The notes: a model not told the origin generated them from the letters alone. A stretch of 64,000 nucleotides of DNA from Candidatus Latescibacterota bacterium (GCA_965243025.1 CBDETY010000003.1:5120001-5184000), one strand, 5' to 3'; shown: positions 1 through 64,000, counted from the first letter of the stretch. Program-made: numbers and translations.

Positions 1-2
1 CC

Positions 3-1448
3 TGGTGGCTGCCGTTCATTTTCGCGCTCTACCTGGCGATGATCGCCATCATGGTGATCCTGCGGCGCCAGTGGATCGTCAACGAGCGCCTGATATACCC
101 GCTCGTGCAGGTGCCCCTGGCGATGATCGAGGACGACGAGACGAAGCCTTCCCTGATCAAGCCGCTTTTCAGGAATCCCCTGATGTGGGCGGGCTTCGCC
201 ATAACCGCCCTCATCTACAGTAACAACAGGCTTTCGACGTACTACCCCTTTTTCGAGCGCATCTCCCTCTGGGAGGGTTCGCTGCCGCTGTTCCGCGGCA
301 CCGTCGACGTCGATTTCGGCATCAGTTTCCAACTGGTCGGGTTCGCCTATTTCATCAACCGCAACGTCGCCTTCAGCCTCTGGTTCTTCTACCTGTTCGG
401 GGTGGTTCAGCAGGGAATTTTCAACACCGTCGGCGTCCAGCGGGTCGACCCCCTGTTCGGGGTCTACAGCCGCCACGCCGACTCTATCCTGACCCTGCAG
501 GGATTCGGCGCCTTCATGGTGCTGGTGCTGTTCGGCCTGTGGACGGCCCGCGGCCACCTTTACAGGGTGTTCCGCCGCGCCTTTCTCCGGGACCCCGGCA
601 TCGACGACCAGGGCGAGATCATGTCCTACCGGGCAGCTGTGTTCACCCTGATCGGGTCGCTGTTGTTCATGGGGGTGTGGCTGGCGCAGAGCGGGCTGCC
701 GGGGTGGATCGTGCCGATCTACCTGTTCTTCGCCTTCGCCCTGTTCGTCGCCATCACCCGCGTGGTCGCCGAGGGGGGGCTGGCGTGGAACTACGCGCCG
801 ATGATCGCCTCGGATTTCGTCGCCGCCGGCTTCGGCACGCGGGCGCTGGGGGAGTCGGGCATCATCTCCCTCTCGTTCACCTATGTCTGGGCCAGCGACA
901 TCCTGACGTTCGTGATGGCCTCGTGCGCCAACGGACTGAAGGTGGCCGAGGAGACCATCAGGTCGAACAGGCGGCTGATATTCCTGGCGATCATGATCGC
1001 CATCGCCGTCAGCATCGCCAGCTCAATCTGGATGATCCTGACCCTCGCCTACGCCCACGGGGGGATCAATACCGACGGCTTCTTCTTCGGATGGGGCGCC
1101 CGTTACCCGTTCGAGAACGCCTCGGCCCGTATCCAGTCGCTGGAGGGGCCGCACTGGGAGAACTGGGGCTTTGCCGGGATCGGCGCGGCGGCCATGGGGT
1201 TGCTGATGCTGGCCCGCCAGCGCTTTCTCTGGTGGCCCCTGCATCCCCTGGGGCTGCCCCTGAGCGCGGTTTTCGGCTCGGCCTTCTTCAGCGTCTTTCT
1301 CGGCTGGCTGTTCAAGACCGCGATCGTGAAATTCGGCGGGGTCAGGATGTACGTGAACACGAGGCCCTTCTTCATCGGTATCATTCTCGGGCAGTTCGCC
1401 ACCTCGGGAGTCTGGTTCGTCGTTCACTACTTCGCAGCGGTCAGGTAG
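3..1448 (+). CDS. Polytopic membrane protein, DUF6785/DUF6784-like putative transporter (5' truncated by window edge)
   Basis: Frame open from position 3 (WWLPFIFALYLAM...); many hydrophobic segments; motifs LRRQW...ERLIYPLVQVP and WWPLHPLG shared with the paralogue at 5771-7759. Confidence 0.8.
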   Translation, partial: WWLPFIFALYLAMIAIMVILRRQWIVNERLIYPLVQVPLAMIEDDETKPSLIKPLFRNPLMWAGFAITALIYSNNRLSTYYPFFERISLWEGSLPLFRGTVDVDFGISFQLVGFAYFINRNVAFSLWFFYLFGVVQQGIFNTVGVQRVDPLFGVYSRHADSILTLQGFGAFMVLVLFGLWTARGHLYRVFRRAFLRDPGIDDQGEIMSYRAAVFTLIGSLLFMGVWLAQSGLPGWIVPIYLFFAFALFVAITRVVAEGGLAWNYAPMIASDFVAAGFGTRALGESGIISLSFTYVWASDILTFVMASCANGLKVAEETIRSNRRLIFLAIMIAIAVSIASSIWMILTLAYAHGGINTDGFFFGWGARYPFENASARIQSLEGPHWENWGFAGIGAAAMGLLMLARQRFLWWPLHPLGLPLSAVFGSAFFSVFLGWLFKTAIVKFGGVRMYVNTRPFFIGIILGQFATSGVWFVVHYFAAVR

Positions 1449-1524
1449 GCGCGAAGATGCGGGGCTCACTTGCAAGGGAATCACAACCAGCGCCGGGAAC
1501 AAACCCCGGGGTTTCGCCGCGCCG

Positions 1525-2706
1525 GTGAAGACCTCGGGCAGGGCGGGCGGAGCATCTACCGGGCTGCGAACCCTGGCGGTGAATGGCGCCGTCGCCGCGG
1601 CCGCGACCGCCGCGGCCCTGCTGCTGGCGGAGCTGCTCCTCCCCCGGTTCGTCACCATCGAACAGGCCACCCTGGAGTACGACGAGCTGCTCGGGTTCCG
1701 CGGGCGGCCCAACCTCAGCATTCCCTGGACCCGCGAGGTGGAGGGACCTCCCCGGGTGGTGACCACGAACAGCCGCGGGTTCCACGATCGTGAACGGGCG
1801 CGGCGGCCGTCCCCCGGCAGCCGCCGCATCATCCTTCTCGGGGATTCGTTCCTCGAGGCCTACCAGGTCGACATCGAAGCGAACTTCTCGCAGCGCCTGG
1901 CGCGCGGCCTGTCGCGGCGCGGCGCTGGTGAGTACGAGGCGGTGAACTGGGGGGTGCACGGCTACGGTCTCGGGTCCCACTTCCTCGCCGTGCGCGAGCG
2001 CGTCGCCGGCTGGAACCCGGACGGGGTGGTGCTGGTCCTCTTCCTCGGCAACGACCTGCAGGACAACTTCGCCCCCCTCGCCTCGGCATCGGTCCCCCGC
2101 TTCGAAATGGCCGAGGGCGAGCTGACCTGTTTCCCTGCCCCCCCGCATTCGCCGCGGTCCTGGCTGCGGGACAACGTGCTGGCCCGTTCCGCCGTCGCCC
2201 GGCTGGTCTGGAAGTACGCCGTGAAGACCAACCCGGGGATCGCCGCCCTGGCGCGGGACGCCGGCATGATCGCCACCCCGGACCTCGCCGCGTCGGAGGC
2301 CCACCTGCGGGACATGATCGCCGTTGCCGGCCCCCTGCTCGAAGGGATCGCAGGCAACCTGCGGCAGCGGGAAATCGGCCTCTTCGTCTACCTGATCCCC
2401 GATCCCCTGCTCCTCCAGGACGCCATCGACATCCGGCGCTACCGCCGCGATCCCGGGGCGCCGCGTCCCGTCTTCCGGCGGGACAGGGAGCGGATCGAGA
2501 CGGGGATCCTGAAACACCTGGACGAGTTGCAGGTCGACTACGCCTACCCGCGCGAGCTGTTCATCGAGCAGATCGAAAGGGGAAACGCGATCTACCGAGG
2601 CGGCTACGGGCATTTCACCGCGCTCGGCCACGAGCTGTCGGCGCGGCTTCTCGCAGACCGCCTCTCCGCCTCGCGGTTTGTCAGAAAAGATCCTGGAACT
2701 TCTTGA
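1525..2706 (+). CDS. SGNH/GDSL hydrolase family protein with N-terminal membrane anchor
   Basis: NSRGFHD, LGDSF (catalytic Ser), NWGVHGYG, GNDL and GHFTALGH blocks. Confidence 0.75.
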   Translation: MKTSGRAGGASTGLRTLAVNGAVAAAATAAALLLAELLLPRFVTIEQATLEYDELLGFRGRPNLSIPWTREVEGPPRVVTTNSRGFHDRERARRPSPGSRRIILLGDSFLEAYQVDIEANFSQRLARGLSRRGAGEYEAVNWGVHGYGLGSHFLAVRERVAGWNPDGVVLVLFLGNDLQDNFAPLASASVPRFEMAEGELTCFPAPPHSPRSWLRDNVLARSAVARLVWKYAVKTNPGIAALARDAGMIATPDLAASEAHLRDMIAVAGPLLEGIAGNLRQREIGLFVYLIPDPLLLQDAIDIRRYRRDPGAPRPVFRRDRERIETGILKHLDELQVDYAYPRELFIEQIERGNAIYRGGYGHFTALGHELSARLLADRLSASRFVRKDPGTS

Positions 2707-4375
2707 CCGCCAGCGCGGTTGCCAGCTGCAGCGCGAGGAGAAACCCCACCCCGCGGCCAGAGTCTGTTTCACCGAGGAACCGGGCGCCGGCGATGGCCGC
2801 CAGCGGCAGGAGAAAGAGCCAGAGGCGCGCGGTTTCGGCGGCGGTTCGCCCGAAGAGAACGAGCCCCGCCAGGACGACGACCAGCGACAGCACCAGCAGG
2901 TCCGCCATGGCCGCCGGCGGCCAGCTTCTGCAGGAGCGGAACAGCTGCGCCGCGCAGAGGAGGGCGAGGGCCGGTCCGCACCAGAGCGCGAACTCCACGA
3001 GGTTGAGAGCCCCGAAATAGAGGGTGTGGCCGAATCCCCATTGCGGGAACTTGAAGGCCTGGTGGGCGGCCATGCCGAAGCGCAACTGGGCAAGCGCGTC
3101 GTACCCGAACCCGAGCCACATCGCCAGGTGCGGGAGGGCCGCCCCGGCGAGCAGCGCGGCGGCGGCGGTTCCGGCCTGTCTCCAGGCCTGCCGCGTGTGG
3201 GCGAACAGCAGGAGCAGCGCCCCCGAGGCGACCGCCAGGGCGATCAGCCCGAAACTGAAGAACAGCCCCGCGTACAGACAGACTCCGGCGGCGAACGCCG
3301 GGAGCAGCCTGCCGGCGGCAAGGGCCCGGGCAACCAGGTAGAGGCAGGTCGTGCCGATCAGCGGAAACAGGCACTGGTCGAGGTGCAGGACCATCAGCAG
3401 AAGGCTGGGGGCCGAGACGTAGAGCAGGAGCGGCGTCCAGGCCTCGCGCTCCCCCGGGATCGCCAGCCGGCACAACCCCCACAGCGGCACCAGGGTCAGG
3501 GTGGCCATCAGCGGAAACAGCAGGGCGGCCAGCCGCGCCGCCCTTTCCCGCCGGTCGTCCCCGGAGATCGGGAGATGACCTGCCAGCTGGTCGAGGAGGG
3601 CGAAGGCGATCACCGGGCCGGGCGGTCTGGTGGCGTGCGGGAAGTGCGGAAGCTCTTCGTCCGCGACCATGGCAGGGTAGAACCGCAACAGGTGTCCGGG
3701 GGTCCACCCGGTGCCGGCGAGAGCCAGGCGCGCATGTCCGCCGCTGCCGGTGAGGCGGTCGGAAAGCGACTGCAGGCCGCGCCCTTCCATCAGTCCGAAT
3801 CCCAGCTGCAGGGCGTAGCAGAGAGCCATGAGGAGGAGAAGGTTCGGCCAGTGGCGGCGGGGTCTGCTCGACACCGCGTAAACCACCCCGGCGCCCGCCG
3901 CTGCGAGGGGGGCGAAAAGCCACCAGAGGGGCAGGGGTTTGTCCTCGAGCGACCAGAACCACCAGGGAAGCGCCTGGAAAAGGGGGACCCGCAGCAGGAA
4001 GAGGAGCCAGACCGCCGCGCTCGCAATCGTCAGCCGCCGCCGCCACGGATCGGCCAGCAGCCAGGCCGGACGGCGCCCGCCCAGCTCCCGCAGGGCCCAG
4101 TACAGCAGGAAGACCAGCACGCTCCACAGGAGCAGGCCGTAGACGGCGCGGTCGGCGATTTCGAGGTAGTGCTCGACCGGGTGTTCGCCGCGGCGCTTGA
4201 CGAGGTGGGACAGCCACGGCCATTCCCCCCGGTAGAGGGAGCGCACCAGGTCGTGGCCGCAGAAGCGGTACAGACCGGCCCCCGCCAGGGCGGCGAGCGA
4301 CAGGCAGGCTCCCCCCCGTAAAAGGCGCCCCCGGCTCCCGTACGAGCCCTCCAGCGGTTCGTTTGACACTCCCAT
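2681..4375 (-). CDS. Integral membrane protein, probable GT-C fold glycosyltransferase; start uncertain
   Basis: 564-aa hydrophobic ORF with HATRPPGP and ETARLWLF motifs; the N-terminus overlaps the gltA promoter, so the true start may be downstream. Confidence 0.55.
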   Translation of the reverse strand: MGVSNEPLEGSYGSRGRLLRGGACLSLAALAGAGLYRFCGHDLVRSLYRGEWPWLSHLVKRRGEHPVEHYLEIADRAVYGLLLWSVLVFLLYWALRELGGRRPAWLLADPWRRRLTIASAAVWLLFLLRVPLFQALPWWFWSLEDKPLPLWWLFAPLAAAGAGVVYAVSSRPRRHWPNLLLLMALCYALQLGFGLMEGRGLQSLSDRLTGSGGHARLALAGTGWTPGHLLRFYPAMVADEELPHFPHATRPPGPVIAFALLDQLAGHLPISGDDRRERAARLAALLFPLMATLTLVPLWGLCRLAIPGEREAWTPLLLYVSAPSLLLMVLHLDQCLFPLIGTTCLYLVARALAAGRLLPAFAAGVCLYAGLFFSFGLIALAVASGALLLLFAHTRQAWRQAGTAAAALLAGAALPHLAMWLGFGYDALAQLRFGMAAHQAFKFPQWGFGHTLYFGALNLVEFALWCGPALALLCAAQLFRSCRSWPPAAMADLLVLSLVVVLAGLVLFGRTAAETARLWLFLLPLAAIAGARFLGETDSGRGVGFLLALQLATALAVKKFQDLF

Positions 4376-4391
4376 TTCAGCGGGCTAAAAT
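4363..4391 (+). promoter_or_regulatory. Sigma70-type promoter of gltA
   Basis: TTGACA-17 bp-TAAAAT, followed by an AGGAG RBS before ATG 4428. Confidence 0.7.
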
Positions 4392-4427
4392 CCCCGCCCT
4401 GCTGAAACCCCCACCACAGGAGATCTC

Positions 4428-5717
4428 ATGTCGGATACCGCCCGACTCATACTGGACGACAAGGAAATCGACCTTCCCGTAGTGATCGGCAGCGAGCGGG
4501 AACGGGCTGTCGACATCGGCGCTCTGAGGGCACAGAGCGGGTACATCACCCTCGACGAGGGGTACGGCAACACAGGTTCCTGCCGCAGCTCCATCACCTA
4601 CATCGACGGCGAGCAGGGGATACTGCGGTACCGGGGCATACCGATCGAGGTGCTGGCGGAAAAAAGCAACTTCATCGAGACGGCCTACCTCCTGATCTGG
4701 GGACAGCTGCCGACCCGGGAACAGCTCGAGTCGTTCAGCAGCCTTCTCGGCGAGCACGCGATGCTGCGGGAGCAGATCCGCCATCGCATGACCCTGTTCC
4801 CTCCCGAATCCCCGCCGATGGCGGTGCTGTCCGCGGTGCTGAGCGCTCTGGCCTGCTATTACCCGGAGCTGCTCGATGTCGAGGACGTCGACGTGTTCCA
4901 GGACGTGGCGGCGCGCATCATGTCGAAGGTGCGCACCATCGCCGCCTACTCGTACAACCAGAACCTGGGCCACAACATGCCCTACCCGCGGCACGACCTC
5001 AAGTACTCCGCAAACTTCCTGCACATGATGTTCACCCAGCCGTACAACGAACACGAACCGGACCCCGAGGCGGAACGGGCTCTCGACGTCCTGCTGCTCC
5101 TGCACGCCGATCACGAACAGAACTGCAGCACCTCTACCGTGCGCATGGTCGGCAGCAGCGGCGGCAACCTGTTCTCCGCGGTGGCGGCCGGGGTGAGCGC
5201 CCTGTGGGGCCCGCTGCACGGGGGTGCCAACGTCGCCGTCGTCAGCATGATCGAGGACTTGATGGAGAGCGGAATCCCGGTCAGGGAGTACGTGCGCCAG
5301 GTCAAGGACAGGACCGCCGGCATCCGGCTCATGGGGTTCGGCCACCGGGTGTACAAGAACTTCGATCCCCGCGCCACGATCATTAAGCAGCAGTGCGAGA
5401 TCGTCCTCGACCGCCTCGGAAAGCGGGACGCCATGCTCGACATCGCGCGGGAGCTGGAGGAGGCGGCCCTCGAGGACGACTACTTCATCGAACGCAAGCT
5501 GTACCCCAACGTCGACTTCTACAGCGGCGTCATCCTGCGCGCCCTCGGAATCCCCAAGTCGATGTTCACGGCGATTTTCGCCATCGGCCGCATGCCGGGG
5601 TGGATCGCCCATTGGTACGAGGACCGCTTCATCACAAAGGGGCGCATCCACCGGCCGCGGCAGGTCTACACCGGCCCCGTCGACCAGCCCTACGTCCCGC
5701 TCGAAGAGCGTTCCTGA
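4428..5717 (+). CDS. gltA: Citrate synthase (type II)
   Basis: LHADHEQNCST, GPLHGGAN, MGFGHRVYK and YPNVDFYSG motifs. Confidence 0.98.
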   Translation: MSDTARLILDDKEIDLPVVIGSERERAVDIGALRAQSGYITLDEGYGNTGSCRSSITYIDGEQGILRYRGIPIEVLAEKSNFIETAYLLIWGQLPTREQLESFSSLLGEHAMLREQIRHRMTLFPPESPPMAVLSAVLSALACYYPELLDVEDVDVFQDVAARIMSKVRTIAAYSYNQNLGHNMPYPRHDLKYSANFLHMMFTQPYNEHEPDPEAERALDVLLLLHADHEQNCSTSTVRMVGSSGGNLFSAVAAGVSALWGPLHGGANVAVVSMIEDLMESGIPVREYVRQVKDRTAGIRLMGFGHRVYKNFDPRATIIKQQCEIVLDRLGKRDAMLDIARELEEAALEDDYFIERKLYPNVDFYSGVILRALGIPKSMFTAIFAIGRMPGWIAHWYEDRFITKGRIHRPRQVYTGPVDQPYVPLEERS

Positions 5718-5741
5718 AGAACAGCCCGGCCCGGTTTGCAG

Positions 5742-5771
5742 GCCTCGTCCCCGCGGGGGCGGGGCTTTTTT
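5742..5771 (+). terminator. Rho-independent terminator after gltA
   Basis: GCCTCGTCCCC/GGGGCGGGGC stem followed by T6. Confidence 0.7.
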
Positions 5772-7759
5772 CATCCGTGCAGAACCGCGTGCCCGACCCC
5801 GAAGAACCAGATGAGGTCGACGATCCCGCCGACGCCGACGCCGAGAAAGAATCCGACGGGAAGGCCGATGAAGAATGGCCGCATGCGTCCGAAGAGCTGA
5901 ACCGAGCCGTAACGCAGGATCAAGACCTTGAGGAGCCAGGCGATGAATACGGAAAGGACGATCTGGCGGACCATCCAGGTGCTTGCAATGGTCAGCCCGA
6001 CAGGGTGGAGGGGCCACCAGGAAACCCGGTAGTGAAGGAATGCGACAGCGGCGTACAGGGCGGCTCCGCAGGCGAAGAAAACAAGGCGCGTCCAGTCGGT
6101 GCCGGCGGGCTGCTGTATCTGGGCGACGACGCCGTTGAACACGGTGGCGCCGTGTCCGGAGGAAAGGCTGAGGATCGATCGCAGGTTCAGGGCCCCGAGA
6201 TCGTACGCAAGGTAAAGCAGAAAGAAAGCGGTGGTGAAGAAACTGACCGTCACTGAAATCCCCATCGCCAGAACCAGGCCGCGATGCCGCTTGCGCAGCG
6301 AATTGAGGCGCGCCGCGTGCGCCGCCGTCACCATGAAGATCGACTGCACGTCCCCGCACCAGACGTTGGTCAGGGCCAGTCCCACCAGGGTTGGCGGCGG
6401 CACGGTGGTTCCGGTGAGAGCCAGCACCATTCCCTGGCTGTTGACCGGAGTGGTCAGGTAGTACACGCCCGACTGCGTGACGATGCGGGTGATTCCCAGG
6501 AAGATCACCATCGCGATCAACAGGCAGAGAACGGCCACCCGGGGCTCCATCCCGGAGGCGGTGAACCACCCGACGAGGTAGAGCGCCGCGGCGAGCCCCC
6601 CGAAGACGGCGGCGGGGTAGGACAGCATCTCGCCGGCGTCCCTTCTCGTGGAGCGGCCCAGAACCTGGCGGAGAACGTCGATCAGGTGCCGCCGGGCGAG
6701 CCACAGGGCCAGGGCGACCATGGCCGCGAAGGCCCCCCAGTCCTGCCACAGGGTCATCTCGAAGCCGGCGATTACGAACGGGTCGGGGGCGGTTTCGACG
6801 TGGAACACCTTGAGCAGGGATCCCTCCATCGCCACCAGCAGGTAGAAAACCCAGATACTGAGAGTGACCGGGGCGGTCACCAGGTACGCGAACCCGATGA
6901 TGGGGAAGTAGAGTATTCCGCGCGGCTGCCGGATGGGGCCCGGGATGATGTCGAGGTCGCCGCCGGTAAATGCCGGTATGCGAGGCAGGCCGGGCTCGAA
7001 GTAGGAGGCGATGTTGAAGCAGATGATCAGGAACGGAATGCTGCAGCCGGCCCAGAAGGCCCTGGAGCGGAAGATCGGCGGCAGCACCGAGCCCTGGCTC
7101 TCCTCGGTAAGCAGCAGCGGGATCTCGGCGACGGGAAAGGGGAGCCGTTCCGTCTCCACCCAGTGGCGGCGCAGCACGACCACGACGCACAGGCAGAGAA
7201 AGAAGAGGGCGGCGAACAGACTGAACCACCACAGCAGGGGGCCGATCCAGGCGTGCAGCGGTATTCCGCCCTCGGCGTCCGGCGGAAGCCCTTCGAAATA
7301 GTGCAGCAGCGCTGTTTCGTCGGTTGGAACCGCCCATTCCGGAAGGTGGGGATGCACCAACTCCGCCCACCGGTTCTCCCGGGTAGCCCCGTAGTAGGGG
7401 GTCGCGATGATGGCGAAAACGAAGGTGACCAGGAACACCGGCAGCCCGCTGGCGGCCAGTCCCATGATGGCAATGGTGATGAGATCGCCGCGCTGGAGCC
7501 CCCGCCCGGCAAGCTTCCTGGCGCAGGAGTTGCAGAAAACCAGGAGGACGAAGGGCAGGCCGACGCAGATCGGGAAGTAGGACCAGGTGATCTCCGAGGT
7601 GCGGACGATGACGATCGCGTAGGGCCCGGCGATCGCCGAGAAAACGGCGAAGCCGGTGCCGATGAGCAGCGAACCCGGCGTCAGCCCGCCTTCACCCAGG
7701 GTCTGGCGGTCCCTTCCCTTGAGAAAGGCGGCGAATGTTTCGGGAATGCGTTTGGTCAC
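5771..7759 (-). CDS. Polytopic membrane protein, DUF6785/DUF6784-like
   Basis: LRRHWVETERLPFP and WWPLHPVG motifs; GTG start at 7759 chosen because the longer ORF runs over hpf. Confidence 0.8.
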   Translation of the reverse strand: MTKRIPETFAAFLKGRDRQTLGEGGLTPGSLLIGTGFAVFSAIAGPYAIVIVRTSEITWSYFPICVGLPFVLLVFCNSCARKLAGRGLQRGDLITIAIMGLAASGLPVFLVTFVFAIIATPYYGATRENRWAELVHPHLPEWAVPTDETALLHYFEGLPPDAEGGIPLHAWIGPLLWWFSLFAALFFLCLCVVVVLRRHWVETERLPFPVAEIPLLLTEESQGSVLPPIFRSRAFWAGCSIPFLIICFNIASYFEPGLPRIPAFTGGDLDIIPGPIRQPRGILYFPIIGFAYLVTAPVTLSIWVFYLLVAMEGSLLKVFHVETAPDPFVIAGFEMTLWQDWGAFAAMVALALWLARRHLIDVLRQVLGRSTRRDAGEMLSYPAAVFGGLAAALYLVGWFTASGMEPRVAVLCLLIAMVIFLGITRIVTQSGVYYLTTPVNSQGMVLALTGTTVPPPTLVGLALTNVWCGDVQSIFMVTAAHAARLNSLRKRHRGLVLAMGISVTVSFFTTAFFLLYLAYDLGALNLRSILSLSSGHGATVFNGVVAQIQQPAGTDWTRLVFFACGAALYAAVAFLHYRVSWWPLHPVGLTIASTWMVRQIVLSVFIAWLLKVLILRYGSVQLFGRMRPFFIGLPVGFFLGVGVGGIVDLIWFFGVGHAVLHG

Positions 7760-7856
7760 ACGGTTTCGAGGTGGTGTTGTTGACCCCTGATGCGGCGTCG
7801 GTATCTTTGAAATTTTCGACTGCGGGCGCCGCGCGGCCATCTGCAAAGGAGACAGG

Positions 7857-8156
7857 ATGCCAGTCAGAATCACCGCCAAGCACACTACAGTTTCGGACTC
7901 CACGAAACAGCATATCGAAAAGGTTTGTGCCAAGCTCGACCAGTACTTCGACCGCATCGTCGACTGCGAGGTGGTGCTGGAGAGGCGCGCCAGGCATGGC
8001 ACGGCGGTCGAAATCATCGTCAAGGTTCCCCAGCAGAAGCTCGTAGGCAGGGGCGAATCGGACGACGACAACCTGTTCAAGTCGATCGGCGCCGCCTCCG
8101 ATCACGTCAGCTCCCAGTTGAAGAAGTACCGCGACAAGCTCGGCGCCCACCGCTGA
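7857..8156 (+). CDS. hpf: Ribosome hibernation promoting factor (HPF/RaiA, short form)
   Basis: MPVRITAKH...KLDQYFDRI...SQLKKYRDK; AAGGAG RBS. Confidence 0.9.
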   Translation: MPVRITAKHTTVSDSTKQHIEKVCAKLDQYFDRIVDCEVVLERRARHGTAVEIIVKVPQQKLVGRGESDDDNLFKSIGAASDHVSSQLKKYRDKLGAHR

Positions 8157-8203
8157 TCGCTTCGCCTGAAGAAACCCCCACCAAGAGCTTCGAGAGAGCC
8201 CCC

Positions 8204-9415
8204 TTGCTGACCGCCGGCGTTCCCGCGGAGACCTTTCCGGGTGAGCGGCGCGTCGCGCTGACCCCCGAATCGGTATCCCGCCTCGGCGAACGGGTGCGGG
8301 TGGCAGTCGAGTCCAACGCCGGGGCGGGGGCCGGCTTTTCCGACGAGGAGTTCGCCGCCGCCGGCGCCGGGATCGCCGCTTCGCGGAGCGACCTGTTCGC
8401 CCGCGCCGATGTCATCCTCCAGGTCAGGACCCACGGCGCCAATCCCGGCGGCGGCGACCTCGAGCTGCTCCGGCGCGGCCAGGCGGTGCTCGGATTCGCC
8501 GAGCCCCTTGAGGCGCACGGCGCGATCGAAGCGGTTGCCGCGGCCGGCGTCTCCCTTTTCGCCGTAGAGCTGATGCCGCGCACGACGCGGGCGCAGAGCA
8601 TGGACGCGCTGTCGTCGATGGCGACCATCGCCGGGTACAAGGCGGTGCTGCTCGCCGCCGCGGAGCTGCCGCGGATGTTTCCCCTTATGATGACGGCGGC
8701 CGGCACGGTGAGGCCGGCGCGGGTTCTCGTGATCGGGGCCGGGGTGGCGGGACTGCAGGCGCTGGCGACGGCGAAACGGCTCGGGGCGGTGGTCATGGGG
8801 TACGACGTGCGCCCGGCGGTGCACGAGCAGGTCGAGAGCCTGGGGGCGGAGTTCGTCGAGCTCGACCTCGAAGCCGAGGACGCCGAGGGAGCCGGCGGCT
8901 ACGCCAGGGCGCAGGACGTCGGTTTCTACCGGCGCCAGCAGGAAGCCCTGGGCGAGGTCGTCGCCGGCTGCAACGCCGTCATCACCACCGCCGCGGTGCC
9001 GGGCAGCAGGGCCCCGGTCCTGATTCGGCGGCAGGCGGTCGAAGCGATGGCGCCGCACTCCGTAATCGTCGACCTCGCGGCCGAACGGGGGGGCAACTGC
9101 GAGCTGACGCGGGCGGGCGAAACCGTCGACCACGGCGGCGTCCGCATCCTCGGACCCGCCAACCTGCCGGCCACCGTGCCCTACCACGCCAGCCAGATGT
9201 ACAGCGGCAACCTCGCGGCTTTCCTCACCCACCTGCTCGACGAGGAGGGCCGGCTGCAACTCGACCCGGCCGACGGGATCGCCGCGGCAACCCTGGTCAC
9301 CAGCGGCGGCCGTATCGTCAGCGGCCGCGTCCTCGAAGCGATGGGCCGGACCCCCGCCGGGCAACCCGGAGCAACGGCTCCGGCGGCGCCCGTCTCCGCG
9401 AAAGGCGACGGATAA
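8204..9415 (+). CDS. pntAA: NAD(P) transhydrogenase subunit alpha, part 1
   Basis: GERRVALTP, RAQSMDALSSM, GAGVAGLQA and DLAAERGGNC; TTG start inferred. Confidence 0.95.
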   Translation: MLTAGVPAETFPGERRVALTPESVSRLGERVRVAVESNAGAGAGFSDEEFAAAGAGIAASRSDLFARADVILQVRTHGANPGGGDLELLRRGQAVLGFAEPLEAHGAIEAVAAAGVSLFAVELMPRTTRAQSMDALSSMATIAGYKAVLLAAAELPRMFPLMMTAAGTVRPARVLVIGAGVAGLQALATAKRLGAVVMGYDVRPAVHEQVESLGAEFVELDLEAEDAEGAGGYARAQDVGFYRRQQEALGEVVAGCNAVITTAAVPGSRAPVLIRRQAVEAMAPHSVIVDLAAERGGNCELTRAGETVDHGGVRILGPANLPATVPYHASQMYSGNLAAFLTHLLDEEGRLQLDPADGIAAATLVTSGGRIVSGRVLEAMGRTPAGQPGATAPAAPVSAKGDG

Positions 9416-9424
9416 AGGAAGAAA

Positions 9425-9706
9425 ATGGAATCCCTGGTTGCGGCCTTTACCGTGTTCGTCCTCGCAGTGTTCGTCGGCTTCGAGATCATCACCAAGATCC
9501 CCCCGACCCTGCACACGCCGCTGATGTCGGGGTCGAACGCCATCTCGGGGATAACCCTGATCGGGGCCCTGCTCTCGGCGGGGTCGCAGCGGACCGAGCT
9601 GGCCGTCTGGCTGGGGCTGGCCGCGGTGGTCCTGGCGACGGTCAACGTCGTCGGCGGCTTCCTGGTGACCCACCGCATGCTCGGCATGTTCAAGCGCCGC
9701 TCGTGA
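9425..9706 (+). CDS. pntAB: NAD(P) transhydrogenase subunit alpha, part 2
   Basis: LHTPLMSGSNAISG and NVVGGFLVTHRMLGMF. Confidence 0.95.
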   Translation: MESLVAAFTVFVLAVFVGFEIITKIPPTLHTPLMSGSNAISGITLIGALLSAGSQRTELAVWLGLAAVVLATVNVVGGFLVTHRMLGMFKRRS

Positions 9707-9712
9707 CAGCGC

Positions 9713-11110
9713 ATGGGTCCTGACATCCTCATCGACGCCGCCTACCTCGCCGCCGCGGCGCTCTTCATCCTCGGCCTCAAGGGGCTCACCCACCCGCGCA
9801 CCGCGGTGCGCGGCAACCTGCTGGGGGCCTGCGGCATGCTGCTGGCGGTGGTGGCGACGCTGCTGAGCCGGCAGATCCTCAGCTTCGAGCTGATCCTCGC
9901 CGGGGTCGTCGCCGGCGCCCTGGTCGGGGCTGTGCTCGCGGTCAGGATCGAGATGACGGCGATGCCGCAGCTGGTGGCCCTTTTCAACGGCTTCGGGGGC
10001 GCCGCCTCGGTGCTGGTCGCCGGCGCCGCCCTCGCCGAGAGCAGCCTTTCGGAAGCGGCACCGGCGGCGCAGTTCACGGTCGCCACGGCGGCGTCCGGAC
10101 TGATCGGGGCGGTGACTTTCTGGGGCAGCGTCGTCGCCTTCGCCAAGCTGCAGGAGCTGATGTCGGGCAACCCGCTGCTGTTTCCGGGGCGGCAGCTCCT
10201 GAACGGCCTTCTGGCAGCGGCGTCGCTGGCGGCGGCGGCCTGGGTCGTAGCCGAGCCGTCGTCGCCGCAGGCCTACTGGGTGCTGGCGGCCGTCGCCAGC
10301 CTGTTGGGAGCGGCGGTCGTCGTCGCCATCGGGGGCGCCGACATGCCGGTGGTAATCGCCTTTCTCAACTCCTGCTCGGGACTCGCCGCGGCGGCGACCG
10401 GCTTCGTGCTGCAGAACAACATCCTCATCATCGCCGGGTCGCTGGTCGGCGCCTCGGGGGTGATCCTGACGCAGATCATGTGCCGCGCCATGAACCGCTC
10501 GCTGGGGAACGTCTTCTTCGGGGGGGTCGGGGCCGGGGCCGCGGTCGCTGGCGGGGACGACGAGATCTACGAGGGCAGGGTGAAGTCGACGTCGGCCGCG
10601 GAGGTGGCGATGCTTTTCGACACGGCGCGGCGGGTGGTGGTGGTGCCGGGCTACGGCATGGCGGTCGCCCAGGCCCAGTACGCGGTGCGCGATCTCGCCG
10701 GCCTGCTGGAGGAGCGGGGCATCGAGGTCGAGTACGCCATCCACCCGGTGGCCGGGCGCATGCCGGGCCACATGAACGTTCTCCTGGCCGAGGCCGAGGT
10801 GCCCTACGAGCAGCTCAAGGAGATGGAGCTCGTAAACCCCGGCTTCGAGCAGACCGACGTCGTGCTGGTGATCGGGGCCAACGACGTCGTCAATCCGCTC
10901 GCCCGGGAGGAGGACTCGGGACCGATCGCCGGCATGCCGATCCTCGACGTCGACAAGGCGCGCACGGTGGTTGTGATCAAGCGCTCCCTGAGCCCGGGCT
11001 TCGCCGGCATCGCCAACCCCCTGTTCGCGGCCGACAACACGCTGATGTACTTCGGCAGCGCCAGGGAGGCGGTGGTCGACCTGGTCAACGCGGTGAAGGA
11101 AGCGGACTAG
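9713..11110 (+). CDS. pntB: NAD(P) transhydrogenase subunit beta
   Basis: IGGADMPVV, HPVAGRMPGHMNVLLAEA and GANDVVNP. Confidence 0.97.
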   Translation: MGPDILIDAAYLAAAALFILGLKGLTHPRTAVRGNLLGACGMLLAVVATLLSRQILSFELILAGVVAGALVGAVLAVRIEMTAMPQLVALFNGFGGAASVLVAGAALAESSLSEAAPAAQFTVATAASGLIGAVTFWGSVVAFAKLQELMSGNPLLFPGRQLLNGLLAAASLAAAAWVVAEPSSPQAYWVLAAVASLLGAAVVVAIGGADMPVVIAFLNSCSGLAAAATGFVLQNNILIIAGSLVGASGVILTQIMCRAMNRSLGNVFFGGVGAGAAVAGGDDEIYEGRVKSTSAAEVAMLFDTARRVVVVPGYGMAVAQAQYAVRDLAGLLEERGIEVEYAIHPVAGRMPGHMNVLLAEAEVPYEQLKEMELVNPGFEQTDVVLVIGANDVVNPLAREEDSGPIAGMPILDVDKARTVVVIKRSLSPGFAGIANPLFAADNTLMYFGSAREAVVDLVNAVKEAD

Positions 11111-11274
11111 TGCCCCGTCGCAGAAATATCTCGACATTGGGATGCCGATCCATCCCGGCTCACGGCGTTGCCTTCGCTCGCCGTACACCCTCGGTACGAC
11201 TCGCTCAGGCGCCTTGTGAGCCGGGCGCCTCGGCATCCCAATTTTGTCAATCTATCTCTGCGAAGGGACACTAG
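11107..11274. mobile_element. 168-bp palindromic MITE/REP-like element bounded by CTAG
   Basis: Long imperfect inverted repeat (ctagtgcccc-gtcgcaga...attgggatgccga / tcggcatcccaat...tctgcgaagggacactag); related copy at 33468-33606. Confidence 0.7.
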
Positions 11275-11340
11275 GACTGCGCGGCACCGCCTGAGGACTG
11301 CCCCCCGGGGCGGTGCCCGACCGACCGGCCCGGGGCCGGA

Positions 11341-12249
11341 TCAGCCTAGGCAGAACGGACTGTTCCCTTCGATTGTCTGCCGTATGCGGTCCACCTCTTC
11401 GGTCGGATCACCCTCGGCGTTCAGTTCCATTCTCAGAGAATCGAGGTAGTGGTACATCTCCCAGAATCTGAGCTCTTCGATACCGTCCGCATCAAGTCCG
11501 CCAAATCCACGGATGAGAGCATCTCTCTGGTTGGATCTTCCTGTTCCGATGGACCACCCGTCGTGAGATGCCAGCAGCATGTAGAGGTCTTCAAAGGGTG
11601 AGGACAGATGCAGGTACCCGCAGTCGATGACACAGATCTCCCCGGTCGGATCGGCCATGATGTTGTAAGTGGTGAAGGCACCGTGTACCAGTTGCCTCCG
11701 TGTCGGCCTCCTGAGACCCTCGAAGTACCGTTCCACTCTTTCCGATAGATGTCCGTCGTACTCCCGGATCGGCGCAAAATCCTGGCCACCACCTTCCGCG
11801 GTCCGCCCCTTGTCGAGTTCGTCCTTTGCAACGCCCTCCTGGAACCGGGTATGGAACCTGTCGTTCAGTTCCTTTATGAACCCCCCTGCGGCTTCGCAGG
11901 CGCGAAGCGCGGCCTGGGAATCTTCCGCGCACAACCCGTCGAGTGTCTGGTCTGAAAACTTCCTCATGATGGTGAACGGCAGTTCCGAACCTGGATAATC
12001 CGAGTCCGTGAACTCGATTTCCGGAACGGAAAGGCCCGCCCCTTTCATCAGCGGGTACAGGTAGCACTCAGCAGCCAGGGTCCACTCGTTGTTCCTGCCG
12101 AGTTTGATCACTCTGTCCTCCGGTTCTCCTCCAAAGGAGAGAACGGCCACGTAACTTTCGTGGGAACAGCATTCCTGGACGGTGGGAATTTTTGAGAAAA
12201 AGCGCTGCCCGATGCGTTTTGCAAGGGCCTCGAAGTCACTCTCTTTCAT
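11341..12249 (-). CDS. Aminoglycoside phosphotransferase/choline kinase-like family protein
   Basis: VIKLG, LVHGAFTTYNIM (Brenner-like motif lacking the Asp) and VIDCG; GAGG RBS before MKESD; lower GC than flanks. Confidence 0.7.
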   Translation of the reverse strand: MKESDFEALAKRIGQRFFSKIPTVQECCSHESYVAVLSFGGEPEDRVIKLGRNNEWTLAAECYLYPLMKGAGLSVPEIEFTDSDYPGSELPFTIMRKFSDQTLDGLCAEDSQAALRACEAAGGFIKELNDRFHTRFQEGVAKDELDKGRTAEGGGQDFAPIREYDGHLSERVERYFEGLRRPTRRQLVHGAFTTYNIMADPTGEICVIDCGYLHLSSPFEDLYMLLASHDGWSIGTGRSNQRDALIRGFGGLDADGIEELRFWEMYHYLDSLRMELNAEGDPTEEVDRIRQTIEGNSPFCLG

Positions 12250-12459
12250 TTGGCACCTCTTTCCAGGGACTGAATCTGCGGAACACATCGTTCCCGGGCC
12301 CGGACAACCTGCCCGAAGTGGGGGCCGGAAAGCCTGAGCGGTGGGAACTCGAACCGGGGTTGGTGGGATGAATGCCTGGAATCACGGGCATCCGGGTCTG
12401 TCGGGTGCGCCCGAAGCCACCGGGACTACCCGCCAGATCCCCTCCTGAAAGAACAGGAC

Positions 12460-13035
12460 TCACCCGACGAAGATCGCCTCGTCGGGCCAGTCGTCGTCGA
12501 GCACGGCGGCGCCCATGTTGACCATCGGCAGGTAGTTGTGCTCGCGGCGGATGGTGCCGAGCAGGCGGATGGTGCGCAGCTCGTCGATCGAGTCCCTGCC
12601 GTGGTTCTTCTGCAGCGAGGGGATGATCTTCCCCTGCAGGCTGTCGGCGACGTCGCTGTCCGATTCTCCTTCGACGATCATCACCAGCGCCACCTGGCCG
12701 TCGGTCTCGGCGATGAAGCTGTCCCGTATCAGCTCGCTGAAGACGTTGGCGACGTTGGGCTCGCTGCGGATCTCCTCGACGATCTGGCTGCGGGTCACGC
12801 CGAGGGTGAACTTGATGATGATCATGTGCTGGGTGGTGTAGCGCGAGGTCCCGTTCCCCTGCATCTCCACCGCTGTGTAGTACTTCAGGATCCCTTCCTG
12901 TTCCAGACGCTGGCGTTTGCGGCTCACGGTGCGCACCGGAATCCCGGTCGTGGCGCTGATGCGGTTGTCCGAACGCCGCGGGTTGCGTATGAGGGCGCGG
13001 GCGATGGTTTGCTCCTGCTGATCGAGCTCACGCAT
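12460..13035 (-). CDS. Lrp/AsnC family transcriptional regulator
   Basis: N-terminal wHTH LDQQEQTIARALIRNPRRSDNRIS...TVSRKRQRLEQEG; divergent from gltB. Confidence 0.8.
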   Translation of the reverse strand: MRELDQQEQTIARALIRNPRRSDNRISATTGIPVRTVSRKRQRLEQEGILKYYTAVEMQGNGTSRYTTQHMIIIKFTLGVTRSQIVEEIRSEPNVANVFSELIRDSFIAETDGQVALVMIVEGESDSDVADSLQGKIIPSLQKNHGRDSIDELRTIRLLGTIRREHNYLPMVNMGAAVLDDDWPDEAIFVG

Positions 13036-13080
13036 GGTCGAAGTCTCCCACGGTTGGATCGCCGATGGCCTGAATCGGGC

Positions 13081-13200
13081 AAAATATAATGCAAAATGTC
13101 AATAAATGGTCAAATAAATGACAAAAGGGATCCTTACTGGTCGCAAACGGTAATCAGGTGTCAATTATTGGTTTGACATGAAGGTTCGGGACACTATATT
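13081..13200. promoter_or_regulatory. Divergent lrp/gltB control region with promoter and candidate operators
   Basis: AT-rich; TTGACA(13173)-16 bp-TATATT; inverted repeat TGTCAA-N8-TTGACA at 13159-13178; repeated GTCAA(A)TAAATG at about 13097-13122. Confidence 0.6.
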
Positions 13201-13235
13201 AAGCCCTTCCCCTGGACCGCATCCGGATCTCCCGA

Positions 13236-16200
13236 TTGATGAAATACCCCTTCCTGCCCTCTCCCCAGGGCCTCTATCACCCCAAGAACGAGCACGACGG
13301 GTGCGGCATCGGTTTTGTCGCGCACATCAGGGGGGCCGCGTCCCACGGCATCGTGGAGCAGGCGCTCGAGGTGCTGTGCAATCTCGACCACCGCGGCGCC
13401 CGCGGCTGCGAGGTCAACACCGGGGACGGGGCCGGCATCCTCACCCAGATACCGGACCGCTTCTTCAGGAACGAGCTGTCCGGGCAGGGGGTGGAACTGC
13501 CGGAGCGGGGCCGCTACGGCGTCGCCATGCTGTTCCTGCCGCCGGACGAAACCCGGCGCCGCGCCTGCGAGCAGCGGCTCGAGGAGATCGCCGCCGAAGA
13601 GGGGCAGGCCGTCCTGGGCTGGCGCGACGTGCCCACCGGCGAGGCGGATCTCGGCGACACGGCGCGCTCCTGCGAGCCCTGCATCCGGCAGCTGTTCATC
13701 GGCGCCGGCTCCGAACTGGCCGGGGAGCTCGACTTCGAGCGCAAGCTCTACGTCATCGGCAAGCGCGCCAGCCACGAGATCCGCCACGGCGGCCGCTGGC
13801 CCGGCAGCGAGTACTTCTACTTCCAGAGCATTTCCTGCCGCACCATCGTCTACAAGGGGATGCTGACCCCCGGCCAGGTCGAGAACTACTACACCGACCT
13901 GTCGGACCCGCTCCTCGAATCCGCCGTCGTCCTCGTCCATTCCCGCTTCAGCACCAACACCTTCCCGAGCTGGGAGCGGGCGCACCCGTACCGCTACCTG
14001 ATTCACAACGGCGAGATCAACACCCTCAGGGGCAACGAGAACTGGATGTACACGCGCCAGTCGATGCTCCGCTCGCGGCAGTTCGGAGACGACCTCGAGA
14101 AGCTCTTCCCCGTCATCGAGGAGGACGGCAGCGACTCGGCGAAGTTCGACAACTGCCTCGAGTTCCTGCACCTCGCCGGCCGCTCCCTCGGTCACGCGGT
14201 GATGATGATGATCCCCGAGCCGTGGGAGAAGCACGAGTCGATGTCCGACGAGAAGAAGGCGTTCTACGAGTACCACGCCTGCCTGATGGAGCCGTGGGAC
14301 GGTCCGGCCTCGATCGCCTTCACCGACGGCACCCAGGTCGGCGCCGTGCTCGACCGCAACGGCCTGCGCCCGTCCCGCTACTACGTCACCGCCGACGACC
14401 GCGTCATCATGGGTTCCGAGGTCGGAGTGCTCGACGTCGAGCCGGAGAACGTCCTGCACAAGGGCCGCCTGCAGCCGGGGCGGATGTTTCTCGTCGACAC
14501 GGCCGAGGGCCGCATCATCGCCGACGAGGAGCTGAAACAGCGCTGGGCCACGGAGCACCCGTACCGGCAGTGGCTCGACGAGCACCTCGTCGATTTCGAG
14601 GACCTCCCCGGGGTCGAGTACCGCGAACCCGCCCGCGAACACGAGGAGGTCCTGCGCAGGCAGCAGGTGTTCGGGTTCACCTTCGAGGACCTGCGCGTCA
14701 ACCTGATCCCGATGGCCCGCAACGCCATCTGGCCGATCGGCTCGATGGGGAACGACGCGGCGCTGGCGGTGCTGTCCGACCGGCCGCAGCCGCTGTTCAG
14801 CTACTTCAAGCAGCTGTTCGCCCAGGTCACCAACCCGCCCATCGACCCGATCAGGGAGGAGCTGGTCACCGCGACCGAGACCACCCTGGGGTCGGAGCGG
14901 AACTTCCTCGAGCCGGAGCCGGAGAGCTGCCGCCAGCTCCGCCTGAGGCGGCCGGTCCTGACCAACGCCGAGATGGCCAGGCTCAAGGGAGTCGACCGGT
15001 CCGGGATGAAGCCCTGCGAGCTGCCGATCCTGTTTCCCGCCGAGGCCGGGGAAGAGGGCATGCGGCAGGCCCTCGACGAGCTGTTCGCCGCGGCCGAGGC
15101 GGCGATCGACGGCGGCGCCACCATCCTGATTCTCTCCGACCGCGGCTTCGACGAGCGCCTGGCGCCGATACCGGCGCTGCTGGCGGTATCGGGCCTGCAC
15201 CACCACCTGATCCGCGCCGGCAAGAGGACGCGGGCCGGCCTCGCCGTCGAGTCGGGGGAGCCGCGCGAGGTCCACCACTTCTGCCTGCTGCTCGGGTACG
15301 GCGCCAACGCCATCAACCCGTACATGGTCTACGAGAGCCTCGACGACCTGATCCGCGAGGGGATGCTGACCGACCTGGGATTCGAGGAGGCGAACGACAA
15401 CTACAACAAGGCGGTGGTCAAGGGGATCGTGAAGGTGATGTCCAAGATGGGCATCTCGACCTTCAAGTCGTACCGCGGCGCGCAGATCTTCGAGGCGGTC
15501 GGCATCCGGCAGGAGGTGATCGACCGCTACTTCACCTGGACCGACTCCCGCGTCGAGGGGATCGGCCTCGACGTCATCGCCGCCGAGGCATGCATGCGCC
15601 ACGGCGCCGCCTACCCGCAGTTCGAGTCGAACGGCCGCAGCCTCGACGCCGGCGGCGAGTACCAGTGGCGCAAGGGTGGGGAGTACCACCTGTTCAACCC
15701 GCAGACCGTGCACAAGCTGCAGAAGGCGGCCCGCGAGAACGACTACGCGGTCTTCAAGGAGTACTCGGCGCTGATCGACGACCGCGCGAAGAACATGGCC
15801 ACCCTGCGCAGCCTGCTGGAGTTCAACTACGCCGGGGAGCCCCTGCCGCTCGACGAGGTGGAGCCCGTCGAGGCGATCACCCGGCGCTTCAAGAGCGGGG
15901 CGATGTCGTACGGCTCGATCAGCAAGGAGGCGCACGAGGGGCTCGCCATCGCCATGAACCGCATCGGCGGCAAGAGCAACACCGGCGAGGGGGGGGAGGA
16001 CCCGGAGCGCTACGTCCTCGACCCCAACGGCGACTCGCGCAACAGCGCCATCAAGCAGGTCGCTTCCGGCCGCTTCGGGGTGACCAGCAACTACCTCGTC
16101 CACGCCCGGGAGCTGCAGATCAAGATGGCCCAGGGGGCCAAGCCGGGAGAAGGGGGTGAGCTGCCCGGCGGCAAGGTCTACCCCTGGATTGCCAAGGTCA

Positions 16201-17840
16201 GGCAGTCGACCCCGGGAGTCGGCCTGATTTCGCCGCCGCCGCACCACGACATCTACTCGATCGAAGACCTCGCCGAGCTGATCCACGACCTCAAGAACTC
16301 GAACCGCGAGGCGCGCATCAACGTCAAGCTGGTCTCCGAGGTGGGTGTCGGCACGATCGCCGCCGGGGTCGCAAAGGGCCACGCCGACGTCGTCCTGATC
16401 AGCGGCCACGACGGCGGCACCGGGGCCTCGCCGCAGACCAGCATCAAGCACGCCGGGCTCCCGTGGGAGCTCGGCCTCGCCGACACGCACCAGACCCTCG
16501 TGCTCAACGACCTGCGCAGCCGCATCGTCGTCGAGACCGACGGCCAGCTCAAGACCGGGCGCGACGTGGCGGTCGCCGCCCTGCTGGGGGCCGAGGAGTT
16601 CGGTTTCGCGACCACCGCCCTGGTAGCCATGGGCTGCATCATGATGCGGGTCTGCCACCTCGACACCTGTCCCGTGGGGGTGGCGACCCAGAACCCGGCG
16701 CTGCGCGAGAAGTTCTCCGGCACCCCCGATCACGTGGTCAACTTCCTGCGCTTCGTCGCCCGGGAGCTGCGCGAGATCATGGCGGCCCTGGGATTCCGCA
16801 CCGTCGACGAGATGGTGGGGCGCACCGACAGGCTGACCCAGGTGCCCAGCGATCACTGGAAGGCCAGGGGCGTCGACCTGTCGAAGATCCTCCACATGCC
16901 GGAGGCGCCCGACAGCGTCGGCCGCTACTGCCAGATCGACCAGGACCACGGGCTCGAGCGCTCCCTCGACGAGGAGACGCTGCTGCGGCTGTGCGAGCCG
17001 GCGATCGCCCGCGGGGAGAAGGTCCGGGCCGAGCTGCCGGTCCGGAACATCAACCGGGTGGTCGGCAGCATCACCGGCAGCGAGCTCACCAGGCGCTACG
17101 GCCCCGACGGACTCCCGGCCGATACCATCCACCTGAAGTTCAACGGCTCCGCCGGCCAGAGCTTCGGGGCCTTCGTGCCCCCGGGCATGACCCTCGAGCT
17201 CGAGGGGGATGCAAACGACTACTTCGGCAAGGGGCTGTCGGGGGGGAAGCTGATCCTCTACCCGCCGGCAGGGTCGCCGTTCGTGCCCCGCGAGGAGATC
17301 ATCACCGGCAACGTCTCCTTCTACGGGGCGACCGCCGGAGAGGCCTACATCAACGGCATGGCGGGGGAGCGCTTCTGCGTGCGCAACAGCGGCGTGCACG
17401 CCGTCGTCGAGGCGGTGGGCGACCACGGCTGCGAGTACATGACGGGGGGCCGCGTCGTCGTCCTCGGGCCGACCGGGCGCAACTTCGCCGCCGGCATGTC
17501 GGGAGGCATCGCCTACGTGCTCGACGAGGCCGGCGACTTCGCCGACCGCTGCAATCCCGAGATGTGCGACCTCGGCCCGGTCTCCGATCCGGAGGAGCTG
17601 CGCGAGGTGCGCGAGATGGTAGAGCGGCACGCCGGGTACACCGGCAGCGTGACCGCCCGCCGCCTGCTCGAGGATTGGGAGGCCGGCGCCAGGCAGTTCG
17701 TCCGCGTCATGCCGCGCGACTACCGGCGCATGCTCGAGGCGCTGCAGGACGCCCGCGGCCGCGGCCTGACCGGGGACGACGCGGTGATGGAGGCCTTCGA
17801 GATCAACAAGGCGGACGAAGCGCGGGTGAGCGGCAACTGA
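13236..17840 (+). CDS. gltB: Glutamate synthase large subunit
   Basis: EHDGCGIGF (Cys1), [32 protein letters not shown] and [10 protein letters not shown]. Confidence 0.99.
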
Positions 17841-18190
17841 CGCGTGCCCGATGGAGCCGTTGGCCCTTATGCAACGCGCCGCACGCGAGTCGCGAAAACT
17901 GCGTTTTCGCTCCCGTGTGGTTGGAAGCTGCTCCCGCTCGGGGAACGTCCGGGTTGTAAGCCACTCTCTGGCAGGTTGAGGTATGGGTAAGCCGACAGGG
18001 TTCATGGAGATCGACGCGCGCTCTGGCAGTACCCTCGAGCCTGCGCGTACCCAAGCGCGCGAGTCGCGAAAACTGCGTTTTCGCTCCCGTGTGGTTGGAG
18101 ACTCGCTCCCGCTCGGCGAACGTCCAGGCAGCCGGACACTCTTTGGCAGGTTGAAGTAATGGGCAAACCGACGGGATTCATGGAGATCGA
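17839..18190 (+). repeat. Imperfect tandem duplication (~175-bp period) of the gltB-gltD spacer plus the first ~32 nt of gltD
   Basis: cgcgagtcgcgaaaactgcgttttcgctcccgtgtggttgga identical at 17884 and 18058; tggcaggttga and ttcatggagatcga also repeated. Confidence 0.9.
17983..18159 (+). CDS. 58-aa upstream ORF beginning with a copy of the GltD N-terminus ([11 protein letters not shown])
   Basis: ATG 17983 after GAGGT; open to TAA 18157-18159, which overlaps the gltD ATG (TAATG). Confidence 0.45.
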
Positions 18191-19649
18191 GCGGGAGCTT
18201 CCGCAGGACCGGTCCCCGCTCGAACGGGTGAAGGACTGGGGCGAGTTCCACCTTCACATGGGGGTGGAGAAGCTGCGGGACCAGGGCTCGCGCTGCATGG
18301 ACTGCGGCGTCCCGTTCTGCCACACCGGGGATACGATGAGCCGCAGCGACAAGGGGTCGGGCTGCCCGATCAACAACCTGATCCCCGAGTGGAACGACCT
18401 CGTTTACCGCGGCCTCTGGGAAGACGCCCTGGAGCGGCTCCACAAGACCAACAACTTCCCCGAGTTCACCGGGCGCGTCTGCCCCGCTCCCTGCGAGGGG
18501 GCCTGCGTGCTGGGAATCAGCGAGCCCCCGGTGACGATCAAGAACATCGAGGCCGCCATCGCCGACCACGGCTTCGCCTCGGGCACGGTGCTGCCGGAGC
18601 CGCCGGAGAAGCGGACCGGCAGGAAGGTCGCCGTCGTCGGGTCCGGCCCCGCCGGCCTGTCCTGCGCCGCGCAGCTCAACCGCGCCGGCCACTGGGTCAC
18701 CGTGTACGAGCGCGCCGACCGCATCGGCGGCCTGCTGATGTACGGCATCCCGAACATGAAGCTCGACAAGGCGGTGGTGACGAGGCGGCTGCAGCTGATG
18801 GAGGCCGAGGGGGTCGAGTTCGTGACCAACACCGAGATCGGCAAAGACATCCCGGCGCCGCAGCTGGCCGAGGAGTTCGACGCCGTGGTCCTGTGCGGGG
18901 GGGCGACCAAGGGCCGCGACATGCCGGTCGAGGGGCGCGAGCTCAACGGCGTCCACTTCGCCATGGAGTTCCTGACGGCGAACACGAAGAGCCTGATGGA
19001 CTCCGGCCACGCCGACGGCAACTACATCTCCGCAAAGGACAAGCACGTCGTCGTCATCGGCGGCGGCGACACCGGCACCGACTGCGTCGGCACCTCGATG
19101 CGCCACGGCTGCAGGAGCCTGACCCAGTTCGAGATCATGCCGCGGCCCCCGGACGAGCGCGCCCCGGACAATCCCTGGCCCGAGTGGCCGAACGTCTACC
19201 TGCTCGACTACGGCCAGGAAGAGGCGGCAGCCCGCTTCGGCGAGGACCCGCGCGCCTACCTGATCGACACCACGAGGTTCGTCGGCGACGGCGAGGGGAA
19301 CGTCAGGGAGCTGCACACGGTCGGGATCGAATGGGCGCAGGGCGCAAACGGCCGCATGGCGCCGCAGCCGGTTGCGGGGACCGAAAAGGTGTGGCCTGCC
19401 GATCTAGTGCTGCTGGCGATGGGGTTCCTCGGCCCTGAGGACACGGTGCTCGATCAGCTCGACGTCGAGCGGGACGAGCGTTCCAACGCCAGGGCCGAGC
19501 ACGGCCGCTTCGCCACCAGCGTCGAGGGGGTGTTCGCCGCCGGCGACATGAGGCGCGGACAGAGTCTCGTCGTGTGGGCGATCAACGAGGGCCGCGGCGC
19601 CGCCCGCGAGTGCGACCGCTACCTGATGGGGACGACCTCGCTGCCCTAG
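18159..19649 (+). CDS. gltD: Glutamate synthase small subunit
   Basis: [41 protein letters not shown] and [14 protein letters not shown]. Confidence 0.99.
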
Positions 19650-19754
19650 TCACCGTGGGTGCAGGCGGCGCGAATTCGGTCCTGATCGCCTCGTTCGTAC
19701 GTTTGCTTACTGAAATTCCCGCGTAGTCATAGGCAGAGCCCGACCTGTGTTTCG

Positions 19755-19787
19755 GAGCGCTCCCCGGTTGTCCGGGGGGCGCTTTTT
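19755..19787 (+). terminator. Terminator between convergent gltD and the Gld-like operon
   Basis: GAGCGCTCCCCGG/CCGGGGGGCGCTT stem plus T-run. Confidence 0.7.
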
Positions 19788-20815
19788 CATTGCCGCGCCA
19801 GCCGGTACGGAGAAGGGTCGGGCAGGGTGTCGGTGAGGGCGCTGCGGCCGGGAAACAGCAGCTCGGCGCTGCCGGCGTCGACGGCGCAGACCAGACCGGC
19901 CTCCTCGTTGCGCACGAACACCAGGTCCCCTTCCCTGCGGCCCACGTGCAGTACGTCGACGGTCCCGTCCTCGCCGGTCAGCTCGATGCGCTCGCCGTCG
20001 GAAAAGCCGTAGCCGCCGGCGCGCGGGTCGCGCAGGCTCTCGAAGCGGAGCTCCTTCAGAAAAGCCGTGTAGGCGAAGAGATTGGCGGTCAGGCATGTGT
20101 CGCTGCCGCCGTCGAAGGTCGCCACCCAGTCCCAGGCGTACTCCCCGGGCCGCGGCAGGTACAGACCTTCGGCCGGGGGCGGCCGCGGCACCCTTCTCAG
20201 CTGCCGCGGCGCCGGCCTTTCGCTGGTGAAATCGATCTGCACGATGGTGTTCCGCTCCAGCGCCTTGGGAAACAGGAACGGGTCGAGCATCGGGGGGTTG
20301 CCCCCGGCCAGGGCGTGGCGGGGGTTGGCGTGCAGGTGCCATATCCGGGCGCTGTCGCGGTTGCGGCGCACGTAAGCCTCCCCCGTGCGCCGGCCCGGAG
20401 CCCCGCGTCCCACGCGCACGTCCGCCAGCACCCCGGAATCGTCGGCCAAGACCACTTCGACCGCCTGCTGGGGCAGCAGCCCGTGGTCGCGGTCGTTCCC
20501 CGAAACGACGGTCCCCCAGGTCTCAAGAAGGCTCCGCAGCAGGAAGTCGACGCGGTCCTCCTGCACGTAGGCGCCGTGGTAGGACGGGTAGCGCCAGATC
20601 CCGCCCCGCTTCTCGTACACCCAGAGATGGCGTCCGCCCGGGGCGCGCACCTCGACGCGGCGGATCCGCTCCGGCACGATTTCGTCAGCCGGATCGAAAA
20701 GCACCTGCATGGTGCCGGCTTCGAGGCGCTTCTCCTCCCGGCGCTGGTCGATCCAGAAATCGGCGCCGATCAGCAGGAGGAGGACGGCCCCGAGGATGGG
20801 CGGAAGCCGGCTCAC
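19787..20815 (-). CDS. DUF4340-like membrane-anchored ABC accessory protein
   Basis: GTG overlaps the stop of the GldG-like gene (GTGA); N-terminal TM helix; usual fourth position in GldA/F/G operons. Confidence 0.65.
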   Translation of the reverse strand: MSRLPPILGAVLLLLIGADFWIDQRREEKRLEAGTMQVLFDPADEIVPERIRRVEVRAPGGRHLWVYEKRGGIWRYPSYHGAYVQEDRVDFLLRSLLETWGTVVSGNDRDHGLLPQQAVEVVLADDSGVLADVRVGRGAPGRRTGEAYVRRNRDSARIWHLHANPRHALAGGNPPMLDPFLFPKALERNTIVQIDFTSERPAPRQLRRVPRPPPAEGLYLPRPGEYAWDWVATFDGGSDTCLTANLFAYTAFLKELRFESLRDPRAGGYGFSDGERIELTGEDGTVDVLHVGRREGDLVFVRNEEAGLVCAVDAGSAELLFPGRSALTDTLPDPSPYRLARQ

Positions 20816-23800
20816 GACTGCTCCGCGCCGGGAGAAGCGCGCCGGCGCCAGCGGATCAGGGCGGCGGCGCCGAGGGCGAGCGGGGCGGCGCCGATGACGA
20901 CGAGGCGCCAGACCGCCCTGCCGGCGGGGTCGTGGTAGGCGAAGCCGCGCGCCTGGGGGTTGCGCGCCTGCAGCCGGGTCATGTCTGGACCGTAGACGGC
21001 GTCGGCGAGCAGGTTGAGCAGCAACTGGTCGTGGTCGAAGCCCGGCATCTGCAGATGGCCGTTCTTGAACATCTCGGAGCAGCCGACCAGAACCAGGCGC
21101 CCGCGGCGGCCGGAAAGAGGGAGCGCCTCGAGGTTGCTGCGCCCCTCCTCGTCCTCGACGAACCGGGCCTCGGGGAACTCGCCGCGCAGGTCGACGGTCA
21201 GCGGCTGCGGGCCGGCCACCTCCTCGGGCTCGGTCAGCGACTCCGGCGGCAGCCATCCACCCTTCCACGGGAAGCTCCAGGACTGCGGCGAGGTGCTGAT
21301 CAGCACCTGCGGCGCGAACGACTCGGGAAGCCCGGCGAGGTCGAAGCTGTTTCCCCAGATGAACAGCAGGTCGCCGAGGTCGCGGGTTATCGGCGATCCG
21401 GGGTCGTAGCGCTCGCCGACGGTGCGGATCAGGAACGGCAGGGCGACCTCCTGGGCGTCGTACTCCCGCACCGCGGTGCGGTTGACCTGGGTGTCGAGCC
21501 GCAGGCGGTGGCGGGTGCGGTCCATCAGCACCTGGCGCACCTGCTCGACGCCGGTCAGCCGCAGGTAGCGGTCGAGGTCCTGGAACTGGGGCTGGGGCCA
21601 GTACACGGTCTCGAAGCCGGTGCCCCGGTACTGGCGCTGCTGGATGTTGAAGTGCTGCATGGCGACGACGGCGGCGCCGCCGCCGGCGAGATGGCGGCTC
21701 AGCTGCAGGATGACCTCCCCCGAGTCGCGGCGCGGCTGCATCCAGAGGACGGCGTCGGAGTCCGGGGCCAGCTGCGGGTAGCGCGGGTTGACGTGATGGA
21801 CGCGGTATCCGTAGGCGGCGAGCATGCGCTTGAGATGGCTGTACACGTCGGTCCCGCCCGGGGCGCTCAGACCCTTCTTCTGGTAGTCCTCGAGGGCCTC
21901 GGCAGGGGACAGCCGCGGCAGGTCGGAGACGACCGACACCAGCGGGACCTCCCCGCTCTCCAGGCGGCGGAGGGCGGCCGCGATCAGGAAGTCGAGATGC
22001 ACCGAGGTGCGCCCGTCCAGCCGAGGAATCGCCGCCGCGCGGCCGCCGCGGCGCAGCAGCAGCCCGCTCCAGACGCTCTTGGAGACCACGGTGTCGCGGC
22101 GCACCTGCTCCACCTCGAACGGGGCGATTCCCGCCTGCACCAGGTCTTTCCTCGCTGGCGGGGGCAACGCCTCCGGCCGCACCACGGTCAGATCCACCCC
22201 GGCCTCGGCGAACGGCTCGACGACCCGGTGCTCCAGCGTCTTCAGGCTGGCCGGCAGGTTTGCCCGCGGCGAGAGAACCAGGTCGACGGTCAGCTCGTCC
22301 CGGATCAGCGCCAGCGACTCGACGACGCTCGCCGCTGGGGTGTTGACGCCGCCGGCGGTCAGGTCGACGTCGACGCGGGAGAAGGCGGCCACCACCCCGG
22401 CCGCCAGGGCGACGACGAGGAGGAGCGCCGCGGCCCCGGCCCGCACCCAGGGCAGGGGCGCCAGCAGGCGCAGCCCGGACAGGTTGCCCGACCTGCGGAA
22501 ACGCCACCACCCGTACGCCAGTATCAGCACCGGGGCGAGGCCGGCCACGAGCAGCCGCCACAGCAGGCGGGAAGCGCCGGTCAGGGGGGGCAGCACCGCA
22601 GGTTGCGCGCGGTCGACGGCGGTGCGGATCAGGCGCTCGCGGGAGGCGAAGGTGCGCACCAGGTCGTCTATCAGCACCGAGTGGCCGTACCCGGGCTGGC
22701 GCAGGATGCCGTCGCGGAAGGCGCTGGCCGAGGCGAGGACGACGAGCTGGCCGGCCCAGGGATCGCGGGGGGTCAGCAGCACCATCAGGTTCTGCTTCGG
22801 CACGGTTAGCGAGACGGCGAGGTCGGCCCCGGTCAGCAGGTCGCCGGTGAGGGGGCGCACCCAGGCGTGCTCGGTGGTCGTGGCGACGACCTGGGCGCCG
22901 TACCCGGCCTGGGCGGCGCGCCCCGGATCGACAGCAAGGGGGCTGGCGGCGACGAAGCTCAGGCCGCCGCGCGCCGGGGTGAGGAAGCGCCTGAAATCCC
23001 GGAAGGCGGGAAGATTGCGCAGGTGAAAGGGGGCCTCGACTTCGCGCACCGAACCGTCGGCGAGGGGCACGGGAAGCGGGCCGGCGTTGCGGTCCATCAC
23101 CAGGTCGGGGACCGGCCGCAGGCCGAAGGGACGCAGCAGCTCGCTCCAGGCCGGAGACCCTTCGACCATGCGGAACAGCACCGAGTCGCCGCGGGCGTGG
23201 TAGCTCGCCTCGTAGGAGCTGCCGGCGAGCACCGCGGTCCGCCCCGAGGCGACGAACCGCTTGAGCTGCTGCACGTGCCGGTCCGTAACCTGCCGCGGCG
23301 CGAACCAGAACAGCATGTCGGTGTCGGGCGGGATGTAGGGGGAGCGGTCGAGGTCGACCTGCACGACGGGGCCGTGCTGGCTCAGGAACTGCGGGAACTC
23401 GACGAACCCGCCGCCGGCCGGAGCGGAGAAGGCGAAGTCCGCCTGCGGCGGGGCGAACAGGGTCTGCAGATGGGCGCGCACCCACTGCTCGAGGTAGGGC
23501 AGGTGGGTGTCCTCGATCCCCTGGATGAGCACCTCCGGGTGGTTCTCGAAGCTCAGCACCAGGGAGGACCAGACCTTCTCCTCCCCGTGCTCGTCCCGCT
23601 CGATGCGACGCACGCTGATCGGGGAGACCTTCCGGCGCGCCGCGTACCCGGCCCCGGCATCGCCGCTCAGCTCGGGATAGATGACCCGGGTGTCGACGCG
23701 GTCCGGGGCTTCGGAGCGAAACGCCGCCAGCAGGGCGCGGACCTCCCCCTCGACTTCCTTCAGGTGCGACGGCATGCGCTCCCGCGGCGAGACGAACAGG

Positions 23801-23985
23801 GTGAAGGTCATCCTGCCGTCGAGCCGCTCGAGAAGGGCGCGGGTCTTCGAGGTCAGGGAGGCCGGCGAGAGCCCGACGAAGTCGATCTCGGCGCGGCCGG
23901 CCGACTTCAGGATCCGGCTGCCGAAAACGGAGATCGCCAGGAGCAGGAAGAAGCAGAGGAGGGACTGCAGGGCGAAGCGGGACAC
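20812..23985 (-). CDS. GldG-family ABC transporter auxiliary protein with duplicated GldG-type module
   Basis: 1057 aa; two similar halves (SPRERMPSHLK / SPRANLPASLK; VWSSLVL / VWSGLLL; DLVMDR / QVLMDR; GQLVVL / GRLVLV) separated by TM helices. Confidence 0.75.
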   Translation of the reverse strand: MSRFALQSLLCFFLLLAISVFGSRILKSAGRAEIDFVGLSPASLTSKTRALLERLDGRMTFTLFVSPRERMPSHLKEVEGEVRALLAAFRSEAPDRVDTRVIYPELSGDAGAGYAARRKVSPISVRRIERDEHGEEKVWSSLVLSFENHPEVLIQGIEDTHLPYLEQWVRAHLQTLFAPPQADFAFSAPAGGGFVEFPQFLSQHGPVVQVDLDRSPYIPPDTDMLFWFAPRQVTDRHVQQLKRFVASGRTAVLAGSSYEASYHARGDSVLFRMVEGSPAWSELLRPFGLRPVPDLVMDRNAGPLPVPLADGSVREVEAPFHLRNLPAFRDFRRFLTPARGGLSFVAASPLAVDPGRAAQAGYGAQVVATTTEHAWVRPLTGDLLTGADLAVSLTVPKQNLMVLLTPRDPWAGQLVVLASASAFRDGILRQPGYGHSVLIDDLVRTFASRERLIRTAVDRAQPAVLPPLTGASRLLWRLLVAGLAPVLILAYGWWRFRRSGNLSGLRLLAPLPWVRAGAAALLLVVALAAGVVAAFSRVDVDLTAGGVNTPAASVVESLALIRDELTVDLVLSPRANLPASLKTLEHRVVEPFAEAGVDLTVVRPEALPPPARKDLVQAGIAPFEVEQVRRDTVVSKSVWSGLLLRRGGRAAAIPRLDGRTSVHLDFLIAAALRRLESGEVPLVSVVSDLPRLSPAEALEDYQKKGLSAPGGTDVYSHLKRMLAAYGYRVHHVNPRYPQLAPDSDAVLWMQPRRDSGEVILQLSRHLAGGGAAVVAMQHFNIQQRQYRGTGFETVYWPQPQFQDLDRYLRLTGVEQVRQVLMDRTRHRLRLDTQVNRTAVREYDAQEVALPFLIRTVGERYDPGSPITRDLGDLLFIWGNSFDLAGLPESFAPQVLISTSPQSWSFPWKGGWLPPESLTEPEEVAGPQPLTVDLRGEFPEARFVEDEEGRSNLEALPLSGRRGRLVLVGCSEMFKNGHLQMPGFDHDQLLLNLLADAVYGPDMTRLQARNPQARGFAYHDPAGRAVWRLVVIGAAPLALGAAALIRWRRRASPGAEQS

Positions 23986-23989
23986 CGGC

Positions 23990-24787
23990 TCAGTACTTGA
24001 TGCGCTTGAGGGTGATCTCGTTCATCCACAGGAAGAAGGCGCCCATCAGCAGGAAATAGAGCAGCCCGTCCAGTCCGACGACGCCGCGGGTGAATGCCTC
24101 GTAGTGGGGCATGACGGAGACCGACTGGTAGATGCGGCTGCCCAGCTCCCAGCCCGGGGCGAGGCCGTCGAGCACGGCCACCACCTTTTCGTGGCCGCTG
24201 AGGACGAACAGGAACCCCAGCAGGGTGGCGAGCACGAACGAGACGATCTGGTTCTGCGTCAGGCCGGAGACGAAGACGCCGAAAGAGAGGAAGAAGGCCC
24301 CGAGGAAGACGGCCCCGAGGTAGCTGGAGAAAATCAGCCCCAAGTCCGGGTCGCCGAGCCAGAACAGCATCACCGCGATCGGGGTGGTGCCGGCCAGCAC
24401 GAGGAGGTAGAACAGCAGGGCGGCGGCGTACTTGCCGGCGACGAACTGGATCGACCGCAGCGGCAGGGTCATGATCAGCTCGAAGGTGTTCTGGGCGTGC
24501 TCCTCCGACCAGGTGCGCATCGTCATCGCCGGGACGAACGGAATCAGCAGGAACGGCAGGGTCTCGAAGAAGGGGGACATGTCGGCGACGGAGAGCAGGA
24601 AGAAGGAGTTCATGAAGGTGGTGCCGGACAGGACGAGAAAGACCGTGGCGTAGATGTAGGCGATGGGGGAGTCGAAGCAGGCGGCGAGCTCCCGCTGCAC
24701 GATCACCCAGGTGCCCGACGCGAATCCCGGGTCTCGGGAGGGGGAACCGGCCGCCGCCGGGGTTTCGCTAGCGGCCGCCATCGCCAT
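23990..24787 (-). CDS. ABC-2 type permease, GldF-like
   Basis: RELAACFDSPIAY, PAMTMRTWSEE, ELIMTLP and TQNQIVSF. Confidence 0.85.
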   Translation of the reverse strand: MAMAAASETPAAAGSPSRDPGFASGTWVIVQRELAACFDSPIAYIYATVFLVLSGTTFMNSFFLLSVADMSPFFETLPFLLIPFVPAMTMRTWSEEHAQNTFELIMTLPLRSIQFVAGKYAAALLFYLLVLAGTTPIAVMLFWLGDPDLGLIFSSYLGAVFLGAFFLSFGVFVSGLTQNQIVSFVLATLLGFLFVLSGHEKVVAVLDGLAPGWELGSRIYQSVSVMPHYEAFTRGVVGLDGLLYFLLMGAFFLWMNEITLKRIKY

Positions 24788-25511
24788 CCGGGGAAGTGCG
24801 CACCCGGTGCGCGAAGATCTCTTCGAGAGCCGCCCCCTCCATGCCGGAACCGGCGGCGAGCTCCTCAATGGTGCCGTCGCCGAGAAGCCGGCCCTGGTGG
24901 ATGATCAGGACGCGGTCGCTGATCGCCTCGACGTCGGGCACGATGTGGGTGCTGAACAGTATTGCCCGCCCGGACTTCAGCTCGCCCAGCATTTCGCGGA
25001 AGGCGATCACCTGCAGCGGATCGAAGCCGTGGGTCGGCTCGTCGAGCAGGAGGATGGGGGGGTCGTGGATCATCGCCGAGGCCAGGCCGACCCGCTGCCG
25101 GAACCCGGTGGAGCACTGGGAGATGCGCTGCGCCAGCACCGAGCCGATGCCGCACAGTTCGACAGTGCGCTCGAAGTGCGGTTCGAGCTCGCCCTCCCGC
25201 AGGCCGCGGGCCCTGGCGACGAACCGGAGGAAGTCGTCGACCCGCATGTCGCGGTAGAGCGGCGTGTCGCCGGCGAGGTAGCCGATGGCGCGGCGCACCT
25301 CGAGGGGCTGCTCGACGACGTCGAAGCCGGCGACGGAGATGGCGCCCGCGGTCGGGTAGATGTAGGTCGACAGCATCTTGAGGACGGTGCTCTTGCCGGC
25401 CCCGTTGGGACCGACGAAGCCGACGACCTCGTCCCGGTCGACGGTGAAGCTGACGCCGTCGACCGCGGTCAGGGCGCCGTATTTCCTGGTGACGTTTTCA
25501 AGGGCGATCAT
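24768..25511 (-). CDS. ABC transporter ATP-binding protein, GldA-like
   Basis: Walker A GPNGAGKST, signature STGFRQRV, Walker B LLLDEPT and STH. Confidence 0.92.
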   Translation of the reverse strand: MIALENVTRKYGALTAVDGVSFTVDRDEVVGFVGPNGAGKSTVLKMLSTYIYPTAGAISVAGFDVVEQPLEVRRAIGYLAGDTPLYRDMRVDDFLRFVARARGLREGELEPHFERTVELCGIGSVLAQRISQCSTGFRQRVGLASAMIHDPPILLLDEPTHGFDPLQVIAFREMLGELKSGRAILFSTHIVPDVEAISDRVLIIHQGRLLGDGTIEELAAGSGMEGAALEEIFAHRVRTSPDGDGGR

Positions 25512-25633
25512 GAAGGGATAATTTCGGGATTCAGGTTTCGGCCTTCAACGGAACCGCCCCGTTCGGCCGGGAAATTGACCCTCTCCGGGGGGCATCTATA
25601 CTACAGGCGGACCCCATTTCCGGGAGACTGAAC

Positions 25634-26281
25634 GTGAGCGACGGCGAAGAGAAGAAGGAACTCAGCGGCCTGCAGTGGCTGTCGCAGGAGCGCCCCGAGG
25701 CGATGGGGCACCTGCTGTCGTTCTTCCGCGAGTCCGGGCGGCACCTCGACCCGAAGACCCGCTTCCTGATCTCCATCGTCACCAAGGTCGTCAACTTCTC
25801 GCCGCGCGGACTGCGCCAGTACATCCCGCGCGCCGTGCGGGAAGGGGCGAGCCGCGACGAGGTGATCGACGCCATCCTGTGCGCCTACCCGGCCGCCGGG
25901 CTCGTCAACGTCGTCGATGCCATCCAGGTGCTGCGCTCTCTCGACCTCCCGGACAGCCCCGCCGGGCCCCCGGCGGAGGCGGAGTGGACGGCGGTCGCCA
26001 GGGCGGACGAGATCGAGGAGAACGGCGCCAGGGTCGTGCAGGTCGGAGACAAGCCTATCGCCGTCTTCAACGCCGGCGGGCGTTTCCTGGCCATCTCCAA
26101 CACCTGCCTGCACCAGGGGGGCTACCTCGGGCTCGGCAGCCTGGACGGAACCGCCGTCACCTGCAGCCGCCACGGCTGGCAGTTCGACGTCGCCAGCGGC
26201 GAGTGCCTCTCCCATCCGGGGCGGGCGGTCGAGTCCTACGAGGTCCGCGTCGAGGACGGGCAGGTGCTGGTACTGGCGTAG
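25634..26281 (+). CDS. Carboxymuconolactone decarboxylase (AhpD-like) domain fused to a Rieske [2Fe-2S] ferredoxin
   Basis: LDPKTRFLISI...AVREGASRDEVIDA followed by CLHQGG...CSRHGWQFD. Confidence 0.8.
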   Translation: MSDGEEKKELSGLQWLSQERPEAMGHLLSFFRESGRHLDPKTRFLISIVTKVVNFSPRGLRQYIPRAVREGASRDEVIDAILCAYPAAGLVNVVDAIQVLRSLDLPDSPAGPPAEAEWTAVARADEIEENGARVVQVGDKPIAVFNAGGRFLAISNTCLHQGGYLGLGSLDGTAVTCSRHGWQFDVASGECLSHPGRAVESYEVRVEDGQVLVLA

Positions 26282-26608
26282 AGCCTCCGCCCGGCTGCGC
26301 GCCCGCACCTGCGGTTGGAATCCTTCGGATTCGTTTCGGGAACGGCCTGGCTCGATTTCTGGTCGCGAAGGGCGTTCCGAAGGCGCGCCGCCCCCTCAAT
26401 CCGGGTTTCAGCAGATTCGGCCAGCCCGCCGCAACGGGCGCATCGGCCTGAAGCAGTCGTCCACGCCTGGAACCTGTTCGAGCCCGGGCTGCACTGCCCA
26501 CTGCGGGTGAATGCCGGCGCTTCTTTTCCCCCGGGATATTTCCGTCAACACCCGGCAGCAGCCATGTCTCGGGCGTCGATTTCCCCCCGAGCAGGAGTGC
26601 CCGCCGAC

Positions 26609-27262
26609 TCATCCCCAAAGCCGCGGATCGACCCTCGCCTCGGCGAGGTACAGCTCTACCGCCCGCAGCGACCTGGCGATCACCGCGGCGATGTCCGGTG
26701 GGTAGCGGGCGAACGCCTCCGCGGTTATCCGCGCGCGTCCCGGTTCGCCGGGACCATCGGCGTAACGCACCGCCGCCTCGACGCTTTCGGTTTCCCCTTC
26801 GAGCAGCCGCAGCAGCGGTTTCAGCGGCACGTGCAGGAAGCCGTCGCTCTCCTCGCTGAAAGACACCTCTTCCAGCCCGATTTCCCGGATCACCAGGTAG
26901 GAGTGCTGGATCACGCGGGGGCAGTTCCGCTCCTGCCCTTCCAGCCGGGTGCTGCCGAGATAGTGGAGGTCCCGCTCCCCGAGAAGGATGCCGGCCTCCT
27001 CCTCGAACTCGCGCACCCCCGCCTGGCGGTGCGACTCGGAGGCCATGACGTGGCCGCCCGCGGGGGCATCGAGACTGCGGACGAAGGGGTCGCCGCGGCG
27101 CCCCCGTTGCTGCAGCAGCAGAACCGGCTCGGCGCCGCGCAGCCATGCGCACCAGACGAACACCAGCCAGTGCCAGTCCCCGTCCCTGTGGACCTCGTCG
27201 CGGGTCTTGGAACCGAGCCGGCGGCCGGCGCCGTCGAAGAAAGCGAGAACTTCCGCGCTCAC
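26609..27262 (-). CDS. NUDIX hydrolase, IPP-isomerase-like
   Basis: RDEVHRDGDWH, LLQQR and AGGHV...GVREFEEEAG; GTG overlaps the rhomboid stop. Confidence 0.8.
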   Translation of the reverse strand: MSAEVLAFFDGAGRRLGSKTRDEVHRDGDWHWLVFVWCAWLRGAEPVLLLQQRGRRGDPFVRSLDAPAGGHVMASESHRQAGVREFEEEAGILLGERDLHYLGSTRLEGQERNCPRVIQHSYLVIREIGLEEVSFSEESDGFLHVPLKPLLRLLEGETESVEAAVRYADGPGEPGRARITAEAFARYPPDIAAVIARSLRAVELYLAEARVDPRLWG

Positions 27263-28065
27263 CCCGAAATGACGGCGATGAACTGGAACAGGAAGGCGAA
27301 GATGGTCAGGGCCAGCAGGGCGCCTGCCAGCAGGTAGGTGCCGATTCCCTCGCGGTCGCTGTAGTCGCGGCTGAAGGCGTAGGCGGTGACGTAGCCGCCG
27401 GCGAAGCCGCCCGCGTGGGCCCAGTTGTCGACCCCGGAAAAGATGAAGCCGAAGATGAAGAGGATCACCGCCCACTGCAGGAAGTGGCGGGTGAACATCG
27501 AGCTGCCGCGCTGGCGGCCGAAGACGATGGCGGCGGCGAGCAGTCCGAAGATGGACCCGGAGGCCCCGAGGGTGTAGTGGTTGCCCATCAGCACGGAGAG
27601 GGCGAAACCACAGGCCCCGGATACGGTGAATATGATGAACAGGCGGAACGGCCCGAACAGCTCGCTGACCATCGGCCCGAGCTGCCGCACCCAGAGCATG
27701 TTGAAGAGGATGTGCAGAAGCCCCCCGTGCAGGTAGATCGCGGTGATAATCGTCCACCAGTGCCCCTGCACCATCACGGGAACGACCCCGGTCATTCCGA
27801 GCATCAGGGTCGCGTTCCCGCTCGGGGCCAGAAAGCGGAACAGGTCGAAGCTGCGGAAGATGGCGCCGGGATCAATCGCCAGTCCGACGATGTAGAGAAT
27901 GACGCACACCGTGGTGATCAGGCTGGGAAAGTCGATGGAGACCCCCAGCTTGCGGAACCACGAGGTGAACCCCCACATGCCGGGCCTCACCTGGCCGCAA
28001 AAGGGACAGCGCGCTTCGGAGCTGCTGATCAGCTTGTGGCACCTGGGACAGAGGATGGCGGGCAT
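27259..28065 (-). CDS. Rhomboid intramembrane serine protease with N-terminal zinc ribbon
   Basis: CPRC...CPFC, HGGLLHILFNM, GASG (Ser) and AHAGG (His). Confidence 0.92.
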   Translation of the reverse strand: MPAILCPRCHKLISSSEARCPFCGQVRPGMWGFTSWFRKLGVSIDFPSLITTVCVILYIVGLAIDPGAIFRSFDLFRFLAPSGNATLMLGMTGVVPVMVQGHWWTIITAIYLHGGLLHILFNMLWVRQLGPMVSELFGPFRLFIIFTVSGACGFALSVLMGNHYTLGASGSIFGLLAAAIVFGRQRGSSMFTRHFLQWAVILFIFGFIFSGVDNWAHAGGFAGGYVTAYAFSRDYSDREGIGTYLLAGALLALTIFAFLFQFIAVISG

Positions 28066-28307
28066 TCGGTTACCGGATCGTGTTTCTATGGCTGGGGTTC
28101 AACTGCCCCGGAGAGTGCCTGTTCGCCGACGGCCCCGAAGCGGCGTGCGACTCAATCGGGGGACGGGACCGGGTTACGGGGTGCGAAGCGAGCCCCGGAA
28201 CCGGTGCGGCGGGCAGCCGTGTCAGCGACGTTCAAGGAAAAAGGCGGCTGCTGTCTCCGCAAGTGCGGAGCTCATCCAGTTTCCGGGCATTTCGAGATAC
28301 GGTGCGG

Positions 28308-29227
28308 CTATTTTGAAAGGCTGGCCTTTATCCCGGCCCATGAAACGCTGTTGACAGCGGAATCTCCGATCGAATTTCCAGCCTCGACCAGGATTCCCCG
28401 AGCCCAGAGGTCGGACGATGAAAAATCGTCCTGCTCCCACCACTCATCAGATCCCCACAATTCATGCACACTCTCGAAACTCCATTTGTCTTCGTCGACG
28501 TCGGATAGTGAGAGCCCGAACCATATCATTTTTTCGGGAATAAGAGGGGAGACGATACTTTGGTCCTGGTCATCCCAGATAAGTCGGTCGAAGGGGGTGA
28601 CGTAAAACTCCAACACCCCGAAGGGTGGCTGGCTGTCAATCACCGCGCCGCCGCCATCGGCAAAGGGCGGCCGGTAAACCCAATCCGGGTCATCACGACT
28701 GACCCCGGGCGTGTAGACGTTGGTTCCGTCTTCATATGAACCAGGAAACGCCCCGTACCATTGCGCCTGCTCCATTCGATTTGTGAGCCCGGATGCGTTG
28801 TCGATTTCCAGGCTTCCACCGCTCCTGTCCCCGTCGACATAAAACCACAGGGATAAATCGCCGTCAGTGATGCCTGGCCCGAATGTGAAACGGTCGTTGG
28901 AACGCGCGTGGACAAATCGTCGACCATTTCCGCCGCTACGAAATGGTGGTTACTGCCGTGGTGCCAGGCCAACCAGATACGGAAGTCGAAAGAGGAGGGA
29001 TCGTACTGGTACCCCCAATTCGGGTAAAGTGCCAAATCCAGCGGCGTCAACGACGGCTCCCCGAGGACTTCCAACCAGTCATCCACGGAGCCGTCTTTGA
29101 GGTCGATGCGATCCCGCATCTCGTCGGTCAGCTCGACGAACGGATACAGCCGGTCTTGAAACTGTGCTTCCAGAGAAGCCCCTGTCAGCAGGATGAGGAT
29201 GGCAACGCGCCATGGTATGTACTGCAT
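28308..29227 (-). pseudogene. WGxIKA-tail CBM9-like family paralogue P5, frameshifted
   Basis: N-half (ORF 28640-29257) and C-half (frame of 28308-28775) both match neighbour P6; one T missing at GAC GAT TT(T) GTC, positions 28914-28916. Confidence 0.8.
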
Positions 29228-29357
29228 GAGAAATACCCCCTGTCGGCTCCTGAACAAGACCCCCGCGGGATACGGGAGCAGTCAGCTCTCAGAAGGCAGC
29301 ATTTCGGGTGCGGCAGAGTGTGCCACTACATGGTCGGGATCCGTTGGCGTGGCCGGG

Positions 29358-30263
29358 TTATTCCGAAAGGCTGGCCTTGATGCGGCCCCATGAAACGCCG
29401 GTGACAGCGGAATCCTCCGTACTTCCCGCCTCCATCAGGATTCCGCGCGCCCAGAGGTCGGAATCGTTGAACCCTCCCTGCTCCCAACCATCCTCGATTC
29501 CGAACAAGCCGGGACTGCTCTCGAATTCGTTGGCGTCGTCGACATCCACTATCTGGATACTGAACCCGATCGTTTTCCCGGAGAATAGATTGGAGACGAT
29601 ACTCTGGGCCTGGTCGTCCCAGATCAAGCGATCGAATGGGGTGACGTAAACTTCCACCACACCGAAACTCGGCTCGCTGTCGATCATGGCGCCGCCGCCG
29701 TCGGCGTAAGGGGGCTTGTGCACCCAATCCGTATGCCTGCTCACCAAGCGCAGAAGAAGGTTGTTGTCGTTGTCGAATGTTCCCGGAAACGCCTCATACC
29801 ATTGTGCCTGCTCCATGGGGTAGGCAAGCCCGGATGCGTTGTCGACCAGCAAGGTTCCGCCGCTCCTGTCCCCGTCGACGCCAATCGCCACGGATAGATC
29901 CGACCCGCGCAATCCACCTCTGTCGCTGCGGTCGTAGGTTCGCTCGTTTACGAAGTCGTCGACCAGCTCCATGGCCAGGAAAAGGTGATCGTCGGAATCG
30001 TGCCAGGCCACCCAGATGCGAAAGTCCAACGAGGATGGGTCGTATTCCGACGCCCATTCGGCGAATTGAAAATCCAACGGCGTCAGGGAGGGCTCTCCGA
30101 GGATTTCAACCCATTCCTCGATCGAACCGTCGGTCAGGTCGATTTTTTCCCGCATTTCATCGGTCAGCTCGGGGATCTGATAAACCCGGTCCGGGGCCGA
30201 TGCTTCTGTAGAGACCGCGATTATCACAAGGGAAATGGGGATCGGGATAATTCGTTCTTTCAT
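29358..30263 (-). CDS. Secreted CBM9/DOMON-like protein with C-terminal SWGRIKASL tail (P6)
   Basis: Signal peptide; AAGGAG RBS; IDLTDGSIEEW, DFRIWVAWHD, VDGDRSGG, EVYVTPFD and GKTIGF. Confidence 0.8.
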   Translation of the reverse strand: MKERIIPIPISLVIIAVSTEASAPDRVYQIPELTDEMREKIDLTDGSIEEWVEILGEPSLTPLDFQFAEWASEYDPSSLDFRIWVAWHDSDDHLFLAMELVDDFVNERTYDRSDRGGLRGSDLSVAIGVDGDRSGGTLLVDNASGLAYPMEQAQWYEAFPGTFDNDNNLLLRLVSRHTDWVHKPPYADGGGAMIDSEPSFGVVEVYVTPFDRLIWDDQAQSIVSNLFSGKTIGFSIQIVDVDDANEFESSPGLFGIEDGWEQGGFNDSDLWARGILMEAGSTEDSAVTGVSWGRIKASLSE

Positions 30264-30422
30264 GTGACAACTCCTTTCATATCGACATCGGGTTTAAACG
30301 CCGAGCGAGCGAAAAAGCCGGTGCCGAGTTCGTTTGGAACGCCCCTACCCGCCCATCGTGGATATCCCGGGAATGACTGCTTCCCAACTCAACTGATGGA
30401 TCCCTGAGCATTGCCCAACCGT

Positions 30423-31799
30423 TCAATGCTCCTGCCTGAGCCGGTCCAGCAGCCGGCCCAGTTGTCCCACGAGGTAAAGCGGCAGGGAGAGCAGGGTCAT
30501 TTCCACGCTCTGCTGCGTTCCGCTCACCTGGTGCCGGATTGACTGGACGGTGGGCGGATTGAGGTCGAAGCGCACTGCGAGGCGCGTCCCTTTGGCCAGG
30601 GCGAACTGGTGCAGGGAGCGCAGGGTGCCGCTGGTGCCGGCTTTGACTTCGACCGGCACGATCCGGGCTCCCCGGGCAACCGTGTAGTCAACTTCGGCGT
30701 TGGCGCTTTTCCCTTCTCGCAGCCAGTAGTTCAGACGGGGCGTTTCCCGGCCCTCTTCCAGGTAGAGCAGGTGTTGCCCCACGAACTGTTCGGCCAGGGC
30801 TCCTTCATTGACCAGTCGGCGGTCGTCCAGGTCTTTCAGAGCAAGCCAGTCCAGGCCGCACAGACGGTTCATCAGGCCGATGTCCAGAAAGAGGAGTTTG
30901 TAGGTCTTCCAATCGACATCGGCGTGGAGGGGCACCCCGGAACAGGTACTGTGGAAGACAGGTGCAATGACCCGGGCATTGGCCAGCATGTCGATGGCCG
31001 CCCGCAGTTCGCGGGCGGTCTCCTCGGGGTTGATCCGGGTGTATTTGATTTTGCGGCCCACGGCCCGGGGAGCGTAGTTGAAGACTCGCTGCAAGCGCAG
31101 CCGGACTCGGGCGGAGGCGTACTTGGCAAAATCGTCCTGGTAGGTATCGACGATGGACTGATGCACCGGGGTTACGTCGGCAAAGTGGCGGGTGGAACTG
31201 TACGCGGCTACAGCTTCGGGCATACCACCCACCAGCAGGTATTCCCGCTGATAGCCCGACAAGCGGGTGTGGACAGTATGGGGCAGGGGATGCTCGGGGG
31301 TGTAGTCTTGCAGACAGGCCAGGAGGGGAGGGTCCAGTTCGGCAAGGAATTCTTCAAAGCTCATCGGGCCCAGATGGAAGTACTGAATGCGCCCTACCGG
31401 CATGGTAAAGGCGTGTTGCGAGAGGACGAACTCGAGCAGGGATCCCGCGGCGATGACCGGCAATTCGGGGTGGTCTTCGAAGAAATAGCGCAAGGCGGGA
31501 AGGGCGTGGGGGGTCGCCTGGATTTCGTCGAGGAAGAGAATGCTGCCCGGTGTCAACAGCGGTTGATCCAGCAGCCCTTCGAGTTCCAGGCGGATGCGTG
31601 TCAGGTCCAAGGTCTGGAAGACGGGGTCCAGGTCCGGGTGGCGCTCGAGGTTGATTTCGTTGAGGTGCAGGTGATGGGACTGGGCGAATTGCCGCACCAG
31701 GGTGGATTTCCCCACCTGGCGAGCACCGCGGATGACCAGCGGTTTTCGCTGTGGGGTGGCTAACCATTCGGCCAGAGCGAGTTCAGCCGATCTATACAT
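30423..31799 (-). CDS. AAA+ ATPase with DUF4143 and C-terminal PD-(D/E)xK-like domain
   Basis: GARQVGKST, FLDEIQ, AAGSLL, GGMPE, EGALAEQFV and EVDY...PVEVKAG. Confidence 0.9.
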   Translation of the reverse strand: MYRSAELALAEWLATPQRKPLVIRGARQVGKSTLVRQFAQSHHLHLNEINLERHPDLDPVFQTLDLTRIRLELEGLLDQPLLTPGSILFLDEIQATPHALPALRYFFEDHPELPVIAAGSLLEFVLSQHAFTMPVGRIQYFHLGPMSFEEFLAELDPPLLACLQDYTPEHPLPHTVHTRLSGYQREYLLVGGMPEAVAAYSSTRHFADVTPVHQSIVDTYQDDFAKYASARVRLRLQRVFNYAPRAVGRKIKYTRINPEETARELRAAIDMLANARVIAPVFHSTCSGVPLHADVDWKTYKLLFLDIGLMNRLCGLDWLALKDLDDRRLVNEGALAEQFVGQHLLYLEEGRETPRLNYWLREGKSANAEVDYTVARGARIVPVEVKAGTSGTLRSLHQFALAKGTRLAVRFDLNPPTVQSIRHQVSGTQQSVEMTLLSLPLYLVGQLGRLLDRLRQEH

Positions 31800-31806
31800 G
31801 ATGAAT

Positions 31807-31855
31807 AAAATGCCCCCTTTTCTGTGCGTATAATGTACGAAAAAGGGGGCATTTT
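31807..31855. promoter_or_regulatory. Perfect 15-bp inverted repeat immediately upstream of the ATPase start
   Basis: AAAATGCCCCCTTTT-19 bp-AAAAGGGGGCATTTT. Confidence 0.65.
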
Positions 31856-32051
31856 TACGAGAAAGGTTGGGCTTGTGCAAAGGGACATTGGCTGGCTTCG
31901 GGGTGTATCTTGATCCGATGGGGTACTGTCCATCCGCAGGGATACTTGACCCGGGGGCGTTGGGAAAATCGGACCCAGGTTCACGGAGCCCAGCTTTCCG
32001 GGATCGTCGCTGCTGACTTGCGGCCAAGCCAGGCGCGAGCAGTTACGGGGC

Positions 32052-33386
32052 TCAATACGGAAGAGGGATACCGGGTTCTTGCGGGGCCGGGGGAAGCCTT
32101 CTCAACCAGACCCTTACCTGGGCGGCCCTCGGCAGGCGCTCGTCCTCCCGTGCAGCACCGCGCAGGCGTTCCAGAACCTCTTCCGCTGCCAAGTCGCGCA
32201 GGTCGTCGAGGCTCCGGATACCCGCCCTGTGCAGGAGATTCCCCCAGCGCACCCCGATTCCCTGGTGGAGGTACAGTCCGGCGGTGCGCTTCAGGTCCGC
32301 GACTCCCCTCTCGCCGAGGATGCCGGCAACCGCCTGCCATCGCCGGTCCGAACCGAAGCCCTCGAGCTGGGTCAGGTAGCGCACCCCGGCTTCCCGCAGG
32401 GCAGCTCGGACCTCCGGTTCAAGGGCCTCGACCCTTTCGACGCGAGGGGTCAGCGAGGTAATGGTGCGCTTGTCCACCTCTATGAAGACGGCCGCGGAAA
32501 ACAGAAGCGCGACCGCCGCCGCCAGGGGCAGGAAGAATGGCCGGTTGGCCCGGGGTTGCTGCCCTGAAAACTCCCCGAAAGCAGGGGCCAGCCGGCGCCA
32601 GACGAGAAGACGGTAGAGGCAGGCGCACTCCACCGCGAAAGGGGGAAACCCGAGAAAGCCGGCCAGCGGCATTTCGAACAGCTTGAGCTCCTCGAAGAAC
32701 GGCACCGTGTAGATCCACCTCGCCCGCGACCAGAAGTTGAAAAGCTCCCAGAATCCCCCGGCGATCAGGCCGGCCAGCAGCATCCGCAGGGTCGGTGCGA
32801 ACTCCCCGGCTTCGAGCTGCCGGAGCAGGCCGTCGATGCCGCGCCGGTAGTTTACCGGGGCGACGGCGGCGATGGCGAAGATCCAGACCAGCGGAAAGCA
32901 GTAACGCGGGAACCAGAACGCGAGCAGCAGGCAGACCGCCCCGGCGACCTGGAGCAGCTCCAGCCTCAGGGGTGTCATGGCCAGCGCCGGTCCCCGGATC
33001 GAGCGCGGAAAGCGGGTGCAGCCGAGCAGGTGTGCGGTAAAAAAGATGCCGGGAAACACCGTGGCGAAGGCGAGGAAGACTCCTGCCGCCCGGACCCAGC
33101 CGCGGTCGGTTACGAGCACGTAGTACCAGTTTTCCAGGCGGAAATTGACGAACTCGAAGAAGAACCAGGCCGCCGCCGACCAGAGCATCAGCAGACCGAA
33201 GCCGGGTCCGCACCGGGAGATCAGCGACCTTCCTTCGATCCTGCGCACCCACTGGTCGCAGGTGACGATCAGCCCGTACCAGGCGAACAGGTAGAAATGG
33301 CTGGCGACCGGCTCGACCTGCTTTGCCGCCAGCAGGAACGACAGGCTTACCGCTGCCGGTCCTGCGAGAAGGCGGGCGATTTCCAT
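32052..33386 (-). CDS. Membrane protein with C-terminal DUF4332-like helix-hairpin-helix region
   Basis: FEFVNFRLENWYY, WELFNFWS, FEMPLAGFLGFPPF, then GIGVRWGNLLHRAGIRSL. Confidence 0.7.
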   Translation of the reverse strand: MEIARLLAGPAAVSLSFLLAAKQVEPVASHFYLFAWYGLIVTCDQWVRRIEGRSLISRCGPGFGLLMLWSAAAWFFFEFVNFRLENWYYVLVTDRGWVRAAGVFLAFATVFPGIFFTAHLLGCTRFPRSIRGPALAMTPLRLELLQVAGAVCLLLAFWFPRYCFPLVWIFAIAAVAPVNYRRGIDGLLRQLEAGEFAPTLRMLLAGLIAGGFWELFNFWSRARWIYTVPFFEELKLFEMPLAGFLGFPPFAVECACLYRLLVWRRLAPAFGEFSGQQPRANRPFFLPLAAAVALLFSAAVFIEVDKRTITSLTPRVERVEALEPEVRAALREAGVRYLTQLEGFGSDRRWQAVAGILGERGVADLKRTAGLYLHQGIGVRWGNLLHRAGIRSLDDLRDLAAEEVLERLRGAAREDERLPRAAQVRVWLRRLPPAPQEPGIPLPY

Positions 33387-33467
33387 GGGGGGCACCTTGG
33401 GCGCCAACGGCCCGGAAGGCCGCTGCGGAGGTTTTTTGACTGGGTGTGTTCCATACCGGCCAAGCTG

Positions 33468-33606
33468 GTACGGCGAGCGAAGGCAACGCCGTGAGCCGGG
33501 ATTGAGGGGAAAAATCGCACCGCATGAGGATTTCGTTAAACCGCGATCCTTCCCCTCAAATGGATCGGCGTCCCAATGTCGACATATTTTTGCGACGGGA
33601 CACTTG
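33468..33606. mobile_element. Truncated, inverted copy of the 11107 element carrying a nested 57-bp palindromic insertion
   Basis: Reverse complement of 11107-11186, interrupted at 33503-33559 by tgaggggaa...ttcccctcaa. Confidence 0.75.
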
Positions 33607-33687
33607 GGCTCCCGGAACGCCCCGCAAGGAGCCGGCGGCCCCGCGCCTACGCATGGCAGCGGTCGCTCCGGACCGCCGGGGAGCCGG

Positions 33688-33717
33688 TTGACAGGGCCGG
33701 GTGCCGCTTGCTACGTC
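33688..33717 (+). promoter_or_regulatory. Candidate sigma70 promoter upstream of a structured leader and NUDIX gene
   Basis: TTGACA-18 bp-TACGTC with extended TGn. Confidence 0.4.
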
Positions 33718-33906
33718 TACCGCCGCCCCGGATTCGCAGGGGCGCCGGCCAAGGCTCCGGGCTCAGAAGCCCAGGGACGTTCCAAGAGGGAGATTCCCCC
33801 ACCCGCGCCAGGCGCCCCGTGGTGAATCGCTCCGGGAAGCCAGACAGTCCCCCGCCCCGGGAAGAACTGATCCGGGCCATTTCAAGCATCCAACCTGCCA
33901 TTTCCA

Positions 33907-34683
33907 ATGCCCGTAATTGCCAGCAGTGAGAACCCTTTCGGCGGGGTCATCGTCGATCCCGCAGGTCTTCCCGCGCACCCGCCCCGGTTCGCGAGCGACC
34001 TGAGCGAGTCGCTCGATTCCTGGCGTTCCGAGTACCGCGTGGTCTGGCTGGAGATTCCGATTGCGCTGTCGCCGCTGATCCCGGTGGCGGTCGAGGCCGG
34101 GTTCGCCTTCCACCACAGCGGCGACGACTACCTGATGCTGACCCACCGTCTCGATCCGGGGGCTTTCATCCCGTCCTACGCCTCGCACTACATCGGCGCC
34201 GGCGGGGTGACCCTGAACAGCCGCCGTGAGCTGCTCGTGGTCAGCGAGAGGTATCACCGTTCGGACGGCAGGCCGCCGCGCTACAAGCTGCCGGGCGGGG
34301 CGCTGAAGGAGGGTGAGCATCTGGTCGAGGGGGTGATGCGGGAGGTGCAGGAGGAGACGGGGGTGGAGACGGAGTTCGACGCCCTGGTCTGCTTCCGCCA
34401 CTGGCACGGGTACCGCTACGGCAAGTCGGACATCTACTTCGTCTGCCGGCTGCACCCGGTCTCGGAGGAGATCTCGATCCAGGAGGAGGAGATCGCCGAG
34501 AGTCTGTGGATGCCGGTCGCCGACTATCTCGGTGACGGGAACGTCCACCCCTTCAACAAGCGGATCGTGCGCGCCGCCATGGAGAGCCCGGGCATCTCTC
34601 CGGCGGAAATCGAAGGGTACGGCGACCGCGACAGGTACGAGTTCTTCATGCCCGGGAATCCGGTAACACGCCTGCGTTCCTAG
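33907..34683 (+). CDS. NUDIX hydrolase (Nudt6-like, with N-terminal extension)
   Basis: VEAGFAFHH, ASHYIGAGG and KLPGG...GEHLVEGVMREVQEETG Nudix box. Confidence 0.9.
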   Translation: MPVIASSENPFGGVIVDPAGLPAHPPRFASDLSESLDSWRSEYRVVWLEIPIALSPLIPVAVEAGFAFHHSGDDYLMLTHRLDPGAFIPSYASHYIGAGGVTLNSRRELLVVSERYHRSDGRPPRYKLPGGALKEGEHLVEGVMREVQEETGVETEFDALVCFRHWHGYRYGKSDIYFVCRLHPVSEEISIQEEEIAESLWMPVADYLGDGNVHPFNKRIVRAAMESPGISPAEIEGYGDRDRYEFFMPGNPVTRLRS

Positions 34684-34792
34684 CCCCGGCTTTTTCGCAC
34701 CCGGAGCCGCCGCTCCATTTCCCCGGGGCCTGACCCTTCCTCCACCTCCGGCGGCCGCCATCCCCGGTTCCCCGCCGGTAACCCCGTCCACC

Positions 34793-35782
34793 CTAACGGA
34801 GGTCGAGCTTCTCCAGCACCTCCCGGTTGACCACCGACTTCGGGACCCGTCCCTGCAGGCAGTCGACGATCGCCCGGGCGGCGGCGGCGGACATCCGCTC
34901 CCGCGCCGTGACCGTGTTCGAGGCGGAGTGCGGCATGGCGACGACGCCTGGCATCTGCACGAGCCGCAGCGACGTACCCTCGGGCGGCTCGGTCGCCTGG
35001 CAGTCGAGGCCGGCGCCGGCGAGATGGCCCCCCTCCAGCGCGGCGATCAGGGCCTCCTCGTCCACCAGGCCTCCCCTCGCGGTATTGATGAGATAGCTCC
35101 CCTGCTTCATGGCGGCGAGGAAGCCGGCGTCGACGAGCCCGGCGTTCTCATCCGACATCGGCAGATGCAGGCTGACGGCGTCCGACTCGGCCAGCAGCTG
35201 CTCGCGGCCGGCGGGAATGGCCCCGAGCTCCCGCAGTTGCGCCGGCTCGACGAAGGGATCGTCGACGAGGACTCGCATCCCGAAGCCGAGGGCGCGGCGC
35301 ACCACCTCGGCGCCGATGCGGCCGCAGCCGACCAGCCCGAGGGTCATCGCGCACAGGTCCTCGGAGAGGGCGACCTGGTAGCCGCCGGACTTCACCGTCC
35401 GGTCGCCCGGGACGATGTGGCGCACCGCGGACAGCAGCAGGGCCATGGCGTGATCGGCCACCGCGTCCGCCATGGCCCCCGGGGTGTTGGCGACCACGAT
35501 TCCCCGCTCGGTGCAGAGGCCGAGGTCGACGCGGTCGTAGCCGACTCCGTTGCGGGCGATCACCCTGAGATCGCCGGCCAGCTCCATCGTGTGCGGGGTG
35601 AAGTACTCCCCCCCGGCGAGGATGCCGGCGAACCCGGCCAGCTTTTCCCGGGTCTCCTCGTTCGGCCAGGGGGGGCTCCCCTGCCGGTAGACGAACTCGA
35701 ACCCCGCTTCCTCGACGAGGCGGCGGGCCGGTTCGCGGCCGCGGAATTCGATGGCGCAGGTGCCCAGAACGCGGTCGCTCAT
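34793..35782 (-). CDS. D-isomer specific 2-hydroxyacid dehydrogenase (SerA-like)
   Basis: RNGVGYDRVD, GCGRIG, INTARGGLVDE, AGLD and PHSAS. Confidence 0.9.
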   Translation of the reverse strand: MSDRVLGTCAIEFRGREPARRLVEEAGFEFVYRQGSPPWPNEETREKLAGFAGILAGGEYFTPHTMELAGDLRVIARNGVGYDRVDLGLCTERGIVVANTPGAMADAVADHAMALLLSAVRHIVPGDRTVKSGGYQVALSEDLCAMTLGLVGCGRIGAEVVRRALGFGMRVLVDDPFVEPAQLRELGAIPAGREQLLAESDAVSLHLPMSDENAGLVDAGFLAAMKQGSYLINTARGGLVDEEALIAALEGGHLAGAGLDCQATEPPEGTSLRLVQMPGVVAMPHSASNTVTARERMSAAAARAIVDCLQGRVPKSVVNREVLEKLDLR

Positions 35783-36780
35783 GTCCCTTCTCCGAAGCGG
35801 GTGTGCAGGTAGCGGGAGAACGGCGTCTCGACGCCGAGCTCGGCGGCGATCTCCTCGAGGCGGTCCCGGGTCTCGTCGCCGACCGGGATGCCCTCCCCGG
35901 CGTACTCCCGTTCCCGCCTCCACTCGAGCCCCCCCGGCAGCTCGGCGCGGTCGCACCCGGGGAGCGGATCGAGGGCGCTCGCCTGGGCGATCCAGCGGTC
36001 CATCTCCGCCCTGTATTCGTCGAGGTCCATGAAGCTCTCGACCGAGAAGGCGGCGATGAAGGAGCCCTGGTTCGATTCCCACCGGGAAGCGGGCGGGATG
36101 AATTCGGGGTTGTAGATCCCCGCCAGCACCCCCCCGAGCGCGTAGGCGGAGGCGGAGATCCCGATCTCCTTGAAGAAGGCGAAGGGCATGCGCTCGAAGA
36201 GATCGTCGTCGTAGGGCAGGAACGAGGAGCCCATGTCGAGCACCACCGGCGGCTGCTCGCCGGCCGGCAGGGCGATGCTGATCGGGGAGGAACCCTTGAC
36301 GCCGAGGATGTTGCCGGCCCTGGGGTTGAAGCGGTGGGAGGATACGGAGATCCCGATGCAGTCGCGGGCCGCGGCCATGCGCGAGTACTTGCCGGCCCCA
36401 CCGAAGTGGAAGTGGTTGCGCGTGGTGACCGCGGCGGCCCCGTGCTCGAGGGCGCGCCCGACCGCCCACTCCGCCCCCTGCCTGCAGGGCAGGTGTCCCA
36501 TGCCGCCGTCGCCGTCGAGGGTCTGCGCCGTGGTCGACTCCCGGACCACCTTGATGTCGGGGGCGGGGTTGACCTTGCCGTCGAGGATCATGCGGCAGTA
36601 CCCGGCGGTCTGCCAGGTGCCGTGGCTGACGACCCCGCGCAGGTCGGTGACGACCAGCAGCCCGGCCATGGTGGCGGCGTGCTCCGCGTTCATGCCGACG
36701 CGCTCGAACAGCGCTTGCACGAGCCGGCGCATGTCGTCGGCGGGCACGCGGATGCCGCTTTTCGGTGGGACGTTACCCAT
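35779..36780 (-). CDS. Ldh_2 family oxidoreductase (malate/L-lactate/L-sulfolactate dehydrogenase-like)
   Basis: DLRGVVSHG, LDGDGGMGH, RNHFHFG and VVLDM. Confidence 0.88.
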   Translation of the reverse strand: MGNVPPKSGIRVPADDMRRLVQALFERVGMNAEHAATMAGLLVVTDLRGVVSHGTWQTAGYCRMILDGKVNPAPDIKVVRESTTAQTLDGDGGMGHLPCRQGAEWAVGRALEHGAAAVTTRNHFHFGGAGKYSRMAAARDCIGISVSSHRFNPRAGNILGVKGSSPISIALPAGEQPPVVLDMGSSFLPYDDDLFERMPFAFFKEIGISASAYALGGVLAGIYNPEFIPPASRWESNQGSFIAAFSVESFMDLDEYRAEMDRWIAQASALDPLPGCDRAELPGGLEWRREREYAGEGIPVGDETRDRLEEIAAELGVETPFSRYLHTRFGEGT

Positions 36781-36920
36781 TGGACAAACCTTCCTCGTTT
36801 GCTGAAACAGGACACTGTGAGTGCGAAGCTCTATACTTGAAACGGCGGATGAAATAAGGAAATCCACAGACCGGCGAAAGACTCCGGAAGCGCGGAAATC
36901 GAGGAACAAGCACTGACAGC

Positions 36921-37862
36921 ATGGACGATGAGTTGAGAGTCTTCGCCGGCCGCTCCAATCCCGCCCTGGCGGATGAAATCTGCCGCTGCCTCGGGATTGG
37001 CCGCAGCAGTCTGACGGTTTCCCGCTTCTCGAACGACAACCTCTCGGTGCAGATCGACGAGAACGTGCGGGAACGGGACGTCTTCATGGTGCAGGCCTTC
37101 ACCGAACCTGCGAGCGACCATATCGTCGAACTGCTGATAACCCTCGACGCTTTGCGCAGCGCCTCGGCGCGCCGCATCACCGCGGTGATCCCCTATTACT
37201 CGTACGCGCGGTCGGACAAAAAGGACGCGCCCCGCATCTCCATCGCCGGGCGGCTGATGGCCGATCTGTTGGAAACCGCCGGCGCCGACCGGGTGCTGAC
37301 CATGGATCTGCACGCCGAGCAGGTGCACGGTTTTTTCGGCATCCCCGTCGATCACCTGACGGCGATACCGATCGTGGCCGACCACATCGGGAAAACCTGC
37401 GACCTGGCGAATGCGGTGGTGGTAGCGACCGACGCCGGAGGGGCCCGGCGGGCCGGCAAGTTCGCTTCCCGGCTGGGTCTGCCGCTGGCGATCATCGACA
37501 AGCGCCGGGTCAGCGACACCAGGGTCAGCCAGGGCCACGTGGTGGGCGAGGTAGAGGGCAGGGACGCCGTCGTCTTCGAGGACGAGATCGCCACGGGCGG
37601 CACCTTCGTCGAGACGGCGCGCACCCTGGAAAACGCAGGCGCCCGGCGGGTATTCGCCGGCGCCACCCACGGCGTGCTGGTCGGCAACGCCATCGACAAC
37701 CTGCGCGCCTCGCGGATCGAGACCGTCACCGTCACCAATACCGTGGCGGTGCCCGACGAAATGGGGCTCGACAAGATGACGGTTTTATCGGTGGCGCCGC
37801 TGATGGCCGAAGCGGTCCGGCGAATCCACACCGGCGAAAGCATCGGGGCCCTGTTTGCCTGA
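36921..37862 (+). CDS. prs: Ribose-phosphate pyrophosphokinase
   Basis: VIPYYSYARSDKK, MDLHAEQVHGFF and EDEIATGGT. Confidence 0.96.
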   Translation: MDDELRVFAGRSNPALADEICRCLGIGRSSLTVSRFSNDNLSVQIDENVRERDVFMVQAFTEPASDHIVELLITLDALRSASARRITAVIPYYSYARSDKKDAPRISIAGRLMADLLETAGADRVLTMDLHAEQVHGFFGIPVDHLTAIPIVADHIGKTCDLANAVVVATDAGGARRAGKFASRLGLPLAIIDKRRVSDTRVSQGHVVGEVEGRDAVVFEDEIATGGTFVETARTLENAGARRVFAGATHGVLVGNAIDNLRASRIETVTVTNTVAVPDEMGLDKMTVLSVAPLMAEAVRRIHTGESIGALFA

Positions 37863-37937
37863 CGGCGGACAGGGCATCCCGGGAAACCAGCATGGGCGAA
37901 GGCATCGAGTTGCTAACCGGAAACGGGTAATGCAGAA

Positions 37938-39173
37938 ATGAAATACGACCTGCTGCTCGGCGGAGCCACGGTGATCGATCCCTCCCAGGGGATCGACGCG
38001 GTCAGGGACGTCGCCGTCAGGGACGGTCTCATTGCCGCGGTCTCGGAGGGGATCGATCCCGCCGAAGCCCGCGAGCGGATCGACCTGTCAGGGCGCATCC
38101 TCACCCCCGGGTGGATCGACATCCACGCCCACGTGTACGCCGGGGCGACCACCTGGGGCATCAAGGCGGACGCCCACTGCCTCGCCACCGGGGTCACCAC
38201 CATCGTCGACGCCGGCAGCCCCGGTTGGGCCAACTTCATCGGCTTCAAGGAGTTCGTCGCCGACCCGGCGCGCACCCGGACGCTGGCGTTCGTGCACATC
38301 TCCGGGATCGGTCTCACCTACGGCCCGGTCGGGGAGATGGAAGACCTGCGCTACGGGGACCCGGAGCGCACCGCCTGCGTGATCCGCAACTGGCGGGAGA
38401 TCTGCGTCGGGGTGAAGGTCCGCCAGGCCCGCTTCCAGGTGGGGGACAACGGCGTCGAGCCGCTGCGGCTCGCCACGGAGGCGGGCGCCATGGCCGGGGT
38501 GCCGGTCATGGTCCACATCGGCTCCGGGGTGCCGCTTCCGGAGGTGCTCGCCGGAATGCGCGGCGGCGACATCGTCACCCACTGCTACCAGGGCCACGGC
38601 GATCTCGTGATCGGTGAGGACGACCGCGTCCTCGACGCCGTCTGGGAGGCGCGCGACCGCGGCGTGCTGTTCGACGTCGGCCACGGCGGCGGCAGCTTCA
38701 ACTTCGGCGTTGCCCGGGCTTCGCTGGCCGAGGGCTTCCTCGCCGACGTCATCAGCACCGACATCCACGCCCACAGCATCGAGCGCACCGTGAACAGCCT
38801 CGCCGACGCCGGGTCGAAGCTGATGAGCCTCGGAGTGGGGCTGCGGGAGGTGATCGCTCGCACCACCACCCGGGCGGCCGCCGCCATCGGCCGCCAAGAC
38901 CTGGGGACGCTGAGGCCCGGCACCGTCGCCGACCTCGCGGCCTTCGAAATCACCGAGGGGGAGTACGATTTCCTGGACTGCCACAGGGAGCGGAACAGCG
39001 GTTCGCGGAAAATCGAACCGGTTCTGACGGTGCGGGAAGGAATCCCCTACCGTCCTGACGACCTGCGGGAGGAGGTGGCCGAGACGCTGCGCCGCGCCGA
39101 CGAGATGAGCGCCCTGACGGGGAAGAACTTCGCCCGCTTCGGGTGGTCTCCCCCCGAGGCCGCCGCCGGCTAG
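37938..39173 (+). CDS. Amidohydrolase/deacetylase family metallohydrolase (dihydroorotase-like)
   Basis: PGWIDIHAH, VDAGSPG, GVKVR, MVHIG, THCY, DVGHGGGSF and ISTD. Confidence 0.88.
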   Translation: MKYDLLLGGATVIDPSQGIDAVRDVAVRDGLIAAVSEGIDPAEARERIDLSGRILTPGWIDIHAHVYAGATTWGIKADAHCLATGVTTIVDAGSPGWANFIGFKEFVADPARTRTLAFVHISGIGLTYGPVGEMEDLRYGDPERTACVIRNWREICVGVKVRQARFQVGDNGVEPLRLATEAGAMAGVPVMVHIGSGVPLPEVLAGMRGGDIVTHCYQGHGDLVIGEDDRVLDAVWEARDRGVLFDVGHGGGSFNFGVARASLAEGFLADVISTDIHAHSIERTVNSLADAGSKLMSLGVGLREVIARTTTRAAAAIGRQDLGTLRPGTVADLAAFEITEGEYDFLDCHRERNSGSRKIEPVLTVREGIPYRPDDLREEVAETLRRADEMSALTGKNFARFGWSPPEAAAG

Positions 39174-39218
39174 CGCGCATGGCCGTTCCTCCGACAACCA
39201 AGTCCGCAAGAGGATGAG

Positions 39219-40277
<1,059 letters not shown>

Positions 40278-40292
40278 CCGGCGGAACGCCCC

Positions 40293-42647
40293 TCAGTCCG
40301 TCCTGCTCCAGAAACCTCCGGCAGCCTGCCTGATGCGGTCGGCCCCGCGGGTGCGGTCCGGGCGGTTCCAGTGGGCGGGGAACAGCTCGCGGTACTGCTC
40401 CTGGGAGAAGCGGCGGTCGACGAGCAGGATCAGCCCGCGGTCGGCCTCGCCGCGGATGACGCGGCCGGCGGCCTGCAGCACCCGGTTCATCCCCGGGTAG
40501 GTGTAGGCGTAGGCGAACCCCGGCAGGTTGCGCTCGTCGAAGTAGCCGCGGATCAGGTCGCGCTCCAGGCAGATCCGGGGCAGGCCGACGCCGACGATGA
40601 CGGCCCCCACCAGCCGCTCCCCCACCAGGTCGATCCCCTCGCCGAAGATGCCCCCCATCACCGCGAAGCCGACGACGGTCTCGCGGTTGTCGCTGTCGAA
40701 CACGGCGAGGAACTGCTCGCGCTCCGCTTCGCTCATGCCGCGCCGCTGCACCAGGGTGCGGATGCCGGGGCCGCCGGGAAAGCGGCCGTACACCTCTTCG
40801 AGATACTTGTAGGACGGGAAGTAGGCGATGTAGTTGCCGCGGCGCTGCATGGCCGCGGCGGCGATCGACTCGGCGACGTCTCCGTAGGAAGAGCCGCGGC
40901 CGCGCCAGGTGGTGTCGATGTGATCGGCGAGGAGGAGCGCGAGGTGCTCCCGCGGAAACGGCGAGGGCAGGGACAGGGTGAAGTCGTGGCGGTCCCCGCC
41001 GAGCAGGTCGCGGAAGTAGTCGAGGGGGGTCAGGGTCGCCGAGAAGAAGGCGGCGGACCTGCCGCGCTTGAGGGCGGCGCGGATCTGCGCCGAGGGGTCG
41101 ATGCAGTAGAGGCGCAGGCTGAGGTCGCGCCCCGAAAGCTCCGCGCAGGTGACGTAGCGCTCGTCGAAGAGCTCGGCGACGCGCAGGAAGCCGGCCGCGG
41201 TGAAGTAGCAGTCGAGGAGGTCGCCGCCGTAGGGAGCAGCCCGGCTGCGGGCGAGAAGGGGCTCGGCGATGGCGTTGAAGCGCTCCAGCAGGTACGGCAG
41301 GTCCTCCGGTTTTTCCCGGTCGAGCCAGTTCTCGCCGTCCCCCTCCTGCTCGCAGCGCTCGGCGACGCCGCGCAGGCAGGAGTCGATATCCGCCAGCGCT
41401 TTGGCCAGGTGGGGGTGATCCCCTCCCAGGGTCCTCTTCAAGCGGCGGAATTCCGACCGCTTCAGCTCGGCGGAGTACATGTCGCGGGCGCGCTCGACCA
41501 GGTTGTGGGCCTCGTCGACCAGGAAGAGGTACTTGCCCCGGGTGTCGAGGAAGTAGCGGCGCAGGTAGGCCTTGGGATCGAAGACGTAGTTGTAGTCGCA
41601 GATGATCGCGTCGGCCCACAGCGAGAGGTCGAGCGACAGCTCGAACGGGCAGACGGTGTGCCGCCGCGCCACCTCCTCGATCGCGGTGCGCGTTGCGGCT
41701 CCCAGCGAAAGGGCCTCGTCGACGGCGTCGTTGACGCGGTCGTAGTAGCCGAGGGCGTACTGGCAGGTCTCCTGGTCGCAGGGGCGTCCGCCCCTGGCAT
41801 TGAAGCAGATGCGGTCGCGGGCGGTCAGGGTCACGCTCTTGAACTCGAGGCCGGCCCCCCGCAGGTCGGCGAACGCCTTTTCGGCGACGGCGCGGCCGCT
41901 CGTCTTGGCCGTGAGGTAGAAGATCTTTTCGACGCGCCCCTCGCCGACCGCCTGGACCGCGGGGAACAGCACCGAGATGGTCTTGCCGATCCCGGTCGGC
42001 GCCTCGGCGTAGAGCCTGCCCCGGGCGGCGACGGTGTCGGCGACGCAGGCGGACAGCTCCTCCTGCCCCGGGCGGAAGCTCGGGAAGGGGAAGCGAAGCC
42101 CCTCGATCGAGCGGTCCCGCTTCCAGCAGTGCTCGCGGTAGGCGCGCTCGCGGCGGAGATAGCGGGTGACGACCTCCTCGAAGAAACCGGCGAGCTCCCC
42201 GATCTCGAAGGTGCGGCGGTCTTCGCGGATTTCGCTGGAGCCCAGCTGCAGGTAGGTAAGCTGAACGTCGACCTCGGAAACCCCGTGCTGAACTCCGAGG
42301 ATGTAGCCGTAGATCCTGGCCTGGGCCCAGTGCAGGGGGTCGTCGCCGCGTCCGGCATCGAAGGGGCCGTAGGTCGTCTTGATCTCTTCGACCAGGAGCC
42401 CGTCCCCGTCGAGGAGCACCCCGTCGGCGCGGCCGCTGATCTCGAGAGAGACCGGATCTGCTTCGTAGCGGAATGAGACGGCGACCTCGCTCTCGTAGCC
42501 GTCGGGGCGCAGCCCCTGCACGTACTGGTGGCCGCGCGTTCCCTCGACGGCGCGCTTCGCGGTGACGAACGGCGACCCGAGGTCCCCGGAGCGGAGAGCG
42601 AAGCCGATGAGGTCGCGGACGGAAACTTGAACGAGAACGGGTTGCAT
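40293..42647 (-). CDS. DinG/XPD-family Fe-S helicase with N-terminal PD-(D/E)xK nuclease domain
   Basis: GRADG...EEIKT...QARIY; APTGIGKT; Cys cluster; DEAHN; SATL; QAAGRVIR. Confidence 0.9.
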   Translation of the reverse strand: MQPVLVQVSVRDLIGFALRSGDLGSPFVTAKRAVEGTRGHQYVQGLRPDGYESEVAVSFRYEADPVSLEISGRADGVLLDGDGLLVEEIKTTYGPFDAGRGDDPLHWAQARIYGYILGVQHGVSEVDVQLTYLQLGSSEIREDRRTFEIGELAGFFEEVVTRYLRRERAYREHCWKRDRSIEGLRFPFPSFRPGQEELSACVADTVAARGRLYAEAPTGIGKTISVLFPAVQAVGEGRVEKIFYLTAKTSGRAVAEKAFADLRGAGLEFKSVTLTARDRICFNARGGRPCDQETCQYALGYYDRVNDAVDEALSLGAATRTAIEEVARRHTVCPFELSLDLSLWADAIICDYNYVFDPKAYLRRYFLDTRGKYLFLVDEAHNLVERARDMYSAELKRSEFRRLKRTLGGDHPHLAKALADIDSCLRGVAERCEQEGDGENWLDREKPEDLPYLLERFNAIAEPLLARSRAAPYGGDLLDCYFTAAGFLRVAELFDERYVTCAELSGRDLSLRLYCIDPSAQIRAALKRGRSAAFFSATLTPLDYFRDLLGGDRHDFTLSLPSPFPREHLALLLADHIDTTWRGRGSSYGDVAESIAAAAMQRRGNYIAYFPSYKYLEEVYGRFPGGPGIRTLVQRRGMSEAEREQFLAVFDSDNRETVVGFAVMGGIFGEGIDLVGERLVGAVIVGVGLPRICLERDLIRGYFDERNLPGFAYAYTYPGMNRVLQAAGRVIRGEADRGLILLVDRRFSQEQYRELFPAHWNRPDRTRGADRIRQAAGGFWSRTD

Positions 42648-42813
42648 GAGGTAGCCGGTGATGGACCACCGGAATATAATTAGCCTTACCCCTCGCGGAC
42701 GGTTCTGCCCCGGCTTCCATGCGGTTGCCGGCGGCCCGGCGGGGCCGGCAGGCCGTTCGCGGTGCCGCGCCGATTGCGGCTAAAACCCACCTTTTCAGGT
42801 CGAAGCGAAGCCA

Positions 42814-43695
42814 ATGGCCGCGTCGGCAAAACCCGTTCTCCTCGGTGTCATCGGAGGCTCCGGTCTCTACCAGATGGACGGAGTCGAGGTCGTTGCCGAG
42901 CACCCCGTGGAGACTCCGTACGGACCCCCCTCGGACAACCTGATCGAGGCGAGGATCTCCGGGCGTAGCGCCTGGTTCATCCCCCGCCACGGCAGGGGGC
43001 ACAGGCTGACCCCGACCGAAGTTCCGTACCGCGCCAACATCCACGCCCTGAAGCAGATGGGGGTCACCCACCTGCTCTCGGCCAGCGCCGTCGGCATCAT
43101 GACCGAGCGCATCAGGCCGGGAGAGATGGTGATACCGGACCAGATCTTCGACCGCACCCGCGACCTGCGCCCCCACACCTTCTTCGGCGACGGCATCGTC
43201 GGCCACGTGTCGATGGCGGATCCGTTCTGTGGAGAGCTCGGTGCCGTGGTCGCCGCGGCGGGACGCGCCTGCGGAGCGACCGTGCACGAAGGGGGAACCT
43301 ACCTCTGCATGGAGGGGCCGCAGTTCTCGACCCGGGCCGAGTCTTTCCACTACAAGGACGTCGTCGGCGCTTCGGTCATCGGCATGACCGCGGTCCCCGA
43401 GGCCAAGCTCGCCCGCGAGGCCGAGCTCTGTTACAGCATGCTGGCGATGGGGACCGACTACGACTGCTGGCACGAGGAAGAGGAGGACGTGTCGGTCGGA
43501 GCGGTGATCGAAACGCTGAGGGCGAACGCCGCGGCCGCAAGCCGCATCATCGCCGCGGTGGCGGCCTCCCTGCCGTCCGAGTCGGATTGCGAGTGCCTGG
43601 AGGCGGCGCGCCACGCCATCATCACGGCCCCCGAAGCGATCGGCGACGAGGCGAAGGCACGGCTGGAGCCCCTTTTCGGCAAGTACTTCCGCTGA
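42814..43695 (+). CDS. mtnP: S-methyl-5'-thioadenosine phosphorylase
   Basis: IGGSGLY, PRHGRGH, EGPQFSTRAES, GMT and TDYDCW. Confidence 0.95.
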   Translation: MAASAKPVLLGVIGGSGLYQMDGVEVVAEHPVETPYGPPSDNLIEARISGRSAWFIPRHGRGHRLTPTEVPYRANIHALKQMGVTHLLSASAVGIMTERIRPGEMVIPDQIFDRTRDLRPHTFFGDGIVGHVSMADPFCGELGAVVAAAGRACGATVHEGGTYLCMEGPQFSTRAESFHYKDVVGASVIGMTAVPEAKLAREAELCYSMLAMGTDYDCWHEEEEDVSVGAVIETLRANAAAASRIIAAVAASLPSESDCECLEAARHAIITAPEAIGDEAKARLEPLFGKYFR

Positions 43696-43703
43696 GCCCC
43701 CGG

Positions 43704-44786
43704 ATGTCCCCTCCCCTCAAAATCGCCGCCGCCGGCGTCGGCCGCATCGGCATCTACCACGCCCTCCACGTTCAGGAGCTCGCCAACCGGGAGGGGACCT
43801 GCGAGCTGACCGCCATCGTCGACGGCCACGAGGACCTCGCCGGGCGCGTCGCCGCGCAGCTGCAGCCGGGGCAGGAAGCGAAAATCCGGACTTTCACGTC
43901 GGTTTCCGAACTGGCGGAGGCCGGCGCTGCCGACGCCTCGGTGATCGCCTCGCGCACCGCCGACCACTTCCGGGAAGCCCGAACCCTGATCGACGCCGGC
44001 CAGCGGGTGCTGCTGGAGAAGCCGCTCACCCACTCGCTGGAAACGTCGCGCGAGTTCGTCGCCTGGCTCGACGGGGACGAGCGCCGCCGGCAGGCGTTGA
44101 TGCTCGCCTTCATGCGCCGCTTCGACGCGCCCCTGCTGCGCGCCAGGGAGCTGCTGGCCGAAGGGAGCATCGGCAAGGTCTTCAAGATCGTCTCCATCCT
44201 CGAGGACCCGCACGGCCCGCCCGAGGGGTACAGCAGCCCCGGGCTGCTCATCGACATGGGGGTCCACAACGCCGACGAAGTCATCTGGCTCACCGGGAAG
44301 GTGCCGCGCTCCGTGACCGGCATGGGGGCGCGGCTGCACAACCAGAAGGTCAGCTCCGTCGCCGAGGACTTCGACGACGTCTTCATCCAGATGTGGCTCG
44401 AGGAGGACGTGATCGCCCAGGTCCAGGTGGGCCGCAACCACGTCGCCGGCTACCGCAACGAAACCTGCGTCTACGGAGATGAGGGGGTGATCCAGGTCGG
44501 CCACTTCCAGGAGAACCCGCTCGAGGTGCAGTTCGAGGCCTTCGGGAGGGGCAGCGTTATCGAAAGACAGGTTTTCCGAATGCGCGACTACGGCCGCGAG
44601 GTGCCGGTATTCATCGAGCGCTTCGGCCCGGCGTATTCAGCCGAGATCGCCCACTTCGTCAAGCAGTGCCGGAACGGGGGGCCGTTCAGCGTCGACCAGC
44701 GGGACGGCCTGCGGGCGCAGCAGGTGGTCGACGCGGGGAAGCGTTCCCTGCTGGGAGCCGGGGACGCGGTCGCGATCGAACTCTGA
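43704..44786 (+). CDS. Gfo/Idh/MocA oxidoreductase (inositol 2-dehydrogenase-like)
   Basis: GVGRIG, EKPL, FMRRFD and DMGVH. Confidence 0.88.
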   Translation: MSPPLKIAAAGVGRIGIYHALHVQELANREGTCELTAIVDGHEDLAGRVAAQLQPGQEAKIRTFTSVSELAEAGAADASVIASRTADHFREARTLIDAGQRVLLEKPLTHSLETSREFVAWLDGDERRRQALMLAFMRRFDAPLLRARELLAEGSIGKVFKIVSILEDPHGPPEGYSSPGLLIDMGVHNADEVIWLTGKVPRSVTGMGARLHNQKVSSVAEDFDDVFIQMWLEEDVIAQVQVGRNHVAGYRNETCVYGDEGVIQVGHFQENPLEVQFEAFGRGSVIERQVFRMRDYGREVPVFIERFGPAYSAEIAHFVKQCRNGGPFSVDQRDGLRAQQVVDAGKRSLLGAGDAVAIEL

Positions 44787-44852
44787 GCGGAGCCCGGACG
44801 ATCCGCAAAAACTCCTGCCCGGCATGACGAAACCTATAAGGAGAAGACGCAC

Positions 44853-45797
44853 ATGAGACCCTTTATCCATTTCAACAGGAGGTTTCCGGTGTGGTCACAG
44901 GCAATCTTCTTTTTGATTGTGGTATCGCTAATTGCTGGCTGCACCGCCGCGTTGGCCCACGAGGGGGAAAGAATCTATCCCATTTTCGAGATCACCGATG
45001 ACATGCTGGAGTTGATCGATCTGAAGGACCAGGGCGTCGAGGAGTGGGAAGAGTTATGGGAACCTTCGCTTACGACGCTGGACTTCACCAGGGAAGTTGT
45101 TGATGGCCGTACATCGACAAGAGAGATAGTCTCGAATGATCCGTCGGACCTGGATTTCCGGATGTGGGTGGGCTGGAACGACACGCACAATCGTCTGTAT
45201 GTGTCGGGACAATTCGCAGATGACATTTATTTGAGAGAGGGTACCATACGGCACGCTCCAGATTATATGAACTTCTACGTCGATGGCGACCACACCGGGG
45301 GACAGTACCATTACCTTACCGGAGACCGGTACCGGGACAACTATGCGCAGGCCCAGGCATATTGGGCACCGTTTCCCTGGGATCGGGGACTTCCCATTGA
45401 GATGGGCTATAACTCCTTTGGAGAACGCTACCAATCTGCATGGGCAGGAGAGCTTCCTTACGCCTACGGGAGAAACGGCGCTGAAGGGGAAAACCCTGTC
45501 GTCTGGAACGTTGAATTTTACATTACCCCGTTCGCCCTGCTGGATTATGATCCGGAAGACAGTCTGGTTTCCGAGTTGGAGAGGGGTAAGGTGATTGGCT
45601 TTTACATAGCAGTCGGAGATGGTGATATGGAAGACGAGGCAGGTAATTTTTACTACTTGGATAAAGGTGTTGGGACCCCCAACTCGAACGCGGATGCTTT
45701 TGTTGATGGAGTACTTCTAGGGGCCGGAGAGTTTGTGGAAGGCAGCGCCGTCCAACCGAGTTCCTGGGGCATGATAAAAGCCTCGTTGGGATACTGA
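44853..45797 (+). CDS. Secreted CBM9/DOMON-like protein with SWGMIKASL tail (P1)
   Basis: AAGGAG RBS; signal peptide ALA-HEG; family framework motifs. Confidence 0.8.
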   Translation: MRPFIHFNRRFPVWSQAIFFLIVVSLIAGCTAALAHEGERIYPIFEITDDMLELIDLKDQGVEEWEELWEPSLTTLDFTREVVDGRTSTREIVSNDPSDLDFRMWVGWNDTHNRLYVSGQFADDIYLREGTIRHAPDYMNFYVDGDHTGGQYHYLTGDRYRDNYAQAQAYWAPFPWDRGLPIEMGYNSFGERYQSAWAGELPYAYGRNGAEGENPVVWNVEFYITPFALLDYDPEDSLVSELERGKVIGFYIAVGDGDMEDEAGNFYYLDKGVGTPNSNADAFVDGVLLGAGEFVEGSAVQPSSWGMIKASLGY

Positions 45798-45857
45798 ACT
45801 GAGTTACCAGGTAGGAGTTGATGCTTCTGCCCCAAGGTACGGAAAGGAGGAACCCTC

Positions 45858-46808
45858 ATGAAAAGCAGAATTCTCTTTCACAAGGAGAGTTTGGCGTCGA
45901 GGCCTCTGCCCATTGTTTGTGTAGTGGAGGTATTACTGGTCCTTGGTTCTGTTCATTCTTACGCCCACCAGGGGGACAGAATCTATCCCATTTACGAGAT
46001 CACGGATGAAATGCTGGAATTAATTGATCTCGAAGATGGAAGGATCGATGAGTGGGAAGAATTATTCGAACCCTCGATTACGACGCTGGACTTTACCAGG
46101 AAAATTTTGGACCGGAATACTTCGAAAAGAGAAATAGTCTCGTATGATCCCTCCGACCTTGATTTTCAAATCTGGCTGGTTTGGAACGAAACCCACAACC
46201 GTCTGTATGTTTCGGGTCAGTTCGCGGACGATATACATGTGAGAGATAAAGAGGGTAAAAGACGCCGATCACCCGATTATATGTACTTTCACGTTGACGG
46301 GGACCACAGCGGTGGGGAATACCGGGGCCTTACGGGAGATCGGTACTGGGAAGATTTCACGCATGCCCAAACGTACACCGCCCCGTTTTTTTACGAACTG
46401 GAATTCCCCCTTGGGTTAAGTTACAACACCTTTGGTCAACCCTACGAATTTTCCTGGGTAGGGGAGCTCCCCTACGCCCACGGGGGAGAAGGAGCAAACG
46501 GAGAAAACCCAGTTGTCTGGAATGTCGAGTTTTTCATAACTCCGTTTGATTTTCTCGATCCTGAACCGGAAAACAGTATAGTTTCAGAGTTGGACAGGAA
46601 TAAAATCATTGGCTTTTACATAGTTGTCGGAGATGGTGAGGTTCGAGAGGAGAGTGATTCCTACAGTCTGGATGAAGTGGAAGGGGCCCCTGGTTGGACT
46701 GCGGACGATTTTGTTGATGGATTCCTGATTGGCGCCGGTGAGTTTGCGGAAGGCAGCGCAGTCCAGCCGAGTTCCTGGGGAATGATAAAGGCCTCCTTGG
46801 GATACTGA
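45858..46808 (+). CDS. Secreted CBM9/DOMON-like protein with SWGMIKASL tail (P2)
   Basis: AGGAGG RBS; signal peptide SYA-HQG; family framework motifs. Confidence 0.8.
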   Translation: MKSRILFHKESLASRPLPIVCVVEVLLVLGSVHSYAHQGDRIYPIYEITDEMLELIDLEDGRIDEWEELFEPSITTLDFTRKILDRNTSKREIVSYDPSDLDFQIWLVWNETHNRLYVSGQFADDIHVRDKEGKRRRSPDYMYFHVDGDHSGGEYRGLTGDRYWEDFTHAQTYTAPFFYELEFPLGLSYNTFGQPYEFSWVGELPYAHGGEGANGENPVVWNVEFFITPFDFLDPEPENSIVSELDRNKIIGFYIVVGDGEVREESDSYSLDEVEGAPGWTADDFVDGFLIGAGEFAEGSAVQPSSWGMIKASLGY

Positions 46809-46868
46809 GGGGCAAGCTGGTTCATCCGTTGAAGCCTGAATAATCCCTCCAGAATAGGAGAATTCCCA

Positions 46869-47836
46869 ATGACACCCGAGAAGGTCCATAAAAAAATTCC
46901 TGTAACGCCAAAAATTCCTGTAACACTGTTACTTGAATTTTCTGTATTATCCAGATTTCGTTGCTCCTTGGGTCTTTCCATGCATCCGCCCACCGGGGAG
47001 ATAGAGTCATTCCCATTTACGAGATCACGGACGACATGCTGGAGTTTATAGATCTTGATGACGGGAGCATAGACGAGTGGGATGAGCTATTCGAGCCCAC
47101 CCTTACCACACTGGATTTCACCAGACAGATTTTGGACCGGAATACGTTGAATAGAGAGACAGTGGCCTACGATCCAGCGGACCTGGACTTCAGAATTTGG
47201 CTTGGATGGAATGACACCCACAACCGGTTGTATGTCTCAGGACAGTTCGCAGACGAAGTGCATGTCAGGGAGCGTAAGAGTTTTGAGGAACTAGATTGTC
47301 TGTACTGGCACATCGATGGCGACCATTCGGGGGGTCCATATCAGTTTTTTTCTGGAGAACGGTCTCAGGCAAGCCTTCGGCATGCTCAGTCATACACCGC
47401 ACCTTTTGAATACGAGCCAGAACTTTCCGTGGGGTTGAGGTATAATTCTTTTGGGGAACCTTACGAATTTGATTGGGCAGGTTACCCACCCTACGCCCAA
47501 GGGGGTGACGGGGCTGCGGGTGAGTTTCCGATCGTCTGGGTTGTGGAATTTTTCATCACTCCTTTTGACTACCTTGATGACGACCCGGAAGGCAGTGTGA
47601 TTTCCGAGTTGGAGGGCGGTAAAGTGATCGGGATATTCCTCGCAGTCGGAGATGGAGACTTGGACTCATCCGAAGGTGATGGATACAGAATTTATGATAG
47701 TTCCAAAGGTGGTGGGAACCCTCACGAAACCGCAGACGCTTTTGTTGATGGTGCGCTTTTGCACGCGGATGGGCAATTTGAAAGTGTGGTCCTACCCAGT
47801 TCCTGGGGTTTGATCAAAGCATCGTTGATATACTAG
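46869..47836 (+). pseudogene. Family paralogue P3, frameshifted within the signal peptide
   Basis: AGGAG RBS precedes ATG 46869, but the mature domain lies in the frame of 46961; a 1-bp insertion near 46945 restores LLEFSVIIQISLLLG, matching P4. Confidence 0.7.
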
Positions 47837-47904
47837 GTAGGAAATGTAGTTTGAAAATTGACTCCGTGTGTTTCCCGAAATTCTTAGCGAAAGAGGAATC
47901 TTCC

Positions 47905-48861
47905 ATGAAAGCTAGGATTAAAGTTCCCCAAAAAGGAATTGGAATTCGGATTCTACAACTTACCGTTATGGTCCAGGTGTCGCTCCTCCTTGGAGCTCCT
48001 CGTTCCTTCGCCCACCAGGGGGAAAGGATCTATCCTTTTTATGAAATCACGGATTACATGCTGGAGTTGATCGATCTGGAAGACGGAAGCATTGAGGAAT
48101 GGGAAGAGCTGTTCGAACCTTCACTTACCACGCTGGACTTTACCAGGAAAATTTGGGACCGCAATACGTTGGATAGAGAGATAGTGTCTTATGATCCTTC
48201 GGACCTTGATTTCAGAATCTGGATGGCTTGGAACGACAAACACGAACGTCTGTATGTGGCAGGACAGTTCGCGGATGATATACATGTGAGAAAGGGGAGC
48301 AGAAACCTGGCACCAGACTATATGTGGTTTCACATAGACGGTGACCACACCGGGGGGGAGTACTATTTCCTTACGGGAAACCGTTTCCGGGATAATCTCG
48401 CTCATGCCCAGACATACACTGCGCCGTTTTTTTTCGAACCAGAATTTTCCCTTGGGTTGATGTATAACACCTTCGGAGAACCCTTCGAATTTGCCTGGGC
48501 GGCGGAGCTTCCTTACGGCTTCGGAAGAGACGGCGCTGAGGGGGAAAACCCTGTGGTCTGGAATGTCGAATTTTTCATAACTCCGTTCGACCTCCTGGAT
48601 CCTTATCCGGAAAATAGTATGGTTTCCGAGTTGGAGAGTGGAAAAGTGATTGGCTTTTACATTGGAGTAGGAGATAGTGATTTGGACGAAGAGGAAGGTG
48701 ACGGATACAATATTTATGATAGGTCCAAGGGTGGGGGGAACCCTTCACAAACGGCTGACGCTTTTGTTGATGGAGTCTTACTGCGGGCCGGAGAATTTGT
48801 GGAAGGCAGCGCCGTCCAACCGAGTTCCTGGGGCATGATAAAAGCCTCCTTGAGTTACTAA
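47905..48861 (+). CDS. Secreted CBM9/DOMON-like protein with SWGMIKASL tail (P4)
   Basis: GAGG RBS; signal peptide SFA-HQG; family framework motifs. Confidence 0.8.
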   Translation: MKARIKVPQKGIGIRILQLTVMVQVSLLLGAPRSFAHQGERIYPFYEITDYMLELIDLEDGSIEEWEELFEPSLTTLDFTRKIWDRNTLDREIVSYDPSDLDFRIWMAWNDKHERLYVAGQFADDIHVRKGSRNLAPDYMWFHIDGDHTGGEYYFLTGNRFRDNLAHAQTYTAPFFFEPEFSLGLMYNTFGEPFEFAWAAELPYGFGRDGAEGENPVVWNVEFFITPFDLLDPYPENSMVSELESGKVIGFYIGVGDSDLDEEEGDGYNIYDRSKGGGNPSQTADAFVDGVLLRAGEFVEGSAVQPSSWGMIKASLSY

Positions 48862-48958
48862 GCATTTAAGTAGCAGGCGGTTTATAACCCATCCCCTTAC
48901 AGCATGGGCCGATAGGCCTCGCAGTGTTGACCGGAAAGTCGGTCATCCATGGGTTGAG

Positions 48959-49429
48959 ATGATTTTCCCGAACCATTTGCGAGCCCTGAAAATCATTTGC
49001 GGCACCCTCCAAAACACTGAAGTCGTCTGGGCGATTACCGGCAGCCTCGGTTTAGCGCTCCGGGGCATGGAGCTCGAAGTCAACGACATCGACCTGCAGA
49101 CCGATGCGGCCGGTGCCTACGGCATCCAGAACGCCTTTTCCGGGAGCATTGTTCGCCAGGTCCGGCTTTCCATGTCCGAGGAAATCGCCTCTCACTGGGG
49201 AGAGTTGGAAATAGAGGGGGTCAAGGTCGAAATAATGGGCGGGCTACAGAAGAAAAGCCCGGACCGTACCTGGGAACCCCCGGTTGAAGTGGAACAACAC
49301 CTGGAATTCGTGCCATTCGAAGGCATGATGCTGCCGGTCCTGTCCTTGAAGTACGAGGAGCAGGCCTACCGGAAACTTGGAAGAGCCGAAAAGGCCGACC
49401 GAATCAAGGACTGGCTCACCCGCAGTTAA
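48959..49429 (+). CDS. Nucleotidyltransferase-fold protein
   Basis: WAITGSLGLAL...NDIDL (GS...DxD) and KVEIMG. Confidence 0.7.
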   Translation: MIFPNHLRALKIICGTLQNTEVVWAITGSLGLALRGMELEVNDIDLQTDAAGAYGIQNAFSGSIVRQVRLSMSEEIASHWGELEIEGVKVEIMGGLQKKSPDRTWEPPVEVEQHLEFVPFEGMMLPVLSLKYEEQAYRKLGRAEKADRIKDWLTRS

Positions 49430-49523
49430 AAGCCCGGCGAGGATGTCCCTGCTGACGGCAATGAATTCCTGTGGAACGGCGTTCGGCGAGTTGAGTGCAG
49501 GGAGTTACCCCTGTCCGGTCCAA

Positions 49524-49689
49524 TTACTTGCCTGGTTCGTTCGGCTCTTGCATCGATGACTCAGCTTCTCCGGGTTCCTCCTCGACGAATCCTCGACTCA
49601 TGAGGTAAGTCGCTTTCGCACAGCAGGGGGGCGGCTCTCGCGGCTTTCTCTGCTCGGGAGAACTCGGCCAGAATGCACGCGGAATTCAC
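49524..49689 (-). pseudogene. HEPN-domain toxin remnant with internal deletion
   Basis: GTG overlaps the MNT stop; N-terminal ILAEFSRAEKAARAAPLL joined out of frame to C-terminal YLMSRGFVEEE; no R-x4-6-H/Y core. Confidence 0.55.
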
Positions 49690-50021
49690 AGGACGGGAAC
49701 TCCGTCTCTTGTCACGGTCTGCCAGAAAGGGGCTCGATCCTCGCGGCGCTGCTCCCATTCTTCCCTCGTGTAAACTACAAAGGAAGGCACCACCTCCGTG
49801 CCGATGGCCAGCATGTTGCCCGGACGGCTGATTTCTCCTTTTCGGCGCCAGTCTCCTTCCGCGATGACGAGGAGGAGGTCCAGATCCGAATCAGGGGTGG
49901 AATCGCCGCGGGCCTTGGAGCCGAAAATCAGAAACTCTTCCACAAGGCCGGGAAACTGGTCGTCCAGAATCTGGCGGTATGCATCGAGCCACCGCTGTTC
50001 TTCCGGGGTCAGGTGGAGCAT
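49686..50021 (-). CDS. Minimal nucleotidyltransferase (MntA-type antitoxin)
   Basis: IFGSKARGDSTPDSDLDLLLV; 111 aa. Confidence 0.88.
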   Translation of the reverse strand: MLHLTPEEQRWLDAYRQILDDQFPGLVEEFLIFGSKARGDSTPDSDLDLLLVIAEGDWRRKGEISRPGNMLAIGTEVVPSFVVYTREEWEQRREDRAPFWQTVTRDGVPVL

Positions 50022-50048
50022 GATTCTTCTCTTCAGTTAAGGCGGCCT

Positions 50049-52154
50049 TCAGTAAGCCACGGCCACCGGGATGATGGACTGGAAGCGGCCTCTTCCGGTC
50101 TCGGCGGCGACTTCGCACAGATACACCCCCGGTGTGAGCGCCCTCCCCTCCTCGTCCCTTCCGTCCCATTCGAGCGCGTGCGTACCCGGGCCGGCGCTCG
50201 TGCCCATGATGCGGCTCACCGGGTTTCCGCCCAGGTCGTAGAAGGCGACCTCGACATCGGTTTCGAGCACGCCGAACAGGGCGAACCGGATCTCCATTGA
50301 ATCGTTGAAGCCGTCGCCGTTGGGGGTGAGCGTGCGCGGGCGGATGTCGACGACGGAGATCGTCCGCTCCACCTCGTTCCCCGAAGCGAGCACCTGCAGG
50401 CTGTTGCTGGCGATCTCCACGGTGGCGTCCCCCCCGATGACGGGCTGGCCGCGGCCGGGTCGGGTGCGGTTGAAGACCTCCCCCTCCAGCTCCTCGGCGA
50501 CGGTGTACAATGCGGTGCCGAACCCGATGCGGAGATCCTCGTCGGCCTCGATGCGCCGCGGCAGGTAGACGGTCAGGCCCCGCCCGTCGATGGCGACGCT
50601 GTCCGGCGCCACCTCGTCGAGGGGGGTACCGATGCACAGGCTCCGGAACGTCGGCGGCGAAGGGGTGCCGATGCGGACCGCGTCGAAGCCGCCGCCGACC
50701 TCCTCGAACTCGGCGCTGATGGCGTAGGACAGCTCGACCTCCTCTCCGAGAGGAACGTCGGAAGCCAGAGGGGACAGGCCGTCGCCGGCCTTCGCCACTT
50801 CCCCGACCACACGGTCGGCGAGCAAGGGGATGATCTCGATCGACAGCGAGTCCAGCCGCGCGAAGTCGTAGGGCTTCCCCGATCGCATTTCGATCTGCAC
50901 GGCGAACCAACGGCCGCTGGCGAGACCGGGGCGGGTGCCGGATTCGGCGAGAGGCCCGGACCAGGGGGACCAGTTTTCGAAATCGTCGGTAATCGGTCCC
51001 TGCGAGCCGACGAAAACGACCGCCCCGTGACTGGACTGCACCTGCAGCCGGTCGTACTCCTCGCGGTCGACGACCACCAGCTCGAGCTGGTCGTTCAGGG
51101 TGTGGTACTGCCGGTAATCGTCGGTCGTGCCTGTCTTGACGCGGACTCCGATGTCGGCGTCAGCGTCCGGGGTCTGCACCGGTTCCAGGTTCTCGTCGAG
51201 ACGCCACCTGCTGACGCCCGGCTCGATCTTTCCAAGGGTTGCCGGTCTCCCCAGGTCGATCGCTTTCGTCGTGTAGCGGGACAGGGCCGCGACGCCGCGC
51301 CCGTACACCTCGAACTCGGCGTAGGCGAGCTTGGCCACGAACGGCCAGCTGCCGACCCCCGCACTTGTAGCTACTCCGTCGGGAAAAGTCCGCCAGCGCA
51401 GGTAGCGCAGGTACCGGGTCGGGAAGGGGACCACGATCGGGGCGGTGACGTTTTCCGCAACTTGGCCGAGCAGGAACTCGAGCGGCCGGTAAGAGGTTGA
51501 GCAGATGTACTTGTTCTCGAGGTGGCAGTCGTTCTGCTGCCCCCGCAGTTCCAGGCGGATACGCTCCTCGTCGTCGGCCCCGGACAGCTCTCCGGACCTG
51601 GGGATGAAGTTGGAGAACGGTTCGCCGGAACGGTGGGTGACCGAGTCGGGGGGCGTCTGCACCTGGAAGCGCTCGAGGGGAACGAGGGTGCCCAGGTCGA
51701 AGGTCCAGAACTCGTGGTTCATCTTGTCGCCCGGGGACCCGAAGCCGAGCTGCCACCAGAAGGTGTTGCGGTCGCCGTCGATGTAGGTGAAGGCCTTCTC
51801 CGTGTACCACCCCCTTTGCTCGGTGCCGCGCCAGATCCTCGGCATGCCGTCGACGAAATACGGGTCGAAGGGGTTCTTGTAGTAATGCCAGGTCGCCACC
51901 TCGAAGAGCCGGGGAAGCAGGTTCTCGTCCGGTTTCAGGATGCGGGGCCGCAGCATCCCCGGATCGGTGAAATCGTCGGCCATGACGTTGAGGTCGACGT
52001 GGGCTCGCCAGTTCTCGCCGCCGGCCCCTCCGAAAACCCATCTCCCCTCATCCTGCGCCCAGGTTGAAGGCGCCAGTGCGAGGCCGGCAGAAAGCAGGCC
52101 CGCGGCACACCGGGTTTTCACGTCACGCGCAATGTCGGTCGAGCGGGTGTCCAT
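50049..52154 (-). CDS. Secreted protein with C-terminal FlgD-Ig / T9SS-CTD-like domain
   Basis: Signal-like TWA-Q; C-terminal LTPNGDGFND...YDLGG...WDGRDEEG...PGVY; start uncertain. Confidence 0.75.
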   Translation of the reverse strand: MDTRSTDIARDVKTRCAAGLLSAGLALAPSTWAQDEGRWVFGGAGGENWRAHVDLNVMADDFTDPGMLRPRILKPDENLLPRLFEVATWHYYKNPFDPYFVDGMPRIWRGTEQRGWYTEKAFTYIDGDRNTFWWQLGFGSPGDKMNHEFWTFDLGTLVPLERFQVQTPPDSVTHRSGEPFSNFIPRSGELSGADDEERIRLELRGQQNDCHLENKYICSTSYRPLEFLLGQVAENVTAPIVVPFPTRYLRYLRWRTFPDGVATSAGVGSWPFVAKLAYAEFEVYGRGVAALSRYTTKAIDLGRPATLGKIEPGVSRWRLDENLEPVQTPDADADIGVRVKTGTTDDYRQYHTLNDQLELVVVDREEYDRLQVQSSHGAVVFVGSQGPITDDFENWSPWSGPLAESGTRPGLASGRWFAVQIEMRSGKPYDFARLDSLSIEIIPLLADRVVGEVAKAGDGLSPLASDVPLGEEVELSYAISAEFEEVGGGFDAVRIGTPSPPTFRSLCIGTPLDEVAPDSVAIDGRGLTVYLPRRIEADEDLRIGFGTALYTVAEELEGEVFNRTRPGRGQPVIGGDATVEIASNSLQVLASGNEVERTISVVDIRPRTLTPNGDGFNDSMEIRFALFGVLETDVEVAFYDLGGNPVSRIMGTSAGPGTHALEWDGRDEEGRALTPGVYLCEVAAETGRGRFQSIIPVAVAY

Positions 52155-52322
52155 GTCGTAAATCTCCGGCTCGGGCGGAAAGACATGGTGCTGCGGTGAA
52201 GATACCAGATCCCGGCACTTGCCCAAGTCCCGGGAACGGCAGCTCCCCCGGCGGCAAGGGGGACGTGGACAGCCCGGGGGTGCCCGGCATAGGTTGGGCC
52301 TTGATTATCCGGGGGTAACGAC

Positions 52323-54359
52323 ATGAACGGACGGAGCAGGCCCGTATCCGGGCCGGAATTCGAGGTGAAGCTCGACCGCGCGCGCATGCCGATGAGCGAC
52401 GGAGTCGAGCTGGCGGCGGTGGTCGCGCGTCCCGATGCGCCCGGAGAGTTCCCGGCCATCGTGGAGTATCACCCCTACCGCCGGCTGAGCCGCATAGAAG
52501 CCGGCGATTCGGAGAGCGGCTACGACCACCGCCGTCACGGTCCCGCCTGGTTCGCCCGCCGCGGCTACGCCGTGGTCTGTTACGACGTCCGCGGCACCGG
52601 CAACTCGGGGGGCTCGAGCACCGACATCTACTCGGAGCGGGAACGGCGGGACGGGTACGAAGCGGTGGAATGGATTGCCGCCCGGCCCTGGTGCAGCGGC
52701 GCCGTGGGCATGTGGGGGATGTCGTACGGCGGCGTCGTGCAGTGGCAGGTGGCGGCGCAGAGGCCGCCTCACCTGAGGACCCTGGTGATGGGATCCTCCA
52801 ACACCGACGTCTACCTCGACTGGATCCACCCCGGCGGCTCGATCCGCCCCTACATGTTCGACAGCTACTCGCCGCTGATGACGGCCTACAACTTCGCTCC
52901 CCCCGACGCCGAGATCGCCGGGCCGCTGTGGGAGGAGCTGTGGCAGGAGCGCCTGGAGAACAACGTCCCCTGGGGAATAGGCTACATCACCCATCCGCTG
53001 CAGGGGCCCTATTGGGAGGAGCGTTCCCTGCAGCCGGACTACGGCCGCGTCGAGGTCCCGGTGCTGTTCTGGTGCGGCTGGGCCGATCCCTACCCCACCC
53101 CGATCCTGCGGGCCTTCTCCGAGCTCGACGTCCCCAAAAAGATCCTGTTGGGTCCGTGGGGCCACTACTGGCCCGAGGACGCGCTGCCCGGTCCCCGGAT
53201 AGACTTCAGGCACGAAATGCTCAAGTGGTACGACCGCTGGCTGAAGGGGGAGGAAACCGGGGTGATGGACGAGCCGCCGGTCTCCCTTTTCGTGCGTAAG
53301 TACAAGGAGCCGGCGGCGCACATGTACCTCGAGGACGCCGGGTTCTGGAGATCGGAGGAGGAGTGGCCGCCGGCGCGAAACCGGGAAACCCCCTTCTACT
53401 TGCAGCCTGGCGGAGAGCTTGGCCGCGAGGTGCCGGGCTGCGACAGTTCCGGCAGCGAGCACGTCTACAACCCGGCGGTCGGAATCACCGCCGGCATCTA
53501 CTGGGGCGGCGGGATCATGCCCTGGGCCATGCCGGTCGACCAGCGGCTCGACGAGGCCCTGTCGCTGACCTGGACCACTCCGCCGCTGGAGGAGGATCTC
53601 GAGGTCACCGGAAATCCGGTGGCGGTGCTGCACGTCAGCTCCAGCGCGGAGACCGCCTACTTCCACGTCAAGCTGACCGACGTAGCCCCGGACGGCACCT
53701 CGAAGTGGCTGACCGACGGGGGCCTGCTCGGGACCCACCGCAACTCGCATTCCAACCCCGAGCCCATGGAACCCGGGGAGGTCTACGAGCTGCGCATCGA
53801 CATGAAGTACGTCTCCTACCTGTTCGAGAAGGGCCACCGCATCCGCGTGAGCGTTGCCAGCGCGGATTTCCAGAACGCCTGGCCCACCCCGCTCCCGGCG
53901 GTCAACAGCGTGTACTGCGGCCGGGACTGCCCGTCCCGTGCAGTGCTGCCGCTGACCCCGGCGCGGACTCCGTCCCTGCCGGAGCCGCAGTTCGAGCCTT
54001 CGCCGCATTCCCCGGCGACGGTGGAGGACCTGCCTCCCAACCGGCACGAGATCACCCATGACCACGTCGCCGGCACCGTGACCGCCACCCTGGAAAGGGA
54101 CGGGACCGGACGCGCGGTCCCCGGGCGGGCGTGGTCGACGTACACGGTGGCGCCGAACAATCCGGCGGAAACCGTGCTGAAGGCCGGGTATGTGTACGGG
54201 CCGCCGCACCCGGACAAGAGGATCGTCGTCGAGGCGAAGGAGGTCCTGAGAAGCGACGCGGAGTCCTACCATTTCTCGACCACGGTGGAAGTGGCAGTCG
54301 ACGACGACCGCTGTTTCGACAAGACCTGGAACGTCACCGTGCCCCGGGAGCTGGGCTGA
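52323..54359 (+). CDS. CocE/NonD family hydrolase
   Basis: DVRGTGNSGG, GMSYGG nucleophile, GWAD and GPWGH. Confidence 0.92.
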   Translation: MNGRSRPVSGPEFEVKLDRARMPMSDGVELAAVVARPDAPGEFPAIVEYHPYRRLSRIEAGDSESGYDHRRHGPAWFARRGYAVVCYDVRGTGNSGGSSTDIYSERERRDGYEAVEWIAARPWCSGAVGMWGMSYGGVVQWQVAAQRPPHLRTLVMGSSNTDVYLDWIHPGGSIRPYMFDSYSPLMTAYNFAPPDAEIAGPLWEELWQERLENNVPWGIGYITHPLQGPYWEERSLQPDYGRVEVPVLFWCGWADPYPTPILRAFSELDVPKKILLGPWGHYWPEDALPGPRIDFRHEMLKWYDRWLKGEETGVMDEPPVSLFVRKYKEPAAHMYLEDAGFWRSEEEWPPARNRETPFYLQPGGELGREVPGCDSSGSEHVYNPAVGITAGIYWGGGIMPWAMPVDQRLDEALSLTWTTPPLEEDLEVTGNPVAVLHVSSSAETAYFHVKLTDVAPDGTSKWLTDGGLLGTHRNSHSNPEPMEPGEVYELRIDMKYVSYLFEKGHRIRVSVASADFQNAWPTPLPAVNSVYCGRDCPSRAVLPLTPARTPSLPEPQFEPSPHSPATVEDLPPNRHEITHDHVAGTVTATLERDGTGRAVPGRAWSTYTVAPNNPAETVLKAGYVYGPPHPDKRIVVEAKEVLRSDAESYHFSTTVEVAVDDDRCFDKTWNVTVPRELG

Positions 54360-54499
54360 GGGGCAGCATGCCCCAGGTTCCTCGGTACCCCGCCAGACAT
54401 GCAGACGCGCGATGCCTCTGCGCGAGGCGGGGCACCGGTGGCATTGCTCGCATAGCGACCCGGGAGAGGACGCGCCTGTTGCTCGGCCGCTCCTGCCGC

Positions 54500-55492
54500 C
54501 TATGCGACTGTTCGACATCGCAGGCGCCGGTCGTCCACGTCCCCCGCCGCCTCAACCATCACCTCGAGCGCCTCCCGGGAGCTCGCCTCGTTTGCATCGG
54601 GCTTCTGTTTCAGTCCCCACGACGAACCCATGACCCTGTCGCAGAAGGCGCCCGCGAAAATCCGCTCCTCGTTTTCCCCCAGCAGATCGCTGAAAACCGT
54701 TACGGCTTCGAGCAGAATCTCCCGCTTTTCCGCAGCGGTATCTCCGAACCCCATCGCGTTGTTGATGAACCGGCCGGCGTCCAGGCAGGCGGCGCCGACG
54801 ACGCCCTTGGGATCGATCGCCTTCCAGCCCCGGGCGGCGTCGGACAGGATGTTCCAGTGATGGAGGTCTCCGTGCAGCAGCATCTGAGGTTCATCCCGTT
54901 CCATCAGGATGCCCATCATGGACTCTACGCGCGGAATCTGCTCCATACAGCTGCGTGCTCTTTCGGCATCCTCGCAGCTTCGGGCGTCCGCGAAAGCGCT
55001 TCGCATCCAGTCCATGAAGTGAGGCAGTGCGTGGTTCGCCGGCAGGGGGGTGGCGTGCAGGTCCTGAAGGATTCGCGCGGCGATCTCGATTCGCTCACGG
55101 CTGTTCCCGACAGAGTCGAGCGTTCTGCCGGGGCGCAGCCGTTCGAGCAGCATGGCGTTGAGCTCTTTGTCGCTGTCGATGAGCCGGTTGATTCCGCGGC
55201 CCTGATAAATCGCCAGCGCTTCCATCTCCGCGCTGAAATCGCCGTGCGGGACCCCCACCTTGAGCACGGCTTCTTCTCCACTGTCCCTCTCGACGCAGGC
55301 GATATAGTTGGCCTTGATGTCTCCGGCCGGCTGGCCGAGTGTCAGGCCCCACTTGTCGCGGCACCGCCTGAGAATGGACGGGAGTTCCTCGAGCCAGGTC
55401 TCCCCTTTACTGCCGAATTCCCCGGTGGCGTAACGCAGGAATCGCTCGGGAAATGGCGGTGAGTGGATGGAATCAGGGATTTTCCTGCTCAA
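54500..55492 (-). CDS. Aminoglycoside/hydroxyurea resistance kinase family (APH(6)-like)
   Basis: AVLKVG, LLERLRPG, LLHGDLHHWNIL and AIDPKG. Confidence 0.85.
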   Translation of the reverse strand: MSRKIPDSIHSPPFPERFLRYATGEFGSKGETWLEELPSILRRCRDKWGLTLGQPAGDIKANYIACVERDSGEEAVLKVGVPHGDFSAEMEALAIYQGRGINRLIDSDKELNAMLLERLRPGRTLDSVGNSRERIEIAARILQDLHATPLPANHALPHFMDWMRSAFADARSCEDAERARSCMEQIPRVESMMGILMERDEPQMLLHGDLHHWNILSDAARGWKAIDPKGVVGAACLDAGRFINNAMGFGDTAAEKREILLEAVTVFSDLLGENEERIFAGAFCDRVMGSSWGLKQKPDANEASSREALEVMVEAAGDVDDRRLRCRTVA

Positions 55493-55683
55493 GGGGGTTA
55501 TCCGCTTGCCTGCAAATCAAATCGGGAACTTTCTTGCCTCGAAAACGTAAACTGGACCAGCTCGATGTGGACACCCCGGCTGCCCGGTTTTTGTGGGGTG
55601 TGGATTACCGCCGCGGGCAGCGGTTGAATTGCGAATGGATGTCAATTACGGCTTTGCGGGAAGGAGGAATCAGAAAAGCTCCG

Positions 55684-56586
55684 ATGAACAGAATCCTGAT
55701 CATCATGGCCATGGTGGCCATGGCAGAAGCGCACACCGGAACCCGCCTCTACCCCTTCTACCAGTTGACGGATGAGATGCTGGAGGAGATCGACCTGCAC
55801 GATGGGTCGATAGACGAATGGTACGAGGTTGGCGAACCGAGCATGGCCTTACTGGACTTCGAAGCCTGGGGAGGAGGCCTCCCCCACGATCCCTCCAACC
55901 TCGACTTCCGCGTCTGGCTTGCCTGGCACGACGAACCAGACCGGGTTTATGCAGCTTTCATCATCGCCGACGACATTTTCCGAAACCACAACTATACCGA
56001 AGGTTCCTGGCTGTTTGCTTATGACAGCATTGTTTTCCAGATCGACGCCGATCACCGGGGAGGACAGGGAGAAGGCCAGTGGTACTCTCCTACCAGGGAG
56101 CAGTTGATGGAAGTGCACGGGGACGCACAGAGGTACTCGGCGGTGGCTCGAACAGCAAGCGGGCCAGTCCTGGACGACGGGACCTGGTGGGAATATGGGG
56201 GAGAAGTACCAAAGTCCTGGAGGGTTTACCCTCCTTACGGAGATGCAGGAGGGATGGCGGCAGGAGAGAATCCCACCATAAGCGTAATCGAGCTGTATGT
56301 CACGCCGTATGACGAGTGGGGAGACGATGTGGAGGAAACCAGATTCAGCGACCTGTCTGCACACCAGGTTGTCGGTTTTTCTGTTGAAGTAATTGAGCAG
56401 GAAGAGGACCCATCTGAATGTGGATGCAGTGGGTTTTCCTGGTATCCGGCAGAAATGGAAGGCCAGGCCTGGCTCGATCTTTTGGACAGTAAGGCGGATC
56501 TCTATGTCGATGGGCTGTTACTTTCCGCTCCGGATACAGCCGTAGAATCCGTAACCTGGGGAAGGATCAAGGCGTCCCTGGAGTAG
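55684..56586 (+). CDS. Secreted CBM9/DOMON-like protein with TWGRIKASL tail (P7)
   Basis: Short signal peptide AEA-HTG; IDLHDGSIDEW, DFRVWLAWHD, IDADH and ELYVTPYD. Confidence 0.8.
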   Translation: MNRILIIMAMVAMAEAHTGTRLYPFYQLTDEMLEEIDLHDGSIDEWYEVGEPSMALLDFEAWGGGLPHDPSNLDFRVWLAWHDEPDRVYAAFIIADDIFRNHNYTEGSWLFAYDSIVFQIDADHRGGQGEGQWYSPTREQLMEVHGDAQRYSAVARTASGPVLDDGTWWEYGGEVPKSWRVYPPYGDAGGMAAGENPTISVIELYVTPYDEWGDDVEETRFSDLSAHQVVGFSVEVIEQEEDPSECGCSGFSWYPAEMEGQAWLDLLDSKADLYVDGLLLSAPDTAVESVTWGRIKASLE

Positions 56587-56650
56587 ATGGGCTCCTGCAA
56601 GTTCCGAGGCCGGCAAAAAACAACCGCGCTGCCCACGAAACTGAAATAGC

Positions 56651-57784
56651 ATGTTCGTCCTGATTTTCCTGGCGCTGCTCGGCTCGATCTACGGGTATGC
56701 GGGCTGGCGGCTCATCCCCTATCTCCCTCCCTCCTCGCATATCGGTGCCTCACTGGCTCTGGTATTTCTGCTGTTTGCCCCGTTGTTGCTCTTTCGCCTG
56801 CGGTCCCGTCCGCACCTGGCCTGGCTGACGGACCCCCTCGCCTGGGTGGCCTACCTCGGCATGGGCTTCTTCACCGTCTGCTCGACCCTGCTGGTACTGC
56901 GCGATGCCGGGGGCCTGCTCCTGGGACTGGCCTACCCTGTCGACGCCGCGCTCAACGCCGGGATCGACGCGGCGACCTTCCTCCTGGCGGCCGCCGCAGG
57001 AGGTTATGGCTTCTACCAGGCCCGCCGTACGCCAGCAGTAAGCCGGGTCGAAATCCCTGTTGAAAATCTCCCCGATGCGCTGGTCGGGCTGCGCATCGTC
57101 CAGATCAGCGACCTCCACGTCGGCCCGACCATCAAGGGCCCCTTCGTGGAGCGCGTTGTCGCCCGGGTCAACGAGCTGCACCCAGACCTGATCGCGTTCA
57201 CCGGGGACCTCGCCGACGGGACTGTCGAACGGCTCGGCCCCCATACGGCGGCTCTGGGCGAGCTCACCGCTCCGCTCGGGGTGTATTTCTGCACGGGCAA
57301 CCACGAGTACTATTCGGGCGTGGAGAGCTGGGCCGGGGAGGCGCGCCGCCTCGGCTTCGACGTCCTGATCAACGAGGGGCGCCAGATCGACTTCGGCGGC
57401 GGGCGCATCGCCCTGGCGGGAACGACCGACTTCAGCGCCGGCGAGATGGTCCCCGGCCATGAATCCGACCCGGCCAGGGCACTGGCTGCCAGCGACGGCG
57501 CCGATGTGCGCATCCTGCTCGCGCACCAGCCGCGCAGCATAGAGGCGGCCAGCCGCGCCGGTTGCCACCTGCAGCTGTCGGGCCACACCCACGGCGGCCA
57601 GTTCGTTCCGTGGAAGTACGCCATTCCCCTGCAACAGCCCTTCGTCGCCGGCCTGCACAAGGTTCGCGACACCTGGATCTACGTGCACCGGGGCACCGGC
57701 TACTGGGGTCCCCCGCTGCGGCTAGGTGTCCCTTCCGAAATCGCGCTGCTCACCCTGACCCGGGAGAGCCGTACGGCAGACTGA
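56651..57784 (+). CDS. Membrane-anchored metallophosphoesterase (YkuE/YaeI-like)
   Basis: SDLHVG, TGDLADG, GNHEYY and SGHTHGGQ. Confidence 0.92.
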   Translation: MFVLIFLALLGSIYGYAGWRLIPYLPPSSHIGASLALVFLLFAPLLLFRLRSRPHLAWLTDPLAWVAYLGMGFFTVCSTLLVLRDAGGLLLGLAYPVDAALNAGIDAATFLLAAAAGGYGFYQARRTPAVSRVEIPVENLPDALVGLRIVQISDLHVGPTIKGPFVERVVARVNELHPDLIAFTGDLADGTVERLGPHTAALGELTAPLGVYFCTGNHEYYSGVESWAGEARRLGFDVLINEGRQIDFGGGRIALAGTTDFSAGEMVPGHESDPARALAASDGADVRILLAHQPRSIEAASRAGCHLQLSGHTHGGQFVPWKYAIPLQQPFVAGLHKVRDTWIYVHRGTGYWGPPLRLGVPSEIALLTLTRESRTAD

Positions 57785-57927
57785 ATTGACGCGGGGGACG
57801 GCGAGTTGGGTAGCGGGTCTTCCCGGTGCTGGTTGCCTGTGAAAACAAGGACGTGCGGGGAATCCGGCGAAAGCAGCGGCAGCCAGATGTCGCGCCAGGG
57901 CCGGGGCCTGGGCAGTTTCCCAAACAG

Positions 57928-58728
57928 CTAGCTGAGCCGCACCACGTCCTGTTTGACGATCTCCTTGACGTGGGTGTAGTGGGCATGTGCGATCAGTTCC
58001 CTGACCTCTGGGGAGAGGCGTTGCTGGATTTCATCGGGAATTGAAGGCTGCCCCTTGTACTGCGGCCGGTAGCGCAATACCAGGGTGCGGCGCTGGCGGT
58101 CCCGGGGCTTCCACTGCAAGGTCCCGTGGGCCAGCATTTCCGTCATAACCACCGCGTCCCCGGCCCGCGGGGTCACGTTGACCACACCGGGCGGCAGCTC
58201 CTCCCGATCTGCCATGACCCCTCCGTTGAACAGGTCGGGCGGCCGTTGGAAAGCCGCCTTGTGGGAACCGGGCACCACCAGCAGGCCCCCGTCGCCGGGG
58301 AAGACGTCGTCGAAACAGGGGAAGATGACGAAGTCGTCGCAGAAGATCCGCCCTTCCCGGGTGTCGTAGCGCGTGCTTTGCCAGCCGAAATCCTCGCGGG
58401 CGCAGTGCAGGCGCAAGGGCTTCTGCCGGTGGCTGTCCACCAGCAGCGTCCCCATGGAAAATGCCGGGCGGTCGTGAGTAAATTCCCTGACGATGGGCCA
58501 CAGGCCCGGATGCACGGTCAGGGCTTCGAGGGCCTTGTCGAAGGCAAAGCCGTGGGCGTAGGACTTGCCGTTTTCCGAACGCGAAAAGCCCGGCGGCAGC
58601 TTCTCGTCGGGCGTGGCCACATAGCGGTCCACTGCCGCCCGGGCCGCGGCCAGTTCGCCGGCGCTGAGGACGTCGGGCAGATGCAGATAACCGTTGATAT
58701 CGAACAGATAGCGCTGCTCGGGGGTCAT
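57928..58728 (-). CDS. Phytanoyl-CoA dioxygenase (PhyH) family protein
   Basis: QRYLFDINGYL, VVPGSHKA and AGDAVVMTEMLAHG. Confidence 0.85.
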   Translation of the reverse strand: MTPEQRYLFDINGYLHLPDVLSAGELAAARAAVDRYVATPDEKLPPGFSRSENGKSYAHGFAFDKALEALTVHPGLWPIVREFTHDRPAFSMGTLLVDSHRQKPLRLHCAREDFGWQSTRYDTREGRIFCDDFVIFPCFDDVFPGDGGLLVVPGSHKAAFQRPPDLFNGGVMADREELPPGVVNVTPRAGDAVVMTEMLAHGTLQWKPRDRQRRTLVLRYRPQYKGQPSIPDEIQQRLSPEVRELIAHAHYTHVKEIVKQDVVRLS

Positions 58729-58744
58729 GGACCGGGCCTGGATT

Positions 58745-59542
58745 TCACGGGGAAACCTTCTGCTTCCCGGCAAGGCTTTCGTACGGGCCGCTAATTCCCT
58801 GGTCCCCGGAGACGCCTGTTTCTCCCGTCCAGTGGCGCAGGGCGGCGCCCAGCCCAACCCGGTGCACGGCCGCCCGTTTCTCCAGCGGCCATTCCGTCGG
58901 CGTTTCGAAGATACAGGCGCGGGGGGCGTGCCGGTTCAGCACATGGGGCGCAAACCCCACCAGTCCCCAGGACGGGGAGATCTCGTACACCCCCGGGGAA
59001 ACCGGCTCGCTGTCCTCGCCGCTGTCCGGATCGATGGAAGCCTGCTCCGCCACTTCGGCAATGACCGCTTGCCCGACGGCCGGGCCCTGGCGCAGGCCCT
59101 CGTACATGTAAAAGCCGTCCGCCTCCCAGTCTTCGTGGCAATCGACGAAAGCGTCCAGCCGACACCCCTCCAGCACCTTTTTGACAAGCTCCACCTCGGG
59201 CACGCCGCCGCTCTCGAACGAGCGGTTGATATCCGCCCCGGCCCCGTTTTCGCGGGTGCCGCGCACGTACCCCACGGGGTTGACGCAGGGCAGAGCGGTG
59301 AACTCCACCTGTGCGAGCCAGGGTTCCGCGTCCTCTTCGAAAAAGCGCAGGACCGCCTCCACTGCGGCCGGCTCGTCGCCGTGAACACCGCCGGTCAGCA
59401 GGACCCGCAGCCGCCGGGGCAGGCCCGCACGGATGCAGAAAACCGGGTGGCCCTCGACCACCCCGATGGTCTCCACCTTCCGGCCCTGGTCCGCCAGAGC
59501 TTCCACCCGCCGCGCGACAGGACCGTAGGACCGCTCCGGCAT
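58745..59542 (-). CDS. M14 family metallocarboxypeptidase / succinylglutamate desuccinylase-like
   Basis: GVHGDEPA, NPVG...TREN...DINRSF, DCHED and FETP. Confidence 0.85.
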   Translation of the reverse strand: MPERSYGPVARRVEALADQGRKVETIGVVEGHPVFCIRAGLPRRLRVLLTGGVHGDEPAAVEAVLRFFEEDAEPWLAQVEFTALPCVNPVGYVRGTRENGAGADINRSFESGGVPEVELVKKVLEGCRLDAFVDCHEDWEADGFYMYEGLRQGPAVGQAVIAEVAEQASIDPDSGEDSEPVSPGVYEISPSWGLVGFAPHVLNRHAPRACIFETPTEWPLEKRAAVHRVGLGAALRHWTGETGVSGDQGISGPYESLAGKQKVSP

Positions 59543-59671
59543 TTACCGCTCTTCTTTCTTCGCCGCCTGGGCAATGGCCGTCGGGTCGACGGAAACGGGA
59601 AGGGGCAGGCGGCGCATCTCCTTGCTGAAGCGCGCCTCGGTGATCAGGGCCACCCTGTCTCGCAGACGCAT
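59543..59671 (-). pseudogene. Short-chain dehydrogenase remnant (42 aa) with internal deletion
   Basis: MRLRDRVALIT (SDR start, cut before TGxxxGxG) joined to RLPLPVSVDPTAIAQAA (resembles the SDR C-terminal PxxIAxA region). Confidence 0.5.
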
Positions 59672-59681
59672 GGAATGGCTT

Positions 59682-60005
59682 CTATTCGTCGGCCTTGAAG
59701 TCACCGAAGGAAAAGGCCATTTCCATCTCTTCGACGATGGTCTTGCCGTCCTCCCCGGTGACCATCATCGTCGCCATGTAATCCAGCCATTCCTGGGCCC
59801 TGCCCCCGGCGTGACTCTGTTCGAAATGCTCCTGTGACGGGGCGGTGGCATAGAGGAAGAGGCGGTCTCCGTACCGGTAGATCACCATGTTCACTCCCAC
59901 GGCCGCCATCGCCTCTGCCAGCTCGGGCCAGAGTTCATCGTGGGCTTTCTTGTACTGGTCGTAAAAGCCGGGTTTCAGCTGGTAGGTCTGTCCTGTCGAA
60001 TACAT
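59682..60005 (-). CDS. L-rhamnose mutarotase family protein
   Basis: LKPG...YKKAHDELWPEL and W..YM; AAGGAG RBS. Confidence 0.85.
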   Translation of the reverse strand: MYSTGQTYQLKPGFYDQYKKAHDELWPELAEAMAAVGVNMVIYRYGDRLFLYATAPSQEHFEQSHAGGRAQEWLDYMATMMVTGEDGKTIVEEMEMAFSFGDFKADE

Positions 60006-60051
60006 TCTCTGCTCCTTGCGATTCGGGTCCTGAAGGACCGGTTAACTGCGT

Positions 60052-60130
60052 TGGGTTGTGGGGCGCCGGACCATACTGCTCCTGCGGGCTGGATGCCGGC
60101 GCTCGGGACGACTGCGCCCCACAAGACCCA
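60052..60130. repeat. Intergenic inverted repeat (REP-like stem-loop)
   Basis: TTGTGGGGCGC ... GCGCCCCACAA arms, extended by TGGG/CCCA. Confidence 0.55.
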
Positions 60131-61216
60131 CTATCGCAACCACCAATGCAGCACGTTGGTCATGTGCTCCTCGTAGGCGTGAGAGGCTTGTATGAGCAAT
60201 CGTTCAGGCTCGCCTGTGTCCGGGTTTCTGACGATCAGGTTGTTGGAGTAGGCGCCTGCGCCCGCTTCGCCCATGCGCAGGTAACGGCCGGCGTCCCAAT
60301 TCACCCCATCCCGTGAGGTATAGAGGACGAAGTTGTTTCTCCCCTCACCCTTGTTGCCGCTGCGGCCATGGAGGACGAAGCCCTCCTTGAACGCCGTCAT
60401 CTGGGGGTTGCGAATCTTTTTGGCCATGAAGGCCGTTTTCACGGGGCTCCAGGTGCAACCGCCGTCGTCGCTGGTCGCGTAGTCGAGATGCTTTTCGTCA
60501 TTGATGTTGTAGACATAAGCGATCAACCGGCCGTCGGGCAGGGTTGCCATGGTCCCGTAGCCGCGTCCCTCAACGTCGAAGGGAAGGACGCTGCGGCGGG
60601 AGAAGGTGAGGCCGTTGTCCTGGCTGGCGTGAAGGGCGTAATGGTGTTCCGGCAGGTTGCCGTACCAATGGAGGGCGCTGTCGTTGCACAGCTCCAGGAC
60701 TAGGATGGAGCCGTCGTGAATGACTGCATCCCAGATGCGCGCAGGCTCATCGCCGACGGGTCCTGGCGGTTCCCAGGTGAAGCCGCAATCGGTGCTGCGC
60801 AGGCAGGTCGGAACCCCGAGTGGCTGCCATCCCTTGCCGCGGCACTCCAGGTTGAACAGGAGAATCGCTCCATGGTCGGTACGAAGCGCCTTCTCGCACA
60901 TGATCGAGTGCCCGATCCCCTGGTCGCAGGTCTGCCTCGAGTATTCAAGGACGGCCGGCTCGCTCCAGGTACGTCCGCCGTCCTCGGAGCGCTTGAGCTC
61001 CATCCAGCCGTCCCCGCTGTGGCCCTGCTGGAAATCGGAGCAGTTGGCGTAGAATGCCAGGATTCTGCCCGGCGCGTACTCGACCAGGGCATGTCCCAGG
61101 TGACCGCTGCGGCCGGCCCTGGCATGGTCGACGAACATGATCCCCCGGTTGGGCGGGTCAGGCGGCTCAACGGCAAACCAGTCCAGGCGCCGAGCCCCTC
61201 CAATCAGACCTCCCAT
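60131..61216 (-). CDS. Sialidase-like BNR/Asp-box repeat protein
   Basis: Five Asp boxes: SEDGGRTW, STDCGFTW, SQDNGLTF, SDDGGCTW and SRDGVNW; start uncertain. Confidence 0.8.
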   Translation of the reverse strand: MGGLIGGARRLDWFAVEPPDPPNRGIMFVDHARAGRSGHLGHALVEYAPGRILAFYANCSDFQQGHSGDGWMELKRSEDGGRTWSEPAVLEYSRQTCDQGIGHSIMCEKALRTDHGAILLFNLECRGKGWQPLGVPTCLRSTDCGFTWEPPGPVGDEPARIWDAVIHDGSILVLELCNDSALHWYGNLPEHHYALHASQDNGLTFSRRSVLPFDVEGRGYGTMATLPDGRLIAYVYNINDEKHLDYATSDDGGCTWSPVKTAFMAKKIRNPQMTAFKEGFVLHGRSGNKGEGRNNFVLYTSRDGVNWDAGRYLRMGEAGAGAYSNNLIVRNPDTGEPERLLIQASHAYEEHMTNVLHWWLR

Positions 61217-61314
61217 CGCCGCAGACCCGGAACGTGGCCAAAGTGTTCGTCGAAGGTAACCAGCTCGTCGCCGTGCCACAGGGCACTCAGGGCGTTGGTG
61301 TCGAGCAGGACCAT
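61204..61314 (-). pseudogene. VapC/PIN toxin reduced to 36 aa by in-frame internal deletion
   Basis: MVLLDTNALSALWHGDELVTFDEHFGHVPGLRRWEV: PIN N-terminal LDTN and C-terminal LVTFDxHF motifs directly fused; ATG overlaps the antitoxin stop (TGATG). Confidence 0.8.
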
Positions 61315-61553
61315 CACTGCCATTCCCGGGGGTCCACATCCCGCCTGGTCAGGGCGTCGAACTCGCGCTTCTCCTTCTCGCTCCAGACGCCCAGATGGTC
61401 TTCGAAATGGACCCGGTTGCTCTTCGGACTGAGTCCCAACGCCTCCCGCAGCACGCGAGTCACGGTGGGGTTCAGGCTGACTCCTTCACTCGCTGCCAAT
61501 TTCCGAACGCGACGGTCCAGAGCCTCGTCCATGTGAATGGTGAGAGATTTCAT
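61314..61553 (-). CDS. Ribbon-helix-helix antitoxin (VapB/FitA-like)
   Basis: MKSLTIHMDEALDRRVRKLAASEGVSLN...LREALGL...LGVWSE...FD. Confidence 0.8.
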   Translation of the reverse strand: MKSLTIHMDEALDRRVRKLAASEGVSLNPTVTRVLREALGLSPKSNRVHFEDHLGVWSEKEKREFDALTRRDVDPREWQ

Positions 61554-61671
61554 TGTGGGCGACTCAGAATTTAGAGTAAACAATGAATCATGATATACCT
61601 CATCCAGGTGCATGCACAGTGGCCGTTCACCTTGTGCCGAAGCCATCGGCATGAACTGCAGCTTCACCAGA

Positions 61672-63240
61672 TCACGCCGTCCCGCGGGAATTGTGCGCGT
61701 CGAACAGCGCGATGATTCGGCTCGCGTCCGGACGCCGCATGCGGCGGGCGATACTCCAGGGTGTTCTCCCGGAATCGTCTTCGCGGTGCGGGTCGGCCCC
61801 GTGGGACAGCAGCAGCTCGACGGTTTTGACCATGTCCGCCCGGGGTCCGGCCTTCAGCGCGTAAATCAGGGGAGTCTTCCCCCGTTCGCTCGGCGCGTCG
61901 ACCGGGGCATGGTTTCTCAGCAGCACTTCCATTGCACCGGTAAATCCCGCCCTGGCGGCATAGTGCAGCGCCCCGGCGCCGCGCAGCACCGTGTCGATTC
62001 GGGCGCCCCTGTCCAGCAGGGCCTGGACGTAGCCGGGATCGTCCCTCTGGCTGTTGTTTCCCGTACATGTCCTCCATACCCAGTCCCCTTCCGGGTAGTT
62101 GACGTCGGCCCCGTGCCTCATCAGGAGGGCGGAGGCCCCCGGATCGAGGACCCAGCGCCCGCACCCGATCCTCGAGGCGTCGGCCCCTCGCTCCAACAGC
62201 AGCCTGAGCAGGCGGGTCTGTCCCCGGCCGGCGGCGTACCTGACCAGTGGAGTGCTGTTGACACCCGGTTCGGCGCCCGTTTCGAAGAGCAACCTCACGG
62301 CCTCTTCGTGTCCTCCGTAAACGGCATGATGGACAGGCGTTACGGGAAGGAGATCGCAGGCGGGATCGTGTGCGTTGACCAGACCGGGTACTTCCTGGAG
62401 CAGCGTCGAAATCCGGTCCGGATCGCCGAGAAAGCAGGCGCTGAAGATGTCGTACACGGCTCCCCGGTCCCGAAGAACCCCGGCGGTTTCGAGTTTGTTC
62501 CTGCAGCGGGCGGCGCAGTACGGAGTCAGCATGAGATCGCTCGTGCGCGGCGCCGGCAGGTTGGCGTCAACTCCCCGGTCCAGCAGCATGGCCGCTACGG
62601 CGGTGCGGCCCCGCAGGGCGGCTTCAACCAGGAGGATCGCCCCATGCGACGGATCGCTCAAAACGGCTGGATCTTCGTCGAGGAATCGGTTCAGTTCTTC
62701 CAGCTGACCCCGGGCCGCCAGTCTGGCCGGCTCCCTGTATCTCTTCTCCCTGTGGCATCGCAGTTGCCGCCGGTTTTTCGGGGGGTTATCCTCGTTGACC
62801 AGGCCGTGAGCGAGGGGTCCGAGGGTCGCAAGAACCTCCTCGACGAGCCGCTCCTCCCCGAGGTTGTCGCGCAGGGAGGCGGTCATGTGCATCAGCCACC
62901 GCTCCGCGGATTCCCGGGTGATGTGGATATGTCCGTGTCTGCTTTTTATTCCCCCATAGGCATGATGAAGGGTGTAATCCCGTTCACCGCCCATCCATTC
63001 TTCCATGAAGGCTTTCTGCTTCATGCGTTCGGAAGCCAGCGTCCGGGTGAACATGGGACGCAGTTCGGCGTCATTCTCGATGCGGTCATACAGACCGTCG
63101 ATGATTCTCCCGACAACGGAGCGGCCCCCGATCCGGGCAAACAGGGTCGGATCGGGCCTCAGGTTTGGGGCGAGGCCGCCGCGGTGGGCCAGGGCAGCCC
63201 GCACGCTGGAGGACTCAGGTATACTGCAGGCGGCAGGCAC
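61672..63240 (-). CDS. Truncated globin (group II-like) fused to ankyrin repeats
   Basis: LFARIGG...LYDRI...LRPMF...WMGG...SRHGHIHIT...WL; then TPVHHA, TPLVRYA, ALHYAA and TPLIYA repeats; start uncertain. Confidence 0.8.
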   Translation of the reverse strand: MPAACSIPESSSVRAALAHRGGLAPNLRPDPTLFARIGGRSVVGRIIDGLYDRIENDAELRPMFTRTLASERMKQKAFMEEWMGGERDYTLHHAYGGIKSRHGHIHITRESAERWLMHMTASLRDNLGEERLVEEVLATLGPLAHGLVNEDNPPKNRRQLRCHREKRYREPARLAARGQLEELNRFLDEDPAVLSDPSHGAILLVEAALRGRTAVAAMLLDRGVDANLPAPRTSDLMLTPYCAARCRNKLETAGVLRDRGAVYDIFSACFLGDPDRISTLLQEVPGLVNAHDPACDLLPVTPVHHAVYGGHEEAVRLLFETGAEPGVNSTPLVRYAAGRGQTRLLRLLLERGADASRIGCGRWVLDPGASALLMRHGADVNYPEGDWVWRTCTGNNSQRDDPGYVQALLDRGARIDTVLRGAGALHYAARAGFTGAMEVLLRNHAPVDAPSERGKTPLIYALKAGPRADMVKTVELLLSHGADPHREDDSGRTPWSIARRMRRPDASRIIALFDAHNSRGTA

Positions 63241-63449
63241 GACGACAATCTGAAGGTTGGGTCAATTTTGTCTGTTTCCCCGTCTGCACACCTGAGCGGG
63301 GAGACGGCTTGGGGTCGGGAGCAAATTAAATTGCAGGTTTCCTGCTTTCAAGGGATTTCGATATCCTCAGCCTGTTTCATTTCTATAGAAAGCTATAAAA
63401 TTGAAAGTTTACCCCGGGTATGTATCTGTAACAGGGATTGAGAATACAA

Positions 63450-64000
63450 ATGGCGGAATACGAGTGGCGTCAGGTAACGGAGACAGCAGCGTTCGCGGCC
63501 CGGGACGGGGCCGGGGCGCTGGTGTTCAGGGACCGAATGTGGCTGCTGGGCGGATGGAACCCGGGAGATAAAGTCAACTTCCCGGTGATCTGCAACAGCG
63601 AGGTCTGGTCCTCCGCGGAGGGCGCCGCATGGACGCTCGAGAATCCCCGGGCGCCCTGGGAGGGCAGGCATACCGCAGGGTACGCGGTGCATGGCGGCAG
63701 GATGTGGATCGTGGGAGGAGACTGCAACCAGGGCCATTACCAGAACGATGTCTGGAGCAGCGCCGACGGCATTCGTTGGGAGCTGGCGAACGATTGCGTG
63801 CCGTGGGGTCCCCGGGTGCTCCATCATACCCTTGCATTCGGCGACAGAATCTGGGTGATGGGCGGGCAGACGATTCCCAACTTTGCAGACGCTGAGGAGG
63901 TCTTCTACAACGACGTGTGGAGTTCGGAAGACGGGATCGGCTGGACCCGCGTTGCCGCGAGCGCTCCCTGGCCCCCCCGGGGGATGATCGGGGGAGCCGT
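63450..64000 (+). CDS. Kelch-like beta-propeller repeat protein (3' truncated by window edge)
   Basis: Read directly: MAEYEWRQ...RMWLLGG...EVWSS..G..W repeated with RMWIVGG...NDVWSSADG and RIWVMGG...NDVWSSEDG. Confidence 0.8.
   Translation, partial: MAEYEWRQVTETAAFAARDGAGALVFRDRMWLLGGWNPGDKVNFPVICNSEVWSSAEGAAWTLENPRAPWEGRHTAGYAVHGGRMWIVGGDCNQGHYQNDVWSSADGIRWELANDCVPWGPRVLHHTLAFGDRIWVMGGQTIPNFADAEEVFYNDVWSSEDGIGWTRVAASAPWPPRGMIGGA

Follow-up and report, generated by a model that had tools for sequence, protein, structure and literature searches.

A lineage-specific family of CBM9-like proteins with export signals and variable loops in a Candidatus Latescibacterota bacterium

We analyzed a 64,000-nucleotide stretch of DNA from a Candidatus Latescibacterota bacterium (the window) and found that a tandem gene array within it belongs to a multigene family specific to its lineage; the genome has about 80 intact members as well as fragments. 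In each encoded protein (~280 residues), a flexible linker joins a single CBM9-type beta-sandwich to a short, conserved tail at the C-terminus. The reading we prefer, with a probability of about 0.5, is that they are secreted CBM9-type binding modules, addressed by their tail and carrying a putative histidine metal site, whose repertoire is shaped by duplication and loss. On this reading, the proteins would be non-enzymatic binding modules outside the cytoplasm, their ligands being most likely glycans or some other extracellular polymer, and differences in the loops would give paralogues different ligands. All of them would be led by the tail to a single site or docking partner in the cell envelope, and the coupled pair His1/His147 would form a metal site serving stability or binding. 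The repertoire would grow and shrink by tandem duplication, divergence, loss and pseudogenisation, with no dedicated hypermutation. A preliminary description of this DNA had put the array forward as a candidate for an undescribed system; we find instead a divergent, unannotated branch of the known CBM9 module family, and not a multi-part system.

Seven family copies lie in the window: five intact, one frameshifted within the signal peptide and one broken mid-gene. Four ORFs form the array, head to tail on the + strand (44853-45797, 45858-46808, 46961-47836 and 47851-48861) and recurring every 1008-1025 nt. Copy 1 (44853..45797, +, 314 aa, profile E 1.2e-153), whose ATG is preceded by the Shine-Dalgarno sequence AAGGAG, comprises a signal peptide (residues 1-35), the mature His36 (codon 44958..44960, +; the predicted first mature residue, directly after AxA), a CBM9-like domain (40-292) and the tail (298-314). 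Copy 2 (45858..46808, +, 316 aa) is an intact ORF with a profile match and the Shine-Dalgarno sequence AGGAGG. In copy 3 (46869..47836, +), a three-frame reading places an ATG with a Shine-Dalgarno site at 46869, in a frame different from that of the body ORF (46961-47836), and the strain of the window is without an in-frame signal peptide. This frameshift sits in a T run at 46938-46941, within the signal-peptide region. Runs X1 and X5 agree with the window sequence, runs X6 and X10 have one extra T behind 46937 that restores the frame, and the orthologue in genome G002 (86.5% identity) has a full signal peptide. Copy 4 was listed as an ORF with a profile match starting at TTG 47851, but its true start is most likely ATG 47905, preceded by the Shine-Dalgarno sequence AAGAGGA (47905..48861, +). 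The stretches coding for the tail in copies 1-4 (45750..45795, 46761-46806, 47789-47834 and 48814-48859, all +) make up a repeat family (D5) that is 83-93% identical and is the best-kept DNA in the array. A promoter and terminator scan gave no excess over chance and no coding-strand terminator between array copies, and an Rfam search of the window gave no match.

Outside the array, one intact outlying copy lies at 55684..56586 (+, 300 aa, profile match; G002 orthologue 82%). Another, at 29358..30263 (-, 301 aa; G002 orthologue 84%), has Ser rather than His as its mature N-terminus. The broken copy at 28308..29257 (-) is split into two overlapping ORFs (28640-29257 and 28308-28775), with profile positions 7-119 and 151-303 in different frames; we found no counterpart of it in the syntenic G002 stretch. 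The four array ORFs are 291-336 aa long, and the six uninterrupted reading frames have 56 invariant columns in common. Identity to copy 1 is 57-63% for the array copies and 36-38% for the two outlying copies. GC content is 0.48-0.52 over 45-49 kb versus 0.64-0.69 in the flanks, and 0.585-0.60 at the two outlying loci. The ORFs and the GC profile bear out the preliminary description of seven copies at three loci, all poorer in GC than their surroundings, and the conserved framework blocks that it saw alternating with length-variable stretches are both real in our alignment.

The count of seven stands for the window, but not for the family. A profile built from the six window frames matched 111 ORFs at E<1e-5 in the 6.8-Mb genome, 78 of them near full length, and a six-frame search gave 114 family matches. 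Sampling of the taxonomic family found these proteins in 24/24 and then 63/63 genomes, with weaker relatives in 27/28 genomes from six further families of the phylum, and in 0/59 genomes of seven other families. Worldwide, 994 cluster representatives matched at E<=1e-3. The profile search and the genome counts thus give many further copies here and in relatives, so that the idea of a family with no further copies fails. By length times count, ~80 intact genes of ~0.95 kb occupy ~1% of the genome, and one unannotated family of predicted exported proteins marks a whole lineage of uncultivated Latescibacterota-type bacteria. Pfam and NCBIfam gave no match above cut-off for the window copies, and we found no description of the family, its tail or its histidine site in our searches of the literature on Latescibacteria, on secreted CBM9 or DOMON proteins and on histidine braces.

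We used structure prediction to place the family. An AF2 model of copy 1, built with 115 sequences, reached pLDDT 87.4 and pTM 0.83. Foldseek with this model returned the CBM9 structures 7nwn (E 2e-9) and 1i82 (E 4.8e-7), and comparison by VIA with CBM9 structures gave Z scores of 18.6, 18.0 and 17.0 (rmsd 2.7-3.2 A), with 184-186 of ~190 residues aligned. A CBM9/DOMON-type beta-sandwich, which had been guessed at from sequence patterns, is therefore borne out by the model, Foldseek and the Z scores. In sequence comparison, none of eight window ORFs (0/8) reached the gathering cut-off of PF06452 (CBM9_1, 23.4 bits), the best being copy 1 at 12.6 bits (E 0.13), and a PDB profile search found 1i82 at E 0.026. 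Alignment by hhalign to three CBM9_1 proteins of the same genome, which themselves pass PF06452 at 30.6-35.7 bits, gave 96.9% (E 1.5e-10), with part of the score coming from a shared tail.

The window proteins share with CBM9 (TmCBM9-2, 1i82; CkCBM9.3, 7nwn/7nwo) the beta-sandwich and the collinear motifs LYV..DD, vDGDH (iDENNH in CBM9) and VIGF..v.D.D. However, CBM9 modules are appended to glycoside hydrolases, whereas the window proteins stand alone with export signals, fall below the Pfam cut-off, and have ~65 additional loop residues. They also add a mature N-terminal His coupled to the His of DGDH, and a 17-residue C-terminal tail, and the family numbers ~100 copies per genome. A further difference concerns the sugar clamp, which in TmCBM9-2 is formed by Trp71/Trp175, according to passages of PMC8280721; the corresponding pair in CkCBM9.3 is Tyr89/Trp191. 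Both clamp positions align within variable segments (2 and 5) and show no consensus residue, the loop alignment being approximate. With that same approximation, the residues of copies 1-4 are H/R, R/R, F/E and N/L around the first clamp position, and at the second clamp position they are N, G(W), H and S. This sequence alignment agrees with the earlier proposal that the variable segments are specificity sites, as they include the clamp positions; non-conservation of the clamp would fit changed specificity and lost sugar binding equally well.

Seventy-three of the 78 near-full-length paralogues carry an AxA cleavage site and a hydrophobic run, in support of the earlier claim of secretion, and we predict that the proteins are Sec-exported. 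Placing the cleavage site by the AxA motif, without a predictor, we found His as residue +1 in 67/78 paralogues and Gln in 9, and His in five and Ser in one of the six window reading frames. The +1 His is kept even in the most divergent members, whose next residues differ. His147, the His of DGDH, is present in 92% of paralogues. Over 186 pooled sequences, 151 have both histidines, 1 has His1 only, 16 have His147 only and 18 have neither; that is, His147 is kept in 151/152 sequences with His1 and in 16/34 without it (Fisher p 8e-15, which overstates the coupling because the sequences are related and the two sets may overlap). Because the first-residue His is lost together with the DGDH His, a metal site is suggested. 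Both histidines are absent from the Pfam-positive CBM9_1 proteins of the same genome. The conserved pair also hints at a function not expected of a plain lectin, which counts against our preferred reading.

New metal-binding families have been found and confirmed through a conserved His directly after the signal peptide, as described in portions of a 2025 study (PMC12537917). Our family resembles N-terminal-His metalloproteins (LPMOs, CopC, YcnI, PmoB CuB, and the DUF4198 and DUF6702 families of that study) in having a signal peptide followed by a conserved His, together with a second conserved His and a beta-sandwich body. It differs in fold family and in carrying His1 in 86% of paralogues, and its metal site is putative. 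The histidine data could accordingly be read in a stronger sense, with the N-terminal His and the DGDH His forming a histidine-brace-like site that binds copper or some other transition metal, the proteins being either oxidative enzymes that attack polymers in the manner of LPMOs, but on a CBM9 scaffold, or secreted metal-capturing proteins, and the variable loops setting substrate or partner. The prevalence of the +1 His, its coupling to His147, the precedent of the confirmed families and the lack of both residues in the CBM9_1 proteins all favor this alternative, which we consider a tentative one with the odds against it. The corresponding motif of TmCBM9-2 contains a His as well, so that this residue may be structural, and 11/78 paralogues remain intact without His1, one of them the copy at 29358-30263 with its 84% conservation. 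The AF2 model included the signal peptide and has pLDDT 63 over residues 31-40. The clear fold matches contained no LPMO, fusolin (4yn1, E 0.024, TM 0.19) being the sole histidine-brace-type entry of the search, and metal homeostasis would hardly call for a hundred copies. If confirmed, a first-residue His on a CBM9 fold may be a new metal-site family. We are more doubtful of the most far-reaching version, in which a CBM9 scaffold whose clamp yielded to variable loops gained an N-terminal histidine-brace-like metal site. The result would be an undescribed class of secreted metalloproteins with ~100 paralogues per genome, bearing a new 17-residue C-terminal tag for a non-T9SS sorting or docking pathway; such proteins would possibly be copper-dependent enzymes or metal-dependent binders.

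We next consider how the loops evolve. Alignment of the 78 paralogues separates six variable segments from conserved blocks, and among the four array copies identity is 33-61% in the segments versus 71-81% in the framework, so the differences are concentrated in defined segments, as the preliminary description held. The same copies gave omega values of 0.18-0.54 for the variable segments and 0.09-0.16 for the framework. Three orthologue pairs between genomes G000 and G002 gave 0.23-0.58 and 0.12-0.19, respectively, and two flanking genes gave 0.17 and 0.26. Between strains, copy 1 shows 10 non-synonymous and 5 synonymous differences in its variable segments, versus 4 and 11 in its framework (Fisher p 0.066). 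The genes are under purifying selection. In beta-sandwich families generally, loops vary faster than the core, and a constant framework with variable loops does not by itself indicate antibody-like evolution. That part of the preliminary description finds no support: the segment-level dN/dS (0.18-0.58) is below 1 in every comparison, and we found no diversifying machinery near the array. We rejected a diversity-generating retroelement, as the only RVT_1 match in the genome (C3:1032098) is >4 Mb away, and a search for template-like repeats for the array found none. Recent gene conversion was rejected as the source of shared blocks in the array, sliding-window nucleotide identity being 0.42-0.84; no run of more than 53 nt is identical between array copies, and this longest run covers the tail.

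Loop omega below 1 would also suit envelope or matrix building blocks, that is, structural calcium-binding units of a surface coat or of adhesion, docked by the tail, with loops that drift through exposure rather than through each binding a ligand of its own. The proteins are very acidic (median net charge -37 over ~290 residues) and without cysteines, the tail is more conserved than the CBM9-like domain, and the family's DD, DGD and DxD motifs are both conserved and collinear with those of CBM9, which holds three calcium ions according to the same passages of PMC8280721. However, a coat rarely needs ~80 diverged paralogues, at 35-60% identity and under purifying selection, and the relatives in which the domain is joined to PD40, LRR or CBM9_1 modules look like binding proteins. 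We regard such a structural role as improbable.

The invariant and near-invariant columns of the family are Trp, Asp, Glu, Gly, Pro, Gln, Thr, Phe and Leu; we found no near-invariant Met or Cys, or Lys inside the domain, among 115 sequences, and no catalytic or haem signature in the invariant columns. DOMON-type cytochromes use Met or Lys as haem ligands. It is thus very improbable that the proteins are haem-binding DOMON domains passing electrons as extracellular b-type cytochromes, in the manner of ethylbenzene dehydrogenase gamma, nitrite oxidoreductase gamma (NxrC) or the cytochrome domain of cellobiose dehydrogenase: the superfold is the same (2ivf_C, Z 11.4; 7b04_O, Z 11.1; 1d7b, Z 5.8), the location is likewise extracytoplasmic and the His pair could in principle ligate haem, but CBM9 matches far better, the Met or Lys ligand is missing, and there are no redox partner genes beside the array.

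We compared the array with its counterpart in G002 to assess turnover. Flanking genes are 84-94% identical between the two, a range that includes copy 3, whereas the other G002 array copies have <=65% identity to any window copy. Of these other copies, two carry frameshifts and one breaks off ahead of the tail. A tree groups the array copies as one clade (98). The array changes through gain, loss and decay of copies and not by an antibody-like process; of the "expandable repertoire" suggested earlier, expansion and turnover between species stand, and antibody-like diversification does not. The window array is an old low-GC subclade that also occurs in one sister species. Recent horizontal arrival in the window genome alone was rejected, as the low-GC array is at the same place in G002. 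We did not find the subclade in a third genome of the genus (G001, 93% complete), where the best match is 42% identical, so the subclade may have been acquired at an earlier time. The array lies between an oxidoreductase gene and a nucleotidyltransferase gene. No constant neighbor emerged from 20 flanks of ten other clusters, which hold regulators, GH32, GH127, a sulfatase, TonB receptors and many unmatched genes. An A24-like peptidase gene beside two clusters was rejected as a partner, being part of a segmental duplication.

The tail, ~17 residues long (TAVExxSWGRIKASL), forms a low-confidence helix after a disordered linker in the AF2 model. It ends 30 non-family ORFs in the genome versus 1.05 expected, and 10/20 of the non-family tail-bearing proteins scanned carry six unrelated kinds of Pfam domain. 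By these patterns, the tail looks like an undescribed address tag. The C-terminal domains of type IX secretion (PF18962 Por_Secre_tail, PF13860 FlgD_ig) are likewise address elements of Sec-exported proteins with many folds. In seven long relatives the profile match stops at 280-290 of 304, ahead of the tail; six of them finish in FlgD_ig/Por_Secre_tail in place of the tail, and one has LRR-type domains. However, the tail is too short for the roughly 80-residue Ig-like domain and is predicted to be a short helix after a disordered linker, and the window copies have no match to PF18962 or PF13860. Nowhere in the genome did we find the tail preceding T9SS domains; internal cases were spurious ORFs or tails with short extensions. 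The genome has T9SS genes above their cut-offs (SprA, 470 bits; two PorU, 615-621 bits) and a PorV-like gene below its cut-off (96 bits). If confirmed, a very short C-terminal tag on unrelated exported proteins may be a new sorting signal.

Identifying the ligands would tell how this uncultivated lineage handles polymers or hosts outside the cell. Passages of PMC12993501 list ankyrin, TPR, LRR and FN3 as "eukaryotic-like proteins" of sponge Latescibacterota; in those passages CBM is the sole dbCAN class named, and CBM9 and our family are absent. Like those expanded symbiont families, ours is a large lineage-specific expansion of putative binding proteins, but its fold is bacterial and CBM9-like, not eukaryote-like. 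Strains of the lineage turn up in runs labelled sponge metagenome, one of which holds a 90-99% similar strain.

The preliminary description had reported a tandem array of lowered GC with related copies elsewhere in the window, and the ORFs, their shared columns and the GC profile bear it out. Four ORFs of 291-336 amino acids lie head to tail on the forward strand at 44853-45797 (copy 1), 45858-46808 (copy 2), 46961-47836 (copy 3, with a start ATG at 46869) and 47851-48861 (copy 4, likeliest start ATG at 47905), with a repeat period of 1008-1025 nt. Outlying family ORFs were found at 29358-30263 (reverse strand) and 55684-56586 (forward strand), and a further copy at 28308-29257 (reverse strand) is broken across two frames. 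The six uninterrupted reading frames have 56 invariant columns in common; identity to copy 1 is 57-63% within the array and 36-38% for the outlying copies. Array GC is 0.48-0.52 versus 0.64-0.69 alongside, and approximately 0.59 at the two other window loci. A Shine-Dalgarno site precedes each array copy and no terminator-like site lies between copies on the coding strand; co-transcription of the array is therefore likely.

We built a profile from the six window copies to count the family. It gave 114 six-frame matches in the 6.8 Mb genome that contains the window and 111 ORFs at E<1e-5, 78 of which span the whole domain. Many of these ORFs are clustered in tandem, and two are identical duplicates. 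These lie 2.7 Mb from each other, at G000:C3:3346565-3347521 and 6065643-6066599 (G000 being the window's genome), and their protein products do not differ, suggesting that the duplication happened very recently. The family was present in all genomes sampled from the window's taxonomic family (24/24, then 63/63), with first-look candidate counts that climb to >=160 within the window's genus. Weaker relatives (best E 1e-12 to 1e-45) occur in 27 of 28 genomes of six further families of the phylum, and we found none in the 59 genomes sampled from seven other families. Among the 1.84 billion cluster representatives of a library, 994 count as relatives at E<=1e-3, and 274 still do so at E<=1e-30. 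By title, the 40 confirmed loci in named records belong to Candidatus Latescibacterota (25), Gemmatimonadota-type names (10), Aminicenantes (2), Handelsmanbacteria (1) and 'uncultured bacterium' (2). Our literature search found no description of the family, its tail or its histidine pair; passages of PMC12993501, on sponge Latescibacterota, name CBMs merely as a dbCAN class.

Pfam and NCBIfam searches of the window copies returned no match above cut-off, the best being CBM9_1 at 12.6 bits (cut-off 23.4). An AlphaFold2 model from 115 sequences reached pLDDT 87.4 and pTM 0.83 (pLDDT 35.9 from six sequences). Foldseek matched this model to the solved CBM9 modules 7nwn (E 2e-9) and 1i82, which is TmCBM9-2 (E 4.8e-7). 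VIA-align superposed it on CBM9 modules with Z of 18.6, 18.0 and 17.0 and rmsd of 2.7-3.2 A over 184-186 residues, and haem-binding DOMON-type subunits ranked after CBM9, at Z 11. A sequence profile also reached 1i82 (E 0.026, motifs collinear). Profile-profile comparison with three proteins of the same genome that pass Pfam CBM9_1 gave 96.9%, a score to which the shared tail contributes in part, and in the ESM Atlas copy 2 adjoins clusters whose members carry CBM9_1 at 13-94%. Based on these structural, profile and ESM Atlas matches, the initial guess of a CBM9/DOMON-like fold was right, and the family belongs to CBM9 as a divergent branch.

On the best-supported reading, the family is a large repertoire of CBM9-fold modules that are exported with a tag as their address. 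They would act as binders outside the cell, and the paralogues differ largely where CBM9 holds its ligand. A hydrophobic run precedes the domain in 73/78 paralogues, with Ala at -3 in 45/78 and at -1 in 67/78. The mature proteins are very acidic (median net charge -37) and contain no cysteines; invariant columns are Trp, Asp, Glu, Pro, Gly and similar, and no near-invariant Met, Cys or domain Lys was found among 115 aligned sequences. In copy 1 numbering, the variable segments are residues 78-95, 125-137, 151-166, 173-196 and 259-279, together with the linker at 291-297. The sugar clamp of TmCBM9-2 is identified in a part of PMC8280721 as Trp71 and Trp175; these tryptophans align into variable segments 2 and 5, where the family has no consensus residue. 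From the order of the strands, we expect segments 2, 4 and 5 to be at the clamp end.

A second, more unusual reading concerns two histidines. The predicted first mature residue is His in 67/78 paralogues (Gln in 9/78, Ser in 1/78 and Asp in 1/78, the Ser being that of the outlying copy at 29358-30263), and His is kept even by the most divergent members. This residue, His1 (His36 of copy 1), covaries with the DGDH-motif His (His147 of copy 1): of 186 pooled sequences, 151 have both, 1 has His1 alone, 16 have the DGDH His alone and 18 have neither (Fisher p 8e-15, which overstates the case because the sequences are related and the sets may overlap). A portion of PMC12537917 presents a conserved His directly after the signal peptide as a productive predictor of metal sites; a search by terms turned up neither CBM9 nor DOMON in the text it covered. 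The coupled histidines suggest a putative metal site, and they keep in play the reading that the family may consist of metal-dependent enzymes or metal binders.

In the repertoire of exported binders, the address would be carried by the C-terminal tail. The last ~17 residues (consensus TAVExxSWGRIKASL) are the best-conserved part of the protein, with a Lys invariant in 78/78 paralogues, and form a low-confidence helix behind the linker in the model. Outside the family, 30 ORFs have the pattern [ST]W[GA]x[IVLM]K in their last 16 residues, versus 1.05 expected. Elsewhere in ORFs the pattern is rare, and is either spurious or the tail with a short extension. Ten of 20 scanned tail-ending ORFs carry Pfam domains, namely Fasciclin, CBM9_1 (three), PD40 propellers (two), lipocalin-like, Cache (two) and Temptin_C, and signal peptides are present in most. 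In seven long relatives elsewhere, the profile match ends at position 280-290 of 304, so the tail is missing; six terminate in FlgD_ig/Por_Secre_tail domains and one has LRR-type domains. In the genome we found SprA, two PorU-type sortases that score above cut-off, and a PorV-like protein. The presence of the tail on unrelated ORFs, and of type IX domains at the ends of tail-less long relatives, argues that it behaves as a putative modular C-terminal tag, an alternative to the type IX domain. We note that a 725-aa protein encoded at 50049-52226 (reverse strand), 1.2 kb from the array, has a C-terminal FlgD_ig domain as its sole Pfam match and so is likely type IX cargo; it is only partly present (84% over 294 aa) in G002, a sister genome with a syntenic stretch.

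Family genes fall below their 5-kb flanks in GC in 104/111 cases (median difference 0.059). Amino-acid composition accounts for part of this, with family GC1 at 0.62 and GC2 at 0.43 versus a background of 0.72 and 0.49. Array GC3 is unusually low, at 0.52-0.59, where the median is 0.75 in the background and 0.70 in the family. At the matching place, G002 likewise has an array of four copies with low GC (0.51-0.54); flanking genes there are 84-94% and the two outlying copies 82-84% identical. Copy 3 alone among the array copies has a close G002 orthologue (86.5%). None of the three remaining G002 copies exceeds 65% identity to a window copy; two of them are frameshifted and one ends before the tail. 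In a quick maximum-likelihood tree, every array copy falls into a single clade (support 98); copy 3 groups with its G002 orthologue (96), and copies 1, 2 and 4 group together (98). The array subclade was not found in G001, a third genome of the genus (93% complete), where the best match is 42% identical.

Similar contigs from other sequencing runs add strain-level detail. Those of X6 and X10 (90-99% alike) have one extra T behind 46937, which brings the copy 3 start ATG at 46869 into frame, and X1 and X5 are the same as the window at this T run. Just upstream of the frameshift, the signal-peptide region of copy 3 (46892-46927) contains an 18-nt in-frame tandem duplication reading KIPVTP KIPVT. 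An X10 contig of depth 30, ~95% identical to copy 1, turns into unrelated sequence after 45795, so array content seems to differ between strains; X10 depth over copies 2-4 is ~7. Codon differences between X10 and copy 1 are 10 non-synonymous/5 synonymous in variable segments and 4/11 in the framework (p 0.066).

The repertoire had been likened loosely to antibodies, and the rates do not support such diversification. Among the four array copies (dS 0.7-2.2), omega comes to 0.18-0.54 for the variable segments and 0.09-0.16 for the framework; for three orthologue pairs (dS 0.31-0.51) it is 0.23-0.58 and 0.12-0.19, respectively, and no variable segment exceeds 1. Two neighbouring genes have omega of 0.17 and 0.26. 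Diversification driven by a reverse transcriptase was ruled out, as the genome's one such hit is far from the array, and so was recent gene conversion between array copies, which share at most 53 nt of identical DNA. The array evolves by gene birth and death under purifying selection that is relaxed in the loops, and not by targeted hypervariation.

The array is flanked by a GFO/IDH/MocA oxidoreductase gene and nucleotidyltransferase genes, and the two other window loci have genes for a rhomboid protease and a kinase beside them. An aminoglycoside-2''-adenylyltransferase-like gene (48959-49429, forward strand) and an APH(6)-like kinase gene (54500-55492, reverse strand) have only partial counterparts in G002; a small nucleotidyltransferase gene at 49686-50021 (reverse strand) also flanks family loci. 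The rhomboid-family intramembrane protease gene (27259-28065, reverse strand; PF01694, E 1.4e-27) comes next downstream of the family gene pair at 28308-30263, with the same orientation, an adjacency kept in G002. An AAA_14/DUF4143 ATPase gene (30423-32027, reverse strand) adjoins the same copies and has likewise lowered GC (~0.60). Rfam gave no match in the window. Farther along, at 61672-63240 (reverse strand), a bacterial-like globin domain (PF01152) is joined to ankyrin repeats (Ank families).

No constant partner gene emerged in 20 flanks of ten other family clusters. Sigma-54 activators adjoin 3/10 of them: two of ~1,060-1,090 aa with Reg_prop repeats (L097:606-3863 and L105:3320-6502) and a third of 621 aa with receiver and PAS domains (L111:4093-5955). 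PAS-HisKA_3 kinases adjoin two other clusters, and together these neighbours hint at regulated expression. Other neighbours include GH32, GH127, sulfatase, TonB receptors and many large ORFs without a match. A gene for an A24-like (prepilin-peptidase family) membrane protein is immediately upstream of two clusters (G000:C3:5982146-5983345 and 2826019-2827140); the two loci are 80% identical, suggesting a segmental duplication. One family cluster also contains a third A24-like copy, which is broken.
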